Source: an uncultured Verrucomicrobiota bacterium (GTDB lineage Bacteria > Verrucomicrobiota > Verrucomicrobiia > Limisphaerales > JAEYXS01). Taken from it: 64,000 nucleotides of DNA. This document shows positions 1 to 64,000 of the stretch, piece after piece (the stretch's first letter is position 1; each line of letters begins with the position of its first letter). The translations under genes were made by a program, and so were the position numbers. Below the pieces are notes generated by a model. The model worked only from the letters and a program-made list of their open reading frames with translations, searched no databases and was not told the origin of the DNA. Location of the stretch: positions 22,254 to 86,253 of the forward strand of contig CAZPUL010000009.1 in assembly GCA_964589735.1 (NCBI GenBank). The letters are read 5' to 3'.

Positions 1-386
1 AGGATGGCGCAGACTTCCTCGCCGCCAACAAGAAAAAGGCCGGCATCACCACGACCGCCTCAGGCCTGCAATACAAAGTCATCACCACGGGGACCGGTGC
101 CAAACCCAAAGCGGATAGCGTAGTGAAGACACATTACCGCGGCACTTTGCTGGACGGCACGGAATTCGACAGCTCCTACAAGCGCAATGAACCGGCTGAA
201 TTCGAAGTCGGCCAGGTGATCAAGGGCTGGACGGAAGCGTTGCAGCTCATGAATGTGGGCTCGAAGTGGCAGCTCTACATCCCGGCCGAGCTCGCTTACG
301 GCGAGCGGGGTGCAGGTGGCACCATCGGGCCAAACTCCACCCTGATCTTCGACGTGGAGCTGATTTCCATCCAGCCGAAGAACTAA
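1..386 (+). CDS. FKBP-type peptidyl-prolyl cis-trans isomerase, C-terminal part (5' end outside window)
   Basis: Frame 3 is open from the window edge: ...DFLAANKKKAGITTTASGLQYKVITTGTGAKPKADSVVKTHYRGTLLDGTEFDSSY...IKGWTEALQLM...LYIPAELAYGERGAGGTIGPNSTLIFDVELISI. This is the classic FkpA/FklB-type FKBP_C signature. Confidence 0.85.
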   Translation, partial: DGADFLAANKKKAGITTTASGLQYKVITTGTGAKPKADSVVKTHYRGTLLDGTEFDSSYKRNEPAEFEVGQVIKGWTEALQLMNVGSKWQLYIPAELAYGERGAGGTIGPNSTLIFDVELISIQPKN

Positions 387-409
387 GGCAGCAAATCACT
401 TAATGGGAG

Positions 410-445
410 GAAGGCCGGCAGGCAACTGCCGGCCTTCTTGTTTTT
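410..445 (+). terminator. Rho-independent terminator after the FKBP gene
   Basis: Perfect 12-bp stem GAAGGCCGGCAG/CTGCCGGCCTTC (410-421 / 426-437), GCAA loop, then TTGTTTTT. Confidence 0.8.
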
Positions 446-490
446 GATGCTTGTGCAAAACGGCTCATTTGGCCCAGTAATGGTGGAAAC

Positions 491-1159
491 ATGAAGTTGC
501 CTGAAACCAGCTTCCCCCTGCCCCGGCCAGACATGGATCTGGCCCAGGGAAGCAGTCGTAGACGTTTCCTGGGCATCTTGGTGGCAGGCGGCTTGACAGT
601 GGGCGGTGCGCTTCGGGCAGAAGCGAAAACGAAAGCCAAGATCAACCCCTTTCCTTACACCAAGGAAGTGCGGTCAACTACTTCAGCCCTTAAGATCACT
701 GCTGCTCGGTGGCGCTGGATTGTGCTGCATCACAGTGCCATCAAATACGGCAATGCCAGCATCTACGACAAGGCACACCGTGAACGCGGGATGGAGAACG
801 GTCTGGCGTATCATTTTGTGATCGGCAATGGCATCGACTCGGGTGATGGGGAAATCGAGATCGGAACGCGCTGGAAGAAGCAGCTAGTCGGCGGGCATGT
901 GCATCGGGAGGACATGAATGCGGTCGGCATTGGCATCTGCCTGGTCGGCAATCTGGAAGCAACCCGCCCAACGGAGAAGCAGATCACCGCCTTGCGTGAA
1001 CTGCTGGACTATCTTCGCGGTACAGCCTGGGGCAAGAAGCTGAAATTCACCGTGCACAAAGAGGTGGAGCCTGGCCGCACGATCTGTCCAGGAAAGCATT
1101 TCCCGCTCGTAATGATGCAGATGCTGTATGGCAAATCGAAAGTGCCCAAACTTGCCTAA
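491..1159 (+). CDS. N-acetylmuramoyl-L-alanine amidase (Amidase_2/PGRP-like) with Tat signal
   Basis: Twin-arginine signal SRRRFLGILVAGG. Amidase_2-like core WIVLHHSA...AYHFVIGNG...GGHV...AVGIGICLVGN...HKE..CPG. Confidence 0.8.
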   Translation: MKLPETSFPLPRPDMDLAQGSSRRRFLGILVAGGLTVGGALRAEAKTKAKINPFPYTKEVRSTTSALKITAARWRWIVLHHSAIKYGNASIYDKAHRERGMENGLAYHFVIGNGIDSGDGEIEIGTRWKKQLVGGHVHREDMNAVGIGICLVGNLEATRPTEKQITALRELLDYLRGTAWGKKLKFTVHKEVEPGRTICPGKHFPLVMMQMLYGKSKVPKLA

Positions 1160-1821
1160 CGCTTCCGGTGACGGATCAGGCTATGCATCGGGTGTATGAA
1201 GCGGAACTGGTCGCGACGATACTCCAAAGGCGGATACACGGGATTATAGCTGCTTAGGCGCACCATCTCACCGTCCTTACCAAAGGTGTGGTAGAGCTTG
1301 AAAAATACTTCACCGTTTTCTTCCAAACGGGCCACAACGACATCGCCATTCTTCGGCTGTTCGTTCGGCATGAAGATAACCCGGTCACCAGAGCGATACT
1401 CGGGCGTCATCGAGTCGCCTTCCAAGATGAGTGCATAGGCGTTCGGATCCTTGCAGTCGCTGTTGAGATATTCATCGATCTGGGTGGCAGGATCGCCATA
1501 GCTGCCGCCGTATCCGGCCGAAGCCCAACTGACGACTGGGATGGCTTGGGATTTGGTCAAGCTGGTGGCCTGCAACTGGGCCGCCAAACCACGCGGAATC
1601 GAAGAGTCATCACCAAAGAACCAGGCGATGGGACGGTTGAAGGTAGCAGCGACTTTCTGGACTTTTGCTGGATGCGGTAAAGTCTGCCCCATCTCCCAAG
1701 ATTGTACTGAACGCAAAGCCACCCCGATTTGCGTAGCTGCGTCCCGTTGCGACCAGCCCTGAGCGAGCCGACAATCCAAGAGGCGCTTACCGAACATTTG
1801 CTTTTTTTCTGCGTTTTTCAT
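1156..1821 (-). CDS. XRE-family HTH + S24 (LexA/CI-type) self-cleaving repressor
   Basis: HTH LLDCRLAQGWSQRDAATQIGVALRSVQSWEMG. S24 domain ALILEGDSMTPEY..GDRVIF...GDVVVARL..FFKL. ATG at 1821 verified (cat at 1819-1821); the ORF-track start at 1893 only adds a hydrophobic extension. The 3' end overlaps the convergent amidase stop by 4 nt. Confidence 0.8.
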   Translation of the reverse strand: MKNAEKKQMFGKRLLDCRLAQGWSQRDAATQIGVALRSVQSWEMGQTLPHPAKVQKVAATFNRPIAWFFGDDSSIPRGLAAQLQATSLTKSQAIPVVSWASAGYGGSYGDPATQIDEYLNSDCKDPNAYALILEGDSMTPEYRSGDRVIFMPNEQPKNGDVVVARLEENGEVFFKLYHTFGKDGEMVRLSSYNPVYPPLEYRRDQFRFIHPMHSLIRHRKR

Positions 1822-2102
1822 TTGACGAATCCTTGGTTGAATAGCACCATATATGAAGTTAGGAGGGAATATGGCAATCAAAAAAAGAGGCAAACCATGG
1901 AAGTCTTCAGAGTTTACTCACTCAAGTGAGTTTTTTTGAAATCCACGACAGAATCAACCAGCTTTCCGTTCTTTTTACAAACAATCGATAAAATCATATC
2001 TACATATCAAGATACGTTGATTTTTAATTTGAAAAACCTCTGCCTTATCGCTAAATTCATCAGACAAATGGGAACCTTCAATCGGTTCCCGAAAATATAG
2101 CT

Positions 2103-5100
2103 GTGGCAACGTCATCTAAATATACGGTCGGTTCGGGCGAAGTGCTGGAAAAGCTTCTACGGGAACGCATTGTCATCATCGACGGCGCGATGGGCACCAC
2201 CATCCGCACTTACGGCATGACCGAAGCGGACATCCGCGGACAGCGCTTTGCCAACTCCAAGAAGGATCTGCTGAATAACGGAGATCTCTTTTCCCTTACT
2301 CAGCCGAAGATGATCTGTGACATCCACCGCTGCTTCCTCGAAGCCGGTGCGAATATCATCGAGACGAACACCTTCTCCGCCACCAGCATCGGCCAGAGCG
2401 AATTCTTCGTAGATGACCCGCGTGAGCATGGTGGCCGTAAAGATCCGGAATTCTATCAAAAGATCATCGATGACAAGTTCCTCAATGAACTGGCGTGGGA
2501 GATCAATGAGCAATCCGCACGGCAATGTCGTGAATGGGCGGACCGCATCGCGAACAAGGATGGCAAGCCACGTTTTGTCGCTGGTGCAGTAGGACCACTG
2601 ACCGTCTCGCTCTCGAACTCACCGGATGCGGATGATGCAGGTTTCCGCGTGGTGACGTTTGACCAGGTGAAGGCAGTGTATCGCAACCAGATCCGGGCGC
2701 TCATCGCCGGTGGCTCGGACATCCTGATGGTGGAAACGATTTTTGACTCGCTAAACGCGAAGGCGGCTCTGGTCGCCATTCAGGAAATCTTTGACGAGGA
2801 CAAGGTCAAGTTGCCCGTCATCATCTCTGCAGCCGTCGGGCGGGGCGGCGAAACGATGATCTCTGCCCAGACAGTCGAGGCATATTGGAATGCGATGAAG
2901 CACATCCAGCCACTGGCGATCGGACTGAACTGCTCGCTCGGACCGGACTTGATGAGACCGTTCCTGGCAGAACTCGCCACGAAGTCCGATGCCTTCATCT
3001 CGTGCTATCCAAACGCTGGCTTGCCGAATCCACTGTCCCCTACCGGCTTCGACTTGAAGCCCGAGGATATGGGCAATTACCTGACGGATTTTGCGCAAGG
3101 CGGCCTGATCAACATCGCCGGTGGTTGCTGCGGCAATACGCCCGAGCATATCGCGGCCATTGCGAAAGCGCTGGAGGGACGGCATCCCCGCGAAGTTCTG
3201 GATAAAACCGGACGCAAGATTTTCAACGCACCACCCTCCCCCGCTCCAGCGAAACAAGAGAAAGAACCGACGAAGCCTTTGCGTCTAAGCGGTTCGCAAC
3301 CGTTTACTCAACAGATCGGGACCTACATCATGATCGGTGAGCGGACGAATGTGGCAGGGTCGCCGAAATTCGCGAAACTCATCAAAGAAGGCAAATACGA
3401 GGAAGCGGTAAGCATCGCCCGGCAGCAGGTGGAGAACGGCGCGAACATCATCGATATCTGCATGGACGAAGGCATGATCGATGGCGTGGCCGCGATGACG
3501 CGCTTTCTGCAATTGCTTGGCTCCGAGCCGGAAGTGGCCAAGGTGCCCTTCATGGTGGATTCATCCAAGTGGGAGGTCATCGAGGCCGGTCTGAAATGCC
3601 TCCAAGGCAAAGGCATCGTGAACTCCATCTCGCTGAAGGAAGGTGAGGAGAAATTCCGTGAAAACGCTCGCAAAATCCTTAAGTATGGTGCGGCTGTGGT
3701 CGTGATGGCCTTTGATGAAAATGGCCAGGCAGCGACTTATGCGGAGAAAATTCGCATCTGCGAGCGCGCCTATCGCATCCTCGTGGATGAAGTCGGTTTC
3801 CCGTCGGAAGATATCATCTTCGATCCGAACATCCTCACCGTCGCAACGGGCATCGAGGAACATAACAACTACGGCGTGGACTTCATCGAAGCCACCCGCT
3901 GGATCAAGGCGAACTTGCCGCATGCGAAAGTGAGCGGTGGCGTCTCCAACATCTCGTTCAGCTTCCGTGGCAACAATGCGGTGCGCGAGGCCATGCACAG
4001 TGCGTTCCTCTATCATGCCATCGCGGCCGGCATGGACATGGGTATCGTGAACGCAGGCATGCTGGAGGTTTACGAGGAGATCAAGCCGGAGTTGAAGGAA
4101 CTTGTGGAGGATGTGCTGCTGAATCGCCGTCCTGATGCTACGGAACGATTGGTTACATACGGTGAGAAGCTAAAGGCCGAGAGCGCTGGCACGGTCGTCA
4201 GTGATAAAAAAGAAGAAGAGCAATGGCGCAAAGGCACGGTCGAAGAACGCCTTTCGCATGCGCTCGTGAAGGGTATCGATACCTACATCGAGACAGATAC
4301 GGAAGAGGCCCGCGCGAAGCTCGGCAAACCGTTGCTAGTGATTGAAGGGCCGTTGATGGACGGCATGGGCGTCGTCGGCGATCTTTTCGGTGCAGGCAAG
4401 ATGTTCCTGCCGCAAGTGGTTAAATCCGCCCGCGTGATGAAAAAGGCCGTAGCCTATCTCACACCGTTCATGGAAGCGGAGAAGGCCGCGATGATAGCCT
4501 CCGGTCAAACCGTGAAAGCACAGGGTAAGATCATCCTCGCGACCGTGAAAGGCGACGTGCATGACATCGGCAAGAACATCGTGGGCGTGGTGCTCGCGTG
4601 CAATAATTTTGAGGTCATCGACATGGGTGTGATGGTGCCGTGCGAGAAAATTCTCGAACGCGCCAAGCTGGAGAATGCGGACATCATAGGTTTAAGCGGA
4701 TTGATCACGCCATCACTCGATGAGATGACCCATGTCGCCCGTGAGATGGAACGGCAAGGCTTCAAGCTGCCCTTGCTCATCGGTGGTGCGACGACAAGTC
4801 GCGCGCATACGGCGGTCAAAATCGCGCAGCACTACAGCCAACCAGTAGTGCATGTGCTCGATGCCAGCCGTGCCGTGCCGGTGACCACCACTCTGCTCAA
4901 TTCTGAGGATAAAAAAGGATTCGTGGAGAAGCTGAATGACGATTACGAGAAGCTGCGCCAACAGCACGCAGGGCGGAAACAGAAGCTCGTGAGCATCGAG
5001 CAAGCGCGGGCGAACGCACCGAAACTGAGTTACGAGGGCTTGACGAAGCCGGAGTTCATCGGCGCACGGGTCATCGAAGACATGGACCTCGCGACCTTGC

Positions 5101-5963
5101 GTGGGTTCATCGATTGGTCGCCTTTCTTCCACACCTGGGAATTGCGCGGCCGTTATCCCTCCATCCTCACCCATGAGAAGTATGGTGTGGAAGCGACGAA
5201 GCTCTTCAACGACGCGAACAGGTTGATGGACGAGATCATCGCGAAGAGGTTGATCCGCGCGAAAGGCATCTACGGTTTCTTCCCGGCGAACCGCCAGGGC
5301 GCAGATGATGTCGATCTCTTCACGGATGAGACGCGTCAACAAAAGCTGATGACGCTGCACTTCCTGCGGCAGCAGCATGACAAGGAAGCGGGCATGGCGA
5401 ATTGGTCCCTCGCGGACTTCGTCGCGCCAACGGGCACGGCGGATTATTTCGGCGCTTTCGCTGTCACCACGGGCATCGGACTCGATGAGTTGGTGAAGAA
5501 ATACAAAGCGGACCACGATGACTATAACGCCATCATGGCAGAGGCCATCGCCGACCGTCTGGCTGAAGCCTTTGCTGAGTATTTGCACAAGAAAGCGCGC
5601 GAGGAGTGGGGGTACGGCAAGAGCGAGAACCTGAGCCCGGATGATTTGATCGAAGAAAAATATCGTGGCATCCGCCCTGCCCCGGGTTATCCGGCATGCC
5701 CGGATCATACGGAGAAACGGCTGCTCTGGGAGTTGCTGGATGTGGAAAAGACCGCCGGCATCAAACTCACGGAATCCTGCGCCATGTGGCCGGGCAGCAG
5801 CGTGAGCGGTTTCTACTTCGGCCATCCCGAGTCGAAATATTTTGCTGTGGGCAAGTTGGAACGGGACCAGTTACTGGACTACCATCAGCGCAAGGGCATG
5901 ACTCTGGCAGAAGCCGAGCGCTGGCTCGGTCCCTGGCTGAATTACGATCCGGCCAAAGCCTGA
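2103..5963 (+). CDS. metH: Cobalamin-dependent methionine synthase
   Basis: 1286 aa with a GTG start. Hcy-binding module ([24 protein letters not shown]), pterin-binding module, B12-binding DxHxxG ([11 protein letters not shown]), and a C-terminal AdoMet activation domain. Confidence 0.95.
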
Positions 5964-6005
5964 AGTGTTCAGCCCGGCGGAGGACTCACAGACAGGCTGC
6001 TGGTC

Positions 6006-8063
6006 CTACACTGCCGGCCCGCTTTGCGTGATGATGCTGCGCACTTTGTTCAGCAGCATCTCAGGTGTATACGGCTTTTGTATGAAGGCAGCCGGGGCCT
6101 TGGTCGTGAAGCGGTTGATGACCTCGCTTTCGCTGAAACCGCTCATCAAAAGCACTTTCACCCCCGGCACGATCATGCGCATGGCGTTGAAGGCCTGATG
6201 CCCATCCATCTTTGGCATCGTCAGATCCAGCACCACCGCCACGATCAGCGCCCGGTGCTCACGGAACACCTCGAGTCCCTCCGCACCATCCGCCGCCGTC
6301 AACACTTGGAAACCGGCTTCCTGCAGGGCCCGGCGACAGACTTCACGCACGGTTTCCTCGTCATCCACTACCAGCACAGTCCCGGTCTGTTTTCTACGCG
6401 CGGCACCAGCCTCCTCTTTTAGCTGCCTTGAGGCCGTGTCATACTTCTCTTTCACCGGCTTGAAGAATACCCGGAAAGTGCTGCCGATGTCCTTGGTGCT
6501 GGATACGGTCAGAATGCCTGCCTGGCTGCGCACAATCCCCAAGACGGCTGGCAGCCCCAAACCGCGACCGATAAATTTGGTGGTGAAGAATGGATCAAAC
6601 ATCCGCAACTTGGTCTTCTCATCCATGCCACAGCCATCGTCCTTCACTTCAAACATCACATATTCATCATGCAGTTTCTCCGGCCGGCATATGGCACCGG
6701 CCAAAAGAGCCTCCTCTGGCGTCACCCGTTTCGTAGTGATCTTCACACAGCCGTTATTGCCTTCCAATGCTTCCAAGGCATTCATCATGAGGTTCATGAT
6801 CAACTGCCGCATCTGCATGGGGTCGCCCAGCACTGGCGGCACGCCAGGTTCCGAATCGAACGAGATTTCGGCGCGGCTGGAATAAGTCGTCCGTAACAGG
6901 GAAACCGTATCCCGGGCAATGTCACTAAGATAAACCGGCCCTAAAATGAACCGTCCACCACCGGCATAGGCGAGCAATTGCCGGCAGAGGTCCGCCGCCC
7001 GTTGCGCGTCCTTCTCAATATCGGTCAAATAGACTGTCATCTCCGCACCAGCCTGCCCATCTTCCTTGACCATGGCCGCATTACAGATGATGCCGGTCAG
7101 CAGATTGTTGAAGTCATGGGCAATCCCGCCCGCCAGCACGCCCAAACTTTCCAACCGTTGCGTTTCCTGCAAGCGGTTGCGCACCAACTCACGGTCTCGT
7201 TCAGCCCGTTTGCGGTCGGTTATATCGATGAATGCCCCCACGGCTCCACGCACCTTACCGGTTTGATCTTGCAAAGGCGCGGCATAGCCCAGGATGTGAC
7301 GGCGCTCACCATCTTGAAAAACGATATCCTCCTCAAACTCATCCACCGTCACGCCTTTGCTGGCTGCCATCTGGATGGGCAAATCCTCCGGCTTAAGCTT
7401 CACCCCTTGGTGTTCCACATGAAAATGATGGGGGGCCTGTTCCGAAGGAGCGCTCAACGAGGCGTTTTGATTCTCATCCACCCTGAGCATCCTAGCGAAC
7501 GCCGCATTGGTCTTGATGGTCAGGCAGGCCGGGTCCTGCGCGATGCCGATACCGACCGGCAGGACTTTTAGCAGCGTCTCCAGTTCCTGCACCCGATTCT
7601 GCAAATCGAGGTTTAGCCGTCTCACTTCCTCCTCGGCTGCCTTGCGCTGCTCGACTTCCCGCGCCAGATCTTGATTCACTTGGGCAAGGCCCGGTAGCGC
7701 CATGGCCTTAGGCAGGTGCTTTATCAGCACCAGCACTGTCGCCCAAGAGGCAGTGGCTGTGATGATCTTCAATAAGCCTGAAAAATGATAGACGGGACGC
7801 CAGAAAATGACCGCTTCCACCAGATGCACCAACCCGCAGGAGAGGATGAAAGCCGCAAACAGCCAGTATAACTTGGGGAAAATAACCTCCCCTTTCCGGC
7901 TGCGAACATAGTATGCGATCGAGAGCGGGATGGCCGCATAGGCACCAAAGATGGCCAGATCGGACAGGATATGTACCCATCCATGCAAGTCCGTCCATTG
8001 CCCGCAATTCCAGCGGGCAGGAAAATCGCTGGTGTCGAACAGACTGGTTATAAGTGAAAACAT
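6006..8063 (-). CDS. Hybrid sensor histidine kinase: ETR1-like 3-TM N-terminal domain, coiled coil, PAS, HisKA, HATPase_c, receiver
   Basis: HisKA H-box GGIAHDFNNLLTGI, HATPase G-boxes (DDGCGMD, GRGLGL), and a C-terminal REC (VLVVDDEE...LDLTMPKMDG). The N-terminal membrane domain is discussed in the findings. Confidence 0.85.
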   Translation of the reverse strand: MFSLITSLFDTSDFPARWNCGQWTDLHGWVHILSDLAIFGAYAAIPLSIAYYVRSRKGEVIFPKLYWLFAAFILSCGLVHLVEAVIFWRPVYHFSGLLKIITATASWATVLVLIKHLPKAMALPGLAQVNQDLAREVEQRKAAEEEVRRLNLDLQNRVQELETLLKVLPVGIGIAQDPACLTIKTNAAFARMLRVDENQNASLSAPSEQAPHHFHVEHQGVKLKPEDLPIQMAASKGVTVDEFEEDIVFQDGERRHILGYAAPLQDQTGKVRGAVGAFIDITDRKRAERDRELVRNRLQETQRLESLGVLAGGIAHDFNNLLTGIICNAAMVKEDGQAGAEMTVYLTDIEKDAQRAADLCRQLLAYAGGGRFILGPVYLSDIARDTVSLLRTTYSSRAEISFDSEPGVPPVLGDPMQMRQLIMNLMMNALEALEGNNGCVKITTKRVTPEEALLAGAICRPEKLHDEYVMFEVKDDGCGMDEKTKLRMFDPFFTTKFIGRGLGLPAVLGIVRSQAGILTVSSTKDIGSTFRVFFKPVKEKYDTASRQLKEEAGAARRKQTGTVLVVDDEETVREVCRRALQEAGFQVLTAADGAEGLEVFREHRALIVAVVLDLTMPKMDGHQAFNAMRMIVPGVKVLLMSGFSESEVINRFTTKAPAAFIQKPYTPEMLLNKVRSIITQSGPAV

Positions 8064-8281
8064 AATTCAAATTCGGCTCTGCATTAGCGTCAACCTCTTG
8101 GCTGTTCATGCAGACAATACACCTCCCCCTTCAAACCACCAATCCCGAAAGTGATTCTCTATGCGTAATCCCCTGAAATGCAAGCCATAGCCGCTCAGAA
8201 AGCCAGCGCAGAATAATACATGCTTTCGCCAAAATTCCTCCATTGTTAGGGGCTCAACTTGTAGTAGACTGTCGGCTACAC

Positions 8282-11437
<3,156 letters not shown>

Positions 11438-11438
11438 T

Positions 11439-12899
11439 ATGAACTGGCCACTCCCTTTCAGTCCCGATCATCGCGCCAGCCTCAACCGTCGCACGTTCCT
11501 CACGCGCAGCGGCCTGGGTCTCGGTTCGCTGGCCTTCGGCTCCCTGCTCTTTCGCGATGGTCGACAGGTCATGGCGGCAGAAGCACCACGTGGAATCGCG
11601 ACCGGCGGCGTCATCAATCCCCCGCACTACCCTATCAAGGCCAAGCGCGTCATCCATCTCTGCATGGCAGGCGGACCTTCCCAAGTCGAATCGTTTGATC
11701 CCAAGCCAGAACTCAAGAAGATCGATGGCCAGCCGTTCCCGGAATCACTGACCAAAGGCCAGCAACTTGCCCAGCTGCAAGGCACCGTCTTGAAAGCCCG
11801 CGGTTCCTTCGTGGATTTCAAGAAGCACGGTAAATCTGGCCAGGAAATCTCCAATCTGTTCCCGCACATCTCGGGAATAGCGGACGACATCTGCATCATC
11901 CGTTCGATGGTGACAGAGCAGATCAATCATGATCCGGCGCACGCCTTCATGAACTCCGGCTCCATCCTGAAAGGCCGTCCCAGCATGGGTTCATGGCTTC
12001 TATATGGTCTCGGCGCAGAGACCGACAGTTTGCCTGGCTTTGTAGTGCTCGTTTCTCAAGGCAAAGGCGGTGGTGCTCAACCTGTCTCCGCCCGGCAATG
12101 GTCCAGCGGCTTTTTGCCGAGCCGGTTTCAGGGCATCCAGTTCCAGTCCAAGGGGGATGCGGTGCATTACGTCGGATATCCCGACGGTGTCTGCCAGAGC
12201 AATCAGCGATTGATCGTGGAGGAGATCAACCGGCTGAACGGGCAATTGTCACAAGAGCGTCTTGATCCCGAGATCCAGACGCGCATGAGCCAGTATGAGA
12301 TGGCCTTCCGCATGCAGAGTTCGGTGCCTGAACTGACGGATTTCAAAAAGGAGCCGCAAAGCATTCTCGACCTGTACGGAGTGAAGGAACCGGGTGATGG
12401 CAGTTTTGCCTCGAACTGCCTGCTGGCCCGCCGTCTGGCCGAACGCGGTGTGCGCTTCATCCAACTCTATCATCGTGCGTGGGATCATCACGGCGACATC
12501 GAGAAGAACATGCCCAAGGCAGCGCTAGAAACGGACCAAGCGAGTGCGGCTCTGGTGAACGACTTGAAGCAGCGCGGTCTGCTGGATGACACACTCATCA
12601 TCTGGGGCGGCGAATTCGGCCGTACGCCGATGGGGCAAGGCACCGGCCGTGATCACCACATCCTCGCCTTCTCCATCTGGATGGCGGGCGGCGGCATGAA
12701 ACCCGGTATCACCTACGGAGCTACGGATGAATTCTCCTACCGGGCCGTGGAGAATGTGGTGAACATGCGGGACCTGCATGCCACCATGCTCCACCAGTGC
12801 GGCATCGACCACAACCGTTTCAGCGTCAAGTTCCAAGGCTTGGATGCCAAGTTGACCGGGGTGGAACCGGCCAAGGTGCTCAAAGCCATCCTCGCATAA
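11439..12899 (+). CDS. DUF1501 (sulfatase-like) protein with Tat signal
   Basis: NRRTFLTRSGLGLGSLAFG twin-arginine signal. DUF1501-type motifs (MAGGPSQVESFDPKP, WDHHGD, GGEFGRTP, GRDHH). Starts 1 nt after the stop of the preceding PSD1 gene. Confidence 0.85.
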   Translation: MNWPLPFSPDHRASLNRRTFLTRSGLGLGSLAFGSLLFRDGRQVMAAEAPRGIATGGVINPPHYPIKAKRVIHLCMAGGPSQVESFDPKPELKKIDGQPFPESLTKGQQLAQLQGTVLKARGSFVDFKKHGKSGQEISNLFPHISGIADDICIIRSMVTEQINHDPAHAFMNSGSILKGRPSMGSWLLYGLGAETDSLPGFVVLVSQGKGGGAQPVSARQWSSGFLPSRFQGIQFQSKGDAVHYVGYPDGVCQSNQRLIVEEINRLNGQLSQERLDPEIQTRMSQYEMAFRMQSSVPELTDFKKEPQSILDLYGVKEPGDGSFASNCLLARRLAERGVRFIQLYHRAWDHHGDIEKNMPKAALETDQASAALVNDLKQRGLLDDTLIIWGGEFGRTPMGQGTGRDHHILAFSIWMAGGGMKPGITYGATDEFSYRAVENVVNMRDLHATMLHQCGIDHNRFSVKFQGLDAKLTGVEPAKVLKAILA

Positions 12900-12906
12900 G
12901 CAAAAT

Positions 12907-12985
12907 GGCGCGGTGTTGCCGGGTAAGCGTAAACAGTTGTATGAAGCTCATCTGCTCCGAACCGTTTTTGCTACAACACCGCGCC
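12907..12985. repeat. 12-bp perfect inverted repeat with 55-nt spacer between convergent genes
   Basis: GGCGCGGTGTTG (12907-12918) pairs perfectly with CAACACCGCGCC (12974-12985). Confidence 0.6.
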
Positions 12986-13007
12986 TGCAGAATATTTGCG
13001 TGAAGCT

Positions 13008-13913
13008 TTACTTCAACGCTTTGGCCACCGATCGCACGTTGCCATCGATCAGTTTGATGTAGTCCGTAGCCTCATCATTGCCGCCCACGAGGATGGGCAG
13101 ATAGACCACCGGCACGCCGATGCTGCCGGCCACGTATTCCGACGTTTTCTTGGAGCGGTTCGGTTCCACGATCACCAGTTTCACACTCGCTTCCTTCATC
13201 TTGGGGATGAGCGAATTGATGTAAGTCGGTGAAGGCTCGATACCCGGCTTGGGTTCGATCTGTCCCGCCACCACTAAACCGAAGTGATACGCGAAGTATT
13301 CGAACGATTTGTGATACGTCACCACTTTGACCCCTTGATGTGCTTGCAGCAGTTCGCTCCATTCTTTGGCTTTCGTATCCAAGGCGGATTCAAACGTGCC
13401 GAGGTTCTTCGCGTAAACTGCTGCGTTTGCCGGATCCATTTTGGAGAAGTGCGCCGCCAAATGTTTGGCCACGATTTTTCCGTTGTCTGGGTCCAGCAGG
13501 TAATGCGGATTGCCTCCCGCGTGGACATCGCCTTGCGAGCGATCCACCTTGCCTGCCGGCACTTCGAGCAAAGCGACGCCTTCTGAGGCATCCACCCTGC
13601 CACCGCCCCCACGGGCAATTTTGCGGTTGCGTGCATTATCCACCAACGGCGGGAGCCAGCCGATCTCCAGTTCCACACCCCCTTCGATCAAGACATCAGC
13701 CTTGTTCAAGACGCGGGCAAAGCTGGGCTTGGCATCGACAAAGTGAGGGTCCTCGGTACCACGGGCCAGACTGACCACATGGACCTTGTCACCCCCCACC
13801 GCCGCCGCAATGGCACCGAGATCAGGCGTAGTCGCCACAACCTCCAAGGCTGCTTGCGCACTCATGACGCCGCCCAGCACAAGGCCGAACAGCAAAGTTA
13901 AGATTCGTTTCAT
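13008..13913 (-). CDS. ZnuA/TroA-type metal ABC transporter substrate-binding protein
   Basis: Signal peptide, then VVATTPDLGAIAAAVGGDKV...GTEDPHF...NPHYLLDP...YHKSFEYFA...EPKPGIEPSP, typical of cluster A-I SBPs. Confidence 0.85.
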   Translation of the reverse strand: MKRILTLLFGLVLGGVMSAQAALEVVATTPDLGAIAAAVGGDKVHVVSLARGTEDPHFVDAKPSFARVLNKADVLIEGGVELEIGWLPPLVDNARNRKIARGGGGRVDASEGVALLEVPAGKVDRSQGDVHAGGNPHYLLDPDNGKIVAKHLAAHFSKMDPANAAVYAKNLGTFESALDTKAKEWSELLQAHQGVKVVTYHKSFEYFAYHFGLVVAGQIEPKPGIEPSPTYINSLIPKMKEASVKLVIVEPNRSKKTSEYVAGSIGVPVVYLPILVGGNDEATDYIKLIDGNVRSVAKALK

Positions 13914-13925
13914 ACGCGTTCAGGT

Positions 13926-15548
13926 TTAGAATTTATGCGCGGCATGGGCACCGAGCACGAACTCGAACTGCAACCAGACGGAGTGATCGATGCCGATGTC
14001 CGTGCGGTCGTCGTAATTGTATTGCAACCGGATCTTGGAGAACTCGGTCGGATACCAGGTCAGGTTCGGGGAAACACGATAGCGTGTCGCGCGGAACTTG
14101 TCGAAGACGCCATTGAAACCGCCCGCACCGTCTGGTTCAAGGAGCCCCATGGTCTGATACGAGGCCACATCGCCCGTCACATAGTCGAAACGAAGTCCAG
14201 CCACCCACCCTTTGCGGAAACCGTAGCTCAACTGCGAATACAGGCCGTAATCCGTGAGTTTCTCCGCTGGCAAAACCGCCGGTAAACCGGTGACCGGATC
14301 GAACAACTGGCCGGGATCGGCGCTCCCATCGCCATCTTCATCCGCAAGCAGGCCGTCCGCGTCCTCATCCCAATCGAATGAGCCGGTGCCATACTTGCGC
14401 ATCATGGCCTCGGTCTGGAACTGCACGAATGGGAAACCGCCGGAGTGATTCTCCGGTTTCCATTTCCAGGTCAGGTCCACACCATAGATCTCGGTGCGCG
14501 TGTTCTCACCACCCCCGCCATTAGCATTGGGTCCGAAGGCGCCAGAAACGCCGAGCAACAAAGTCTGGTTATCCGTCAGGTTGAACGAGGTCGCCAAGCG
14601 GGGTGTGATGAGCAGGTCATCGAAGCGCTTCATGCCGCGATTGTTGTCCGCATGACGGAAGCTGAACGGAATGCCCTCCGCTTCATCTCCACCATGAGAA
14701 TGACCACCATCACTGCGGAATCCCGTGGCCGTGGCTCCCTGACTGTTCTGCAATCCAAGGAAGAGTTCCGTATACCAGGGCGTCGGTGCCAGCCAGGAGA
14801 GGCGGGCACCGGGATTGCGCAGACCATCAGCCCCCAAGAAACGGGCATTCACCAACGGCGCATCCATGAAGGACCACGAGTGCGGATGCTGGGTATTGAT
14901 ACGACCGAACTCGGTCAGATATTGGCCAGCCCGAATCTGAAAATTGCCCGGCAAGGCGATGGATTCCAACCAAGCCTCTTCCAATTCCACGAAGGTTTCC
15001 CCTTCCCCATCGATGGCAAAAAGGACGTTCGCATTGCCACGGAAGTAAGGATCCACGGCTCCAGAAAAGTTGGCTTCCAGACCTTGGAATGTAAAACCAC
15101 GCTGGTTCGGGTCATGACCACCAATCTGCAAATCATCCAGATCATTGGCCGTCGAGCTGCCAGCGGCAAAGGTGCCCACGATGCCGATGTCCATGAACGC
15201 CGCGCCCTTGCGCAGCCGGATGGGATCGGTGATGCGCCAGGGCTGATCCATCATGGTATCACCGGACTTGGCAGCGCCTTCAGCAGGAGCGGTCGCGACC
15301 TGTTGTTTGATGGTCTGCTGCTCTTGGGTGATGGCGGTCTGGTTTTGCTTCAACTGCTGAAGCTGCTGTTCCAGCAACTGGATCTGCTGGCGTTGCAGTT
15401 CCTGCTGTTTGTGGAATTCCTCCTGCATCTGCTGGAGCTGCTTTTGCAGTTGCTCCACAGAAGGAACGTTATTCTGGGCATGGGTCTGGCCACAAAGGGC
15501 CGAGAGCATCAGAGCGGACGATACGGCGAAGAGAGATTTCTTGTTCAT
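13926..15548 (-). CDS. Putative outer-membrane beta-barrel protein with N-terminal Q-rich coiled coil
   Basis: Signal peptide (ALMLSALCGQTHA), then a QLQKQLQQMQEEFHKQQELQRQQIQLLEQQLQQLKQ coiled coil. Alternating beta-strand-like pattern, a His-rich loop (GGHSHGGDEAEG), an acidic DxDxDG-like loop, and a C-terminal ...AHAAHKF aromatic terminus typical of OMPs. Confidence 0.6.
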   Translation of the reverse strand: MNKKSLFAVSSALMLSALCGQTHAQNNVPSVEQLQKQLQQMQEEFHKQQELQRQQIQLLEQQLQQLKQNQTAITQEQQTIKQQVATAPAEGAAKSGDTMMDQPWRITDPIRLRKGAAFMDIGIVGTFAAGSSTANDLDDLQIGGHDPNQRGFTFQGLEANFSGAVDPYFRGNANVLFAIDGEGETFVELEEAWLESIALPGNFQIRAGQYLTEFGRINTQHPHSWSFMDAPLVNARFLGADGLRNPGARLSWLAPTPWYTELFLGLQNSQGATATGFRSDGGHSHGGDEAEGIPFSFRHADNNRGMKRFDDLLITPRLATSFNLTDNQTLLLGVSGAFGPNANGGGGENTRTEIYGVDLTWKWKPENHSGGFPFVQFQTEAMMRKYGTGSFDWDEDADGLLADEDGDGSADPGQLFDPVTGLPAVLPAEKLTDYGLYSQLSYGFRKGWVAGLRFDYVTGDVASYQTMGLLEPDGAGGFNGVFDKFRATRYRVSPNLTWYPTEFSKIRLQYNYDDRTDIGIDHSVWLQFEFVLGAHAAHKF

Positions 15549-15651
15549 GTTTCCTAACTGCGCAGGCAGTAACGCTGCCTACGTCTGGTTTGATCATTCG
15601 GACTAGCTGACGCAAAAAGACATCACCCGGCGTCAGCAAGCCGAGAGATGC

Positions 15652-16026
15652 TCAGGAAGCAGGCGAATAAGGCGGGGCCCGACCAGACCACAGGGTGACA
15701 ATGACCACAGCGTAGTCCACGCTGTGAGGGAAGGCGATCTCCGCCACTGGCACGAACTCGGGCTGCGGCAAAGGAGCGGAAACAAAATCTAGGGCGACCG
15801 AAGCAGAACGGTACAGGCAAGTGGCGCAATCATCGCCAGTTTTGGAGTCATCACTGTGATGATGGTGATGAGAAGCGCCAGCGTGATGATGATGGTGTGC
15901 GTCCCGATCATCATGGGAGCCATGGACGCCTTTAAGACTGAGCACACCGGCCACCAGCAACAGCAAAGCCATGAGGGCCGCGAGGCCCGGATGACGCAAG
16001 TGCCAGTTGATACGGCGCGAATTCAT
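15652..16026 (-). CDS. Small His-rich membrane-anchored protein
   Basis: ATG at 16026 verified. One TM (GLAALMALLLLVAGVL), then HGSHDDRDAHHHHHAGASHHHHHSDD (nt 15856-15924), CATC, and a C-terminal ..GRAPP.. motif. It resembles the DUF2946-type small proteins found next to metal-uptake OM proteins (from memory). Confidence 0.6.
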   Translation of the reverse strand: MNSRRINWHLRHPGLAALMALLLLVAGVLSLKGVHGSHDDRDAHHHHHAGASHHHHHSDDSKTGDDCATCLYRSASVALDFVSAPLPQPEFVPVAEIAFPHSVDYAVVIVTLWSGRAPPYSPAS

Positions 16027-16053
16027 ATCTGCAAGTCTTTTGCAATTAGACCA

Positions 16054-16088
16054 CAAAACCCTGGACACGCAAGTTGTTTGTGTCCGGG
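16054..16088 (-). terminator. Probable intrinsic terminator after secA
   Basis: Minus-strand RNA CCCGGACAC-AAACAACUUGC-GUGUCCAGGG (9 bp with a 1-nt bulge) followed by UUUUG. Confidence 0.5.
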
Positions 16089-16103
16089 TGAAAAGTGAAC
16101 GGT

Positions 16104-19100
16104 TTAACCGTTCTTGCCGCAGCAATGCTTGAACTTCTTGCCGCTGCCGCAGGGGCATGGATCGTTCCGGCCGACCTTGGGCCCGGTGCGCACGGGTTTG
16201 ATCTTGGAGATCTCCTCCGCCGCTTCACTGACCATGTCGCCCCCAGCGGCCTGCTTCTTCGTCTCCTCAAAAGCACTGGCTTCCTGATGGAGGGTCTGCT
16301 TGGGCAGGTTCAGCATGAACTGCTCGAACGCCATGAAGCTGGACGCGCTGCGGAAGATATTGTGGCAGGCTTCGGTCTTGATGCTGTCCATCAATTCCTC
16401 GAACAGCTTGAATGCTTCGGCCTTGTATTCGATCAACGGATCGCGCTGGCCGAACTGACGCAAGCCAATGGCCGTGCGCAAGCCGTCCATTGTATAGAGG
16501 TGCTCCTGCCAGAGCTTGTCGATGGCGGTCAGGATGGTGAAACGCTCAATCGCTTTCAGCGCGTTCTTGTCCTGCTCATACTGCACTTTCACCATGTAGG
16601 CGTCCCGGACGGCCTTGATGATGAAGGTGCAGACGGAAAGTTGTTCGGCACTCAAACCGTCAAAGACAGAGCCAGCCACCGGTTGCTGGTTGCCGGCGTG
16701 GGCGGCTTTGATGATCTCCTCTTCGGGAATTCCAACGGGGAAATTCAGGTTTACCCACTCAGCGAGTACACGCACATTCCATTGATCTGTGCCTTCCTCT
16801 GGTGATGTGTTCTGCTGCACCTTGGAGATGACCACTTCTTCCATGATGTCGAGCAGGCGGTCCTGCACATCGTCCGACTGGATGATCTCATTGCGGAAGC
16901 CGTAGAGGACTTCGCGCTGCTTGTTCATCACGTCGTCATACTCCAGCGTACGCTTGCGTTGCTGGAAGTTATGCTGCTCCACGCGCTTCTGCGCCGTCTC
17001 AATGGAGCGGTTCAGCAATGGATGTTCCAACTCCTGCCCTTCTTCCAGGCCCACCCGTTCCATCAACTTACTGATGCGGTCAGAACCGAAGAGACGCATG
17101 AGATCGTCTTCCAGCGAGATGAAAAAGTGCGAGGACCCCGGGTCACCTTGACGGGCGCACCGACCACGCAACTGGCGGTCGATTCGGCGGGATTCATGAC
17201 GTTCCGTGGCGATGACGTGCAAACCACCCAACTCCGCCACCCCTGCTCCCAATTTGATGTCGGTGCCGCGACCGGCCATGTTCGTGGCGATAGTCACCGC
17301 GCCGCGCTGACCGGCGCGGGAGATGATCTCGGCTTCCTGCTCGTGATACTTGGCGTTCAGCACCGCGTGCACGATGCCTTCCTTCTTCAGGATGCGGGAA
17401 AGGAATTCGCTGACCTCGACCGAGATGGTGCCGACCAGGATCGGGCGTCCAACCTTGTGGACTTCCTGGATTTCTTTCAGCACGGCCGCGAACTTCTCGC
17501 GCCGAGTCTTATAGACCGTATCATGCTTGTCATTGCGCAGGCACGGCTGGTTGGTCGGGATGACCAGCACACCGAGCTTATAGATGTCGAAAAATTCCTG
17601 GGCTTCCGTTTCGGCGGTGCCTGTCATGCCGGCCAGCTTCAGATAGAGGCGGAAATAGTTCTGGATCGTGATCGTGGCATAAGTCTGCGTCTCCTCTTCG
17701 ATGGCGACGCCTTCTTTCGCTTCCACGGCCTGATGCAAGCCCTCGCTCCAACGGCGGCCCGTCATCTTGCGGCCCGTGTTCTCGTCTACGATGATGACTT
17801 TGTTATCCTCAACGACGTACTGCACGTCCTTTTCGTACAGACAGTAGGCCTTCAGCAACTGGGCGATGCTGTGGATGCGTTCCGCCTTGGCTTCAAATTC
17901 AGACTGAATTCTCGCTTTCAGCTCCGCTCGCTTGCGGACGTCTTGCTCAGGTCCGTTATCGATCTCATGATAGGCGCTGACGATGTCCGGCATCATGAAG
18001 GCATCCGGATCCTGCGGGCTGAGATACTCACGGCCCTTTTCCGTCAAATCCGCCTCGTGACTCTTCTCTTCGATAGCGAAGAACAATTCTTCTTTTTGCG
18101 CGTAGAGCTCTTTCTTCGTCTGGTCGGCATGCAGTTCCAAGTCAACCTTGTTCAGCATCCGCAGGTTCTCTGCATCCTCCAGAAGGCGTGCTAGCCCCTC
18201 GGCTTTTGGCTGTCCCAGCTTGACCCGGTAGAGCAGCGTGCCAATCTCGCGTTCCAGATTTTCCCGTTCGCCTTCGATACTACCGCTCTTGAGCTTCTTG
18301 ACCAGTTGCTCGGCTTCATCCAAATAGCGCTTACACAAACGTCGCTGCGATTGCACCACACCTTCAATGCCCGGCTTGAGTTGCTCGTAAATCTTGTTAT
18401 CCCGGGCGACCACGGCTGGACCGCTGATGATGAGCGGCACGCGCGCTTCATCGATCAAGATAGAGTCCACTTCATCCACGATGGCGAAGTAATGCCCGCG
18501 CTGGACCTGGTCTTCCTTGCGCGTGGCCATGCCGTTGTCGCGCAGGTAGTCGAAACCGAACTCAGCATTCGTGCCGTAGGTGATGTCGCAATTGTACTGC
18601 TCGCGCCGTACGCTGGGAGACTGGTCATGCAGGATGCACCCGACCGTCAGACCGAGGAAACGATACACGGCCCCCATCCACTCACTGTCACGGGCGGCCA
18701 GGTAATCATTCACGGTGACGACATGCACACCACGCCCGCTCAAAGCGTTCAGATAGGTCGGCAAGGTGCCGACGAGCGTTTTGCCTTCACCCGTGGCCAT
18801 TTCGGCGATCATGCCATTGTGCAGGCCCATACCGCCGATCAACTGCACATCGAAAGGCACCATCTCCCAGCGCAAAGGATGGTCACGGACCATGATGTCC
18901 TTGCCGCAAAGCCGGCGGCAGGCGTTCTTAACCACGGCAAAAGCCTCGGGCAGAATGGCTTCCAGCTCACGCTTCAGTTCGCCATTGTCCGTGATCTTGG
19001 AGAGCTTGTCCTTCCAGAAAGCGGTCTTTTCGCGCAGCGCCTCGTCCGGCTGGGACTGCAATCCCTGCTCGAGCTCGTTGATCTTGGCAACGATCGGCCG

Positions 19101-19163
19101 CATGCGCTTGATCTCACGCTCGTTCTTGGAACCAAAAATTTTCTTAAGTACTAACCCTATCAT
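16104..19163 (-). CDS. secA: Preprotein translocase ATPase SecA
   Basis: MIGLVLKKIFGSKNEREIKRM start (ATG at 19163 verified). Walker A MATGEGKTLV, DEVDSILIDEA, and the C-terminal zinc motif CPCGSGKKFKHCCG. Confidence 0.95.
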   Translation of the reverse strand: MIGLVLKKIFGSKNEREIKRMRPIVAKINELEQGLQSQPDEALREKTAFWKDKLSKITDNGELKRELEAILPEAFAVVKNACRRLCGKDIMVRDHPLRWEMVPFDVQLIGGMGLHNGMIAEMATGEGKTLVGTLPTYLNALSGRGVHVVTVNDYLAARDSEWMGAVYRFLGLTVGCILHDQSPSVRREQYNCDITYGTNAEFGFDYLRDNGMATRKEDQVQRGHYFAIVDEVDSILIDEARVPLIISGPAVVARDNKIYEQLKPGIEGVVQSQRRLCKRYLDEAEQLVKKLKSGSIEGERENLEREIGTLLYRVKLGQPKAEGLARLLEDAENLRMLNKVDLELHADQTKKELYAQKEELFFAIEEKSHEADLTEKGREYLSPQDPDAFMMPDIVSAYHEIDNGPEQDVRKRAELKARIQSEFEAKAERIHSIAQLLKAYCLYEKDVQYVVEDNKVIIVDENTGRKMTGRRWSEGLHQAVEAKEGVAIEEETQTYATITIQNYFRLYLKLAGMTGTAETEAQEFFDIYKLGVLVIPTNQPCLRNDKHDTVYKTRREKFAAVLKEIQEVHKVGRPILVGTISVEVSEFLSRILKKEGIVHAVLNAKYHEQEAEIISRAGQRGAVTIATNMAGRGTDIKLGAGVAELGGLHVIATERHESRRIDRQLRGRCARQGDPGSSHFFISLEDDLMRLFGSDRISKLMERVGLEEGQELEHPLLNRSIETAQKRVEQHNFQQRKRTLEYDDVMNKQREVLYGFRNEIIQSDDVQDRLLDIMEEVVISKVQQNTSPEEGTDQWNVRVLAEWVNLNFPVGIPEEEIIKAAHAGNQQPVAGSVFDGLSAEQLSVCTFIIKAVRDAYMVKVQYEQDKNALKAIERFTILTAIDKLWQEHLYTMDGLRTAIGLRQFGQRDPLIEYKAEAFKLFEELMDSIKTEACHNIFRSASSFMAFEQFMLNLPKQTLHQEASAFEETKKQAAGGDMVSEAAEEISKIKPVRTGPKVGRNDPCPCGSGKKFKHCCGKNG

Positions 19164-19267
19164 GTGTCTTACTTCCGTTAAATCGGAAGGCAAACGCTAC
19201 GGGAACACCCCGAAAGCGTCAAAGAATTAAAGGACGCTCTAAGATGCGGCTAAACCGGCCCTGTTTA

Positions 19268-21268
19268 TCAAGCCGGGGCCAGCTTTCCGTCCGCCTTCTT
19301 TGAAAGCTTGTCCTTCTGGCCCGGCTTGGCGGGCGGTTCATCATCTCCTTTGGAAAGATTCTTGGCACTGCCCCAAAACTTGATGGGCAACAGCCCCAAA
19401 CCGATAAGCGCCAATTGGCTGACCATGAACACCATGAGCCACTTGAACGCCGAGTCCATAAAGCCGTAACTGTGCAGGCCGATGCCCAGCATGTTCGTGC
19501 CGAACCAGGACCAGGCCGTCACGATGTTGCCGAAGATGGCCATGTTCATGATGCCCCGCTCCTTCACCATCCCGCCCCAACGGGCGTGCAGGATGAGGGC
19601 ATTCCACAAAACTATGATCAGCGCGCCGTTTTCCTTCGGGTCCCAACCCCAGAAACGGCCCCAAGATTGATCTGCCCAGATGCCGCCCAGCACCGTGCCG
19701 ACAAAGCTGAACAAAGTGGCAAAACAAACAATGCCGTACACCATGCGGGAGAGCGCCTTGCTCAACTCGCCCGTCAACCCGTTCGTGAAAATACCACGCG
19801 CCAGATACACGATGGCCAGGAAGCCCGCGACATACGTCGAGGCATACCCCAGCGTGATGATCACCACGTGCGTCGCGAGCCAGAAGTTTGTGTCCAGCAC
19901 CGCCTGCATCATCACCATCGTATCGCCACCGAGCGAAAGATTATGTGCCACGACCAAGGTGATGAACCCGATCATCGAGCCGACCACGGAACCGATGCCA
20001 TCCTTGTAGAACCTTTCGAGAATCAAACCCAAGATCACCGAGCCCCAGCCGATAAAGATGGCCGAGGAATAAAGATTCGTAACCGGCGGACGCCCCTCCA
20101 GCCACATCCGGAAAATCAACCCTGTGGTGTGGATCACTAAGCCGACCACGATGAGCCAGAATGCCGAAGTCCGCAGCCACTTGCTCATATTGAACCACGA
20201 GAAGCATGCCAGCAGGAAAGCCAGCACATAGAGCACCATCGCCCGGTAGAACGCCTGGATATTGTTGTAAAAATGCTCCCAGTTCGCCTTGCTCAGTTGC
20301 TTGGAAAATTCCGGCTTCAGGCTCGCCAGATACTCGCCCACCTTGCCGTTGAACGCGGCTGAATCACCCTTGCGATACGCCGAAGCCAGTGCGCCATAGT
20401 ATTCCACCGAACTGTGCAGTTTCTCACCCCGTGCGGCTTCCAACAAGGCATCACCCATGCGCATCCAGTCATCTTTTTCAGCCTCGGGATGATGTGGCGG
20501 CACAATCAGGGGCGGCTCCATGCGGGACATCACATCGAAGCGCTGGGCATAATTCACGAACTTGTCGAAGACCGCTTCGTCATACTGGCGGCCCGCCTGC
20601 TGGGCACGCACTGCGGCTACACCAGGTTCGATGAGGGATTTATACTCCGCCACTTCCGCCGCCCAATCCTTGGCATCCTGCGGCTGGAGAGTGTTCTTCA
20701 GGCGCATGTAGAGCACCAGCCGTTCATGCAATTTCATAACCGCTCGTTCTTGCGGGTTGCGATGGGAAGCTTCGATCTTTGCCACCCGCTTTTGCTCGGC
20801 GTCAAAGCCGGAGAGCGCATCCTGGTTCGGCATGATCTGGTTCCAGGAGTAATGCTTGCCGTCTTCGCCCGCGGCCTCGTTCTTTTCCGGCAATTTGAGC
20901 ATGGAAATCACATCCGGGTGATCGATGCGGAAGACTTTGCGATTGTCCGCCTTCTCCGGGGTGATCATCATTTCCGAGAGCCATTCGATGGCGGGCATCT
21001 TCCGCCCCTCGACTCCGAACAATCTCTGGATAGCCGATCGCTCGGTCATCTCCTGGTCCGTGAAAGGAATATAGAGGCTTTGCTTCTCGCGGATCTGGAG
21101 TAGCGAATTGCGTGCCAGTGAATCCATCGGCTGGAACCGGCCGTTGAAGGATGCGGGCAGCTTGCCCATGGCCGTGTAATCAAAGTCTTTAACCTTGGGT
21201 GATCTGAGCGTGCTCGCGATCCAGAGCACCATCAGAGAAGTGATAATCAATGGCAGCCACTTTTTCAT
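19268..21268 (-). CDS. ccsA: System II cytochrome c biogenesis protein CcsA/ResC with a long N-terminal extension
   Basis: WWD-type heme-handling motif WGRFWGWDPKENGALIIVLW plus multiple TMs in the C-terminal half. About 330 extra N-terminal residues. Confidence 0.85.
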   Translation of the reverse strand: MKKWLPLIITSLMVLWIASTLRSPKVKDFDYTAMGKLPASFNGRFQPMDSLARNSLLQIREKQSLYIPFTDQEMTERSAIQRLFGVEGRKMPAIEWLSEMMITPEKADNRKVFRIDHPDVISMLKLPEKNEAAGEDGKHYSWNQIMPNQDALSGFDAEQKRVAKIEASHRNPQERAVMKLHERLVLYMRLKNTLQPQDAKDWAAEVAEYKSLIEPGVAAVRAQQAGRQYDEAVFDKFVNYAQRFDVMSRMEPPLIVPPHHPEAEKDDWMRMGDALLEAARGEKLHSSVEYYGALASAYRKGDSAAFNGKVGEYLASLKPEFSKQLSKANWEHFYNNIQAFYRAMVLYVLAFLLACFSWFNMSKWLRTSAFWLIVVGLVIHTTGLIFRMWLEGRPPVTNLYSSAIFIGWGSVILGLILERFYKDGIGSVVGSMIGFITLVVAHNLSLGGDTMVMMQAVLDTNFWLATHVVIITLGYASTYVAGFLAIVYLARGIFTNGLTGELSKALSRMVYGIVCFATLFSFVGTVLGGIWADQSWGRFWGWDPKENGALIIVLWNALILHARWGGMVKERGIMNMAIFGNIVTAWSWFGTNMLGIGLHSYGFMDSAFKWLMVFMVSQLALIGLGLLPIKFWGSAKNLSKGDDEPPAKPGQKDKLSKKADGKLAPA

Positions 21269-22512
21269 GCGGTCCTCCGTTTCGAAACAAATGCGACAAG
21301 ATGGATCATGAATTGCACGATCAGCCCCAGGCCGACCACCAGACAGCCCACGTATGGCGTGAGCCAGCTAGGATTGCGCACCACTTGCAGAGTGCTGGTG
21401 CCGCGGCTACGGTCCAGCTCATCCTTGCCCATCTGATACTGATAGAAAGTCAGCCCGGCATAACGCAGCGGGTTGTTCATCCAGATATCCACTTCCCGTT
21501 TCTCGCTGGTCTCGGGGTTCTCGATGAGCACGCGGCTGCGGAAGTCCTTCGGGATTTCCGTGCCGGGATAGACCGCGTGCGTGGTCTTGAGTAGCGTCAT
21601 GGTATAGGGTTTGTAAGCCCGCACCGGTCTCATCGTCATCGTGTAAGATTTGCCGCTCACCTCGATGCTCTGGGGCTTCGCCAACTGATCAGAAACGCGC
21701 GTCGCAGCGTCATGTCCATAATCGCGTTCGTAACTCATGTGGACGCTCTCCACCAGCAAGCTGTCCCCGGCCCAACCGGGCAAGACCCACGTGCCGAAGT
21801 TTTGCTTGGCATCCGACACTTCCACAATGGCCGTCGGGATGTTCTTCTCCTCCATCTTCTTCGTCTCCGCAGCTTTCACGAAGTCGAAGCTTTGGGCCAC
21901 GCCATTCGTGGTGAGCGGCGGCTTGTTCTGCTGCATGGGCGCGCGGAAGTTGGTGTCGGAGTTCTTCCAGAATTCCTTCACCTTGAGGGTAAAAGGCAGC
22001 TTCTCATGCTTGATCTCGCTGCCTGCCTTGATGAGGGCCAGCGGGATGGCTACCACGTCCTCCTTGTCAGCGGAGGCTTCGCTGGTGATGGCCAGTTCGT
22101 ACTCCATCGCGCTTTCGGAATATTGCTTGCTCTCACCTTCGGCAAAGCGGATCTGCGTCTCGCGGGAGAACAGGTCGGTGGTCAACTGACCCACCAGCAG
22201 CATGATGATGCCGATGTGCGTCATGAAGATGCCGGACTTCTTCCAGCCCCATTTGAAGCGGGTGATATGCGCGGCGATGAGGTTCACCAGCAACGCTGTG
22301 CCCAGCAGATAGCCGCCTGGGAGCGGGATGGGCACCTTGGAGCCGAAGAAGCTGAAACTCGGCACCCACCAGTGCTTGAAGTAGCGCTCCTGCGCGTTAT
22401 AAAGCCCCTCATCCGCCTGCGCCACGGTGCCGATAAAGACCAGCACCACACTGAACGCCAGCAAGATCACCGTCAGCTTGAGCGAAGAGATTGTTTTCCA
22501 GATTTTTTCCAT
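21265..22512 (-). CDS. resB: System II cytochrome c biogenesis protein ResB/Ccs1
   Basis: ResB-like N-terminus (ISSLKLTVILLAFSVVLVFIGTVAQ), a large periplasmic loop and a C-terminal TM. 4-nt overlap with ccsA. Confidence 0.8.
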   Translation of the reverse strand: MEKIWKTISSLKLTVILLAFSVVLVFIGTVAQADEGLYNAQERYFKHWWVPSFSFFGSKVPIPLPGGYLLGTALLVNLIAAHITRFKWGWKKSGIFMTHIGIIMLLVGQLTTDLFSRETQIRFAEGESKQYSESAMEYELAITSEASADKEDVVAIPLALIKAGSEIKHEKLPFTLKVKEFWKNSDTNFRAPMQQNKPPLTTNGVAQSFDFVKAAETKKMEEKNIPTAIVEVSDAKQNFGTWVLPGWAGDSLLVESVHMSYERDYGHDAATRVSDQLAKPQSIEVSGKSYTMTMRPVRAYKPYTMTLLKTTHAVYPGTEIPKDFRSRVLIENPETSEKREVDIWMNNPLRYAGLTFYQYQMGKDELDRSRGTSTLQVVRNPSWLTPYVGCLVVGLGLIVQFMIHLVAFVSKRRTA

Positions 22513-22527
22513 GCTGCTTGCTAAAAA

Positions 22528-23604
22528 TTAAGGCTCGGAACGGGCAAAAGCCACGAACGCTGCTTTTTGCGCTTCCACGACCGCCGTGGCGCCGCGCAAC
22601 TTGTAGAAGTACCACTGCCCGCCGCGCGGGACGATCGCTCCCACAATCCGGTCATCATTATTATCCATATCCACCAAGATGGCCCCGGGAATCGAGGAAT
22701 CAAGGGGCTGCACCAGTTTCGCCAGTCCGGCGGCATCCACCGGCTCCAGCTTCAACTGTCCGCGCCAGCGGTTGATGTTCGCCAGATTGCCGCCCGTATC
22801 AGAAGGAAAGACGCTGACGGTGACCTCGGCGGTTGCATCTTTTTGGGGCGGCATCTGGAATTTCGCCAACACCATGGCTCCCGGAGCCACTTCTTTCCAG
22901 GTGGCTGGCACGGCCCATTTGGAGCCGGAACCACCGGCCGGACTCGGAACTGTCGCAGCCGCATCACTGCCCGCCGTGCCTCCACCGGCCCCGAACCGCA
23001 CGGACTTGATGAACGCGAGGAAGTTCGCCTTTTCCTTCGTCACCAGCGCGTCATCACCGGAAATCTTGTAAAACCAGCTCGTGTCGGTGTCGTGCTGCAT
23101 CACGGTCACGATGCGCTGCACCCCCTCGGAGCCACTGGCAGTATTGGCGATTTCGAAGAGCCGGCCCTGCTTGCCTGCGACTTCGGCGCTGCTCAGTAAT
23201 TTGTCGGCCTCTTCCTTGCTAATCTCGGGCATGCCCATCTGCTGCCGCCACATGTTGACGACTTCCGTCTCGCGATTGGCCAACGGCGGCAAGGGGGCGA
23301 TGGATACGTTGGCCTTCAAGCCGCCCGCGCCATCGATATTGAAATTCGCCACGCTCACCTGGTTCTGCGGCACTTCCGTCCAGCCTGCCGGAACGGTGTA
23401 ATCCAGCTTGGGCCGTGCCGGGGCACTGGGCCGCTCCACCGCCGAGGGCGCAGAGCCGTGGGCATGGCCATGACCGGCGTGGGCAGCCTTCTCCTTCGGG
23501 GCTTGATAAACCCGGATTGCCTCCTGTTCTCCGCAACCAGCCAGCAGAAGACTGCCGGATATGAGGGCGGAAGACCAAACTTTATGTGTAAAACGCTTTG
23601 CCAC
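22528..23604 (-). CDS. Lipoprotein with His-rich linker and two tandem homologous domains (unknown function)
   Basis: GTG at 23604 (verified) gives (M)AKRFTHKVWSSALISGSLLLAGC, a lipobox. HAGHGHAHG follows, then two ~130-aa repeats. It lies 15 nt upstream of resB. The ORF-track start at 23868 would put 88 non-signal residues in front of the signal peptide. Confidence 0.6.
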   Translation of the reverse strand: MAKRFTHKVWSSALISGSLLLAGCGEQEAIRVYQAPKEKAAHAGHGHAHGSAPSAVERPSAPARPKLDYTVPAGWTEVPQNQVSVANFNIDGAGGLKANVSIAPLPPLANRETEVVNMWRQQMGMPEISKEEADKLLSSAEVAGKQGRLFEIANTASGSEGVQRIVTVMQHDTDTSWFYKISGDDALVTKEKANFLAFIKSVRFGAGGGTAGSDAAATVPSPAGGSGSKWAVPATWKEVAPGAMVLAKFQMPPQKDATAEVTVSVFPSDTGGNLANINRWRGQLKLEPVDAAGLAKLVQPLDSSIPGAILVDMDNNDDRIVGAIVPRGGQWYFYKLRGATAVVEAQKAAFVAFARSEP

Positions 23605-24080
23605 AGAACTTTCTAAGCTAGCTATTGCCCTTGCAGAGTAGCAACAAAATATCCTTCCATCAGGAGTCTGAGCCGCCCGGAAATGGGTCAATTTCGGTAT
23701 TATGACAGGCGACCCGGCCAAACTATTCAAACACCGTTCCATAAATAAGCTCGGCTTAACCTGGCCATCGCCAGGCTGCCCCGCGCTTTCCTCTTCTCCG
23801 GCCTTGATCTGGTTAATCATTATTTTACTTCTCTTGAACGTCTTTCCGGTCGTTTTCCATGCCACCACTTTGCCACTATTATCGGCCTCCCGTTAGCCTT
23901 GGCCTCGTTATTCCACACTATTCTCGGACTAAATTCCCGCTTTTTCATGACCTCATACTGCCATGTCTCCTGGTTGATCGTTAGCTTTCCGCTCGCTGCA
24001 ACTCACTGCAGCTACACATAATCTCGATCTCATGCCTCGCAGACTGACAGGTTCCCGGGGTTTCTGCTAACCATGCATCT

Positions 24081-24110
24081 CACTACATCCCACTACATCC
24101 CACTACATCC
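24081..24110. repeat. Three perfect tandem copies of a 10-bp unit CACTACATCC
   Basis: Read directly: cactacatcc cactacatcc cactacatcc at 24081-24110, in a gene-free region. Confidence 0.9.
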
Positions 24111-24187
24111 ACACAAAATAATGAGAAATCGCGCTTCCTCCTTCCCTATTGGCTAACCGCCCGCCTTGCGTTAGACTGATTCACGTT

Positions 24188-24394
24188 ATGGCCGACCAAG
24201 CTCCCAAATCACAGCCATCAGCCCCGGCCTCTCCGGCAGCGGATGCCAATGCCACTATTGCAGCACCGACACCACCGGCCATCGACTCCTCTGTTTCCGT
24301 TCCCGCAACCGCCAAACAGCTCTCCAAAGAAGAACAGATGGCCGCCTTCGAAGAAGACCTGAAATACAACGACTGGGGCCACCAACCCTGCTAG
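24188..24394 (+). CDS. Candidate 68-aa small protein (A/P/S-rich N-terminus, conserved-looking C-terminus ...EEQMAAFEEDLKYNDWGHQPC)
   Basis: ATG at 24188 verified. Third codon positions are strongly C/G-biased like neighbouring genes. A hairpin plus T-run lies downstream. No family recognised. Confidence 0.4.
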   Translation: MADQAPKSQPSAPASPAADANATIAAPTPPAIDSSVSVPATAKQLSKEEQMAAFEEDLKYNDWGHQPC

Positions 24395-24504
24395 TGGGGC
24401 GCGGCGTGTCCCGTATCGAAGGTCGGGAGTTGTCTCAACCCGCAGCAACTTCCAATAGCGCGTTGCGTTCAATCTGGCCTGTCACATCTCCACTCCGCTC
24501 TTCT

Positions 24505-24545
24505 TTCGATGTTGGACGTTGGGAGTTCGATGTTGGATGTTTTTC
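24505..24545. repeat. GT-rich intergenic element, copy A (built from CGATGTT / GATGTTGG units)
   Basis: TTCGATGTTGGA occurs twice (24505-24516 and 24526-24537). The 27-nt core at 24508-24534 matches 45663-45689 at 24/27 positions. Confidence 0.7.
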
Positions 24546-24551
24546 TATCCT

Positions 24552-24585
24552 AAAAGAAAAAAGCCCCCGGTTCATCACCGGAGGC
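24552..24585 (-). terminator. Rho-independent terminator downstream of rho (weaker in + orientation)
   Basis: Minus-strand RNA GCCUCCGGU-GAUGA-ACCGGGGGC (9 bp including one G-U) followed by UUUUUUCUUUU. In the + orientation the stem has a C-A mismatch and is followed by UUUUG. Confidence 0.75.
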
Positions 24586-24614
24586 TTTTGCAATTTCTAT
24601 GACCGATAGCCAGT

Positions 24615-26195
24615 TTACTGGCCCATCATCATCGTCAGCAGGAACTCGATGTTGCTGCGCGTCTTCTTCAGCTTGTTCAACATCAGTTCCATCGCTTCGA
24701 CTGGCGGCACGCCCGTGAGCGCACGGCGCAGCATGACCACGCGACCGTATTCGTCGGGATGATACAGCAGCTCTTCTTTGCGCGTGCCGGACATCTCGAT
24801 GTTGATCGAGGGGAAGATGCGGCGGTCCACCAGATGGCGGTCCAGATGCACTTCCATGTTACCCGTGCCCTTGAATTCTTCGAAGATGACTTCATCCATG
24901 CGGGAGCCGGTATCCACCAGCGCGGTCGCCATGATCGTCAGCGAACCACCCTCTTCGATGTTACGGGCGGCACCGAAGAAACGCTTCGGCTTGTGCAACG
25001 CGTTCGCATCCACACCGCCGGACAGGATCTTGCCGGAGTGCGGTTGCACCGTGTTGTAAGCACGGGCGAGACGCGTGATGGAGTCGAGCAAGATGACCAC
25101 GTCCTTCTTGTGCTCGATCATGCGCTTGGCCTTCTCGATCACCATCTCGGCCACTTGCACATGGCGTTCCGGCGGTTCATCGAAGGTCGAGGCGATCACT
25201 TCTGCCTCACGGCAGGACCGCTCCATGTCCGTCACTTCCTCAGGACGTTCGTCGATGAGCAAAATGAACAGGTAGCACTCCGGATTGTTCTTGATGATGG
25301 CGTTCGCCAGCTTCTGCATCAGCACCGTTTTACCCGTGCGAGGCGGAGCGACGATCAAGCCACGGCTGCCTTTGCCGATCGGGCAGACCAAGTCCAGCAC
25401 GCGCGTGGAGTATTCATCCGAAGCCGTTTCCAGCAGGAACCGCTTGTTCGGGAACAACGGCGTGAGGTTGTCAAAATGTGTTTTGTCCTTCGCCTTGTCC
25501 GGGTCTTCATGACCGACGGATTCCACTTTCAACAGCGCGAAGAAACGTTCCTTCTCTTTCGGCGGACGGATCTGGCCGGCGATGATGTCACCCGTCTGCA
25601 GATCGAAACGGCGGATCTGCGAAGGTGACACATAAATATCTTCCGGGCACGGCAGATAATTGAAACTCTGGGAGCGCAGGAAACCGAAACCTTCCGGCAA
25701 GATCTCCAGCACGCCTTCACCAAAGAGGATGCCGTTGCGTTCGCCATTCTTCTGCAGGATCTGGAAGATCACCTCGTGCTTCTTCATCGTCCCGAAGTTC
25801 TCGATCCCCATCTCCCTCGCCATCTTGTTCAGCTCGCCGATGGCCATGGCTTGGAGCTGGCTGATGTTGATACGGATCTGTGGCGTCACCGGCCCGTCTG
25901 TGCGTGGTGCCTGAGTTTCCTCCTCCTCATGTTCCTCCACTGCATGTTTAGGCGGTTCGAGTTCATCAGAAGATTCTAGTCGGCGAGGGACGGCAGCAGG
26001 CGCCGGAGCGGCCGGTTTGACCGGGGCTGGCTTTGGCGTCACCTTTTCCGGCTCCGCTTTCACGGCCTCAACCGGTGCGGGCTTTGCCGGAGTTTCCACT
26101 ACTTCCGGCGTTTCCATCAATTCAGGCTGCTCTGCCTCAGGTGCGGCAGCCTTCTTTGCCACTTTCTTGGTGGCCTTTTTGGGTAATCTTGCCAT
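24615..26195 (-). CDS. rho: Transcription termination factor Rho with a ~105-aa low-complexity N-terminal extension
   Basis: Rho_N ([23 protein letters not shown]), RNA-binding CSD-like domain, Walker A (APPRTGKT), and C-terminal RecA-like ATPase motifs. The N-terminus is K/A/P/E-rich. Confidence 0.95.
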
Positions 26196-26201
26196 ATGTC
26201 T

Positions 26202-26242
26202 AAATACAAAAATATGCGCCAGTGCTTAACCGCTACTGGCGC
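26202..26242 (-). terminator. Terminator-like hairpin ending 7 nt upstream of the rho start codon
   Basis: Perfect 8-bp stem GCGCCAGU/ACUGGCGC (26216-26223 / 26235-26242), 11-nt loop, then on the minus strand AUAUUUUUGUAUUU, then AGACAU-AUG(rho). Confidence 0.5.
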
Positions 26243-26352
26243 AAATTGTTGCCCTGCTGACGTGGATTCTTCATCCACGTTCTCCGGGGATTTGTTGGTG
26301 ACTGAACGGTATTGCTACCGGGGGTTCAGTGCGGGGTTCACCACGCCATACA

Positions 26353-28545
26353 TCAGTATGGCAAGGGGAACTTGGCGGTTAAGCGCTTCACACGTTCGCG
26401 CACAGAGTGTGCGGCGTCAAGATTTTTGATGTCCGCCAGCACTTCGCTGATCATGTCGGCAATCTCCGCCATTTCAGCTTCTTTCATACCGCGCGTGGTG
26501 ACGGCCGGTGTGCCCAAACGGACACCACTGGCCTGGAACGGCGAACGGGTCTCGAACGGAATCGTGTTCTTGTTCGTCGTGATGCCCGCTTCATCGAGCG
26601 CGATCTGGGAATCCTTGCCCGTGATACCCTTGGCGCCCACGTCCACCAGCATCAAGTGATTATCCGTGCCACCACTGACCAAACGGTAACCATTGCGGAT
26701 CATGCCCTCCGCCAGCGCCGCCGCATTCTTCACGATCTGCTGTTGATAGGTCTTGAAAGAAGGTTGCAGCGCTTCCTGGAAGCAAACCGCTTTCGCGGCG
26801 ATGACGTGCATCAACGGCCCACCCTGAATGCCCGGGAATGCCTGTGAATCGATTTCCTTCTGATACTTCGCCTTGCACATGATTAGACCGCCGCGAGGTC
26901 CGCGCAGGGTCTTGTGCGTGGTCGTCGTCACGAAGTCGGCATAAGGAACCGGGTTCGGATGGATGCCCGCCGCCACCAGACCGGCGATGTGCGCGATGTC
27001 CGCCAGCATCAGCGCGCCAACCTCTTGCGCGATCTCGCTCATGCGCTTGAAATCGATGATGCGTGGATAGGCGCTCGCACCCACCGTGATCATCTTGGGC
27101 TTGTGTTCACGGGCCATCTGCGAGAGCTGATCGTAATCGATCCGCTCGTCGTCCTTTCGCACGCCGTAGTGCACGATCTCGAAAAACTTGCCGGAGAAAT
27201 TCGCCTTGTTGCCATGGGTCAAGTGACCGCCATGGCTCAGGTCCATCGTCAGCATCTTGTCACCGGGCTTTAGCATGGCGAAATAAACGGCCATGTTCGC
27301 ACCGGAACCGGAATGCGGCTGCACGTTAGCATGCTCGGCACCAAACAATTTTTTGGCGCGCTCGATGGCGAGCGTCTCCACCACATCGACGTTTTCGCAA
27401 CCGCCGTACCAGCGCTTGGCCGGATAACCTTCGGCGTACTTGTTCGTCAGCACCGAACCTTGGGCTTCCATCACCGCGGGGCTGGTGAAGTTCTCGCTCG
27501 CGATGAGCTCGATGTTCTCCTGTTGGCGTTGGCGCTCCTGTTTGATCAACTGGGCGATCTCAGGGTCCGTTTGGGCGAGAGGCTGGGCCATCGGGCCGCA
27601 GCACGTCGAAGCAGTATTCTCCATCTTGTTTACTCGTCTTTCATGCCGCCCGCCTTCAAAGCGGGCGTTCAAAAATGTATCCACGATGCGTTTGGCCTGT
27701 TCGGTGGTCACCAGCTTCTCACCGAGGCAAAGCACATTCGCATTATTATGCTGGCGGCAGAGGGCGGCCATTTCTTCATTGAACACCAGTGCAGCGCGGA
27801 TGCCCGGCACTTTGTTCGCCGTGATGCTCATGCCCACCCCTGTCGTGCAGACCAGAATTCCCTCCTCCGCCTGACCGCGGGCCACGCATTGGGCCACTGC
27901 ATGGGCGAAGTCCGGATAATCGGTGGACTCTGTGGACATGGTGCCCAAGTCCTCCACCGTGATCCCCTGCCCTTGCAGATGACTCTTGAGGGCTTCCTTC
28001 AACTTGAAACCGCCGTGGTCGGACCCGATTGCTAAAGTCTTTTTCATGGCTGCGTGAGCGCCCGCCGCTGCCGCTTCGGTCTGCTCGATAAAATGAACTG
28101 CGGACTTCACCCCCGCCTCGATCTCATCCCGGCAATGGGCATAGACATGGAAGGGACTGCCAATGGGGTCCGATATCTCTTTGTCGTAGCCTTCCACCGA
28201 GTCATCGAACTCGCGCAACAGGAAGGTCTTCTCTGCCGCTTGCGGATACATGTAGATCAGGCTGTCGAGGTGGCTCTGGGTCATCCCGAAAATGTAGTCC
28301 GCCTGATCCACGATCTGGCCGGTGACCATCTTGCTCATCTGTCGGGAGATATCGATGCCCTTCTCGCGCATCGCCGTCACAGAATGCACGCTCGGTGCCT
28401 GCCCGTTCATCGCCCCGACACCGGCGGAAAGGACGCGATATCCCTTCCGGTTCTTGACCGCTTCACGGAAAAAACCTTCCGCCATGGGACTGCGGCAAAT
28501 GTTACCGGTGCAAATGACCAAAATTGTTATCTCGCCAGCCATCAA
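26353..28545 (-). CDS. glyA: Single-ORF fusion: LMW phosphotyrosine/arginine phosphatase + ribose-5-phosphate isomerase B + serine hydroxymethyltransferase
   Basis: aa 1-166: [13 protein letters not shown]-loop and DPIG. aa 167-318: [17 protein letters not shown]...CTTGVGMSI...GGRHERR (RpiB). aa 319-730: [38 protein letters not shown]...[14 protein letters not shown] (SHMT with PLP Lys). There are no stop codons between the modules. Domain boundaries are about 28048-28545, 27592-28047 and 26353-27591. Confidence 0.85.
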
Positions 28546-28648
28546 AGTCGTTAAAAGTGTGATGCTAAACCCGAATCGTCAACGGCGAAATCCCGTTGTC
28601 GTCCGAATGTTTAAAATGGGACAAATGGTGTGCTTAACCTCCTCAGCC

Positions 28649-29677
28649 CTAACGCTTATTCCGATATTCCCGCACCATGGAGAGTCCCTTCACCAGATCC
28701 AGTGCCCGCGCCAAAGCCGGATCCCGGACCACATTCTTGGCCGCATTCTCCCCCGGCTTGATCGGCACCACGTCCACATCCGGATTCAACCCCTCCTTAT
28801 GCCGCCGAACCAGCTCCGCTTCATTGATCAACCGCGTGGGGGCTGTCGCCGCCTGGGTCTTGTTGGTCGAGGCCGCATCGCCTATCTGTTTGTAAGCATC
28901 TGCCAGATACATTTGCTCATCCAAAAGACTCACCTCCACTTTGATATCCGGAACGACACCGTTAAAGGGCATCGCCGTACCATCCTCAAATTTGATCTCC
29001 CCAGTCGCAACCCGTAACACATGCCCCGTAGAGAGTGGAATATCACGATACAAACTCAACTGGCCGGCAGTCGTTGAACCCAAGAGCAACCCCACTTTGC
29101 CCGCCCTCAATGAAGCCGCCAGCACCTCCACCGCATCTTGAGTCTTCTTATTCACCAAGATCACCGTCGGCATCTGGTTCACTGCACTGCGGCCGGTGGA
29201 CTTCTGCGCCTTGCCGTCAACGGTAGCGATGGTCTTGTCCGCCGGATAAAAGCAGTCCGCCACTTGAAAGATGCCCTGATGATCGCCGCCCTTGGCAAAA
29301 CGCAGGTCGATCACCAGCCCTTTCAGTTTGTTGGTGCTGGTCAACTGGTGCAGCGCCTCGCCTACCGTCTTGTCCGCCCCCTGCCCCAAGTCGCCCAACC
29401 GCACATAGCCATACGCAGTATCGAAAACTGTCGTTGCTGCCACCGCCGGACGCGGCTTCGCCTCAGATTCATCTGCCTTGGCTACGTTCGTAACCAGCAA
29501 CGCCCGATTTCCCAGCTTGCTGAGCAAGCCCTCCACCGCCGCCCCCTGCAAGTCCGCCTCGCTCACACCGGTGAGATTGGTCTTCAGGATGGAGTAAACC
29601 TCCTGAAAGCTCGGCGCGGCGGCCTGCGCGGTGAATGCCGTCAGCGTCAGGGCCAAAGATAGGATCAACCGTTTCAT
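28649..29677 (-). CDS. S41 (C-terminal processing peptidase)-like protein, apparently lacking the Ser/Lys dyad
   Basis: Signal peptide MKRLILSLALTLTAFTAQA (ATG at 29677 verified). S41-like core GLVIDLRF..GG, VILVNKKTQDAVEVLAASLR, LLLGSTTAGQ, GVVPDIKV. Confidence 0.75.
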   Translation of the reverse strand: MKRLILSLALTLTAFTAQAAAPSFQEVYSILKTNLTGVSEADLQGAAVEGLLSKLGNRALLVTNVAKADESEAKPRPAVAATTVFDTAYGYVRLGDLGQGADKTVGEALHQLTSTNKLKGLVIDLRFAKGGDHQGIFQVADCFYPADKTIATVDGKAQKSTGRSAVNQMPTVILVNKKTQDAVEVLAASLRAGKVGLLLGSTTAGQLSLYRDIPLSTGHVLRVATGEIKFEDGTAMPFNGVVPDIKVEVSLLDEQMYLADAYKQIGDAASTNKTQAATAPTRLINEAELVRRHKEGLNPDVDVVPIKPGENAAKNVVRDPALARALDLVKGLSMVREYRNKR

Positions 29678-29690
29678 TCGTGCTAATATC

Positions 29691-30989
29691 TCAGCGAAGT
29701 GCCTTGGATGCAATGTCCCGTCTGAATTGGGCCCCCTCAAAATCGATCAACGCCACCGCCTTATAAGCTGCTTCACGCGCTTCCTTGAGCGTTGGAGCCC
29801 AAGCAGTCACACCTAAAACACGCCCGCCATTAGTCACCACTTGCCCGTTCTTCAACGCGGTGCCGGCATGAAAAACTTTAGTGCTTGGCAACGCATTGGC
29901 CTTGTCCAAGCCGGTGATGACTTTCCCCTTCGGATAACTCCCCGGATACCCGCCCGAGGCCATCACCACACAAACGGAAGGCTGCGGGCTCCACTTCATT
30001 GCCACTTTGTCCAGCGTGCCATCCACACTCGCATTCAAGATGTCCACGAGGTCACTTTCCAACCGGGTCAGATACACCTGCGTTTCCGGATCGCCGAATC
30101 GCGCATTGAACTCGATCACCTTAGGCCCGCTCTTCGTCAGCATGACGCCGGGATAGATGATACCGTGATAGTCGATCCCTTCGGCCGCACAACCCTTCAA
30201 CCACGGATCCAAAATCGCTTTGCCGACCGCTTGCAACTCGGCCTCATTCAAGAATGGCGCGGGCGAATACGTGCCCATGCCGCCCGTGTTCAAGCCCTGG
30301 TCGTTATCTCCAATGCGTTTGTGATCTTGCGAAGTCGGAAACAATTTCGCCGTCTTACCATCCACAATCGCATGCAAAGATAGCTCCATGCCCTCGAGCA
30401 ATTCCTGGATAACCACATTATTACCAGCAGCACCAAAGGCCTTGCCCACCATGATCTCATCAATGGCTGCTTCCGCTTCGGGTATTGAGGTCGTCAATAA
30501 GACACCTTTGCCCAGCGCCAGACCATCCGCCTTTACAGCGCAACGTCCATCCAGACTGCGCGCAAATTCTTTGGCTTTTACCGCATCAGAAAAGGTGGCC
30601 GCCTTCATCGTCGGAATGCCATGACGCTCCATGAAGTGCTGGGTGAAAACCTTGGAAGCCTCGAACTCCGCCCCCTTCTTATTCGGTCCCCAGATCCGGA
30701 ACCCCTTGCTCTGAAACAGATCCACGATGCCCATGCCCAGCGGATTGTCCGGACCTACCACCGTCAGATCCGGCTTATGCTCCAGCGCAAACGCCAACAG
30801 CTTGGGCAAATCTTCCGCACCGATTGCTACCAGCTCCACCAAGCTGCCATTGCTTGCCAGGCGCTCCTCAGCAATGCCCGCATTGCCCGGTGCGCACCAC
30901 ATCTTCGTCGGTTGCGGTGACTGCGCCAGCTTCCAAACCAACGTATGTTCCCGCCCGCCCGACCCTATGACCAATAACTTCATGTCCAA
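29691..30989 (-). CDS. purD: Phosphoribosylamine-glycine ligase
   Basis: MKLLVIGSGGREHTLVWKL..., ATP-grasp core, GGMGTYSPAP, FNARFGDPETQ. Confidence 0.95.
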   Translation of the reverse strand: MDMKLLVIGSGGREHTLVWKLAQSPQPTKMWCAPGNAGIAEERLASNGSLVELVAIGAEDLPKLLAFALEHKPDLTVVGPDNPLGMGIVDLFQSKGFRIWGPNKKGAEFEASKVFTQHFMERHGIPTMKAATFSDAVKAKEFARSLDGRCAVKADGLALGKGVLLTTSIPEAEAAIDEIMVGKAFGAAGNNVVIQELLEGMELSLHAIVDGKTAKLFPTSQDHKRIGDNDQGLNTGGMGTYSPAPFLNEAELQAVGKAILDPWLKGCAAEGIDYHGIIYPGVMLTKSGPKVIEFNARFGDPETQVYLTRLESDLVDILNASVDGTLDKVAMKWSPQPSVCVVMASGGYPGSYPKGKVITGLDKANALPSTKVFHAGTALKNGQVVTNGGRVLGVTAWAPTLKEAREAAYKAVALIDFEGAQFRRDIASKALR

Positions 30990-31048
30990 CGATTCAACCC
31001 ACTAACGAACATCAGGGAAAGCACTTTTAACCGTCAACATGCTGCCGC

Positions 31049-31945
31049 CTACTTTTTCTCATCCAACTTCAGATGCCTGTTCAGAAAATCCAGTATCTCC
31101 TTGGCCGCCTGGGGTGGTGCGCCAATGCCATGGCCCTTGCCTGGCACCACATATAAAGTCGATTCGACCCCCGCTTTGAGCAAAGCTTCGTGCAGAATCT
31201 TGCTCTGTTCCAACCGCACCATCGTGTCCTTGTCTCCGTGGACAATGTAAAAGGGTGCATCATCTGGCGTGATGTATTTGACCGGATTCGCCCGGGCCGC
31301 TTTGTCCAGGTTCTGCTCCAACGGGCCGCCCAGCAATTTGCCGATGTCGCTGTCGGGTGAAGTCCGCCATTTCGGATTCGTCACCAACTGGTTAAGGTCT
31401 GTTGGCGGATAAAAGGCGCAGATTGCCTGCACCCGGCTGGATTGCTCTAGATTGCCTCCCACGTCCCCCTCCAAATCCTTCAAGTCTGATGTCGTTCCGA
31501 GCAGCGCCGCCAGATGACCACCAGCGGAAGCACCAAATACCCCAATGCGACTGGCGTCCAGGTTCCACTTGTCTGCGTTCGCTTTGAGCCAGCGGACAAC
31601 CGCTTTGCAATCATGCAATTGCGCCGGGAATGACGCTTGGTCGAGCAGGCGATACTCGATGCTCACGACCGCAAAATCTTTTTGCGCCAGAAACGCCAAC
31701 GGACACCGCGCCTTGCTGCCAGCTTTCCACGCCCCGCCGTGAATCCAGATCAAAACCGGCAGACGATTCGTCGCCTGCTTCGGTTCATAAAGATCCAGCA
31801 TCAGCGGGATGCCGTCTGGCCGGGCATACTCAAGATCGCGCTTAACACTGACGTACTTAGGTGAATAAGTGCGGCAACCTGCGCCCACCACCACCACCGC
31901 GACCATCAAACACAACCAAAGGCTAAACTTCGCATTCATCTTCAA
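31049..31945 (-). CDS. Alpha/beta hydrolase (esterase/lipase-type) lipoprotein
   Basis: Lipobox VVVGAGC, oxyanion HGGAW, nucleophile elbow GASAGGHLA, and a C-terminal GKGHG. Confidence 0.75.
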   Translation of the reverse strand: MKMNAKFSLWLCLMVAVVVVGAGCRTYSPKYVSVKRDLEYARPDGIPLMLDLYEPKQATNRLPVLIWIHGGAWKAGSKARCPLAFLAQKDFAVVSIEYRLLDQASFPAQLHDCKAVVRWLKANADKWNLDASRIGVFGASAGGHLAALLGTTSDLKDLEGDVGGNLEQSSRVQAICAFYPPTDLNQLVTNPKWRTSPDSDIGKLLGGPLEQNLDKAARANPVKYITPDDAPFYIVHGDKDTMVRLEQSKILHEALLKAGVESTLYVVPGKGHGIGAPPQAAKEILDFLNRHLKLDEKK

Positions 31946-32145
31946 TGCCTCGGATACTCTGCTTTACTTCCGGCCTGCGCAATTTCTCTCTTGTGGCCAG
32001 CTGCGCATTTGCAATTGCACCATCGGTCTACGGCATGGGAACTGCTCCTTGTAAAGTGCGGACAACCCCTCGTTTCTTGCCCAAGCAGGCTGTCATTGGG
32101 CCGGTCTGAACCACTAAAAGTCCTGAGCCGGCCAGTTCTGGAGCT

Positions 32146-33264
32146 TTAGCCCTTCTTGTTCTGAAAGAGATAGTGAGAAACCAGCCATTCCCCACCGTTA
32201 CGATATCCCCACAGTTCACCACACGCCATGTAGAAAACACGCCAGTAAACCCACCACTTGGTCGTGTTCTCGGCCCCGTAAGTATCCGCGAAGATCTGGC
32301 GGATTTCCGGCTCATGGGCATCCATGTTGGCCAGCCACGCTTCGGCGGTCTTCTGGTAATGCACGCCGTTCACTCGCCAATGGTTTTGGAGACTCAGGTC
32401 ATCCTGAAAATACAGCAACAGATCATCAGAGGGCATGATGCCGCCGGTGAAGAAATAACGGGCCATCCAGTCGGACTCATCCTTGGCCACGAAATGATAG
32501 GCATACTCCTTGTGGGTGAAAATGTGCACGAAGAGCTTCCCGTCCGGCTTCAACCAGCGACTGATATTGCCGAGCAATGTCTGGTAATTCTTCATGTGCT
32601 CGAACATCTCCACCGACACCACGCGATCAAAACGGTTCGTCTCGATGTCGAAACGGTTCACGTCACAGGTGATGATGGTGACGTTCTTCAGGCCGCGCCG
32701 GGCGGCTTCGGCATCGATGAAAAGCTTCTGCGTGCGGGAATTGGAAACGCCCGTGATGCGTGCCTGTGGGTAACGCTCGGCCATCCACAAGGTCAGCGAG
32801 CCCCAACCACAGCCCAGCTCGAGTATCTCCTGTCCGTTAGCCAGCTCGGCCCTTTCGCCGTAAAACGCCAGCATCTTTTCTTCGGCCTCATCCAAAGTCT
32901 CAACCCCATCGGGCCAAAGAGCACCACTGTATTTCAGGCGCTTGCCGAGGCACAACTGGTAGAAACGCGTTGGCACTTCGTAGTGTTGCTCGTTCGCCGC
33001 CGGCATATCGACGGCAATCGGGCTGCGGCGGAGTTCATGAACCAGCTTCAACAGATGAGCCCGCTGGGCCTCGATGCTGCCCTTGTTCTCCTCCCGCAAG
33101 CGCTCGGCCAATAAACGGCGAATACCGATGCGCAGCAGGAAATCCGGGAACACATCTCGTTCCAGCAACCGGTCCAGCAGACCGGATGAGGCCGCCTTCT
33201 CATTGAACGAGAAAGATTCCACGTTTGCCGCCACCGATGCGGTTGATGCTTCGCTAGTCTTCAT
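32146..33264 (-). CDS. Cyclopropane-fatty-acyl-phospholipid synthase family SAM-dependent methyltransferase (second copy)
   Basis: SAM motif [26 protein letters not shown]; CMAS-family layout. ATG at 33264 forms an ATGA overlap with the upstream gene's stop. Confidence 0.8.
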
Positions 33265-34064
33265 GCTTGCTCCTTCTTTTTTGGAAACCACGGCACAAAC
33301 TTGTTCGTCGTGCGCTGATACTCTCGATAGGGCTCACCCTTGGTTTTCACCGCCAGTTCTTCTGTCATCGGGATGCCCGTCACCTTCAGCAGGAAATGCC
33401 ACATCAAGAGCGGGCAAAAGAAAGTGACCCAACCCCATGGCGAGCCGCAGGCGAACAGGAAGAACCCCACCCAGATCAACCATTCAAAGAAATAGTTCGG
33501 ATGGCGCGAATACCGCCACAGCCCCACCTGGCACACCCCGCCCTTGTTCGCCGGATTCGCTTTGAAGCTCTTTAACTGGGCATCAGCCACGGTTTCACCC
33601 GTCAGCGCAATCAGCCATACTGTGAAGCCAAACCATTCGACCAACTGGATCTGCGGTGCCGGGTTCAAAGCTGCCAAGAGAAATGGCAGCGAGAGCACAA
33701 GCTGCAACGCCCCTTGCAGTTGGAAAAACCAGAACATCTTACGGTCGGCAGCAGCTCCCCACTCCACACGTAATTGCGCATAGCGACGGTCTTCCACCGG
33801 ATGATGGCCCATCACGCGAAAATAAAGATACCCGCCCAAACGCAAACTCCACAGGGCTGCCATGGATGTGATGAGCCAACGGCGGGTGCCATCCCCATGC
33901 GCCAACACGCTATACAACACCGCCACGACACTGAACCCTGCCGACCAGGCTATATCTACGATACCGGCGTTATTGATACGCACACTAAGCCACCAGATGA
34001 AAGCCATCAGCATCACGCAGAAGGTGAACGCAACGGCCAGCAAGGCGAGAAAGTCGCTCAGCAT
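33261..34064 (-). CDS. DUF1295 (steroid 5-alpha-reductase/ICMT-like) membrane protein
   Basis: Multi-TM protein with the hallmark [21 protein letters not shown] at 34064 verified; 7-nt overlap with the upstream gene. Confidence 0.7.
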
Positions 34065-34591
34065 GGTTTCCCCTTGGTTGCCCAACGACGTATGATGGGT
34101 AAAAACGCCAGATACAATCCCCAGGCAATGAAGGGCGAGCACACTGCCCAGGCCAAAATGGCATGCAAACCAGTCATACCGAAGTCCTGCAGGAACTGAC
34201 CCGGCGACGCATTGAAACGATCCACCATGTCAGTGACAGAAAATGCCACCGGCTTGGCTCCGACCAATTTTTCTCCCAATCGGATGAATACCAGTATCAT
34301 CAGCAACTGCACACCTGACATAAGCCAGTTGATGAGCTGCAGGATGGGATGATTGAGCTTCAACGCTGCCCCGACCAGCAAGCACAGCGTGGTCGTACTG
34401 CCCAAGATCGGAAAGACCGACAAGACCAGGCCCAGCCCGATGGTGAGTGATGCTTTCTCCGGCGTAAGCCCTTGCTTCAACTGCCCTACCACGGGAGCCA
34501 CGATGCGACGCTGCCAGAATGATTCCCTTGCCGCGGCAACTGGTGCCACCACAGGTTCAGGCATTCTGTTAAGGGCATCACTCACGAGCAT
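34058..34591 (-). CDS. DUF2062-like membrane protein
   Basis: SLTIGLGLVLSVFPILGSTTTLCLLVGAALKLNHPILQ plus further TMs, matching the DUF2062 pattern (from memory). Confidence 0.6.
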   Translation of the reverse strand: MLVSDALNRMPEPVVAPVAAARESFWQRRIVAPVVGQLKQGLTPEKASLTIGLGLVLSVFPILGSTTTLCLLVGAALKLNHPILQLINWLMSGVQLLMILVFIRLGEKLVGAKPVAFSVTDMVDRFNASPGQFLQDFGMTGLHAILAWAVCSPFIAWGLYLAFLPIIRRWATKGKPC

Positions 34592-34597
34592 AGTCTT

Positions 34598-34945
34598 TCA
34601 GGCGGCAACTCTTGCTGCCGGTCGCAGTAACAGGTCTTCCATCCGGGCATGGGCAGGAAGTTTGAAAAGCCGATAGAGCATGTAGGCAGCCATGGCGATG
34701 TTGCCAAGCAGCAGGATGGCCAAGAGCCAGATGACACGGGCGACGTTCGATGTCTCCCGATAAGCCAGCCAGAGGTAGAATGTGAGGAAACCAAAGTAAG
34801 TATCAAACAACGTAGCGATGAACCATGGGTGCGTGGCCACCTCCCGTGGCGTCTTCCACAAAGCCACTTCCGTGCTGGCCCAAGATGTGACCGCCAGCAT
34901 GGCGATCAGCACAAAGATGAAGAATCCTCGAAAAAATGTTATCAT
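34598..34945 (-). CDS. Small 4-TM membrane protein (DUF1475-like)
   Basis: ATG at 34945 verified, 1 nt after the upstream stop. Motif HPWFIATLFDTYFGFLTFYLWLAYRE. The ORF-track N-terminal extension overlaps the upstream cfa gene and was rejected. Confidence 0.55.
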   Translation of the reverse strand: MITFFRGFFIFVLIAMLAVTSWASTEVALWKTPREVATHPWFIATLFDTYFGFLTFYLWLAYRETSNVARVIWLLAILLLGNIAMAAYMLYRLFKLPAHARMEDLLLRPAARVAA

Positions 34946-34946
34946 A

Positions 34947-36242
34947 TCAACCACGCAAAGTTGGGTTGTTCGGCCAGCTATAGACCACTTGCACCACGCT
35001 GATATTACGCATGGCAAAGGCCGCCTCGCAGTAACAGAGGTAATAGTTCCATTTGCGGATGAAGCGTTCATCAAATCCCTGCGCTTTCACTCCTTCGCCC
35101 CGGGCATTGAACGCCTCCCACCACAGGTGCAGGGTGCGGGCGTAGGAGAGGCCGATATCTTTCAGATCATACAGCACCATGCCGCCCGTGTTCTGGATGG
35201 CCTGATTCACACGCCCCACCGAGAGCAGCAAAGAACCCGGGAAGATATGCTTTTGGATCCAATCCACATTCGTGCGCAGCGAGTCGTACCGTGAATCGGC
35301 ACAGGTGATCATCTGCAAAGCCAGCAAACCATCCGGCTTCAAAAGCTGCTGGCAATTGGCGAAATAGGTCTCCAAAAATTTGTCACCTACCGCCTCTAGC
35401 ATCTCGATGGAAACTATTTTATCAAACTTGCCCGCGATGAGGCGGTAATCCTGCAACAAGATTTCCACGCGATCCGCCACTCCTTCTTGCTTAAACCTTT
35501 CCTGCGCGAACTTGTATTGCTCCTCCGAGATGGTGACCGTGGTCACACGGCAGCCGTAGTGCTTCACCGCATGACACGCCATGCCACCCCATCCGCTACC
35601 GATCTCCAACAAGTGATCCGTCGGCTTGAGTTTGAGCTGACGGCAGAGGCGGTCGTATTTGGCCACCTGAGCTTCCTCCAATGTCTGCGATGCCGCTGTG
35701 AAATGCGCGCTGGAGTAGGTCATCGTAGGGTCTAGAAAAAGCCGGTAGAAACAGTTACCCAAGTCATAATGCTCGTGGATGTTCTGCTTGCTCATCGCCA
35801 CGCTGTTGGCCCGGCGCTCGTGCAGCCAGACATTATAGCGGCGAAAGAGATTGAGCGCCGTATCCTTCCCGGCCTTGGAACCGGACATCGTCGGGGCATG
35901 GGCGATATTGGCGATGAACCAAGAGATCACATCCGTGACGTTCTCCGTATCCCAGTCCCCATCCACGTAAGCCTCGCCAAAACCGACATCACCGAACAGA
36001 ACGCACCGGCGGAAGAACTCTTCCCGGCGCACCTTGATGTTCGCTGCCGGCGTTGCATTGAGCTGGCCGAAGACGCGCACTTCGCCATCGGGGAACTCAA
36101 AACGCAGGCAGCCCGCCTGCATCGGCACCAGTGAGGCCATAACCGCCTGGCGATAGAGGCGCTGAAGCCAGGTGAGGCTTTGCGACACGCCTGTTGCCGA
36201 TGGTTGCTCCAAGGTGGCGATGGGATGGCTCGTTAAACTCAT
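34947..36242 (-). CDS. cfa: Cyclopropane-fatty-acyl-phospholipid synthase family SAM-dependent methyltransferase
   Basis: YDLGNCFYRLFLDPTMTYSSAHF, LLEIGSGWGGMA, VTTVTISEEQ, IVSIEMLEAVG, LYDLKDIGLSYARTLHLW: full-length CMAS pattern. ATGA overlap with the upstream DUF1365 gene. Confidence 0.85.
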   Translation of the reverse strand: MSLTSHPIATLEQPSATGVSQSLTWLQRLYRQAVMASLVPMQAGCLRFEFPDGEVRVFGQLNATPAANIKVRREEFFRRCVLFGDVGFGEAYVDGDWDTENVTDVISWFIANIAHAPTMSGSKAGKDTALNLFRRYNVWLHERRANSVAMSKQNIHEHYDLGNCFYRLFLDPTMTYSSAHFTAASQTLEEAQVAKYDRLCRQLKLKPTDHLLEIGSGWGGMACHAVKHYGCRVTTVTISEEQYKFAQERFKQEGVADRVEILLQDYRLIAGKFDKIVSIEMLEAVGDKFLETYFANCQQLLKPDGLLALQMITCADSRYDSLRTNVDWIQKHIFPGSLLLSVGRVNQAIQNTGGMVLYDLKDIGLSYARTLHLWWEAFNARGEGVKAQGFDERFIRKWNYYLCYCEAAFAMRNISVVQVVYSWPNNPTLRG

Positions 36243-37051
36243 AAAGGTTTTCCTGAGATAGAGACATGAGGATTCAAGACATCACGCTGCAAGGCCGTAT
36301 CGGCCGCTTTGCGAAAGAACGGAATCTTTTTCCGCCAGAGCAAGAAAGCATGCCAATGGATGAGCGTAATGACTTTCAAAGTCACAAAAGGATATTTCAA
36401 CGTGAACCAGGCCAGTTGGCGGCTGGTCAAGGGGGCTCGATGGCCGCTCAACGTACTAAGCAGTGCCCGGTCAGCTCCTACCCAATCATCCACATGGATT
36501 TCGAGCTGCTCAGCCGGCAGACGCAACTTGAACTCGAATTCCGTATCCAAGGTGGAGAATGGGGAGACGTAGAAATGCTTGGGTGCACGGAGATGAAAAC
36601 GCCCCGCTTGACCTTCGACTGGCACAACTAGAAACGGCTTCATTTCCCGGAACGTATTGCCCACTTCAGCAACGGCACAAACCGGCTTTTCATCCGGCGT
36701 GAAGCAAAAATAGAACGACACTGGATTGAACACATACCCCAGCATGCGCGGGAACGTAAGCAAGCGGATGCGGGCATCTGATGGGAGATTCACACCATTG
36801 CGCGCCAGATAGGCGAGCACGTTCTGCTTCACGCCGCCAGTCGTAAGCTGGAGATGATCCGCATCACGGAAGCTGTAAAGATTGAAACGATTTCGGCTGA
36901 AACCAGTGATGTTCCCAGACAAGGAGTCCAACTCATCCAAGTCCAGATAGAACATGAACACCGGATAATTGAAATGATGCTCCTTCGGCTTCAGGCGATG
37001 ATGCATCACTGAACACTCGTAGAGGCAGGAATGTTGAATCGGCGCACTCAT
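36239..37051 (-). CDS. DUF1365 protein
   Basis: LYECSVMHHRLKPKEHHFNYPVFMFYLDLDELD matches the DUF1365 N-terminal signature. ATGA overlap with the upstream oxidoreductase (verified at 37048-37051). Confidence 0.75.
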   Translation of the reverse strand: MSAPIQHSCLYECSVMHHRLKPKEHHFNYPVFMFYLDLDELDSLSGNITGFSRNRFNLYSFRDADHLQLTTGGVKQNVLAYLARNGVNLPSDARIRLLTFPRMLGYVFNPVSFYFCFTPDEKPVCAVAEVGNTFREMKPFLVVPVEGQAGRFHLRAPKHFYVSPFSTLDTEFEFKLRLPAEQLEIHVDDWVGADRALLSTLSGHRAPLTSRQLAWFTLKYPFVTLKVITLIHWHAFLLWRKKIPFFRKAADTALQRDVLNPHVSISGKPL

Positions 37052-38322
37052 GCCCAAGTCTCCTTGCCCAGCATCACGCGACACAAATCAACGGCCGAGG
37101 TGAAGGCATCTTCGTGGAAGCCGTAACGGAAATAGCTGCCCGCAAAGTAAACCGCTTGCGCGGGCGAACGCTGGTTTAGTTTTGGCAAGTCCTGCTGCGC
37201 CATAATAGCCCCCAGACTGAACAACGGATGCTCGTAGTTGATCTGCTTCAGGATACGGGCGGGATTCACGCGCTCCGCCCCATTGATGGAGATGAAATAG
37301 TTTTCCCGCTCCGAAACGCCCTGCAAGCGGTTCATCCAGTATATGGTGCTGGGCTGGACCTTGCCCGCGGCATCCACATTGATGCGGTAATTCCACGAAG
37401 ACCAAGCGAGTTTGGTCCGGGGCATCACCGAGGCATCCGTGTGCAATGTCGCCAGATTCGGCTGATACTTGAACTCGCTCAGCAAACGGCGTTCTTCCGC
37501 ATCCGCATCCTGGAGCATCGCGAGCGTTTGATCCGCATGGCTGGCGAGAATGACCTTATCAAAAACCTCTGATTTGCCATCATCACTCGTTACCGTTATG
37601 CCTGCGCCAGTGCGAGAGACGCTTACCACCTTACGTTGCAGATGCGTCACTGGGCCGACTGCCTGCAATATCTTCGTCACATACGATTTCGCCCCGTTCA
37701 CCACGGTCCACCAAGGATGCTGGGTGTGCAGGCCAAGGAAGCCATGGTTATGAAAGAAGCGAATCAAGGCCATCGCGGGAAACTCCAACATCAACTCAGG
37801 CGGCGTGGACCAGACCGCGGCACTCATCGGCATCAGATAGAAATTCAGGAAATCGGCCCCATATCCGCGTTCCTCAACAAATTGCTGCACAGTGTGGGAC
37901 GCATAAGCCGGATTCGTCAAAGCTTTCACCGCCTCGCCATTGAAGCGATTCACCTGCCAGAGTAGCGCGTAGAAACGTGGATTCACTAAGTTACTACGCT
38001 GGGCGAACAGATGATTCAAACTGGAGCCGCAATACTCCAAGCCCGTCGGCACATGCTGCACGCTGAACGACATGTCCGTCGGTTTGATGGCCACATCCAA
38101 TTCGGTGAACAAACGGCAGAGGTTGGGATACGTGACTTTGTTGAAGACCATGAAACCCGTGTCAATGGGCACCGGTGTGCCGCCTTCATCCACGGTCACT
38201 GTGTTCGTATGGCCGCCGACGTAGTTGTTCTGCTCGAAAAGCGTCAGCGCGAAATGACGACGCAGCAAATAAGCGCAGCCTAAGCCCGCTATGCCTGTGC
38301 CGATGATCGCCAGTCGCTTCAT
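37048..38322 (-). CDS. FAD/NAD(P)-binding amine-oxidase-like oxidoreductase
   Basis: Dinucleotide fold MKRLAIIGTGIAGLGCAYLL...LFEQNNYVGGH. The length and C-terminal ..YFAGSYFRYGFHEDA motif are typical of the COG2907 type that pairs with DUF1365 and cfa. Confidence 0.8.
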   Translation of the reverse strand: MKRLAIIGTGIAGLGCAYLLRRHFALTLFEQNNYVGGHTNTVTVDEGGTPVPIDTGFMVFNKVTYPNLCRLFTELDVAIKPTDMSFSVQHVPTGLEYCGSSLNHLFAQRSNLVNPRFYALLWQVNRFNGEAVKALTNPAYASHTVQQFVEERGYGADFLNFYLMPMSAAVWSTPPELMLEFPAMALIRFFHNHGFLGLHTQHPWWTVVNGAKSYVTKILQAVGPVTHLQRKVVSVSRTGAGITVTSDDGKSEVFDKVILASHADQTLAMLQDADAEERRLLSEFKYQPNLATLHTDASVMPRTKLAWSSWNYRINVDAAGKVQPSTIYWMNRLQGVSERENYFISINGAERVNPARILKQINYEHPLFSLGAIMAQQDLPKLNQRSPAQAVYFAGSYFRYGFHEDAFTSAVDLCRVMLGKETWA

Positions 38323-38343
38323 GGTTTCGTTAAGAGATACGCC

Positions 38344-39315
38344 CTATGCTTTGACTGCCCGGAGGGTTTTAGCCTCCGCATAGACCGAGGCAGGAACGGG
38401 CCGCAATCCCCAGATCAGACCAGTCCAAGACAGCAGCTTGAGCCCGTAATAAGTGGGGTCGAATTCCCACCAATAAAAGCCTTGGCGGGTGGCGTTCATG
38501 TAGTGGTGATGATTGTTGTGCCAGCCCTCACCCAGCGTGATCAGCGAAAGCAGGAAACTGTTGCGGCTGTCATCCTGGGTCGGGAAGCGTTTGCGACCAA
38601 AAATGTGCGCGAGTGAATTGATGGAGCAGGTGCCATGAAACAGGACCGTGGTGCTGATGAAGAATCCCCAGACCAGCAACTGCCCGCCCGTGACGCCCAA
38701 GCCTGGGGCGAAATGCTCCAAGGCCATGCCCGAAAGCAGCAAAGCGACTGCCAGTAATGCCGGCACCAACGCATCAAAGCGGTTCAGGAATACGAGTTCG
38801 GGATACTTCGCCAGATCGCGCACTTTGGTGTAGTCGGTAGGGAAATTGCGCGCGCTCGTGATCCAGCCGATGTGGGACCACCAGAAACCGTGCTGATGCG
38901 GGGAGTGCTTGTCATTCTCTTCATCCGAATGCTGATGATGGTGCCGGTGATGATATGCCCACCACAGCGGACCACGTTGCACCGCCGAAGCGCCGATCAA
39001 GGCAAAAAGGAACTGTCCGCCCCGGCTGGTTTGAAAAGACCGATGGGAAAAGTAGCGGTGATAAAAACCGGTGATCGCAAACATCCGCAGCAGATAAAGA
39101 CCGATGGCTACGGCCACCGCCGTCCAGCTCCAGCCCACGATGAACACACCCAAACAGCCGACATGTAAAATAATGAATGGGATACAACGGACCAACTCCA
39201 CCCGGTCAGGTTTGGCCAGCACTTGTGCACGGTCTTCTCCGCCGTGATAGTCGGCATCAAACCACTGCACCAAGGATGTGCTTATCGACCGCCAAATGGT
39301 TCTTTTTTGATTCAT
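38344..39315 (-). CDS. Membrane acyl-CoA/acyl-lipid (delta-9-type) fatty acid desaturase
   Basis: Three His boxes: HRYFSHRS, HHRHHHQHSD, HNNHHHY; four TMs. Confidence 0.85.
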   Translation of the reverse strand: MNQKRTIWRSISTSLVQWFDADYHGGEDRAQVLAKPDRVELVRCIPFIILHVGCLGVFIVGWSWTAVAVAIGLYLLRMFAITGFYHRYFSHRSFQTSRGGQFLFALIGASAVQRGPLWWAYHHRHHHQHSDEENDKHSPHQHGFWWSHIGWITSARNFPTDYTKVRDLAKYPELVFLNRFDALVPALLAVALLLSGMALEHFAPGLGVTGGQLLVWGFFISTTVLFHGTCSINSLAHIFGRKRFPTQDDSRNSFLLSLITLGEGWHNNHHHYMNATRQGFYWWEFDPTYYGLKLLSWTGLIWGLRPVPASVYAEAKTLRAVKA

Positions 39316-39483
39316 AGCCCGGCACTACTTCCCGCAAAAGGTTTTGCAACTCGTGAGGCTTTAGAAGCGTTCATTAAACCCGACAAGTGTTGTATTTAAG
39401 TTTCTAACCTAGACGAAAGTTGTACCCGAATCAGGCTTTGTCAAAGATTTGTCTAAGTTAAAGAAATGGCGCGTAAACACATC

Positions 39484-39517
39484 GGGCGGAACCGGTTAAA
39501 CCAGTTCCGCCCGTTTT
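39484..39517. terminator. Strong hairpin with a T-run on the + strand, between purM (3') and the desaturase (5')
   Basis: Perfect 9-bp stem GGGCGGAAC/GTTCCGCCC (39484-39492 / 39504-39512) with extra inner pairs, followed by GTTTTGT on the + strand. On the minus strand it is followed only by GAUGUGUUUAC. Confidence 0.55.
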
Positions 39518-39544
39518 GTAGAGGATATTTCTAACGAAACTTTG

Positions 39545-40600
39545 TCAGACAACCTGCGAGATACCTGTGCCCTTGGCCACATCGCCTATGATCCACGCCT
39601 TATGCTTGGCGGCCTTGATGGTCTGGAGCACGGCATCTGCCTTGTCCGCCGAGACGATTGCCACCATGCCGATGCCCATGTTGAAGACCTGATACAGTTC
39701 GGCCTCGTCCACGCCGCCCTTTTCTTTGATCATCTGGAAGATCGGCAGCATATCCCAAGTGCCCTTGCGGATGATGACATCGCAGTTCTTCGGCAGCACG
39801 CGCGGGATGTTGTCGATAAACCCTCCACCCGTGATGTGCGCGAACGCCTTCACCGCGTCGGGCTTGCCCGGCTTGTTAAATTTCTTCAACAGAGTTTGCA
39901 CCGCCACGTTGTAGCTGACGTGTACCTTGAGCAACTCGTCACCGATCGTATTGGCCAATTCAGCCACCTTGCTTTTCGGCTTCAGCTTCAGCTTCTCGAA
40001 GAAAATCTGGCGGGCCAATGAGTAACCGTTCGTATGCAAGCCGCTGGACTCGATACCGATGACGACGTCGCCCTTCTTGATGCTCTTCTGGCCGTCCAGC
40101 ATGCGCGACTTCTCCACTACACCGACAATCGTGCCGCTCACATCATACTCGCCCGGCTGATAGAAACCCGGCATCTGCGCCGTCTCGCCACCGATGAGCG
40201 AGCAGTTATTGTAAGCGCAAGCACGGGCGAAACCCTTGATGACTTCCGTGAAGACATGCGGCTCCAGCTTGCCGGTCCCGAGGTAATCGAGGAAGAAAAG
40301 CGGTTCCGCACCCAGCACCGCGATGTCGTCTACGCAATGATTCACCAGGTCCTCGCCGATGGTGTCGTGCTTGTCCATCGCGAAGGCCAGCTTGAGCTTC
40401 GTGCCCACGCCGTCCACGGAGGAGACCATGATCGGCTGCTTGTATTTCTTCAAGTCGAGCGCGAAGAGCCCGCCGAAACCGCCCACCTTGCCCAGCACTT
40501 CTTTACGATGCGTGGACGCGAGCAATTGCGGCAAGGTCGCTTTGACACGGTTGCCCAGATCGATATCTACACCGGCGGCGGCGTATGCTTTCTTCTTCAT
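39545..40600 (-). CDS. purM: Phosphoribosylformylglycinamidine cyclo-ligase (AIR synthetase)
   Basis: YAAAGVDIDLGN, DGVGTKLK, GEDLVNHCVDDI, and the full-length PurM pattern. Confidence 0.95.
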   Translation of the reverse strand: MKKKAYAAAGVDIDLGNRVKATLPQLLASTHRKEVLGKVGGFGGLFALDLKKYKQPIMVSSVDGVGTKLKLAFAMDKHDTIGEDLVNHCVDDIAVLGAEPLFFLDYLGTGKLEPHVFTEVIKGFARACAYNNCSLIGGETAQMPGFYQPGEYDVSGTIVGVVEKSRMLDGQKSIKKGDVVIGIESSGLHTNGYSLARQIFFEKLKLKPKSKVAELANTIGDELLKVHVSYNVAVQTLLKKFNKPGKPDAVKAFAHITGGGFIDNIPRVLPKNCDVIIRKGTWDMLPIFQMIKEKGGVDEAELYQVFNMGIGMVAIVSADKADAVLQTIKAAKHKAWIIGDVAKGTGISQVV

Positions 40601-40629
40601 TTCAGATCAAAATTTAAACTTCCCTGCAC

Positions 40630-42090
40630 TTACAACAGCTTGGGTTGTTTCTCATCCTTGAACAAGGAGTCACCCACGCTCTCGGCACGCTGACGGCGCG
40701 TCTCGATGATGTGCTTGTCCACATTCGGATCATACGGCACGGGATAATCACCATCGTAGCAAGCCATGCAGAAGCTGTTCTTCGGCAATCCCGTTGCCGC
40801 CACCATGCCGTCTTGAGAAAGGTAACCCAGCGAATCCGCATTCAGATAATCACGGATCTGGGAAATGGTATAATTCGCCGCCATCAGCTTCTTGCGATCC
40901 GGGAAATCGATGCCATACACGCAAGGATTCATGTGCGGTGGGCAGGAGACAAGCACATGCACTTCCGTGGCACCCGCTTCCTTCAGGCTGTTCACACGGG
41001 TGCGACAAGTGGTGCCACGCACGATGGAATCATCCACGATGATGACCCGCTTGCCCTTCACGAGTTCGCAAACCAGATTCAGTTTCACGCGAACGTTGAA
41101 GTCGCGGATCAACTGGGTCGGCTGCAGGAAGCTGCGGCCGACATAGTGATTGCGCACAAAGGCCATCTCGTAAGGGATGCCTGACTCGAGTGAATACCCC
41201 AGCGCAGCGCAATTGCCGCTATCCGGCACCGGCACGACCAAGTCCGCCTGGATCGGATACTCGCGCGCGAGCTGACGGCCCATCTCCACACGGGTGCGAT
41301 AGACATTGCGCCCGCTGATATTGCTGTCCGGACGCGCAAAATAGACGTACTCGAACACACAGAAGGCACGGCGTTTGTGATCGGGAAACGCCTGGATGCT
41401 CTTTAGCCCGTCCTTGTTGATGATCACGATCTCGCCCGGCTCCACATCGCGGACAAACTTCGCCTGGATGAGATCGAACGCACAGGTCTCGCTGGCCAGC
41501 ACATACGCATCCCCTACCCGGCCGATGGACAGCGGGCGGAAGCCATGCGGATCACGCACACCGATGATCTCCTGCTCGGTCATGATGACGAGCGAGTAGG
41601 AACCCTCGATACGGCGCAAGGTCTGCACCAGATTGTTTTCCACACCGCCCAGTGTCGGCTGGGCCATCAGGTGCAGGATGATTTCGCTGTCCACCGTCGT
41701 CTGGAAGACCTGCCCCTTGGCTTCGAGCTCATCACGCAAAACAGCCGCGTTCGTGAGATTGCCGTTATGCGCGATGGCGATCTGGCCGCGCCAGCAATCG
41801 ATCGTCAACGGCTGAGCGTTGCGCAAATGGGAAGAGCCCGTGGTGGAATAACGCGTGTGCCCGACGGCCATGGAACCGGAGAGCGTCTTGAGGACGTCAT
41901 TCTGGAAGATCTGCGGCACTAGGCCCATGCCTTTGTGCTCACGGAATTCCTCCCCATCACAGGTCACAATGCCCGCGCTCTCCTGCCCCCGGTGCTGGAG
42001 GGCATAGAGGCCGTAGTACGTCAGTTCGGCTGCATTTGGGTGCCCGTAAATGCCGAAAACGCCGCAATAATGTTTCGGATAGTCCTGCAT
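40630..42090 (-). CDS. purF: Amidophosphoribosyltransferase
   Basis: Propeptide then CGVFGIYGH, Ntn-glutaminase domain, and a PRTase motif VIIVDDSIVRGTT. Confidence 0.95.
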   Translation of the reverse strand: MQDYPKHYCGVFGIYGHPNAAELTYYGLYALQHRGQESAGIVTCDGEEFREHKGMGLVPQIFQNDVLKTLSGSMAVGHTRYSTTGSSHLRNAQPLTIDCWRGQIAIAHNGNLTNAAVLRDELEAKGQVFQTTVDSEIILHLMAQPTLGGVENNLVQTLRRIEGSYSLVIMTEQEIIGVRDPHGFRPLSIGRVGDAYVLASETCAFDLIQAKFVRDVEPGEIVIINKDGLKSIQAFPDHKRRAFCVFEYVYFARPDSNISGRNVYRTRVEMGRQLAREYPIQADLVVPVPDSGNCAALGYSLESGIPYEMAFVRNHYVGRSFLQPTQLIRDFNVRVKLNLVCELVKGKRVIIVDDSIVRGTTCRTRVNSLKEAGATEVHVLVSCPPHMNPCVYGIDFPDRKKLMAANYTISQIRDYLNADSLGYLSQDGMVAATGLPKNSFCMACYDGDYPVPYDPNVDKHIIETRRQRAESVGDSLFKDEKQPKLL

Positions 42091-42191
42091 CAGTTGCTAC
42101 GCCTTGAATCCCAGGCCAACGTGACCGAGTCAAGGCGGAGAAAATATTTCGGTGGAAACACTTAGGTGCCTCCGCCGGTTTCGCCAATCCG

Positions 42192-44507
42192 CTATTTCAT
42201 CGCCCGCGCGATGCTGTTCCACCAGCCATCGTGCAATTCGCTCAATGCCCACTTCAAATCCTGGCCGCCCGCCTTGATCGCCAGTTCCGAACCACCCACC
42301 GTACCGATGACCATCGCCGGAACACCCAACAGCTTGGCGCGTTCCACCACTTTCACCGCGTTCAGCTTCGCAACTGACAGGACGATACGCCCCTGCGCTT
42401 CACCAAAGAGAATCGCATCCAATCGTGCTTTGTCAAAGGCGCTCAAATCCACAGTTGCCCCCATGAAACGCGGCGTATTACGTGCTTCATAGCCCGAGAT
42501 GCACGATTCCGCGATCGCCACGGCCAAGCCGCCCTCGCTGCAATCATGCGCGCTCTTCACATCGCCCGTGTAAATCAGCGCCCGGATGGTATCATGCACC
42601 AGCTTTTCCTTCGGCAGATCGCACTTCGGCGGCGTGCCGGTCTTCTGACCATGCACCACCTTCAGATAAGCCGAGCCCCCCAAACCTTGCAACGGGTCCG
42701 TGCCATCCACGAGGTCACCCAGGAGGATGATCGCATCGCCCTCGTCCTTGAACCACTGCGTGGTGATGTGCTCTGCCTTCTCGATGATGCCCACCATCGC
42801 CACCGTCGGCGTCGGATCGATCGCACCTTGCGGATTCTGGTTGTAGAGACTGACGTTGCCGCCCGTCACCGGCGCATTGAATACCGTGCAACCTTCCGCG
42901 ATACCGCGCACCGATTCCTTCAATTGATAGAACAATTCCGGATTGTGAGGATTGCCGAAATTCAGGTTATCCGTGGAACCCAGAGGGATAGCACCCGAGC
43001 AAGCGAGATTGCGCGCGGCTTCCGCCGTCGCGATCTTGCCGCCTTCATACGGATCGAGATAAACGTAAGTGGCGTTGCAATCCACCGTCATCGCGATGAA
43101 TTTTTCCGGCACGTTCTCGTTATTTTTCGTGGAGCTCGCCGGCAAGACTGGCAGCGAATCACCCTTGATACGGATCACCGCCGCATCCGAGCCCGGGCAA
43201 ACCACGGAACCATCGCGCACCATGTGATCGTACTGACGATACACCCAGTTCTTCGACGCGATCGAAGGCCAGGAGAGCAGCGACTTTAGATTCTCTTGCG
43301 GATTGGAAATCGTCGGCACTTGATCCAGCGTGAATGCCCGCACCGCTTGCAGATAAGCCGGCTCCTTCGATTCGCGCTGATATACCGGCGCGTCATCCGC
43401 CAATTTCTTGGCCGGTATATCCGCCACGATCTTGCCCGCATGACGCACCACCATTCGGCCGGTATCCGTCACCACGCCCACCTCAGCCCACGGCAGATCC
43501 CACTTGTCGAAAATGCGTTGCACTTCAGCCTCGCGACCTTTTTGCACGATGACCAGCATGCGCTCCTGCGATTCCGAGAGCATGATCTCGTAGGAGCTCA
43601 TGTTCGGTCCGCGTTGCGGCACCTTGTTGAGTTCGATCTCGATACCCGTGCCCGCACGAGCGGCCGTCTCACAGGTCGAGCAGGTCAAGCCCGCCGCGCC
43701 CATGTCTTGGATACCCGTCACCGCATCCGTCGCGAGCAATTCCAGCACGGCTTCCAGCACAAGCTTCTCCATGAATGGATCGCCCACCTGCACCGCACCG
43801 CGTTGTTGCTCGGCGGATTCATCCGTCAAATCTTGCGAGGCAAACGCCGCACCCGCCAGACCATCACGCCCCGTTGCCGGCCCGACATAAAACACCGGGT
43901 TACCGATGCCCTTCGCCGCCCCACGTGCGATCTGCTCGTGACGCAACACGCCCAAGCAGAATGCGTTCACCAACGGATTGCCCGCGTAACAATCATCGAA
44001 ATAAACCTCACCGCCGATGGTCGGGATGCCGAAGCAATTGCCGTAATGCGCGATGCCTTCCACCACGCCGCTGAACAGATGCCGCACTTCCGGTGAATCC
44101 AGATTGCCAAAGCGCAACGAGTTCAGTCCGCACACCGGACGCGCACCCATCGTGAAAATATCGCGGATGATACCACCCACACCCGTCGCCGCCCCTTGGA
44201 AAGGCTCAACGGCACTCGGATGGTTGTGCGATTCGATCTTGAACGCGATCGCCAAACCATCACCGATGTCGATAATACCCGCATTCTCCTCACCGGCGCC
44301 CACGAGGATCTTCGGCGACTTCGTCGGGAAACCTTTCAGCACCGGCCGCGTGTTCTTGTAGGAGCAATGCTCGCTCCACATCACCGAGAAGATGCCCAGC
44401 TCGGTATAGCTCGGCTCGCGCCCGAGGATTTCGACGGCGCGGGCGTATTCGTCCGGCGTCAGGTTGTGCTTCTTGACCAACTCTGGAGTGATGGCGGGCT
44501 CGCTCAT
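42192..44507 (-). CDS. purL: Phosphoribosylformylglycinamidine synthase subunit PurL
   Basis: [21 protein letters not shown]...SEHCSYK...ESHNHPS, duplicated AIRS domains. ATG at 44507 verified; the ORF track uses a TTG at 44519. Confidence 0.95.
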
Positions 44508-44538
44508 TTCAGGAACCAAAATCTATATTTAAAATCTA

Positions 44539-45252
44539 TTACGCTGCCTTCGCAGCACCCTTGTTCTGCAACGCATGGATCAGGCTCTCGAAGATCGCCT
44601 TGCCGTCCTCGCAACCCAAGATCGCCTCGCTCGCGCGTTCCGGATGCGGCATCAACCCGGCCACGTTCCGGGCTTCGTTGCAGACACCCGCGATGTTTTG
44701 CAGCGAGCCGTTCGGATTCGATTCGTCCGTCAGATTCCCGCCCACATCGCAATACTGCCAGAGCACCTGGCCGTTCGCGTTCATCTTCACCAGTGTCTCT
44801 TCGTCGGCGAAGTAGCAACCCTCACCATGTGCGATTGGCACCTTCATGATCTTGCCATCCGCGATCTTGTTCGTGAACGCCGAATTCTTCGTCACCGTCT
44901 TCAGATAGACCGGCTCACAACGGAATTGCAGCGAACGATTTCGCACCAGCGCACCCGGCAACATCCCGGCTTCGCACAGGATCTGGAATCCATTGCAGAT
45001 GCCCAGTACATGACCGCCATTCGCGGCGAATTGCTGCACCGCCTGCATCACCGGGCTGAACCGTGCGATGGCGCCTGTGCGCAAGTAATCGCCGTAGCTG
45101 AACCCGCCCGGCACCAGCACCGCATCCACGTCGCCGAGCGTGGTGTCCTTGTGCCAGACCAGCTTGGCCGAATGGCCCATCACGTTTTTCAGGACGTGCA
45201 CGCAGTCTTGGTCGCAGTTCGAACCCGGAAATTGTAGCACCGCAAAATTCAT
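44539..45252 (-). CDS. purQ: Phosphoribosylformylglycinamidine synthase glutaminase subunit PurQ
   Basis: [32 protein letters not shown] (catalytic Cys), MPHPER. Confidence 0.95.
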
Positions 45253-45282
45253 GGTCAGTCTTTCGGGCTGAATGACATTCGG

Positions 45283-45522
45283 TTAATCCACGATCTCCAG
45301 CTTGTAATCCTCGATGACCGGATTGCTCAGGAACTTGTGGCACGCCTCATCAAGCTGGCGACGGATCGTCTCCTTGTCGCCCGTTACCTCGATCTCGAGA
45401 TACTTGCCCACATGAACCCGGCCCACGCCCTCGTAACCCATATGGGCCAGCGCGCGTTCCACTGTCTGCCCTTGCGGGTCGAGAACTGCCTTCTTCGGAG
45501 TGATGATGATCTTAGCTTTCAT
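45283..45522 (-). CDS. purS: Phosphoribosylformylglycinamidine synthase subunit PurS
   Basis: MKAKIIITPKKAVLDPQGQTVERAL..GY..V..VHVGKYLEIEV, about 80 aa. ATG at 45522 verified. Confidence 0.9.
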   Translation of the reverse strand: MKAKIIITPKKAVLDPQGQTVERALAHMGYEGVGRVHVGKYLEIEVTGDKETIRRQLDEACHKFLSNPVIEDYKLEIVD

Positions 45523-45653
45523 TGTCAGCACGGCCGCAACCGCGGAATCGAAGGGCGCATGTTGCGTAAAGCCCCTCTTTCACGCGAGAACTTTTTTTAC
45601 CACTTTTCTCGTGCTCGTGAGCGTCCATCTCCTTGTCCTCGATTTGCCTTCAA

Positions 45654-45694
45654 TCGATGTTTGATGTTGGGCGTTGGATGTTCGATGTTTCCCC
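45654..45694. repeat. GT-rich intergenic element, copy B
   Basis: ATCGATGTTTGATGTTGGGCGTTGGATGTTCGATGTTTCCCC. The core at 45663-45689 matches copy A at 24/27 positions in the same orientation. Confidence 0.7.
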
Positions 45695-46010
45695 ATCTTT
45701 CTTTTCCCATGATTCCTCCTTTTCTTCCTTCGAATTCCCCTCTGCTCATGACTGCACATCATCTGGTTGCGTGCGCCTTTAGCAGGGGCTTTCGAGGTGC
45801 CTTGGTCCTCGTTTGGATCAAACTTTTGACCTGCAAACAGTTTCCTCCAAAAACCACTATTCGTCAAATTACTTTTATCAATTATTTTCCCTGATTTAGA
45901 ACCCCTTGGAAATCAACATCAACCAACGGTAATTTGCATGTCATCCATCATCTTCCGCGTTTTCCGTGGTTTCCCCTCTTTCTGCCTTCTGCTACGATTC
46001 CTCTCAGCCC

Positions 46011-47165
46011 ATGAACACGCCCCTCACCCGTCGTCGTTTTCTCCAGCTTTCCGCTGCCGGCGCCACCAGCCTTTCGCTAGCCTCACCGGCCCGCTCTGCC
46101 GAAACCGCGAAAGGCTTCTCCTTCGTCCTCCTCGGCGACCTCCACTTCGATCGCTTGGAACACCACGACATGGCGTGGCTGGAGAAAAACAAGGGCGGCG
46201 ACCTCAGCCAAATCAAGAACTACTCCCGCATCACGGCCGACCTCATGCCTCGCCTCTTCGCGACGGTGCGGGAAAGCATCAAGGGATTGAATACCACCTC
46301 ATCCCCCGTCCCCTTCGTGCTCCAAGTCGGCGATCTGGTGGAAGGTCTCTGCGGAGCCGAAGAACTCGCCGTCCGCCAGAACCGTGAAGCCCTCGCCTTC
46401 ATCAGGGAATCCCAGCTCGGCGCTCCCTTCCTTTTCACCAAAGGAAATCACGACGTCACCGGCGATGGTGCCTTGCCCGCTTTTCAACAAATCTTCCATC
46501 CCTATCTCGCCGAGCAAACCAAGCCCTTCCAAGGACCGCCCAAACTGGATTCCGGCAATTACTCCTTCAGCCATCAGAACGCGCAATTCTTCTGCTTCGA
46601 CGCCTACGACAAACAAAGCCTTGATTGGCTGGAAGCCGCCCTTGCCAAACGCTCTGCCCAACACTGCTTCATCGCCATCCATCCACCTGTCGTCCCTTAC
46701 GGGGCGCGCTCCACCTGGAATCTCTATTCCAGTGCCAAAGATCAATCGCGCCGGGAAAAACTCCTCGATCTCCTCGGCAAACAGAACGCCTTTGTTCTCG
46801 GCGGTCACATCCATAAATTCAACACCCTCACCCGCACCACACGCGGTGGAGGCAAGTTCGTCCAACTCGCCGTCAGCAGCGTCGTCAGCTCCGCCGATAC
46901 CAAACCAAAAGACATCCTTTCCGGCCTGAAAGAATACACCGGTGACCAAATCCGCGTAGAACCCAAACACGCACCCGAAACCGAGCAAGCCCGTCGCGCT
47001 GTGTATGATGTCGAACGCGAATTCGTGAAATCCTTCGAATACGCCGATCTCCCCGGCCACACCGTCATCACCATCAACGGCCCCCAAGTCACCGCCAAGC
47101 TCCACACCGGTATCACCCGCGAAGTCTGGCGCGCTGTGGATTTGACCGAACTCCAAAAAGCCTGA
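46011..47165 (+). CDS. Tat-exported calcineurin-like metallophosphoesterase
   Basis: ATG at 46011 verified. TRRRFLQLSAAGATSL Tat signal. FVLLGDLHFD, QVGDLVEG, GNHD, GGHIH metal-ligand motifs. Confidence 0.75.
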   Translation: MNTPLTRRRFLQLSAAGATSLSLASPARSAETAKGFSFVLLGDLHFDRLEHHDMAWLEKNKGGDLSQIKNYSRITADLMPRLFATVRESIKGLNTTSSPVPFVLQVGDLVEGLCGAEELAVRQNREALAFIRESQLGAPFLFTKGNHDVTGDGALPAFQQIFHPYLAEQTKPFQGPPKLDSGNYSFSHQNAQFFCFDAYDKQSLDWLEAALAKRSAQHCFIAIHPPVVPYGARSTWNLYSSAKDQSRREKLLDLLGKQNAFVLGGHIHKFNTLTRTTRGGGKFVQLAVSSVVSSADTKPKDILSGLKEYTGDQIRVEPKHAPETEQARRAVYDVEREFVKSFEYADLPGHTVITINGPQVTAKLHTGITREVWRAVDLTELQKA

Positions 47166-47179
47166 CGTCTGGAAACATC

Positions 47180-47836
47180 ATGGCAGACAGATTACAGCCC
47201 GAATCTCAGACAAGTCACCCGCATCGAAAACGGCCGCTCAAGTTCTTCCTGCCGCTTCTCATCATCGCTGTTCTGCTCTTGGGCTTTGGCTACCGCTTCT
47301 TCTATTCCACGCCTGCCCAGCCCACCCTTTGTCAGGCGAATCTGCTTCTGATTGATGACGCCATCTCCCGCTGGGCCACCAACAATGCTCCACCCAACCT
47401 TGGCAATCCTGCCGATCAGATGATCAGTCCATACCTTCCCAATGGGAATATTCCTGTCTGTCCCGAGGGCGCCACCTATCAGCGCGGTTCCCTCGGCATG
47501 GCCACCACCTGCCCAGTGCATGGAGTCGCTCAACGACATCCCTCCGGCAGTAAATTCATCTCCTTTTTACAAGTGTTTCTGTGGAAACAAAAAATCCCCG
47601 GCGCTGCCACCAATGCCACCATGCAATGCCGCGCCAACCTGTTGCAGCTTCATGGCGCGCTGGAGCAATGGGCCTTGGAATACAACAAACCCGGCGGCGA
47701 CCTTGTTCAAATCCCGCCTTTAGTGATGAATCTGAAAGGTGGAATGGCTCCGGCCTGTCCCTCCGGCGGTAAATATTATTTCACCGTCGCCTCCAATTTC
47801 CCCTGCTGCACCGTTACAGGTCACACCATCCGCTGA
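47180..47836 (+). CDS. Membrane-anchored protein with two homologous Cys-containing repeats (unknown function)
   Basis: One TM (FFLPLLIIAVLLLGFGY). Repeat 1 is aa 51-115 and repeat 2 is aa 150-215, both with the pattern C-x-ANLL..(I/L)..A(I/L)..WA...P.CP.G..Y...C.V.GH. Confidence 0.55.
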   Translation: MADRLQPESQTSHPHRKRPLKFFLPLLIIAVLLLGFGYRFFYSTPAQPTLCQANLLLIDDAISRWATNNAPPNLGNPADQMISPYLPNGNIPVCPEGATYQRGSLGMATTCPVHGVAQRHPSGSKFISFLQVFLWKQKIPGAATNATMQCRANLLQLHGALEQWALEYNKPGGDLVQIPPLVMNLKGGMAPACPSGGKYYFTVASNFPCCTVTGHTIR

Positions 47837-47901
47837 TTTTTGTTATCCCTTGAAATTTTGCAGTTTCTCTGGAGCTTTGGATTTTTCGGCTTTTCCCCCG
47901 C

Positions 47902-50900
47902 TCACTCATCCAGCGCCACCCGCACCTTCTCCATCAGCTCTTTCGGCGTGTAAGGCTTGGCCAGAAACCACGTCTTCGGCGGCAGCGCCTCGCCACCAGA
48001 AACCAGATCGCTCGAATACCCGCTGCTGATCAAGACCCGCAGCTCTGGCCTTTCCTGCCGCAGAGTCTCGGCCAGTTCCTTGCCGCTGATCCCACCCGGC
48101 ATCACCATGTCCGTCAGCAGTAGCTTCACTTTCGCGTGATTCGTTTTCCACACTTGCAAGGCTTCCGCTCCCGATGCCGCCGACAGGATTTGATACCCGC
48201 CCATGGCAAGCAGCGTCTCCAGCATCCGCCGCACCATGGAGTCGTCTTCCACCACTAGAATAGTTTCGGATCCCTTCTTCTCCACTGGTTGTGAGACCGG
48301 CTTGCTCGATATCATCACCGGCGTCTCTACCGCCGGCAGATAAAGCCGGAACGTCGTCCCTTTGCCGACCGTCGAATCCACCTCCACCCAGCCTTGATGC
48401 TGCTTGATGATTCCGTACACCGTGGCCAATCCCAACCCGGTTCCCTTGCCGAATTCCTTGGTCGTGAAAAACGGTTCAAAGACCAGCGTCAGATTCTCTG
48501 GCGCGATGCCGCTTCCCGTATCCGTCACACTCAGGCACACATACGCGCCCGGAGCAGCTTGCGGTTTTTGCCGGCAATACGCCGCATCGATCGTCACCGC
48601 ATCCGTGCTGATACGCAGCAGACCGCCCTTGGGCATCGCATCCCGCGCATTCACCGCCAGGTTCAGGATCACCTGCTCAACCATGCTGCTGTCCGCCTTC
48701 ACCGCAGGCAGGTCCGTGTCGTAATGGAACTCCAGCGTGATGTCCTCGCCCAGGATGCGGTCCAGCATCTGGGTCATCTTGCTGGTGACCTCATTGAGAT
48801 TCAGCAACTTCCTTTGGAGCACCTGCTTGCGGCTGAAAGCCAGCAATTGCCTCGTGAGATTCGCCGCCCGCTGGCTCGCGTCCAGCACCTGGTCCAGCAA
48901 ATCCTGCTGTCCCGGTTCCGGGTGATTCGCCAGCAACAACGAGGTATTGCCCTGGATCACCGTCAGGATGTTGTTGAAATCATGTGCCACACCTGCTGCC
49001 AGTTGCCCTACTGATTCCATCTTCTGCAACTGCCGCAGCTCGCCCTCCATCCGTTTGCGGTCCGTGACATCCCGCCCCACGCCGAACAGGCCTACCACCT
49101 TCTCCCCTTCAGTCAGCGGAGTGATGGTCACTTCCATGGTGATCTGGCCGCCATCCTTGGTCTTGAGCGGCAATTCGAACAGCGGCATCCGCTCTCCGGT
49201 CATCGCCAGTTGGAACTGCACCGCTGCTTCTGCTTTCACCTCTTCCGGCAGAGTCTCCGAGTAATGCCTGCCCAGCCAGTCCTCTACCACCCAGCCTGTG
49301 GCTTGCGTCAGGGCATTGTTCAGCGAGAGCACCATGCCTTCGGGCGAAAGGGTGAATATAAGATCCCGTGCCGTCTCCACCAGTTGCCGGTAACGCCGCT
49401 CCGACTCACGCAATGCATCCTCCACCCTCCGCCGGTCGGTCACGTCCGTGGCGATACCGCAAAAGCCCGTGACCTTTCCCCGGGCATCCGTGAGTGGAAA
49501 CTTGGAGACCATGTAGCAATGCGGCCCATCCGGCAGTGAAGCCCACTCTTCGCAGTCCAAAGGTTGGCCGCGCTCTAATATCAACCGGTCATGCGCCCGA
49601 TACTGCTCAAATTGTTCCGGCGTGGAGAAATCCCGGTCCAACCTACCTTGAATATCCTCTCGCTTCACCCCAAATGCGGCGGCAAATTTAGAGTTCACCA
49701 GCAGATACCGCCCCTCCAGGTCCTTGATGAAGATCAGTGCCGGACTGTTATCCACAAAGGCCAACAATCGCCGCTCGCTGGTCCGCATGGCTGCTTCGCT
49801 GAGCTTCTGGTCCGAGATGTCGATGTTGACCCCCAGGTAGCCCTGCTGCTGCCCTTCCACCCATATCGGAGCCAAAATATTGTAGAACCAGTTGGCCTTG
49901 CCTTGGTGCTCATAATGCACTTCCCCCAGCACCACTTCGCCTCGCAAGGCCCGCTCATTATTATCCAGCCACTGCTGCCTGACTTCTTCTGAGACCGGCC
50001 ATTCCTCTGGCGGCCGCTTGGCCAGTTCACCCCAGAATTTCAAGGAGCCTGCATTTTGCAGCACATGCCGCCCCTGCTGGTCCATGATCCAGAAATCAAA
50101 CGGCACATGGTCAAATGCCGCCCGGAGGATGGCCTCACTCTCATTGGCCTTGCGCTCAGCCACCTTCCGTTCAGTGATGTCCTGCATCACCGCCAGTGCC
50201 TTAGCCGGCTCTCCTGGCTGACTGATCATCCGCGTGGTGATCAGCAATTGTCGCTTGCTGCCGTCGCTGCGGACAATCTCCCACTCCTCGCCATTGAGCT
50301 CCTCGCCCGCCTTCATCCGTCGCATCCGCTCCACCGACCGCTGCTGCGTCTCCACATCCGGATGCACGGTCTGATACCAGCCCCGCCGGTTGATCTCCTC
50401 CATCGTATGACCGGTGATCTCCCTCATCCGCTGGTTCCAGACACTGAACCGGACGAACGGATGATCCGGTATCTGCTGGCAGACGCAGATACCCTGTCCC
50501 GCGTGATCGATCACCATCTCGCGGAAGCAGCTCTCCGCATAAAGCTTTTCCTCGCTCTTCTGCCGCTCCAGCTCCAATCCCGCGCGCTGGGCGAAGATCT
50601 CCAAGATGGCCCGCTTGGAGAACTCATCCGGCATGGGCTTGTCATCCATCACCACCAGCAAACCCAAGGGGTATCCGGACCGGTCCAGCAACGGCAACCC
50701 CATATAACTCTCCACGCCCAGCTCCTTGAGGGGTTTGTCCTCGGGAAAACTCTTCTGGACGTCCCGCGGATAGAGGCAGATCTGCCGTCCTGCCACTTTC
50801 GCGCAAGGCGTTCCCGCCAGGGCATACTCGAAACACTCGCCATGCCCCGTGCCCGTCCAGAAGGACAGCATCTTCACCCGGTCGGCCGGTCGGCCCAAGA

Positions 50901-51414
50901 ATTCCCCCACCATCGCCCACTTCACCTGCAGCGACTTGGCCAGATGCTGCACCACTGTCAGGAAAAAATTATCCCCGCGGAACCCGGTCGTCTTGGCCAC
51001 CAGCGCCAGCGCTTCCTGGCTGAACTTCTGCTCCGTGATGTCCCGTGCGATGGAATACAACGTGTCATTCCCAGGTCGGACTCCCGGACACGTCCACGCC
51101 AGCCAGCGATAACTCCCGTTCTTGCAAAGATACCGATTCTCAAACTGGACATTGTCCCTGCCCTCCACCAGTTGCCGGTGTACCGCCAATGTCCTTTCCC
51201 GGTCCTCCGGATGAACAAACTCAAGATACGGCTTCGCCAGCAAATCCTCCCTGCGCCAGCCCAGCACTCGCTCCCAAGCCCGGTTCAATTTGCGGAAGTA
51301 GCCATCCGCTCCGGCTACGCTCAACATGTCCAGCGACAGATCGAACAGGCGTTCAAAAGAATCCTGCTCACCCGGCTGGCCCGCTGTCTGCGCCCTCTGC
51401 TGGTCTGATTCCAT
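47902..51414 (-). CDS. Cytoplasmic multi-PAS/GAF hybrid sensor histidine kinase with receiver
   Basis: Several PAS modules (e.g. FRKLNRAWERVLGW, ITERK/VTDRK junctions), a GAF-like region, H-box AAGVAHDFNNILTVI, HATPase (DTGSGI, GTGLGL), and a REC (ILVVEDD...LLLTDMVMPG). Confidence 0.9.
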   Translation of the reverse strand: MESDQQRAQTAGQPGEQDSFERLFDLSLDMLSVAGADGYFRKLNRAWERVLGWRREDLLAKPYLEFVHPEDRERTLAVHRQLVEGRDNVQFENRYLCKNGSYRWLAWTCPGVRPGNDTLYSIARDITEQKFSQEALALVAKTTGFRGDNFFLTVVQHLAKSLQVKWAMVGEFLGRPADRVKMLSFWTGTGHGECFEYALAGTPCAKVAGRQICLYPRDVQKSFPEDKPLKELGVESYMGLPLLDRSGYPLGLLVVMDDKPMPDEFSKRAILEIFAQRAGLELERQKSEEKLYAESCFREMVIDHAGQGICVCQQIPDHPFVRFSVWNQRMREITGHTMEEINRRGWYQTVHPDVETQQRSVERMRRMKAGEELNGEEWEIVRSDGSKRQLLITTRMISQPGEPAKALAVMQDITERKVAERKANESEAILRAAFDHVPFDFWIMDQQGRHVLQNAGSLKFWGELAKRPPEEWPVSEEVRQQWLDNNERALRGEVVLGEVHYEHQGKANWFYNILAPIWVEGQQQGYLGVNIDISDQKLSEAAMRTSERRLLAFVDNSPALIFIKDLEGRYLLVNSKFAAAFGVKREDIQGRLDRDFSTPEQFEQYRAHDRLILERGQPLDCEEWASLPDGPHCYMVSKFPLTDARGKVTGFCGIATDVTDRRRVEDALRESERRYRQLVETARDLIFTLSPEGMVLSLNNALTQATGWVVEDWLGRHYSETLPEEVKAEAAVQFQLAMTGERMPLFELPLKTKDGGQITMEVTITPLTEGEKVVGLFGVGRDVTDRKRMEGELRQLQKMESVGQLAAGVAHDFNNILTVIQGNTSLLLANHPEPGQQDLLDQVLDASQRAANLTRQLLAFSRKQVLQRKLLNLNEVTSKMTQMLDRILGEDITLEFHYDTDLPAVKADSSMVEQVILNLAVNARDAMPKGGLLRISTDAVTIDAAYCRQKPQAAPGAYVCLSVTDTGSGIAPENLTLVFEPFFTTKEFGKGTGLGLATVYGIIKQHQGWVEVDSTVGKGTTFRLYLPAVETPVMISSKPVSQPVEKKGSETILVVEDDSMVRRMLETLLAMGGYQILSAASGAEALQVWKTNHAKVKLLLTDMVMPGGISGKELAETLRQERPELRVLISSGYSSDLVSGGEALPPKTWFLAKPYTPKELMEKVRVALDE

Positions 51415-51494
51415 GGCTTACATCTTACAGTTGGAATGGCCCCGCTTCCCCGCCATCACCAGCCTATGGCATAACGCCGGAACAGGGTCCGAGG

Positions 51495-51530
51495 CAAAAG
51501 AAAACGCGAAGGCGTTCCCACCTTCGCGTT
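51495..51530 (-). terminator. Rho-independent terminator after the glutaredoxin-like gene
   Basis: Perfect 10-bp stem AACGCGAAGG/CCTTCGCGTT (51503-51512 / 51521-51530) followed on the minus strand by UUCUUUUG. Confidence 0.8.
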
Positions 51531-51547
51531 CGGAAAAAGATTCCTTT

Positions 51548-51886
51548 TTAGCGCTTGAAGCTCAATGGAAACGCACCCGGCATCTCATGCGCGCAGGGCT
51601 GGTTGATCGGCGCATCCGGCTGCTTGTCATTCGAAGCCACCAAATTGTTGGCCAGCAAGAACGCTTCCACTTCCTCGCCGCTGATGTCCGGCAGCATGTG
51701 CCCGTTGACTTCCACACAGGGACTCAACATCTGACCGGACTTCTCGATCATCTCTTGCCGTTGCATCGGATTATTAATGATATCCCGGTCCTCGAAAGGC
51801 AGGTCATACTTGCGCATCACGGCTCGCACACCATTGCTCCAGCCGCACGACGGTTTCAGATAAGCGATAATCTTAGGCTTTTCCAT
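51548..51886 (-). CDS. Glutaredoxin-like thioredoxin-fold protein
   Basis: KIIAYLKPSCGWSNGVRAVMRKYDLPFEDRDI...SPCVEVNGHML: glutaredoxin topology with SCGWS in place of CPYC, plus a ~30-aa C-terminal tail. Confidence 0.6.
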   Translation of the reverse strand: MEKPKIIAYLKPSCGWSNGVRAVMRKYDLPFEDRDIINNPMQRQEMIEKSGQMLSPCVEVNGHMLPDISGEEVEAFLLANNLVASNDKQPDAPINQPCAHEMPGAFPLSFKR

Positions 51887-52018
51887 AATTACTCAAAAAT
51901 TGTTGTCCCGATGCCACTATGTAACCACGCATATGCCCTGCCGTCAACAAGTCGCAGCCAACTGGTTGACCGCGCTTTACGCTTGGCGGCAACCAAATCC
52001 CCTAGTTAATTGCCCCCC

Positions 52019-53152
52019 ATGTCCTTACGCGTCCTGATTGCCCCCGACAAATTTAAAGGCAGCCTCACCGCCCAGCAAGTGGCTGCCGCCATCGCCAAAG
52101 GCTGGCAGCGGGCTCGCCCTCACGACGTCATCACCCTCCTCCCCATGAGCGATGGCGGCGACGGCTTCGGCGAAGTCATCGGCAGCGCCATCAAGGCCAA
52201 GATCAGGCACCTCAAAACGGTCGATGCCGCCCACCGCCCTCATTCCGCCGAATGGCGCTGGGAACCCAAGACCAAGACCGCCATCGTGGAATCCGCCCGC
52301 ATCATCGGCCTCGGCATGTTGCCGAAAGGCCAATATCACCCCTTCCAGCTCGATAGCACCGGCCTCGGCGAAGTGCTCCTCGCCGCCGCCAAACAAGGTG
52401 CTACCCGATGCCTGGTTGGCCTCGGCGGCAGTGCCACCAACGACGCCGGGTTCGGTATGGCCAAAGCCCTCGGCTGGAAATTCCTCCGTAAAGATGGCTC
52501 CGCCATCACCGCGTGGACCGATCTAGATCAGCTCACCCAGGTCGTCGCCCCCAAGAAGCGCAAACTTTTCAAACACGTCATCGTCGCCGTAGATGTCCAA
52601 AATCCCCTGCTCGGACCACGTGGCTGCAGCCGCATCTACGGCCCGCAGAAAGGTCTCCGCCCCGAAGACTTCCCCAAGGCCGATGCTTGCATGAAGCAAC
52701 TGGTGAAAGTGCTGAAGCGCGACCACAAACTCGACTTTTCCAAAACACCCGGAGCCGGTGCGGCAGGTGGCTTGGGTTTCGCAGTGCCCACGTTCCTTGG
52801 TGGCCAGCCTGAGTCTGGTTTTGAAATCGTCGCCAGCTATTCCCACCTGCGCAAACACCTTGCCAAAGCCGACCTCGTCATCACCGGCGAAGGCGCACTG
52901 GACCGCTCCACCACGATGGGCAAAGGCGTCGGTGAAATCGCCCTCCTGTGCAAAAAGAGCAAGGTTCCTTGCATCGGATTCTCCGGGTTCCTCGATCCCG
53001 TCCCCGCTCTTCTGCGTCGCTTTGATCTCGCCCGTGGCCTCACGCCCGGCTTCGTCACCACGGAGGAAGCTTTTGGCGAACCGGAATACCACCTCGCCCG
53101 TCTCGCCGAAAAGACTGCTCTGGAGATTTCGGAACCCTGCGCTTGCTGCTGA
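52019..53152 (+). CDS. Glycerate kinase
   Basis: MSLRVLIAPDKFKGSLTAQQVAAAI..GW, MSDGGDGF, GGSATNDAGFGM, VITGEGALD. ATG at 52019 verified; the ORF track uses a TTG at 52010. Confidence 0.85.
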   Translation: MSLRVLIAPDKFKGSLTAQQVAAAIAKGWQRARPHDVITLLPMSDGGDGFGEVIGSAIKAKIRHLKTVDAAHRPHSAEWRWEPKTKTAIVESARIIGLGMLPKGQYHPFQLDSTGLGEVLLAAAKQGATRCLVGLGGSATNDAGFGMAKALGWKFLRKDGSAITAWTDLDQLTQVVAPKKRKLFKHVIVAVDVQNPLLGPRGCSRIYGPQKGLRPEDFPKADACMKQLVKVLKRDHKLDFSKTPGAGAAGGLGFAVPTFLGGQPESGFEIVASYSHLRKHLAKADLVITGEGALDRSTTMGKGVGEIALLCKKSKVPCIGFSGFLDPVPALLRRFDLARGLTPGFVTTEEAFGEPEYHLARLAEKTALEISEPCACC

Positions 53153-53177
53153 GCAAGCCCTTACCTAGCCTCACACC

Positions 53178-54452
53178 ATGATGGAAAAGCTCATCAGCCT
53201 CCTCGGGATGGTGGCCTTCATCGCTTTGGCTTGGGGCATCTCGGAGAATCGCAAATGCTTCCCGTGGCGCGTCGTCCTATGGGGACTCGGCCTGCAGATG
53301 TTCCTCGCCCTCGTGATCCTGAAGACTGATTTTGGCAAAGCCTTCTTCACCTTCGCGCAAAACGCCGTCTCCAAGCTTATCGGCTTCGCCAATGAAGGCG
53401 CAAAAGTCGTCTTCGGCCCACTCGCGGACAATGGCCTGCTGGCAGACAAATTCGGCCCGCCCAATGCCTTCGTGCTCGCCATCACCATTACCGCCACCAT
53501 CATCCTCGTCTCGGCCCTCTCCTCCCTGCTCTACTACTGGCGCATCTTGCCGAAGATCGTGGAAGCCACCGCTTGGGTGATGCAACGCACCATGGGCACC
53601 AGTGGCAGTGAGAGCTTGGCCGCCGCCGCCAATATCTTTACCGGCCAGACGGAAGCCCCGCTTGTCATCAAACCTTACCTGCCCCGCATGACCCGCAGCG
53701 AACTGCTCGCCATGATGACCGGCGGCATGGCGACCATCGCGGGCGGTGTTCTGGCCGTTTATACTTCGCTGGGCGAAGGCGTGGGCCGTCTGGACATGGC
53801 AGGACATCTCCTCACCGCCTCCGTCATGAGCGCACCGGCTGCCTTGATGCTCGCCAAAATCATGCTTCCGGAAACGGAAGTCAGTGAAACTGCTGCTGGC
53901 GGTAAGGCGCAGATTGAGCAGACCAGCGCCAACAGCATCGACGCTCTCTGCACTGGTGCCAGTGACGGCTTGAAACTCTCCCTGAACGTCGCCGCCATGC
54001 TCATCGCGTTTGTCGCGCTCGTGGCTCTGGCGAATCATCTTTTGGCCTTGCCACAGTATCTGTTCGCTTCTTCCCCGGAGACCTATAAGCCCGTTACTTT
54101 CCAAGCCATCTTCGGCTGGGTGAACGCTCCCTTCGCCTGGCTCATGGGCATCCCTTCCAAGGACTGCCTGTCCGTCGGCCAAATCCTTGGCGAACGCATC
54201 GTCCTGAACGAGTTCATCGGCTACCTCTCCCTGACGGGCCTGCAAGGCACCATGGATTCCCGCAGTTTTACCATTGCCACTTATGCCCTTTGTGGTTTTG
54301 CCAATTTCGGGAGCATCGCCATCCAGATCGGCGGCATCGGAGCCTTGGTTCCGGAACGCCGAAAAGACCTTGCGCGCCTTGGGGTTAGGTCCATGATAGC
54401 CGGGCTGTTGGCGTGTTACTTGACCGCCACTGTCGTTGGTTTGTTGATCTAG
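53178..54452 (+). CDS. NupC/NupG-family concentrative nucleoside transporter
   Basis: About 10 TMs. Motifs FVLAITITATIIL, ANIFTGQTEAPL, MTGGMATIAGGVLA, CGFANFGSIAIQIGG. Confidence 0.85.
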   Translation: MMEKLISLLGMVAFIALAWGISENRKCFPWRVVLWGLGLQMFLALVILKTDFGKAFFTFAQNAVSKLIGFANEGAKVVFGPLADNGLLADKFGPPNAFVLAITITATIILVSALSSLLYYWRILPKIVEATAWVMQRTMGTSGSESLAAAANIFTGQTEAPLVIKPYLPRMTRSELLAMMTGGMATIAGGVLAVYTSLGEGVGRLDMAGHLLTASVMSAPAALMLAKIMLPETEVSETAAGGKAQIEQTSANSIDALCTGASDGLKLSLNVAAMLIAFVALVALANHLLALPQYLFASSPETYKPVTFQAIFGWVNAPFAWLMGIPSKDCLSVGQILGERIVLNEFIGYLSLTGLQGTMDSRSFTIATYALCGFANFGSIAIQIGGIGALVPERRKDLARLGVRSMIAGLLACYLTATVVGLLI

Positions 54453-54530
54453 GCGGGAGGGGAATAGCACAAAATGGCTGCTATCAAGAAGTTAACTCCT
54501 GTGCTTACTTAAACTTTTAGGAACTGCTGT

Positions 54531-55244
54531 ATGGGGCGTTGGAAAATCTTAGCTTACGTCGTTTGCCTCGCGTTGGTTGTCGCGTTTGGCACGATGACGC
54601 TACGTTTTCACCATCAAATAAATAGCCGAGAGGCCGCCCTTGCCCCGATCGCCGAAGACAGCACCACACGCGAAAACCCCATCGACGCTGCCTACACCCG
54701 CATGATGATGAGCGGCTCCGTGCTTTTCCTGGCCTTTTGCGGACTCGCCCTGCTAATCGCGCGCGATATTGGCTCCTTGGTTGGTGGCCGGGCTGGCGCG
54801 CTTTACTACGACGAGGATGAGGCCTCGGACGCTTCCCGTAATGCCCTCTATGAACAGGCCGATCATGCCTGCAATGCCGGTGACTATCTCGAAGGCATCC
54901 GTCTGCTGCGTCTTTACGTGGAGCAAAACCCCCGCGAACAGCATGCCGCCCTGCGCATCGCCGAGATTTACGAAAAAGAACTCGGGAATTATCTCGCCGC
55001 GGCGCTGGAACTCGAAGAGATCTTGAAATCACGCCTGCGTCCGGACCGTTGGGGCTGGACAGCCATCCGCCTATGCAACCTCTACACCGGCAAACTCAAG
55101 CAAGGGGATAAAGCGATCGCCCTTTTGCGCCGTCTGGTCGAGGAATACCCGACCACCCAGGCCGCCGAGAAAGCCCGTAAACGGCTTGCCATGATGGAGG
55201 AAGCCGAGAATGGTACGATCCAGGAAGAGACCTCCGTCACCTGA
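54531..55244 (+). CDS. Two-TM membrane protein with a TPR-like C-terminal domain
   Basis: TMs ILAYVVCLALVVAFGTM and SVLFLAFCGLALLIA. Helical repeats of the YLEGIRLLRLYVEQNP / AIALLRRLVEEYP type. Confidence 0.5.
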   Translation: MGRWKILAYVVCLALVVAFGTMTLRFHHQINSREAALAPIAEDSTTRENPIDAAYTRMMMSGSVLFLAFCGLALLIARDIGSLVGGRAGALYYDEDEASDASRNALYEQADHACNAGDYLEGIRLLRLYVEQNPREQHAALRIAEIYEKELGNYLAAALELEEILKSRLRPDRWGWTAIRLCNLYTGKLKQGDKAIALLRRLVEEYPTTQAAEKARKRLAMMEEAENGTIQEETSVT

Positions 55245-55367
55245 TAGTTTCTCCTGCTCTTTTCCATCCGCTGACCCGTTTTCCTCGCAGTGACCAGCTT
55301 CTCCGAACCATCGTCCAGATGAATGAGTTGCGCCGCTCTTGCTGGAACATTAGCCTGAAGTGTCGTA

Positions 55368-58300
55368 ATGAAGTTAGTTATCGGCATTGATTTCAGGTTT
55401 AAAAGCTTCGCCTCCTGCGTAGCCAGTTTGCTCTATTTCTGCCTGGCAGTCACCCAAAGCCAGGCTTCCTCGGATTTCAGCTCCCGCTTGTGGCAGATGG
55501 AGGATGGTCTTCCGCACAGCATCGTCCAGGCCATCACCCAGACGCGCGATGGCTATCTCTGGATCGGCACACGTGAAGGCCTCGCCCGTTTCGACGGGGT
55601 GAACTTTACTCCGATCGATCTCTCCCCCGACTCGCTTGAGCCCTCGATCATGTCGTTTTGCGAAACCCGCGACGGCAGCCTCTGGATCGCTTCCGAAAAT
55701 GCCGGGCTTTTCCGCTTGCGCAATGGCCGTGTCTCCCGTTTTCAATCGCGCGATGGCCTGCCCAACAATGTCGTTTACGATCTGCTTGAAGATAAAGACG
55801 GCCAATTGTGGATCGCCACCCGGCGGGGCTTGGCGCAATACGTGGACGGCGAGATACGCCCAGTGTTCACGGACAAAGTCACCGCCGGGGTCTGGTCCCT
55901 TGCGCTCGACCAGCAAAGCGATATCTGGGCGAGCTCAGGTTACAACCTGTCCCGGCTGCATGGCGACCAGGTGCAGACCTACACCGTCACGACAGCCCAA
56001 CCTCCTGAATCCATTCCGCCCGCCATCCGTAGGGTTTATTGCGATCGCAAGGGGAAAATCTGGGCCGGCAGCAATGTACACCTGATCGAGCTGACGGAGA
56101 ACGGTTTCCGCCATCACGTCAAGGACACTGGGCCTGCGGGCATCATCAGCGTGATCTTTCAAGATCGTGAAGAAAACCTGTGGGTAGGCACCTACGCCGG
56201 CCTTGGCCGTTTCACGGACGGCAAATTCATCAAAGAAGATAAAAACCAGGGCACTGTTTCACGCATTCATTCCATTTACGAAGATCGCGAAGGCAATCTC
56301 TGGATCGGGTCGGAAGAAGGCCTCGCCCGTTTGACCCCGCGCCACATCACCGTTTACACGCAGCAGGAAGGATTGACCCAGAACACCACAGCCGCCGTCA
56401 GTGTGGGCAGTGATAACAGCATCTGGATCGGTGTCTGGGGCGGCGGCATCAACCGCATCAAAGATGGCGTGGTGACCACCTATGGCAAAGCGGAAGGATT
56501 GACGACTGATTTCATCCTTTCCGTGCTGGAAGGCCGCGACGGCAGCCTCTGGGCCGGTTCCGATTTCGGTGGCGGCCTGCACCGCTTGAAGGACGGTAAA
56601 ATCACCCACTACGGCAAGGCGGAGGGTTTGCCTGACCGCTCCGTCATCGCTTCGTTATGTGAGGACGCGCAGGGAAACATTTGGGTTGGCACACGCAATG
56701 GTCTCTTCCGTTTGCGTGATGGAAAGTTCGCCACCTACACCACCCGCCAAGGCCTGTCCCATAACCGCATCAACAGCCTCTATGCCGGGCACGATGGCAT
56801 TTTGTGGGTTGGCTTGGAGAATGGCCTGATGCGTTACCAGTCCGGGACTTTCACGAAGGAAGCTTCCTGTCAGGGAACCGTGGTCGTCTCCATCTATGAA
56901 GATGCCGAGCAGACGCTGTGGATCGGCACGTATGGCAAGGGCTTGAAACGCATCAAGCAAGGCCGGGCCGATACCTACACCAGCCAGCACGGCCTCTACA
57001 GCGATTCCATCTTTGACATCGTGGAGGACGATCGCAACAACCTTTGGGTGAATAGCAGCAAAGGAATTTTCCGCGTCAGCAAGCAGGAGTTGGATGCTGT
57101 AGCCCGCGGCACCAGCCCTTCCCTGACCTCCATCCGTTATGGCCGCATGGCTGGTATCATCAGCAGCAGCCAGTATCGTGAGCCAGTCCACCCGGCCGCC
57201 ACACGTGGCAAAGATGGCAAACTCTGGTTTCGCACCAATCAGGGCGTTGCCGCTGTTGATCCTAATCGCGTTCAACCCAATTCCCGGCCGCCCTCAGTTG
57301 TTATCGAACAGGTTTTTGCCGATAAACAACTCGTTGGTTCCATCGATGGCGAGGATCCGGTTGCATTGCCGCCCAGTTCTGCTGAGCGTAAGCAGGAGCA
57401 ACCTGCCCCTCCCTTGCGCCTCTCTCCTGGTTTCCGGCTGGCCGTGCCGCCTGGTGAAGGAGAATTGGAGATTCGCTACACGGCCCTGAGCTTTGCCGCG
57501 CCCGAACACAACCAGTTCAAATATCGCCTTAAAGGCGTGGATTCACAGTGGGTCGATGCCGGCAATCGCCGGTTCGCTTATTACTACAATTTGCCTCCGG
57601 GCATCTACCGCTTTGAACTCCTGGCCCGTAACGATGACGGTGTCTGGAACGATATCGGCACAGCCCTGGCCATCGAACTATTGCCCCACTACTGGCAGAC
57701 GTGGTGGTTCACGACACTTTGCAGTTTGTTTGGTGTGAGCATCATCGCCTTCAGTGTCCGCACCGTCACCAAGCGCCGGCTGCAACACGAACTGGCCCGT
57801 TTGGAGCAGCAGTCCGTCATCGAAAAAGAGCGCGCCCGTATTGCCCGTGACATGCATGATGATCTCGGGGCCCGCCTGACCGAGATCATGTTGCTCAGTG
57901 ATTTCTCGCTCAAATCCGCCAAGACGGTGGAGAAAGCACAATCCTTTGCTGCCCGCATCACCGAGGCTTCCCGTGAACTTATCAATAATCTCGATGGCCT
58001 CGTCTGGACCGTGAACCCGGAGAACGACACCCTGGCCAGTCTGGCCAGTTATTTCCGTGAATATCTGGGCCTATACTTGCAGTCCAAGCCAGTGCGCTGC
58101 CGCTTGGATTTTCCCGATAAGCTGCCGGATTGCCACTTGTCATCCGAGTTGCGCCACAATCTTTTGCTCGTCGTGAAAGAGGCCCTGAACAACGCCGTGA
58201 AATACGCCGAGCCTTCGGAGATAAATTTCCGTCTTCGCGTGCAGGGCGGCCTGCTGTCCATCGATATCGAAGACGACGGCAAAGGCTTTCAGATTTCCGA

Positions 58301-58448
58301 TGCCTCGTCCCTCGGCAACGGCTTGAAGAATATGCAGAAACGCATGGAAAACATCGACGGCACCTACACCTTGACCACTGCCCCGGGACAAGGGACCAAA
58401 ATCCATCTGCAAGTCCGCATCCTGCCTGCCTCAGACAGATTAGCCTGA
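55368..58448 (+). CDS. Periplasmic beta-propeller / Y_Y_Y-type sensor histidine kinase (HisKA_3 class)
   Basis: About 12 repeats of the type DG.LW(I/V)GT..GL.R, an Ig-like Y_Y_Y region (FKYRLKGVDSQW...YYYNLPPGIYRFEL), one TM, H-box ERARIARDMHDDLGARL, and HATPase (DDGKGF, GNGLKNM). Confidence 0.85.
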   Translation: MKLVIGIDFRFKSFASCVASLLYFCLAVTQSQASSDFSSRLWQMEDGLPHSIVQAITQTRDGYLWIGTREGLARFDGVNFTPIDLSPDSLEPSIMSFCETRDGSLWIASENAGLFRLRNGRVSRFQSRDGLPNNVVYDLLEDKDGQLWIATRRGLAQYVDGEIRPVFTDKVTAGVWSLALDQQSDIWASSGYNLSRLHGDQVQTYTVTTAQPPESIPPAIRRVYCDRKGKIWAGSNVHLIELTENGFRHHVKDTGPAGIISVIFQDREENLWVGTYAGLGRFTDGKFIKEDKNQGTVSRIHSIYEDREGNLWIGSEEGLARLTPRHITVYTQQEGLTQNTTAAVSVGSDNSIWIGVWGGGINRIKDGVVTTYGKAEGLTTDFILSVLEGRDGSLWAGSDFGGGLHRLKDGKITHYGKAEGLPDRSVIASLCEDAQGNIWVGTRNGLFRLRDGKFATYTTRQGLSHNRINSLYAGHDGILWVGLENGLMRYQSGTFTKEASCQGTVVVSIYEDAEQTLWIGTYGKGLKRIKQGRADTYTSQHGLYSDSIFDIVEDDRNNLWVNSSKGIFRVSKQELDAVARGTSPSLTSIRYGRMAGIISSSQYREPVHPAATRGKDGKLWFRTNQGVAAVDPNRVQPNSRPPSVVIEQVFADKQLVGSIDGEDPVALPPSSAERKQEQPAPPLRLSPGFRLAVPPGEGELEIRYTALSFAAPEHNQFKYRLKGVDSQWVDAGNRRFAYYYNLPPGIYRFELLARNDDGVWNDIGTALAIELLPHYWQTWWFTTLCSLFGVSIIAFSVRTVTKRRLQHELARLEQQSVIEKERARIARDMHDDLGARLTEIMLLSDFSLKSAKTVEKAQSFAARITEASRELINNLDGLVWTVNPENDTLASLASYFREYLGLYLQSKPVRCRLDFPDKLPDCHLSSELRHNLLLVVKEALNNAVKYAEPSEINFRLRVQGGLLSIDIEDDGKGFQISDASSLGNGLKNMQKRMENIDGTYTLTTAPGQGTKIHLQVRILPASDRLA

Positions 58449-58511
58449 TTATTTCACCGACGCCACACTGGACATTTTCACCGTCATCCCGTATTCAACG
58501 CCCAACGTCCG

Positions 58512-59156
58512 ATGCCCATCAACGTATCCATCGTCGAAGACAACAAGCGCCTCCGCGAAAGTTTGAGCATCCTCATCGATGGCTCTGAAGGCTTTCGATG
58601 CCTGAGCGCTTTCCCTAATGCAGAAGAGGCTATCAAACGTCTGCCCGGCGCCTGGCCGGATGTGTTGCTGATGGATATCAACCTGCCGGAAATGTCTGGC
58701 ATCGAGTGTGTCGCCAAGCTGAAAGAACTGCGCCCCACGCTCCAGATCATCATGCTCACCGCGTATCTGGAGAATGATAAGATTTTTCAATCCCTGCTGG
58801 CAGGTGCGACCGGTTACCTCATCAAGCAGACCTCACCCACGGAGATTCTGGAAGCCATTGCCGATGTCCATCGCGGTGGCGCGCCCATGTCTGGCGATAT
58901 CGCCCGCAAGGTAGTCGAATATGTGCAGCAATCCAAACGCCCGGCCGGACCGGCGGAAGAAACCGCCGATCTCTCCAAGCGCGAGCACGAAATCCTTACC
59001 TATCTCTCCAAAGGTTATCAGTATAAGGAGATCGCCGATGTGCTCTCACTCAGCGTCTCCACCGTCCGCACGCACTTGCGTAGCGTCTATAAGAAATTGC
59101 ACGCCCGCTCCCGCACGGAAGCAGTGGTGAAGTTTCTCGGTCAAGGTCCTCGTTAG
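58512..59156 (+). CDS. NarL/LuxR-family response regulator
   Basis: REC (VSIVEDN...VLLMDINLPEMSG) plus a LuxR HTH (LSKREHEILTYLSKGYQYKEIADVLSLSVSTVRTHLRSVYKKL). Confidence 0.9.
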   Translation: MPINVSIVEDNKRLRESLSILIDGSEGFRCLSAFPNAEEAIKRLPGAWPDVLLMDINLPEMSGIECVAKLKELRPTLQIIMLTAYLENDKIFQSLLAGATGYLIKQTSPTEILEAIADVHRGGAPMSGDIARKVVEYVQQSKRPAGPAEETADLSKREHEILTYLSKGYQYKEIADVLSLSVSTVRTHLRSVYKKLHARSRTEAVVKFLGQGPR

Positions 59157-59161
59157 CTCCC

Positions 59162-59186
59162 CCTCGTCCATTTGGACGAGGTTTAT
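59162..59186 (+). terminator. Probable terminator after the response regulator
   Basis: 8-bp stem CCTCGTCC/GGACGAGG (59162-59169 / 59074+100..59181 i.e. 59174-59181) with a 4-nt loop, followed by TTTAT. Confidence 0.6.
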
Positions 59187-59494
59187 CAGGCTTCCGCCGC
59201 TGAATCCCCTGCGATTCATCCTTAAAGTCGAATACTCACTGGCCTCCCCATCCTCCATCCTTTGAGCGTGATCATATCGCCAGCGTGATGTGATGACGCC
59301 TATGGCCAGAAAGATCGCCTTGTCTGCCAACCAAGTGTGGCCCAAAGCCAATCTCCGCCCTCGCTGTCACCAGCTTTGGGCGAGCGACTGCCGCCACTGC
59401 GGCTTTCGGAGAACTCCACCACCGCCGCTTCACCTGATCCAGCTTTCCCGCACCCAATTTCCGCTTCCGCTAACGACCAACCAGCCAACCGAGC

Positions 59495-60433
59495 ATGAAA
59501 GCAAAAACAAATAGCCAACCCACTGTCATCCGCGTGAGTCGTTTGCACGCGGCTTTCACCCTTATCGAACTGCTGGTGGTAATCGCCATCATCGCCATCC
59601 TGGCCGGCATGCTTCTCCCGGCTCTGGCCAAGGCCAAGGTCAAGGCGCAGACCACGCGGTGCCTCAACAACCTGAAACAGACCGGCACCGCCAGCGCCAT
59701 GTATCTGGGCGATAATAAGGACAAGATTCCATATGCGGTCATCCGCAGCATCTTCGTCTCCGGCAGCTTGCGCGATTGGAGCTGGGATGATTTGCTCCAC
59801 TCGTACATGGGCGGATTTCAGAGCTGGGACGGTTTGGCCAATGCCCCCATTTACCGCACCAATAACCCGGTGCAATTGCTCATCTGCCCTACCGATTCAT
59901 CCGAGATGAACTGGACCTACGGAGCCAAACGTTCTTACTCCATGGGCCGTCACCAGCAAGGCGTGTCCGACAGCTCCACCTACGAGACGGCAGCCGCCAC
60001 GACTTGGCCGCCCAGTCCCGGTAACAAGAGCGGCCTCGGCTTGTTCTGGGCCACGTCTGGCAGCGGTCCCGGCCGTAACTGGGACACCCGCGACATAACC
60101 GACAACACCTCCAAACCCTACCCGCGCAATCAGAAAGCCGTTTACAGCGCCATCGTCCGTGATCCCAGCGACACGATGCAGGTATCTGAATACGTCTCCA
60201 CCACAAGCTATCAGGGATATCAGTTGGGCGCCATCATGACGGCCCCTTCCTATCAGATTGGCGGCACTAACAACACCAGTGGCGTCAATCCAGACTCCTA
60301 TCATAACCGCATGGTGAACTATCTCATGGTCGATGGTCGCGTGGAGACGATGCAACCCGCCAAGATTCTTGGTGCAACCAACGTCAACCCGGCCAAGCAG
60401 TCAGGCATGTGGACCATCTCTGCTAAAGACTAA
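59495..60433 (+). CDS. Prepilin-type N-terminal cleavage/methylation protein of the H-X9-DG (DUF1559-like) class
   Basis: [29 protein letters not shown]...CLNNLKQ, and a C-terminal [16 protein letters not shown] (H-x9-DG). Confidence 0.85.
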
Positions 60434-60462
60434 TCTATCACAAGTAAGCGCCTGAAATCAAA

Positions 60463-60873
60463 ATGAAGTTCCTGCCTTTTCTCCCGTCGTTGATCGTCAG
60501 CCTCTTCCTTGGTTGTAGCGATCCGTTGCTGGAAAACACGCCCGCACCTGCAACGCCTGCTCCTAAGCAAGCCTCAGTGGGGGTGGATGTGAATCCAATG
60601 GCCGCTGTCGTTGCGCCTCCCGATGGTGTCGCGCCGCTGCCATCAGCTCAAACCAATGAGAGCAATGCGTTCCCCGAAGCCTTCGCCACGGAGCAGACTC
60701 TGCACACGCTGAACATGTTCCTCATCGAATATCAGGCCTCCGGCGGGCAGATACCGGCCACTGTCGAAGAAATGGTGGCGAAGAAGATCATCCCCAAGAT
60801 TCCACCCGCTCCCATGGGCAAACGCTTCGAGGTGGATCAACAAAAAGCCATGGTGACATTTGCCGACAAATGA
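60463..60873 (+). CDS. Small lipoprotein, unknown function
   Basis: Lipobox SLFLGCS, an A/P-rich linker, then LHTLNMFLIEYQASGGQIPATVEEMVAKKIIPKIPPAPMGKRFEVD. It starts 29 nt after the prepilin-like gene. Confidence 0.55.
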   Translation: MKFLPFLPSLIVSLFLGCSDPLLENTPAPATPAPKQASVGVDVNPMAAVVAPPDGVAPLPSAQTNESNAFPEAFATEQTLHTLNMFLIEYQASGGQIPATVEEMVAKKIIPKIPPAPMGKRFEVDQQKAMVTFADK

Positions 60874-60893
60874 TCCGTCAGACACAGTTGCAC

Positions 60894-61973
60894 TTACCCA
60901 AGCCGACGAAAATCAGCTCGGGCTTCTTTGGCCAAAGCCTTGAGACGAACAGGTAATTTCCCGGCGAGCTTCTCAAAATCCTTCATCCGTTTCGCAGAGG
61001 CCACGAGCAGTTTTACCATGCCACCCGCATCTGCCACACTCACATACTCTGCCTTGATGCGGGCACTCGAGCCGCAGTTATGGTAATTACCGAGCGCTAC
61101 GCACAACGCCGCAGTCTGATATCCATACTCCTGATACGCCGTGCCTTCGCAAGTGCCCCCGCTCATCAGCGCACGCTGGGAAAGAAACTTTTTATCCGCC
61201 TTCCCCAGTTCCACCGCCACTTCACTCAGGAAACGGGTCGCATCTGAATCAAAGATGGAACTCCGGTCGCCCACCCGGATGATCACGCCTTGTCCCATTT
61301 TCACCGGCGGCAATTCACGGCTGGTTTCCAGGGAGACTATCAGCGCATTGGCTGGGATAAGCTTCTGCTCCGCGACCATCAGCGCGCCATGAAACCCCAC
61401 CTCTTCGGCCCGGGCGAGTATGCCGATGACATTGACCGCCGCCCGGTGCTGCTTGAGTTGGACCATCGCCGCCAAAGTCGAAGCGCAACCGATCAAGTCA
61501 TCACAAGCACGACCATGGATGACGCCTTTCCGAACCGCGAAATCTTCCATCTCCCAGACCGCAAACTCGGGCTGGCCATCCACCGCCCTGGTTGCTTCAA
61601 CCTCAAACACCTTCTCTTTGCTCAGGCGCTTGCCCAACTTCGCTTTGACCTGCTGCGGCAGCAACCGCAACAGCGCACCTGCTTGGAAGTAATCATCGCC
61701 AACACCACCCCGAAACTTAGCCATCCAGCGCCGGGGCGACAATTGCTTTACAATCTCAAATCCGGGATGATCCAGATGCGCCGCCAGTGCAAGCGGACGC
61801 GTCTTGCCGCCTTTGCGATAGCTCACCAGCAGATTGCCATAGTTATCCCGCGCACAATCCAGTCCCTGCTCCAGACAGATGGACTCGGCAACCGCCCGGA
61901 CTTCTTCTTCAAAATAAGGCGCGGTTGCACACCGCATCAGCCTTCCGGCAAAATTCAGCACCAATGATTTCAT
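60894..61973 (-). CDS. Clan MH (M42-like) metallopeptidase/hydrolase
   Basis: Metal-ligand-like motifs AAHLDHPGF, RACDDLIGCA, RAEEVGFHGA, and a C-terminal GNYHN. Confidence 0.55.
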   Translation of the reverse strand: MKSLVLNFAGRLMRCATAPYFEEEVRAVAESICLEQGLDCARDNYGNLLVSYRKGGKTRPLALAAHLDHPGFEIVKQLSPRRWMAKFRGGVGDDYFQAGALLRLLPQQVKAKLGKRLSKEKVFEVEATRAVDGQPEFAVWEMEDFAVRKGVIHGRACDDLIGCASTLAAMVQLKQHRAAVNVIGILARAEEVGFHGALMVAEQKLIPANALIVSLETSRELPPVKMGQGVIIRVGDRSSIFDSDATRFLSEVAVELGKADKKFLSQRALMSGGTCEGTAYQEYGYQTAALCVALGNYHNCGSSARIKAEYVSVADAGGMVKLLVASAKRMKDFEKLAGKLPVRLKALAKEARADFRRLG

Positions 61974-61979
61974 GGAAAT

Positions 61980-63209
61980 TTAACGGAGAAAAAGTTCCGC
62001 CGCCCAATCGGCATAGCGCAGTCCTGTGGGCGTCAGACGGAACCGGTTCTGCTCCAGTTGAGCATAACCCAATTTCACGAGCTGATCGATTTCCTTGGCC
62101 CAATCTGTCGAAAGATCGCGCTCCGTGCGTCGACGGAATTCATCCAAAGGCCAGCCTGCCGTCATGCGCAGGCCAAACGCCGCCGTCTCACCCGCTCGGC
62201 GCATCCCTTGCAACTCTTCCTTGGATTCAAAAGCACGCTGCCCCTTCTCCAGTTGATCGCAATAGAGTTGTGTATTCGCCCAGTTCTTCGTGCGGACACC
62301 TTTCACAAACCCCGTCGCACTCGGCCCCAAAGCATGATAATCGAGCCCTCGCCAGTAAGTGATGTTGTGCCGACAGGCATAGAGCGGGATCAGGAGATCC
62401 CCGGCCCCTGGCATACCGCTATCAGGCTCGGCGAGTTTGCGAATACGCTCGGGTGTTTCGCCTTTAGCCGGTTTATTGCGACCAAAATTCGCCACCTCAT
62501 ACTGCACGTAGCCTTGCTCGCCTGAGTATTGCCGCAGCTCCTCATACATGCTCGCAGCGAGTTCCTCATCCACATCGAATTCGCCCGCCTTCAACTGTTC
62601 AAAAAGCGGCGTATCCTCCTCATAGATGACCTCGTAGCACGAAAAATGTTCACTGCCCAAGGTCGTCGTCTCATGCAGGGTCTTTTGCCAGACCTCCATG
62701 GTCTGGGTGGGAATGGCGAACATCAGGTCCAAATTAATATTATCGAAGCCAGCTTGACGTAGGATGTCGTAGGACTTGAAGACCATCTCCCGGCTGTGGA
62801 CGCGCCCCAATCGTTCCAGCAACTGCTCATCCAAGGACTGCACACCCATGGAGATGCGGTTCACGCCGTAATCCCGCAGCAGCTTGGCCTTGTCGAGCGA
62901 GACCGTGGCAGGATTGCACTCTACCGTCCACTCTGCCGCGCCAAGGAGGTTAAGCCGTTCGAAGGTTTTGAGGACCTGTTCCCACTGCTTGAGATTCAGG
63001 AGGGAAGGCGTACCGCCACCAAAGAAGACTGTTTGCGGACGTAGCTCTGCGGCAACGAGTTCCAACTCTTTAACCAGAGCCGAAACGTAACGGTTGATGA
63101 GCTCGCCTTGGGCGGATTCGGAAAAAAACGCACAGTACTCGCACTTATGTGCACAGAAAGGCACATGTACGTAGAGACTGCGGACAAACTGGCTCGCCAA
63201 CGGCGTCAT
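61980..63209 (-). CDS. hemW: Radical SAM heme chaperone HemW / oxygen-independent coproporphyrinogen oxidase-like protein
   Basis: LYVHVPFCAHKCEYCAF (CxxxCxxC), FFGGGTPS, and a HemN_C-like C-terminus. Confidence 0.85.
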   Translation of the reverse strand: MTPLASQFVRSLYVHVPFCAHKCEYCAFFSESAQGELINRYVSALVKELELVAAELRPQTVFFGGGTPSLLNLKQWEQVLKTFERLNLLGAAEWTVECNPATVSLDKAKLLRDYGVNRISMGVQSLDEQLLERLGRVHSREMVFKSYDILRQAGFDNINLDLMFAIPTQTMEVWQKTLHETTTLGSEHFSCYEVIYEEDTPLFEQLKAGEFDVDEELAASMYEELRQYSGEQGYVQYEVANFGRNKPAKGETPERIRKLAEPDSGMPGAGDLLIPLYACRHNITYWRGLDYHALGPSATGFVKGVRTKNWANTQLYCDQLEKGQRAFESKEELQGMRRAGETAAFGLRMTAGWPLDEFRRRTERDLSTDWAKEIDQLVKLGYAQLEQNRFRLTPTGLRYADWAAELFLR

Positions 63210-63287
63210 ACCGCGACGATACCGAGTTTGGCCGGGATGCCAAAGAAAAACACCCCGGCTACAGGCGGTTCGACCTCGAGGCGAGGC

Positions 63288-63494
63288 TTACGCCTGGGCG
63301 CGCTGGACGTTCTGGGCTTTCAGGCCCTTCACGCCTTGCACCACTTCGTAATCCACCTGCTCACCCTCATTCAAGGTCTTGTAACCCTGCCCCGTGATGG
63401 AGGTGTGGTGCACGAAGATGTCTTCACCCGTATCCTGCGCGATGAAGCCATAGCCCTTCTTATTGTCGAACCACTTTACTTTGCCACTTGCCAT
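63288..63494 (-). CDS. cspA: Cold-shock protein (CspA family)
   Basis: MASGKVKWFDNKKGYGFIAQDTGEDIFVHHTSI, containing the RNP1/RNP2 motifs; 68 aa. Confidence 0.95.
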   Translation of the reverse strand: MASGKVKWFDNKKGYGFIAQDTGEDIFVHHTSITGQGYKTLNEGEQVDYEVVQGVKGLKAQNVQRAQA

Positions 63495-63530
63495 ACATCG
63501 TCTCCTGCTTTGGTCCGCCCAGCGCCCACC

Positions 63531-63571
63531 GGAAAAAGCAAAAGCGCAAGCATATCCTCTTGCTTGCGCTT
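63531..63571 (-). terminator. Strong terminator hairpin about 38 nt upstream of the cspA start codon
   Basis: Perfect 11-bp stem AAGCGCAAGCA/TGCTTGCGCTT (63542-63552 / 63561-63571), 8-nt loop, followed on the minus strand by UUGCUUUUUCC. Confidence 0.7.
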
Positions 63572-63698
63572 ACATGCTGATCCAGCAGACATAAAAACTA
63601 ATGGCGAACTGAAACGATTTAGCTCCTGTGTCCAAAAATCGTCAAGTTGAGACCCGTTAATAGGCAGAAATGGCTACCCCTGCCTAAAAGCCCTAAAA

Positions 63699-64000
63699 TC
63701 AGAGCTTCAGGTGGTCCCAAATATCTGCCACCGCCAACCGCAAATTGATGTAAAATGGCCCAAATTCACCATACCGGGCGCTCACTTCATCAAACCGCAT
63801 CTCATAAACGATGTCCCGTAAGGCATCCATTTGATGAGCCACCAGGGTAACACCCCATTCCCAGTCATCCAACCCCGTGGAAGAGGTGATCAACTGGCTG
63901 ATCCGCCCTCCGAACTTGCGCCCCACGCGGGCGTGACCGCCCATCAACTTCTTCCGGGCGTCCATGTCCAGGCTGTACCAGTTGTCATTGCCTCGACGCC
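63699..64000 (-). CDS. Chlorite dismutase family protein (HemQ/coproheme decarboxylase-like), C-terminal part (5' end outside window)
   Basis: ...LVAHQMDALRDIVYEMRFDEVSARYGEFGPFYINLRL matches the conserved Cld-family C-terminal motif. The frame stays open to the window edge. Confidence 0.75.
   Translation of the reverse strand, partial: RRGNDNWYSLDMDARKKLMGGHARVGRKFGGRISQLITSSTGLDDWEWGVTLVAHQMDALRDIVYEMRFDEVSARYGEFGPFYINLRLAVADIWDHLKL

Follow-up and report, generated by a model that had tools for sequence, protein, structure and literature searches.

Does an uncultured Verrucomicrobiota bacterium carry a receptor of the type with which plants sense ethylene? The question is raised by one gene in a 64,000-nucleotide stretch of its DNA (here called the window), which encodes a histidine kinase whose N-terminal membrane domain resembles the ethylene-binding domain (EBD) of Arabidopsis ETR1. 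Outside plants the experimentally validated receptors are a handful, from cyanobacteria (SynEtr1 and the Geitlerinema response), one plant-associated alphaproteobacterium (AzoEtr1) and a fungus (PMC11819568, PMC6682694). Microbial ethylene sensing is discussed in terms of plant association and of the origin of the plant receptors from plastids.

The gene and its N-terminal domain

The reading frame, on the minus strand, codes for 685 amino acids from an ATG start, has no internal stops, and contains the peptide strings quoted in an earlier note on this DNA. Its features are listed in Table 1. Full-length orthologues of 685 residues are found at 94, 83 and 79% identity in L001, L002 and L003, respectively. 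The best genomic match of the protein, 94% identical and covered over the full length, comes from a Verrucomicrobia MAG, which agrees with the PVC origin that the note had proposed; the order PAS-HisKA-HATPase-REC given there is likewise the one in the Pfam domain table. In a scan around the gene no promoter or terminator was seen beyond what shuffled sequence is expected to give.

Table 1. Features of the kinase gene in window coordinates.
Feature	Residues	Position	Strand	Basis
Complete gene, hybrid histidine kinase (EBD, coiled-coil linker, PAS, HisKA, HATPase, REC)	685 aa	6006..8063	-	ORF list, translation, Pfam
N-terminal extracytoplasmic segment, single Cys20	1-24	7992..8063	-	motif RWNCGQW, aa 16-22, nt 7998-8018
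Ethylene-binding domain, Pfam ETR1_N	27-123	7695..7985	-	PF25487, plant-only HMM, identity to ETR1 and AzoEtr1
TM helix 1	25-55	7899..7991	-	AF2 boundaries, hydropathy, invariant columns in A1, residue counts in A2
TM helix 2, putative Cu(I) ligands	63-85	7809..7877	-	AF2, alignments, codons
TM helix 3, predicted signal-transmission residues	92-122	7698..7790	-	AF2, alignments
Charged helical linker between TM3 and PAS	124-169	7557..7694	-	sequence LAQVNQDLAREVEQRKAAEEEVRRLNLDLQNRVQELETLL; aligns with AzoEtr1 linker
PAS domain	170-286	7206..7556	-	PAS_4 25.8 bits (cut-off 23.1), aa 172-286
HisKA dimerisation/phosphoacceptor domain	310-367	6963..7136	-	Pfam and motif
HATPase_c catalytic domain	413-535	6459..6827	-	Pfam; N, G1, F and G2 boxes intact
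Fused receiver (REC)	563-675	6039..6377	-	Response_reg 74.3 bits

The Pfam model ETR1_N (PF25487) matches the protein with 103.5 bits (E 7.8e-30) over model positions 2-97 of 97, the curated gathering cut-off being 27 bits. An HMM built from plant sequences only, the kind of profile check proposed in the earlier note, gives the window EBD 34.7 bits (E 3.9e-9). As controls for this HMM we used 4,561 ORFs, which included some 76 loci of unrelated histidine kinases, and 500 shuffled versions of the domain. The HMM matched the window protein, its orthologues and AzoEtr1, while none of the other ORFs and none of the shuffles gave a match at E <= 10. Judged by sequence, the N-terminal domain is clearly related to the copper-containing EBD of plant ETR1, as had been claimed, and the likeness goes beyond that among generic three-helix sensor domains, since none of the unrelated kinase loci was matched.

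By BLASTP the window EBD is 34% identical to AtETR1. The query for that comparison, a sequence taken to be AtETR1, had plant entries named 'ethylene receptor' as its matches, at 85-91% identity. To the EBD of AzoEtr1 the identity is 37%.

Hydropathy shows three hydrophobic segments within the first 125 residues, and an AlphaFold2 (AF2) model of residues 1-135 (mean pLDDT 94.6) places three helices there, at the boundaries listed in Table 1. These bear out the three transmembrane helices described in the earlier note. The loop between the first two is positively charged (RSRKGEVIFPK), and by the positive-inside rule the N-terminus would lie outside and the C-terminus inside. A sequence search of the PDB with residues 1-130 found no matching chain and a Foldseek search of the AF2 model against the PDB no fold match at E < 1, so there is no solved EBD structure. 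The Foldseek matches above E 1 were generic helical membrane proteins and were disregarded.

The putative copper and ethylene site

Ethylene binding by AtETR1 needs D25, I35, P36, I62, C65 and H69, and K91, S98 and P110 have roles in signal transmission (PMC6586836, PMC10266040). All these residues have equivalents in the window protein. Helix 1 carries Asp35 (codon GAT, nt 7959-7961) for D25, Tyr42 for Y32, Ile45 for I35 and Pro46 for P36, and helix 2 carries Ile73 for I62, Cys76 for C65 and His80 for H69, so that the seven ethylene-binding residues of AtETR1 are all found. The seventh of them, Y32, is reportedly needed for ethylene binding in AtETR1, in work by Wang et al. in 2006. Helix 3 carries Lys99 (AAG, nt 7767-7769) for K91, Ser106 for S98 and Pro118 for P110.

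Part of these assignments go back to the earlier note, which had identified Cys76 and His80 with the C-x3-H copper ligands of ETR1 and had listed equivalents of Asp25, Tyr32, Pro36 and Lys91. The ligand pair is kept, with the minus-strand codons confirmed as TGC at 7836-7838 and CAT at 7824-7826, and the four other residues are all found in the alignments; the equivalents of Ile35, Ile62, Ser98 and Pro110 can be added to that list.

The same ten ETR1 positions are kept in the three orthologues, and of 76 EBDs from plants and bacteria nearly all conserve them. All of the 147 closest representatives have C-x3-H and 144 have D..Y..IP, which argues for selection on the binding site. In the AF2 model D35, H80 and K99 each lie 5-10 residues from the periplasmic end of their helix, so that their depths match. 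Of the residues near the metal only V79 is not conserved. It takes the place of T68 in ETR1 and should be tolerated, because ETR1 with T68A retains ethylene binding (PMC10266040).

Ahead of the first helix stands the motif RWxCGxW, found in 201 of 210 sequences of the PVC-type subfamily; its R, W, C, G and W columns are invariant in alignment A3. The cyanobacterial receptors likewise have one N-terminal cysteine, for which a dimer disulfide has been proposed (PMC6682694), and by analogy Cys20 may serve the same role.

Proposed signalling and comparison with known receptors

Pfam HisKA, HATPase_c and Response_reg each score above their cut-offs. The predicted phosphoacceptor His316 (nt 7116-7118) lies within AHDFNNLL, the ATPase domain has NLMMNA (424), DDGCG (475), FDPFF (489) and GRGLG (499), and the receiver has the acidic pair D567/D568, the phosphoacceptor Asp613 (nt 6225-6227), S641 and K663. 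Going by these motifs the protein is a hybrid two-component histidine kinase with its catalytic motifs intact. Against NCBIfam, in which no EBD model is present, the kinase part matched CckA and VirA-like models far under their cut-offs, so no equivalog name is applicable.

The most informative comparison is with AzoEtr1 of Azospirillum brasilense Sp7, which we located at L081:3001-4578 using the primer sequence and the residue numbering in its publication (PMC11819568). The two proteins align collinearly from the EBD through linker and PAS to the kinase (30% identity over 528 aa, E 9e-48), sharing the order EBD, charged helical linker, PAS, HisKA, HATPase. Both PAS domains end in a DITDRKR motif, and the linker is probably a coiled-coil signalling helix. 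Asp35 has the same residue number in both, and C75, H79 and K98 of AzoEtr1 correspond to C76, H80 and K99 here. Each has a single N-terminal cysteine in a C-x2-W context, although the surrounding motif differs (PHGVCLFW in AzoEtr1, RWNCGQW in the window protein). Residues 1-130 of AzoEtr1, as a GST fusion, bind 14C-ethylene, ethylene phenocopies loss of the receptor, and the D35A and C75A alleles served as non-binding controls (PMC11819568).

There are also differences. The host of AzoEtr1 is a plant-associated alphaproteobacterium and that of the window protein a Verrucomicrobiota bacterium. AzoEtr1 has no fused receiver and is followed immediately downstream by a gene for a separate single-domain response regulator, whereas in the window protein the REC is fused and an adjacent partner is absent. 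Whether the fused REC is a captured partner regulator of the AzoEtr1 type was also considered, but the comparison is uninformative: its identity is 31% to that regulator and 35% to another, unrelated REC encoded in the window.

Arabidopsis ETR1 shares with the window protein the three-helix EBD, the ten key residues and a hybrid kinase with C-terminal receiver. It differs in having a GAF domain in place of the PAS and two N-terminal cysteines (C4, C6) instead of one; further, it resides in the ER membrane and signals via CTR1 and EIN2, not by phosphorelay. The bacterial EBD histidine kinases SynEtr1 (slr1212, Synechocystis) and GeiEtr1/2 (Geitlerinema), which we compared by published description only, are like the window protein in their single N-terminal cysteine and seven binding residues, and their signalling depends on histidine-kinase phosphotransfer (PMC6682694, PMC11819568). 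By the same descriptions SynEtr1 differs from it in a light-sensing GAF-type domain and an adjacent response regulator as target.

Taken together we consider it likely that the protein is an inner-membrane, probably dimeric, hybrid sensor kinase whose N-terminal three-helix bundle is a true EBD of the ETR1/SynEtr1/AzoEtr1 type. By analogy with these receptors, from which we infer copper loading, ligand identity, sign of signalling and downstream partners, it would most likely depend on Cu(I), sense ethylene or a similar small alkene and signal into a phosphorelay. Within the membrane, Cys76 and His80 of helix 2 would hold one Cu(I) for each monomer, with Asp35 of helix 1 orienting the copper-binding His80. 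Ethylene, or a very similar small alkene, would partition into the membrane and bind the copper. The change would then be relayed via a polar bridge between Asp35 and Lys99 and via helix 3 (Ser106, Pro118) to the coiled-coil linker and the PAS domain, altering autophosphorylation of His316. From there the phosphoryl group would pass to Asp613 of the fused receiver and presumably on to an unlinked Hpt protein and response regulator. In analogy with plants and Azospirillum, ligand binding would most likely switch the kinase output off. Against this reading, a second or dominant input could come in through the PAS domain.

Close to the gene there is no response regulator and no gene for copper handling or ethylene metabolism, and the 64-kb window as a whole encodes no Hpt protein, copper transporter, ACC deaminase or ethylene-forming enzyme; the context therefore lends no functional support. 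The gene adjoining the kinase is metH (methionine synthase). A link through it to ethylene derived from methionine or SAM is unsupported, because the two genes are convergent and the synteny turns up in close relatives only.

Alternative readings and the spread of the family

One alternative keeps the fold and the copper cofactor but assigns another ligand, some other small pi-acceptor able to coordinate Cu(I). Candidates would be propylene or a further short alkene, an alkyne, CO (carbon monoxide) or an isocyanide, and the PVC subfamily would then respond to a signal that matters to bacteria living free in water or soil. ETR1-type sites do bind other olefins and CO, at lower affinity. Further, the PVC subfamily forms a separate group: within it the window EBD shows 50-68% identity (at least 150 representatives), against 34-41% to EBDs from plants, alphaproteobacteria and cyanobacteria, including the plasmid-borne ones of other cyanobacteria. 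The distinctive periplasmic RWxCGxW motif and a variable residue beside the copper-binding His (G, T or V, where plants have T) point the same way, and the two might tune affinity or ligand range. The plant-only profile also scores the window EBD below AzoEtr1 (34.7 vs 74.7 bits), and by this measure the PVC subfamily is further diverged from the plant EBDs than AzoEtr1. Against another ligand stand the retention of all residues required for ethylene binding in ETR1 and the fact that every tested EBD with this residue set, from Arabidopsis, tomato, Synechocystis and Azospirillum, binds ethylene (PMC10266040, PMC11819568). We regard a different ligand as unlikely.

Still less probable, in our view, is that the three-helix domain is mainly a membrane anchor and dimerisation module, or a copper or redox sensor, with the PAS as the real input and ethylene irrelevant. 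The PAS does sit between membrane domain and kinase, domains of this type are frequently ligand-binding, and the gene is an orphan without informative neighbours. If the domain were no more than an anchor, however, ten buried residues of defined function, polar and hydrophobic, would not be kept throughout thousands of sequences, and AzoEtr1, with the same EBD-PAS-kinase layout, responds to ethylene through its EBD (PMC11819568). A domain that holds Cu(I) as a fixed cofactor, with a reported KD around 1e-15 M (PMC6586836), is ill-suited to sensing copper levels. It is hardly credible that the protein resembles ETR1 only as three-helix membrane sensors in general resemble one another, and not by homology: apart from the low BLASTP identity nothing was found in support of this reading, and it is ruled out by the full-length Pfam match and the specificity of the plant-only HMM, with the invariance of the key alignment columns also against it.

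With an ethylene-type receptor as the preferred reading, it should be asked how unusual the protein is. The EBD matches 7,004 protein clusters (at 50% identity), and 643 clusters, mostly PVC, form the close subfamily at E <= 1e-30. The rarity implied earlier is thus overstated, although it is correct that few non-plant receptors have been validated. In the same way a PVC example does extend the range of receptors, but the step is incremental, as a Pfam model exists and the protein is built like AzoEtr1 with a receiver added. The window protein is thus an ordinary member of a receptor family that is already known, and the domain occurs in thousands of bacterial proteins. It represents neither a new mechanism nor a new protein family: Pfam already covers the domain, and bacterial EBD kinases with this layout have been published.

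In 77 scanned relatives ETR1_N was found in all, HATPase_c in 70, PAS in about 51 and REC in 23, and EBD-PAS-kinase is the usual architecture in the PVC-type subfamily. In public records these relatives bear no more than generic names ('ATP-binding protein', 'response regulator', 'PAS domain S-box protein'). A literature search combining ethylene receptors with Planctomycetes or Verrucomicrobia found no PVC examples discussed, though such sequences may appear in supplementary lists of surveys; all it brought up were papers on rhizosphere microbiomes that mention the terms together by coincidence.

A conserved receptor-like kinase in Verrucomicrobiota, one among hundreds of PVC proteins, suggests that this sense has a much wider spread among environmental bacteria. 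More tentatively, and with slightly less confidence than an even chance would warrant, the PVC-type EBD proteins (at least 643 clusters at 50% identity, from free-living Verrucomicrobiota and Planctomycetota) may be a large clade of functional receptors for ethylene or small alkenes that the literature searched leaves undiscussed. In that case ethylene sensing would be a common means by which aquatic and soil bacteria perceive their environment, not one confined to plant-associated or photosynthetic lineages.

Such a clade would be marked by RWxCGxW and consist mostly of EBD-PAS-kinase proteins with or without a REC. A homologue is carried by a cultured species, Prosthecobacter fusiformis (WP_133794452.1, P0137); it belongs to the PVC-type ETR1_N subfamily, from which nothing substantive sets the window protein apart, and it offers a route by which ethylene sensing in the PVC group can be tested.

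Identity of the membrane domain

The 685-aa product of the hybrid kinase gene (see table; ORF list and translation), hereafter the window protein, contains the peptide strings quoted in the earlier note, which had proposed an ETR1-like ethylene-binding domain (EBD) from sequence alone. The Cys76 and His80 codons read as stated there; Asp35 is encoded by GAT and Lys99 by AAG. The three proposed TM segments appear in hydropathy as three hydrophobic stretches with short loops in residues 1-125, and positive charge marks the loop between TM1 and TM2, RSRKGEVIFPK. These features fit the topology of ETR1, in which the N-terminus lies outside and the C-terminus inside. From a 76-sequence alignment, AlphaFold2 models aa 1-135 at a mean pLDDT of 94.6 and places helices at 25-55, 63-85 and 92-122.

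The curated Pfam model for the EBD, ETR1_N (PF25487, gathering score 27), matches at 103.5 bits (E 7.8e-30) over model positions 2-97 of 97. It is followed, in the order described earlier, by PAS_4, HisKA, HATPase_c and Response_reg. Independently of Pfam, we trained an HMM on 18 plant sequences and no others. It was run against 500 domain shuffles and 4,561 stop-to-stop ORFs, taken from the window and from 82 fetched loci; about 76 of these loci encode unrelated sensor histidine kinases. AzoEtr1 of Azospirillum brasilense scores 74.7 bits; the score of the window protein is 34.7 bits (E 3.9e-9). Its three orthologues match too, as does a second, identical copy of it on another contig; nothing else among these ORFs and shuffles matches at E <= 10. 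The earlier note had raised generic 3-TM similarity as a possible objection; at this threshold the plant-only HMM selects EBD proteins only, so the similarity is specific and not a general trait of three-helix sensors.

Conserved residues and proposed mechanism

We aligned the window domain with plant database entries named 'ethylene receptor', a gammaproteobacterial EBD, five proteins from the PVC group (which includes Verrucomicrobiota and Planctomycetota) and the AtETR1 N-terminus. The AtETR1 sequence used here finds plant receptors in the database at 85-91% identity, and D25, C65, H69 and K91 fall at these numbers in it. The invariant columns, with ETR1 counterparts in brackets, are D35 (D25), Y42 (Y32), I45 (I35), P46 (P36), F69 (F58), F72 (F61), I73 (I62), C76 (C65), G77 (G66), H80 (H69), K99 (K91), S106 (S98), T109 (T101) and P118 (P110). 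This bears out the proposal that the Cu(I) ligands are kept as C76 and H80 and that equivalents of Asp25, Tyr32, Pro36 and Lys91 are present. The ETR1-equivalent key positions are 95-100% conserved across the 76-sequence alignment and identical in the three orthologues. Y32 is a required ETR1 residue, as Wang et al. reportedly found in 2006.

Ethylene binding by AtETR1 is reported to need seven residues (PMC11819568, PMC6682694, PMC6944256), among which C65, H69, I35, P36, I62 and D25 are named (PMC6586836, PMC10266040). Further, a K91-D25 polar bridge couples binding to output (PMC10266040), and signal transmission involves S98 and P110 (PMC6586836). Close to the metal the window protein departs from ETR1 at one residue only, with V79 in place of T68; ETR1 T68A retains ethylene binding (PMC10266040), and members of the subfamily have G, T or V here. 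In the output module the motifs of the kinase (H316 and the N, G1, F and G2 boxes) and of the receiver (D567/D568, D613, S641, K663) are intact.

Pfam, the plant-only HMM and the residues show the finding of an ETR1-type EBD to be correct and support its interpretation at the sequence level. The best-supported reading is that the window protein would be a Cu(I)-dependent ethylene sensor working like ETR1 and AzoEtr1. Cu(I) would be held by C76 and H80, with D35 assisting, and the ligand bound inside the bilayer. The signal would pass from the D35-K99 bridge through helix 3 and a coiled-coil linker to the PAS domain and modulate His316 autophosphorylation; D613 would then receive the phosphoryl group and pass it to partners encoded elsewhere. 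In Azospirillum, as in plants, ethylene treatment has the same effect as receptor disruption (PMC11819568), so that ligand binding probably switches the output off. What the sequence shows is that the protein belongs to the family, keeps the residues and the topology and has intact motifs; the rest of this mechanism is inferred.

It is unlikely that the same copper site serves another physiological ligand, and somewhat less likely still that the membrane domain is a non-sensing anchor and PAS the real input. Chance similarity to the EBD is excluded by the ETR1_N match and the specific plant-only HMM.

AzoEtr1 and the PVC-type subfamily

EBDs of Azospirillum, cyanobacteria, Rhizobium, Novosphingobium and others are found at 32-43% identity (tblastn, plasmid collection). 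In the A. brasilense Sp7 locus, a 525-aa ORF begins with MFGGVEAF, the translated cloning primer of PMC11819568, has D35, C75, H79 and K98 at the positions given there, and is directly followed by a small receiver gene. Together these features identify the ORF, by its sequence, as AzoEtr1, whose residues 1-130 bind 14C-ethylene (PMC11819568). AzoEtr1 and the window protein are collinear from the first residue onwards, kinase included (528 aa at 30% identity, E 9e-48), as also in the post-TM3 linker (LPKAMALPG...REVEQRKAAE vs MPKALALPS...REIEIRRQAE) and the PAS end, DITDRKR. The window protein is thus a receptor of the AzoEtr1 type that has, in addition, a receiver fused to it; sequence comparison gave no specific kinship of that receiver to the AzoEtr1 partner regulator.

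Putative ethylene receptors are known in many bacteria, with cyanobacteria and proteobacteria named (PMC7700396, PMC11819568, PMC6682694), and one study drew on 1,221 EBD sequences from eukaryotes and prokaryotes (PMC10266040). The literature searched has no substantive discussion of PVC EBDs; they may already figure in the lists of the primary surveys. PVC-type EBD proteins carry generic names only in public records, and the UniRef label of one Stieleria homologue is already the Pfam domain name. The window protein is an as yet unstudied member, from the PVC group, of a known class of receptors.

In genomes, the protein is best matched by orthologues of the same full length, 685 aa, in a Verrucomicrobia MAG (94% identity) and an uncultured Verrucomicrobiota MAG (79%). 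Another, at 83%, lies in a MAG labelled Chitinophaga pinensis, probably wrongly. The proteins of this locus (CALRJY020000020.1) and of a MAG labelled 'Candidatus Dormibacteraeota' (P0289) are near-identical and of Verrucomicrobia type, and both names in the public records probably stem from faulty binning or labelling. The order PSCyt/DUF1553 protein, kinase, MetH is common to the window and the orthologue MAGs, with the PSCyt gene in the same position in the 94% and 79% loci. The EBD has close relatives with named sources in Phycisphaera, Stieleria varia, Verrucomicrobiales, Luteolibacter, Planctomycetaceae, Verrucomicrobiae, Roseimicrobium and the cultured Prosthecobacter fusiformis.

Searched exhaustively with HMMER, 1.84 billion cluster representatives yielded 7,004 proteins at E <= 1e-3, of which 4,212 also pass E <= 1e-10 and 643 pass E <= 1e-30. 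ETR1_N is present in all 77 closest full-length representatives, HATPase_c in 70, HisKA in 62, PAS in about 51, a receiver in 23, GAF in 7 and GGDEF in 1. C-x3-H occurs in 147/147 closest representatives and D..Y..IP in 144/147. Just N-terminal to TM1, outside the ETR1_N model, 201 of 210 PVC-type subfamily sequences carry RWxCGxW, where proteobacterial EBDs (AzoEtr1, Exilibacterium) have PHGxCxxW and plant EBDs C-x-C-x4-W. The Cys of RWxCGxW may form a dimer disulfide.

Neighbourhood and other window features

The kinase gene stands alone, metH ending 42 nt away. The PSCyt/DUF1501 pair agrees with the window being of PVC origin. The whole 64 kb contains no gene for an Hpt protein, a stand-alone response regulator, a copper transporter or an enzyme related to ethylene, and a promoter and terminator scan at the kinase gene gave nothing above chance. 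The remaining content is housekeeping genes and two further sensor kinases, both lacking an EBD.

Coordinates of features in the window
Feature	Position	Strand	Remarks
LexA-like repressor	1156-1893	-	HTH_3 + Peptidase_S24
N-acetylmuramoyl-L-alanine amidase	491-1159		
metH	2103-5963	+	convergent with kinase gene
Hybrid kinase (window protein)	6006-8063	-	685 aa
His80 codon	7824-7826	-	CAT
Cys76 codon	7836-7838	-	TGC
RWxCGxW	7998-8018	-	aa 16-22, periplasmic
PSCyt1/PSCyt2/PSD1 (DUF1549/DUF1553) gene	8243-11437	+	divergent from kinase gene
PSCyt gene then DUF1501 gene	8243-12899	+	Planctomycetes-named family pair
540-aa ORF	13926-15548	-	no Pfam match at E <= 1e-5
446-aa ORF	22528-23868	-	no Pfam match at E <= 1e-5
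730-aa stop-free ORF	26353-28545	-	three domains in one frame
Lipid-related cluster	32146-39315	-	probable operon
1,170-aa hybrid kinase	47902-51414	-	PAS_3, GAF, three PAS, HisKA, HATPase, REC
1,026-aa kinase	55368-58448	+	Reg_prop/Y_Y_Y, HisKA_3

The 730-aa ORF is an apparent triple fusion of low-molecular-weight phosphotyrosine phosphatase (aa 8-147), RpiB ribose-5-phosphate isomerase (172-308) and serine hydroxymethyltransferase (323-699). The lipid-related cluster, which encodes two cyclopropane-fatty-acid-synthase-like methyltransferases, DUF1295, DUF1365, a flavin amine oxidase and a fatty-acid desaturase, is probably an operon for modifying membrane lipids. The 446-aa ORF is flanked by ResB-like and Rho genes, and the LexA-like repressor gene adjoins that of the amidase.
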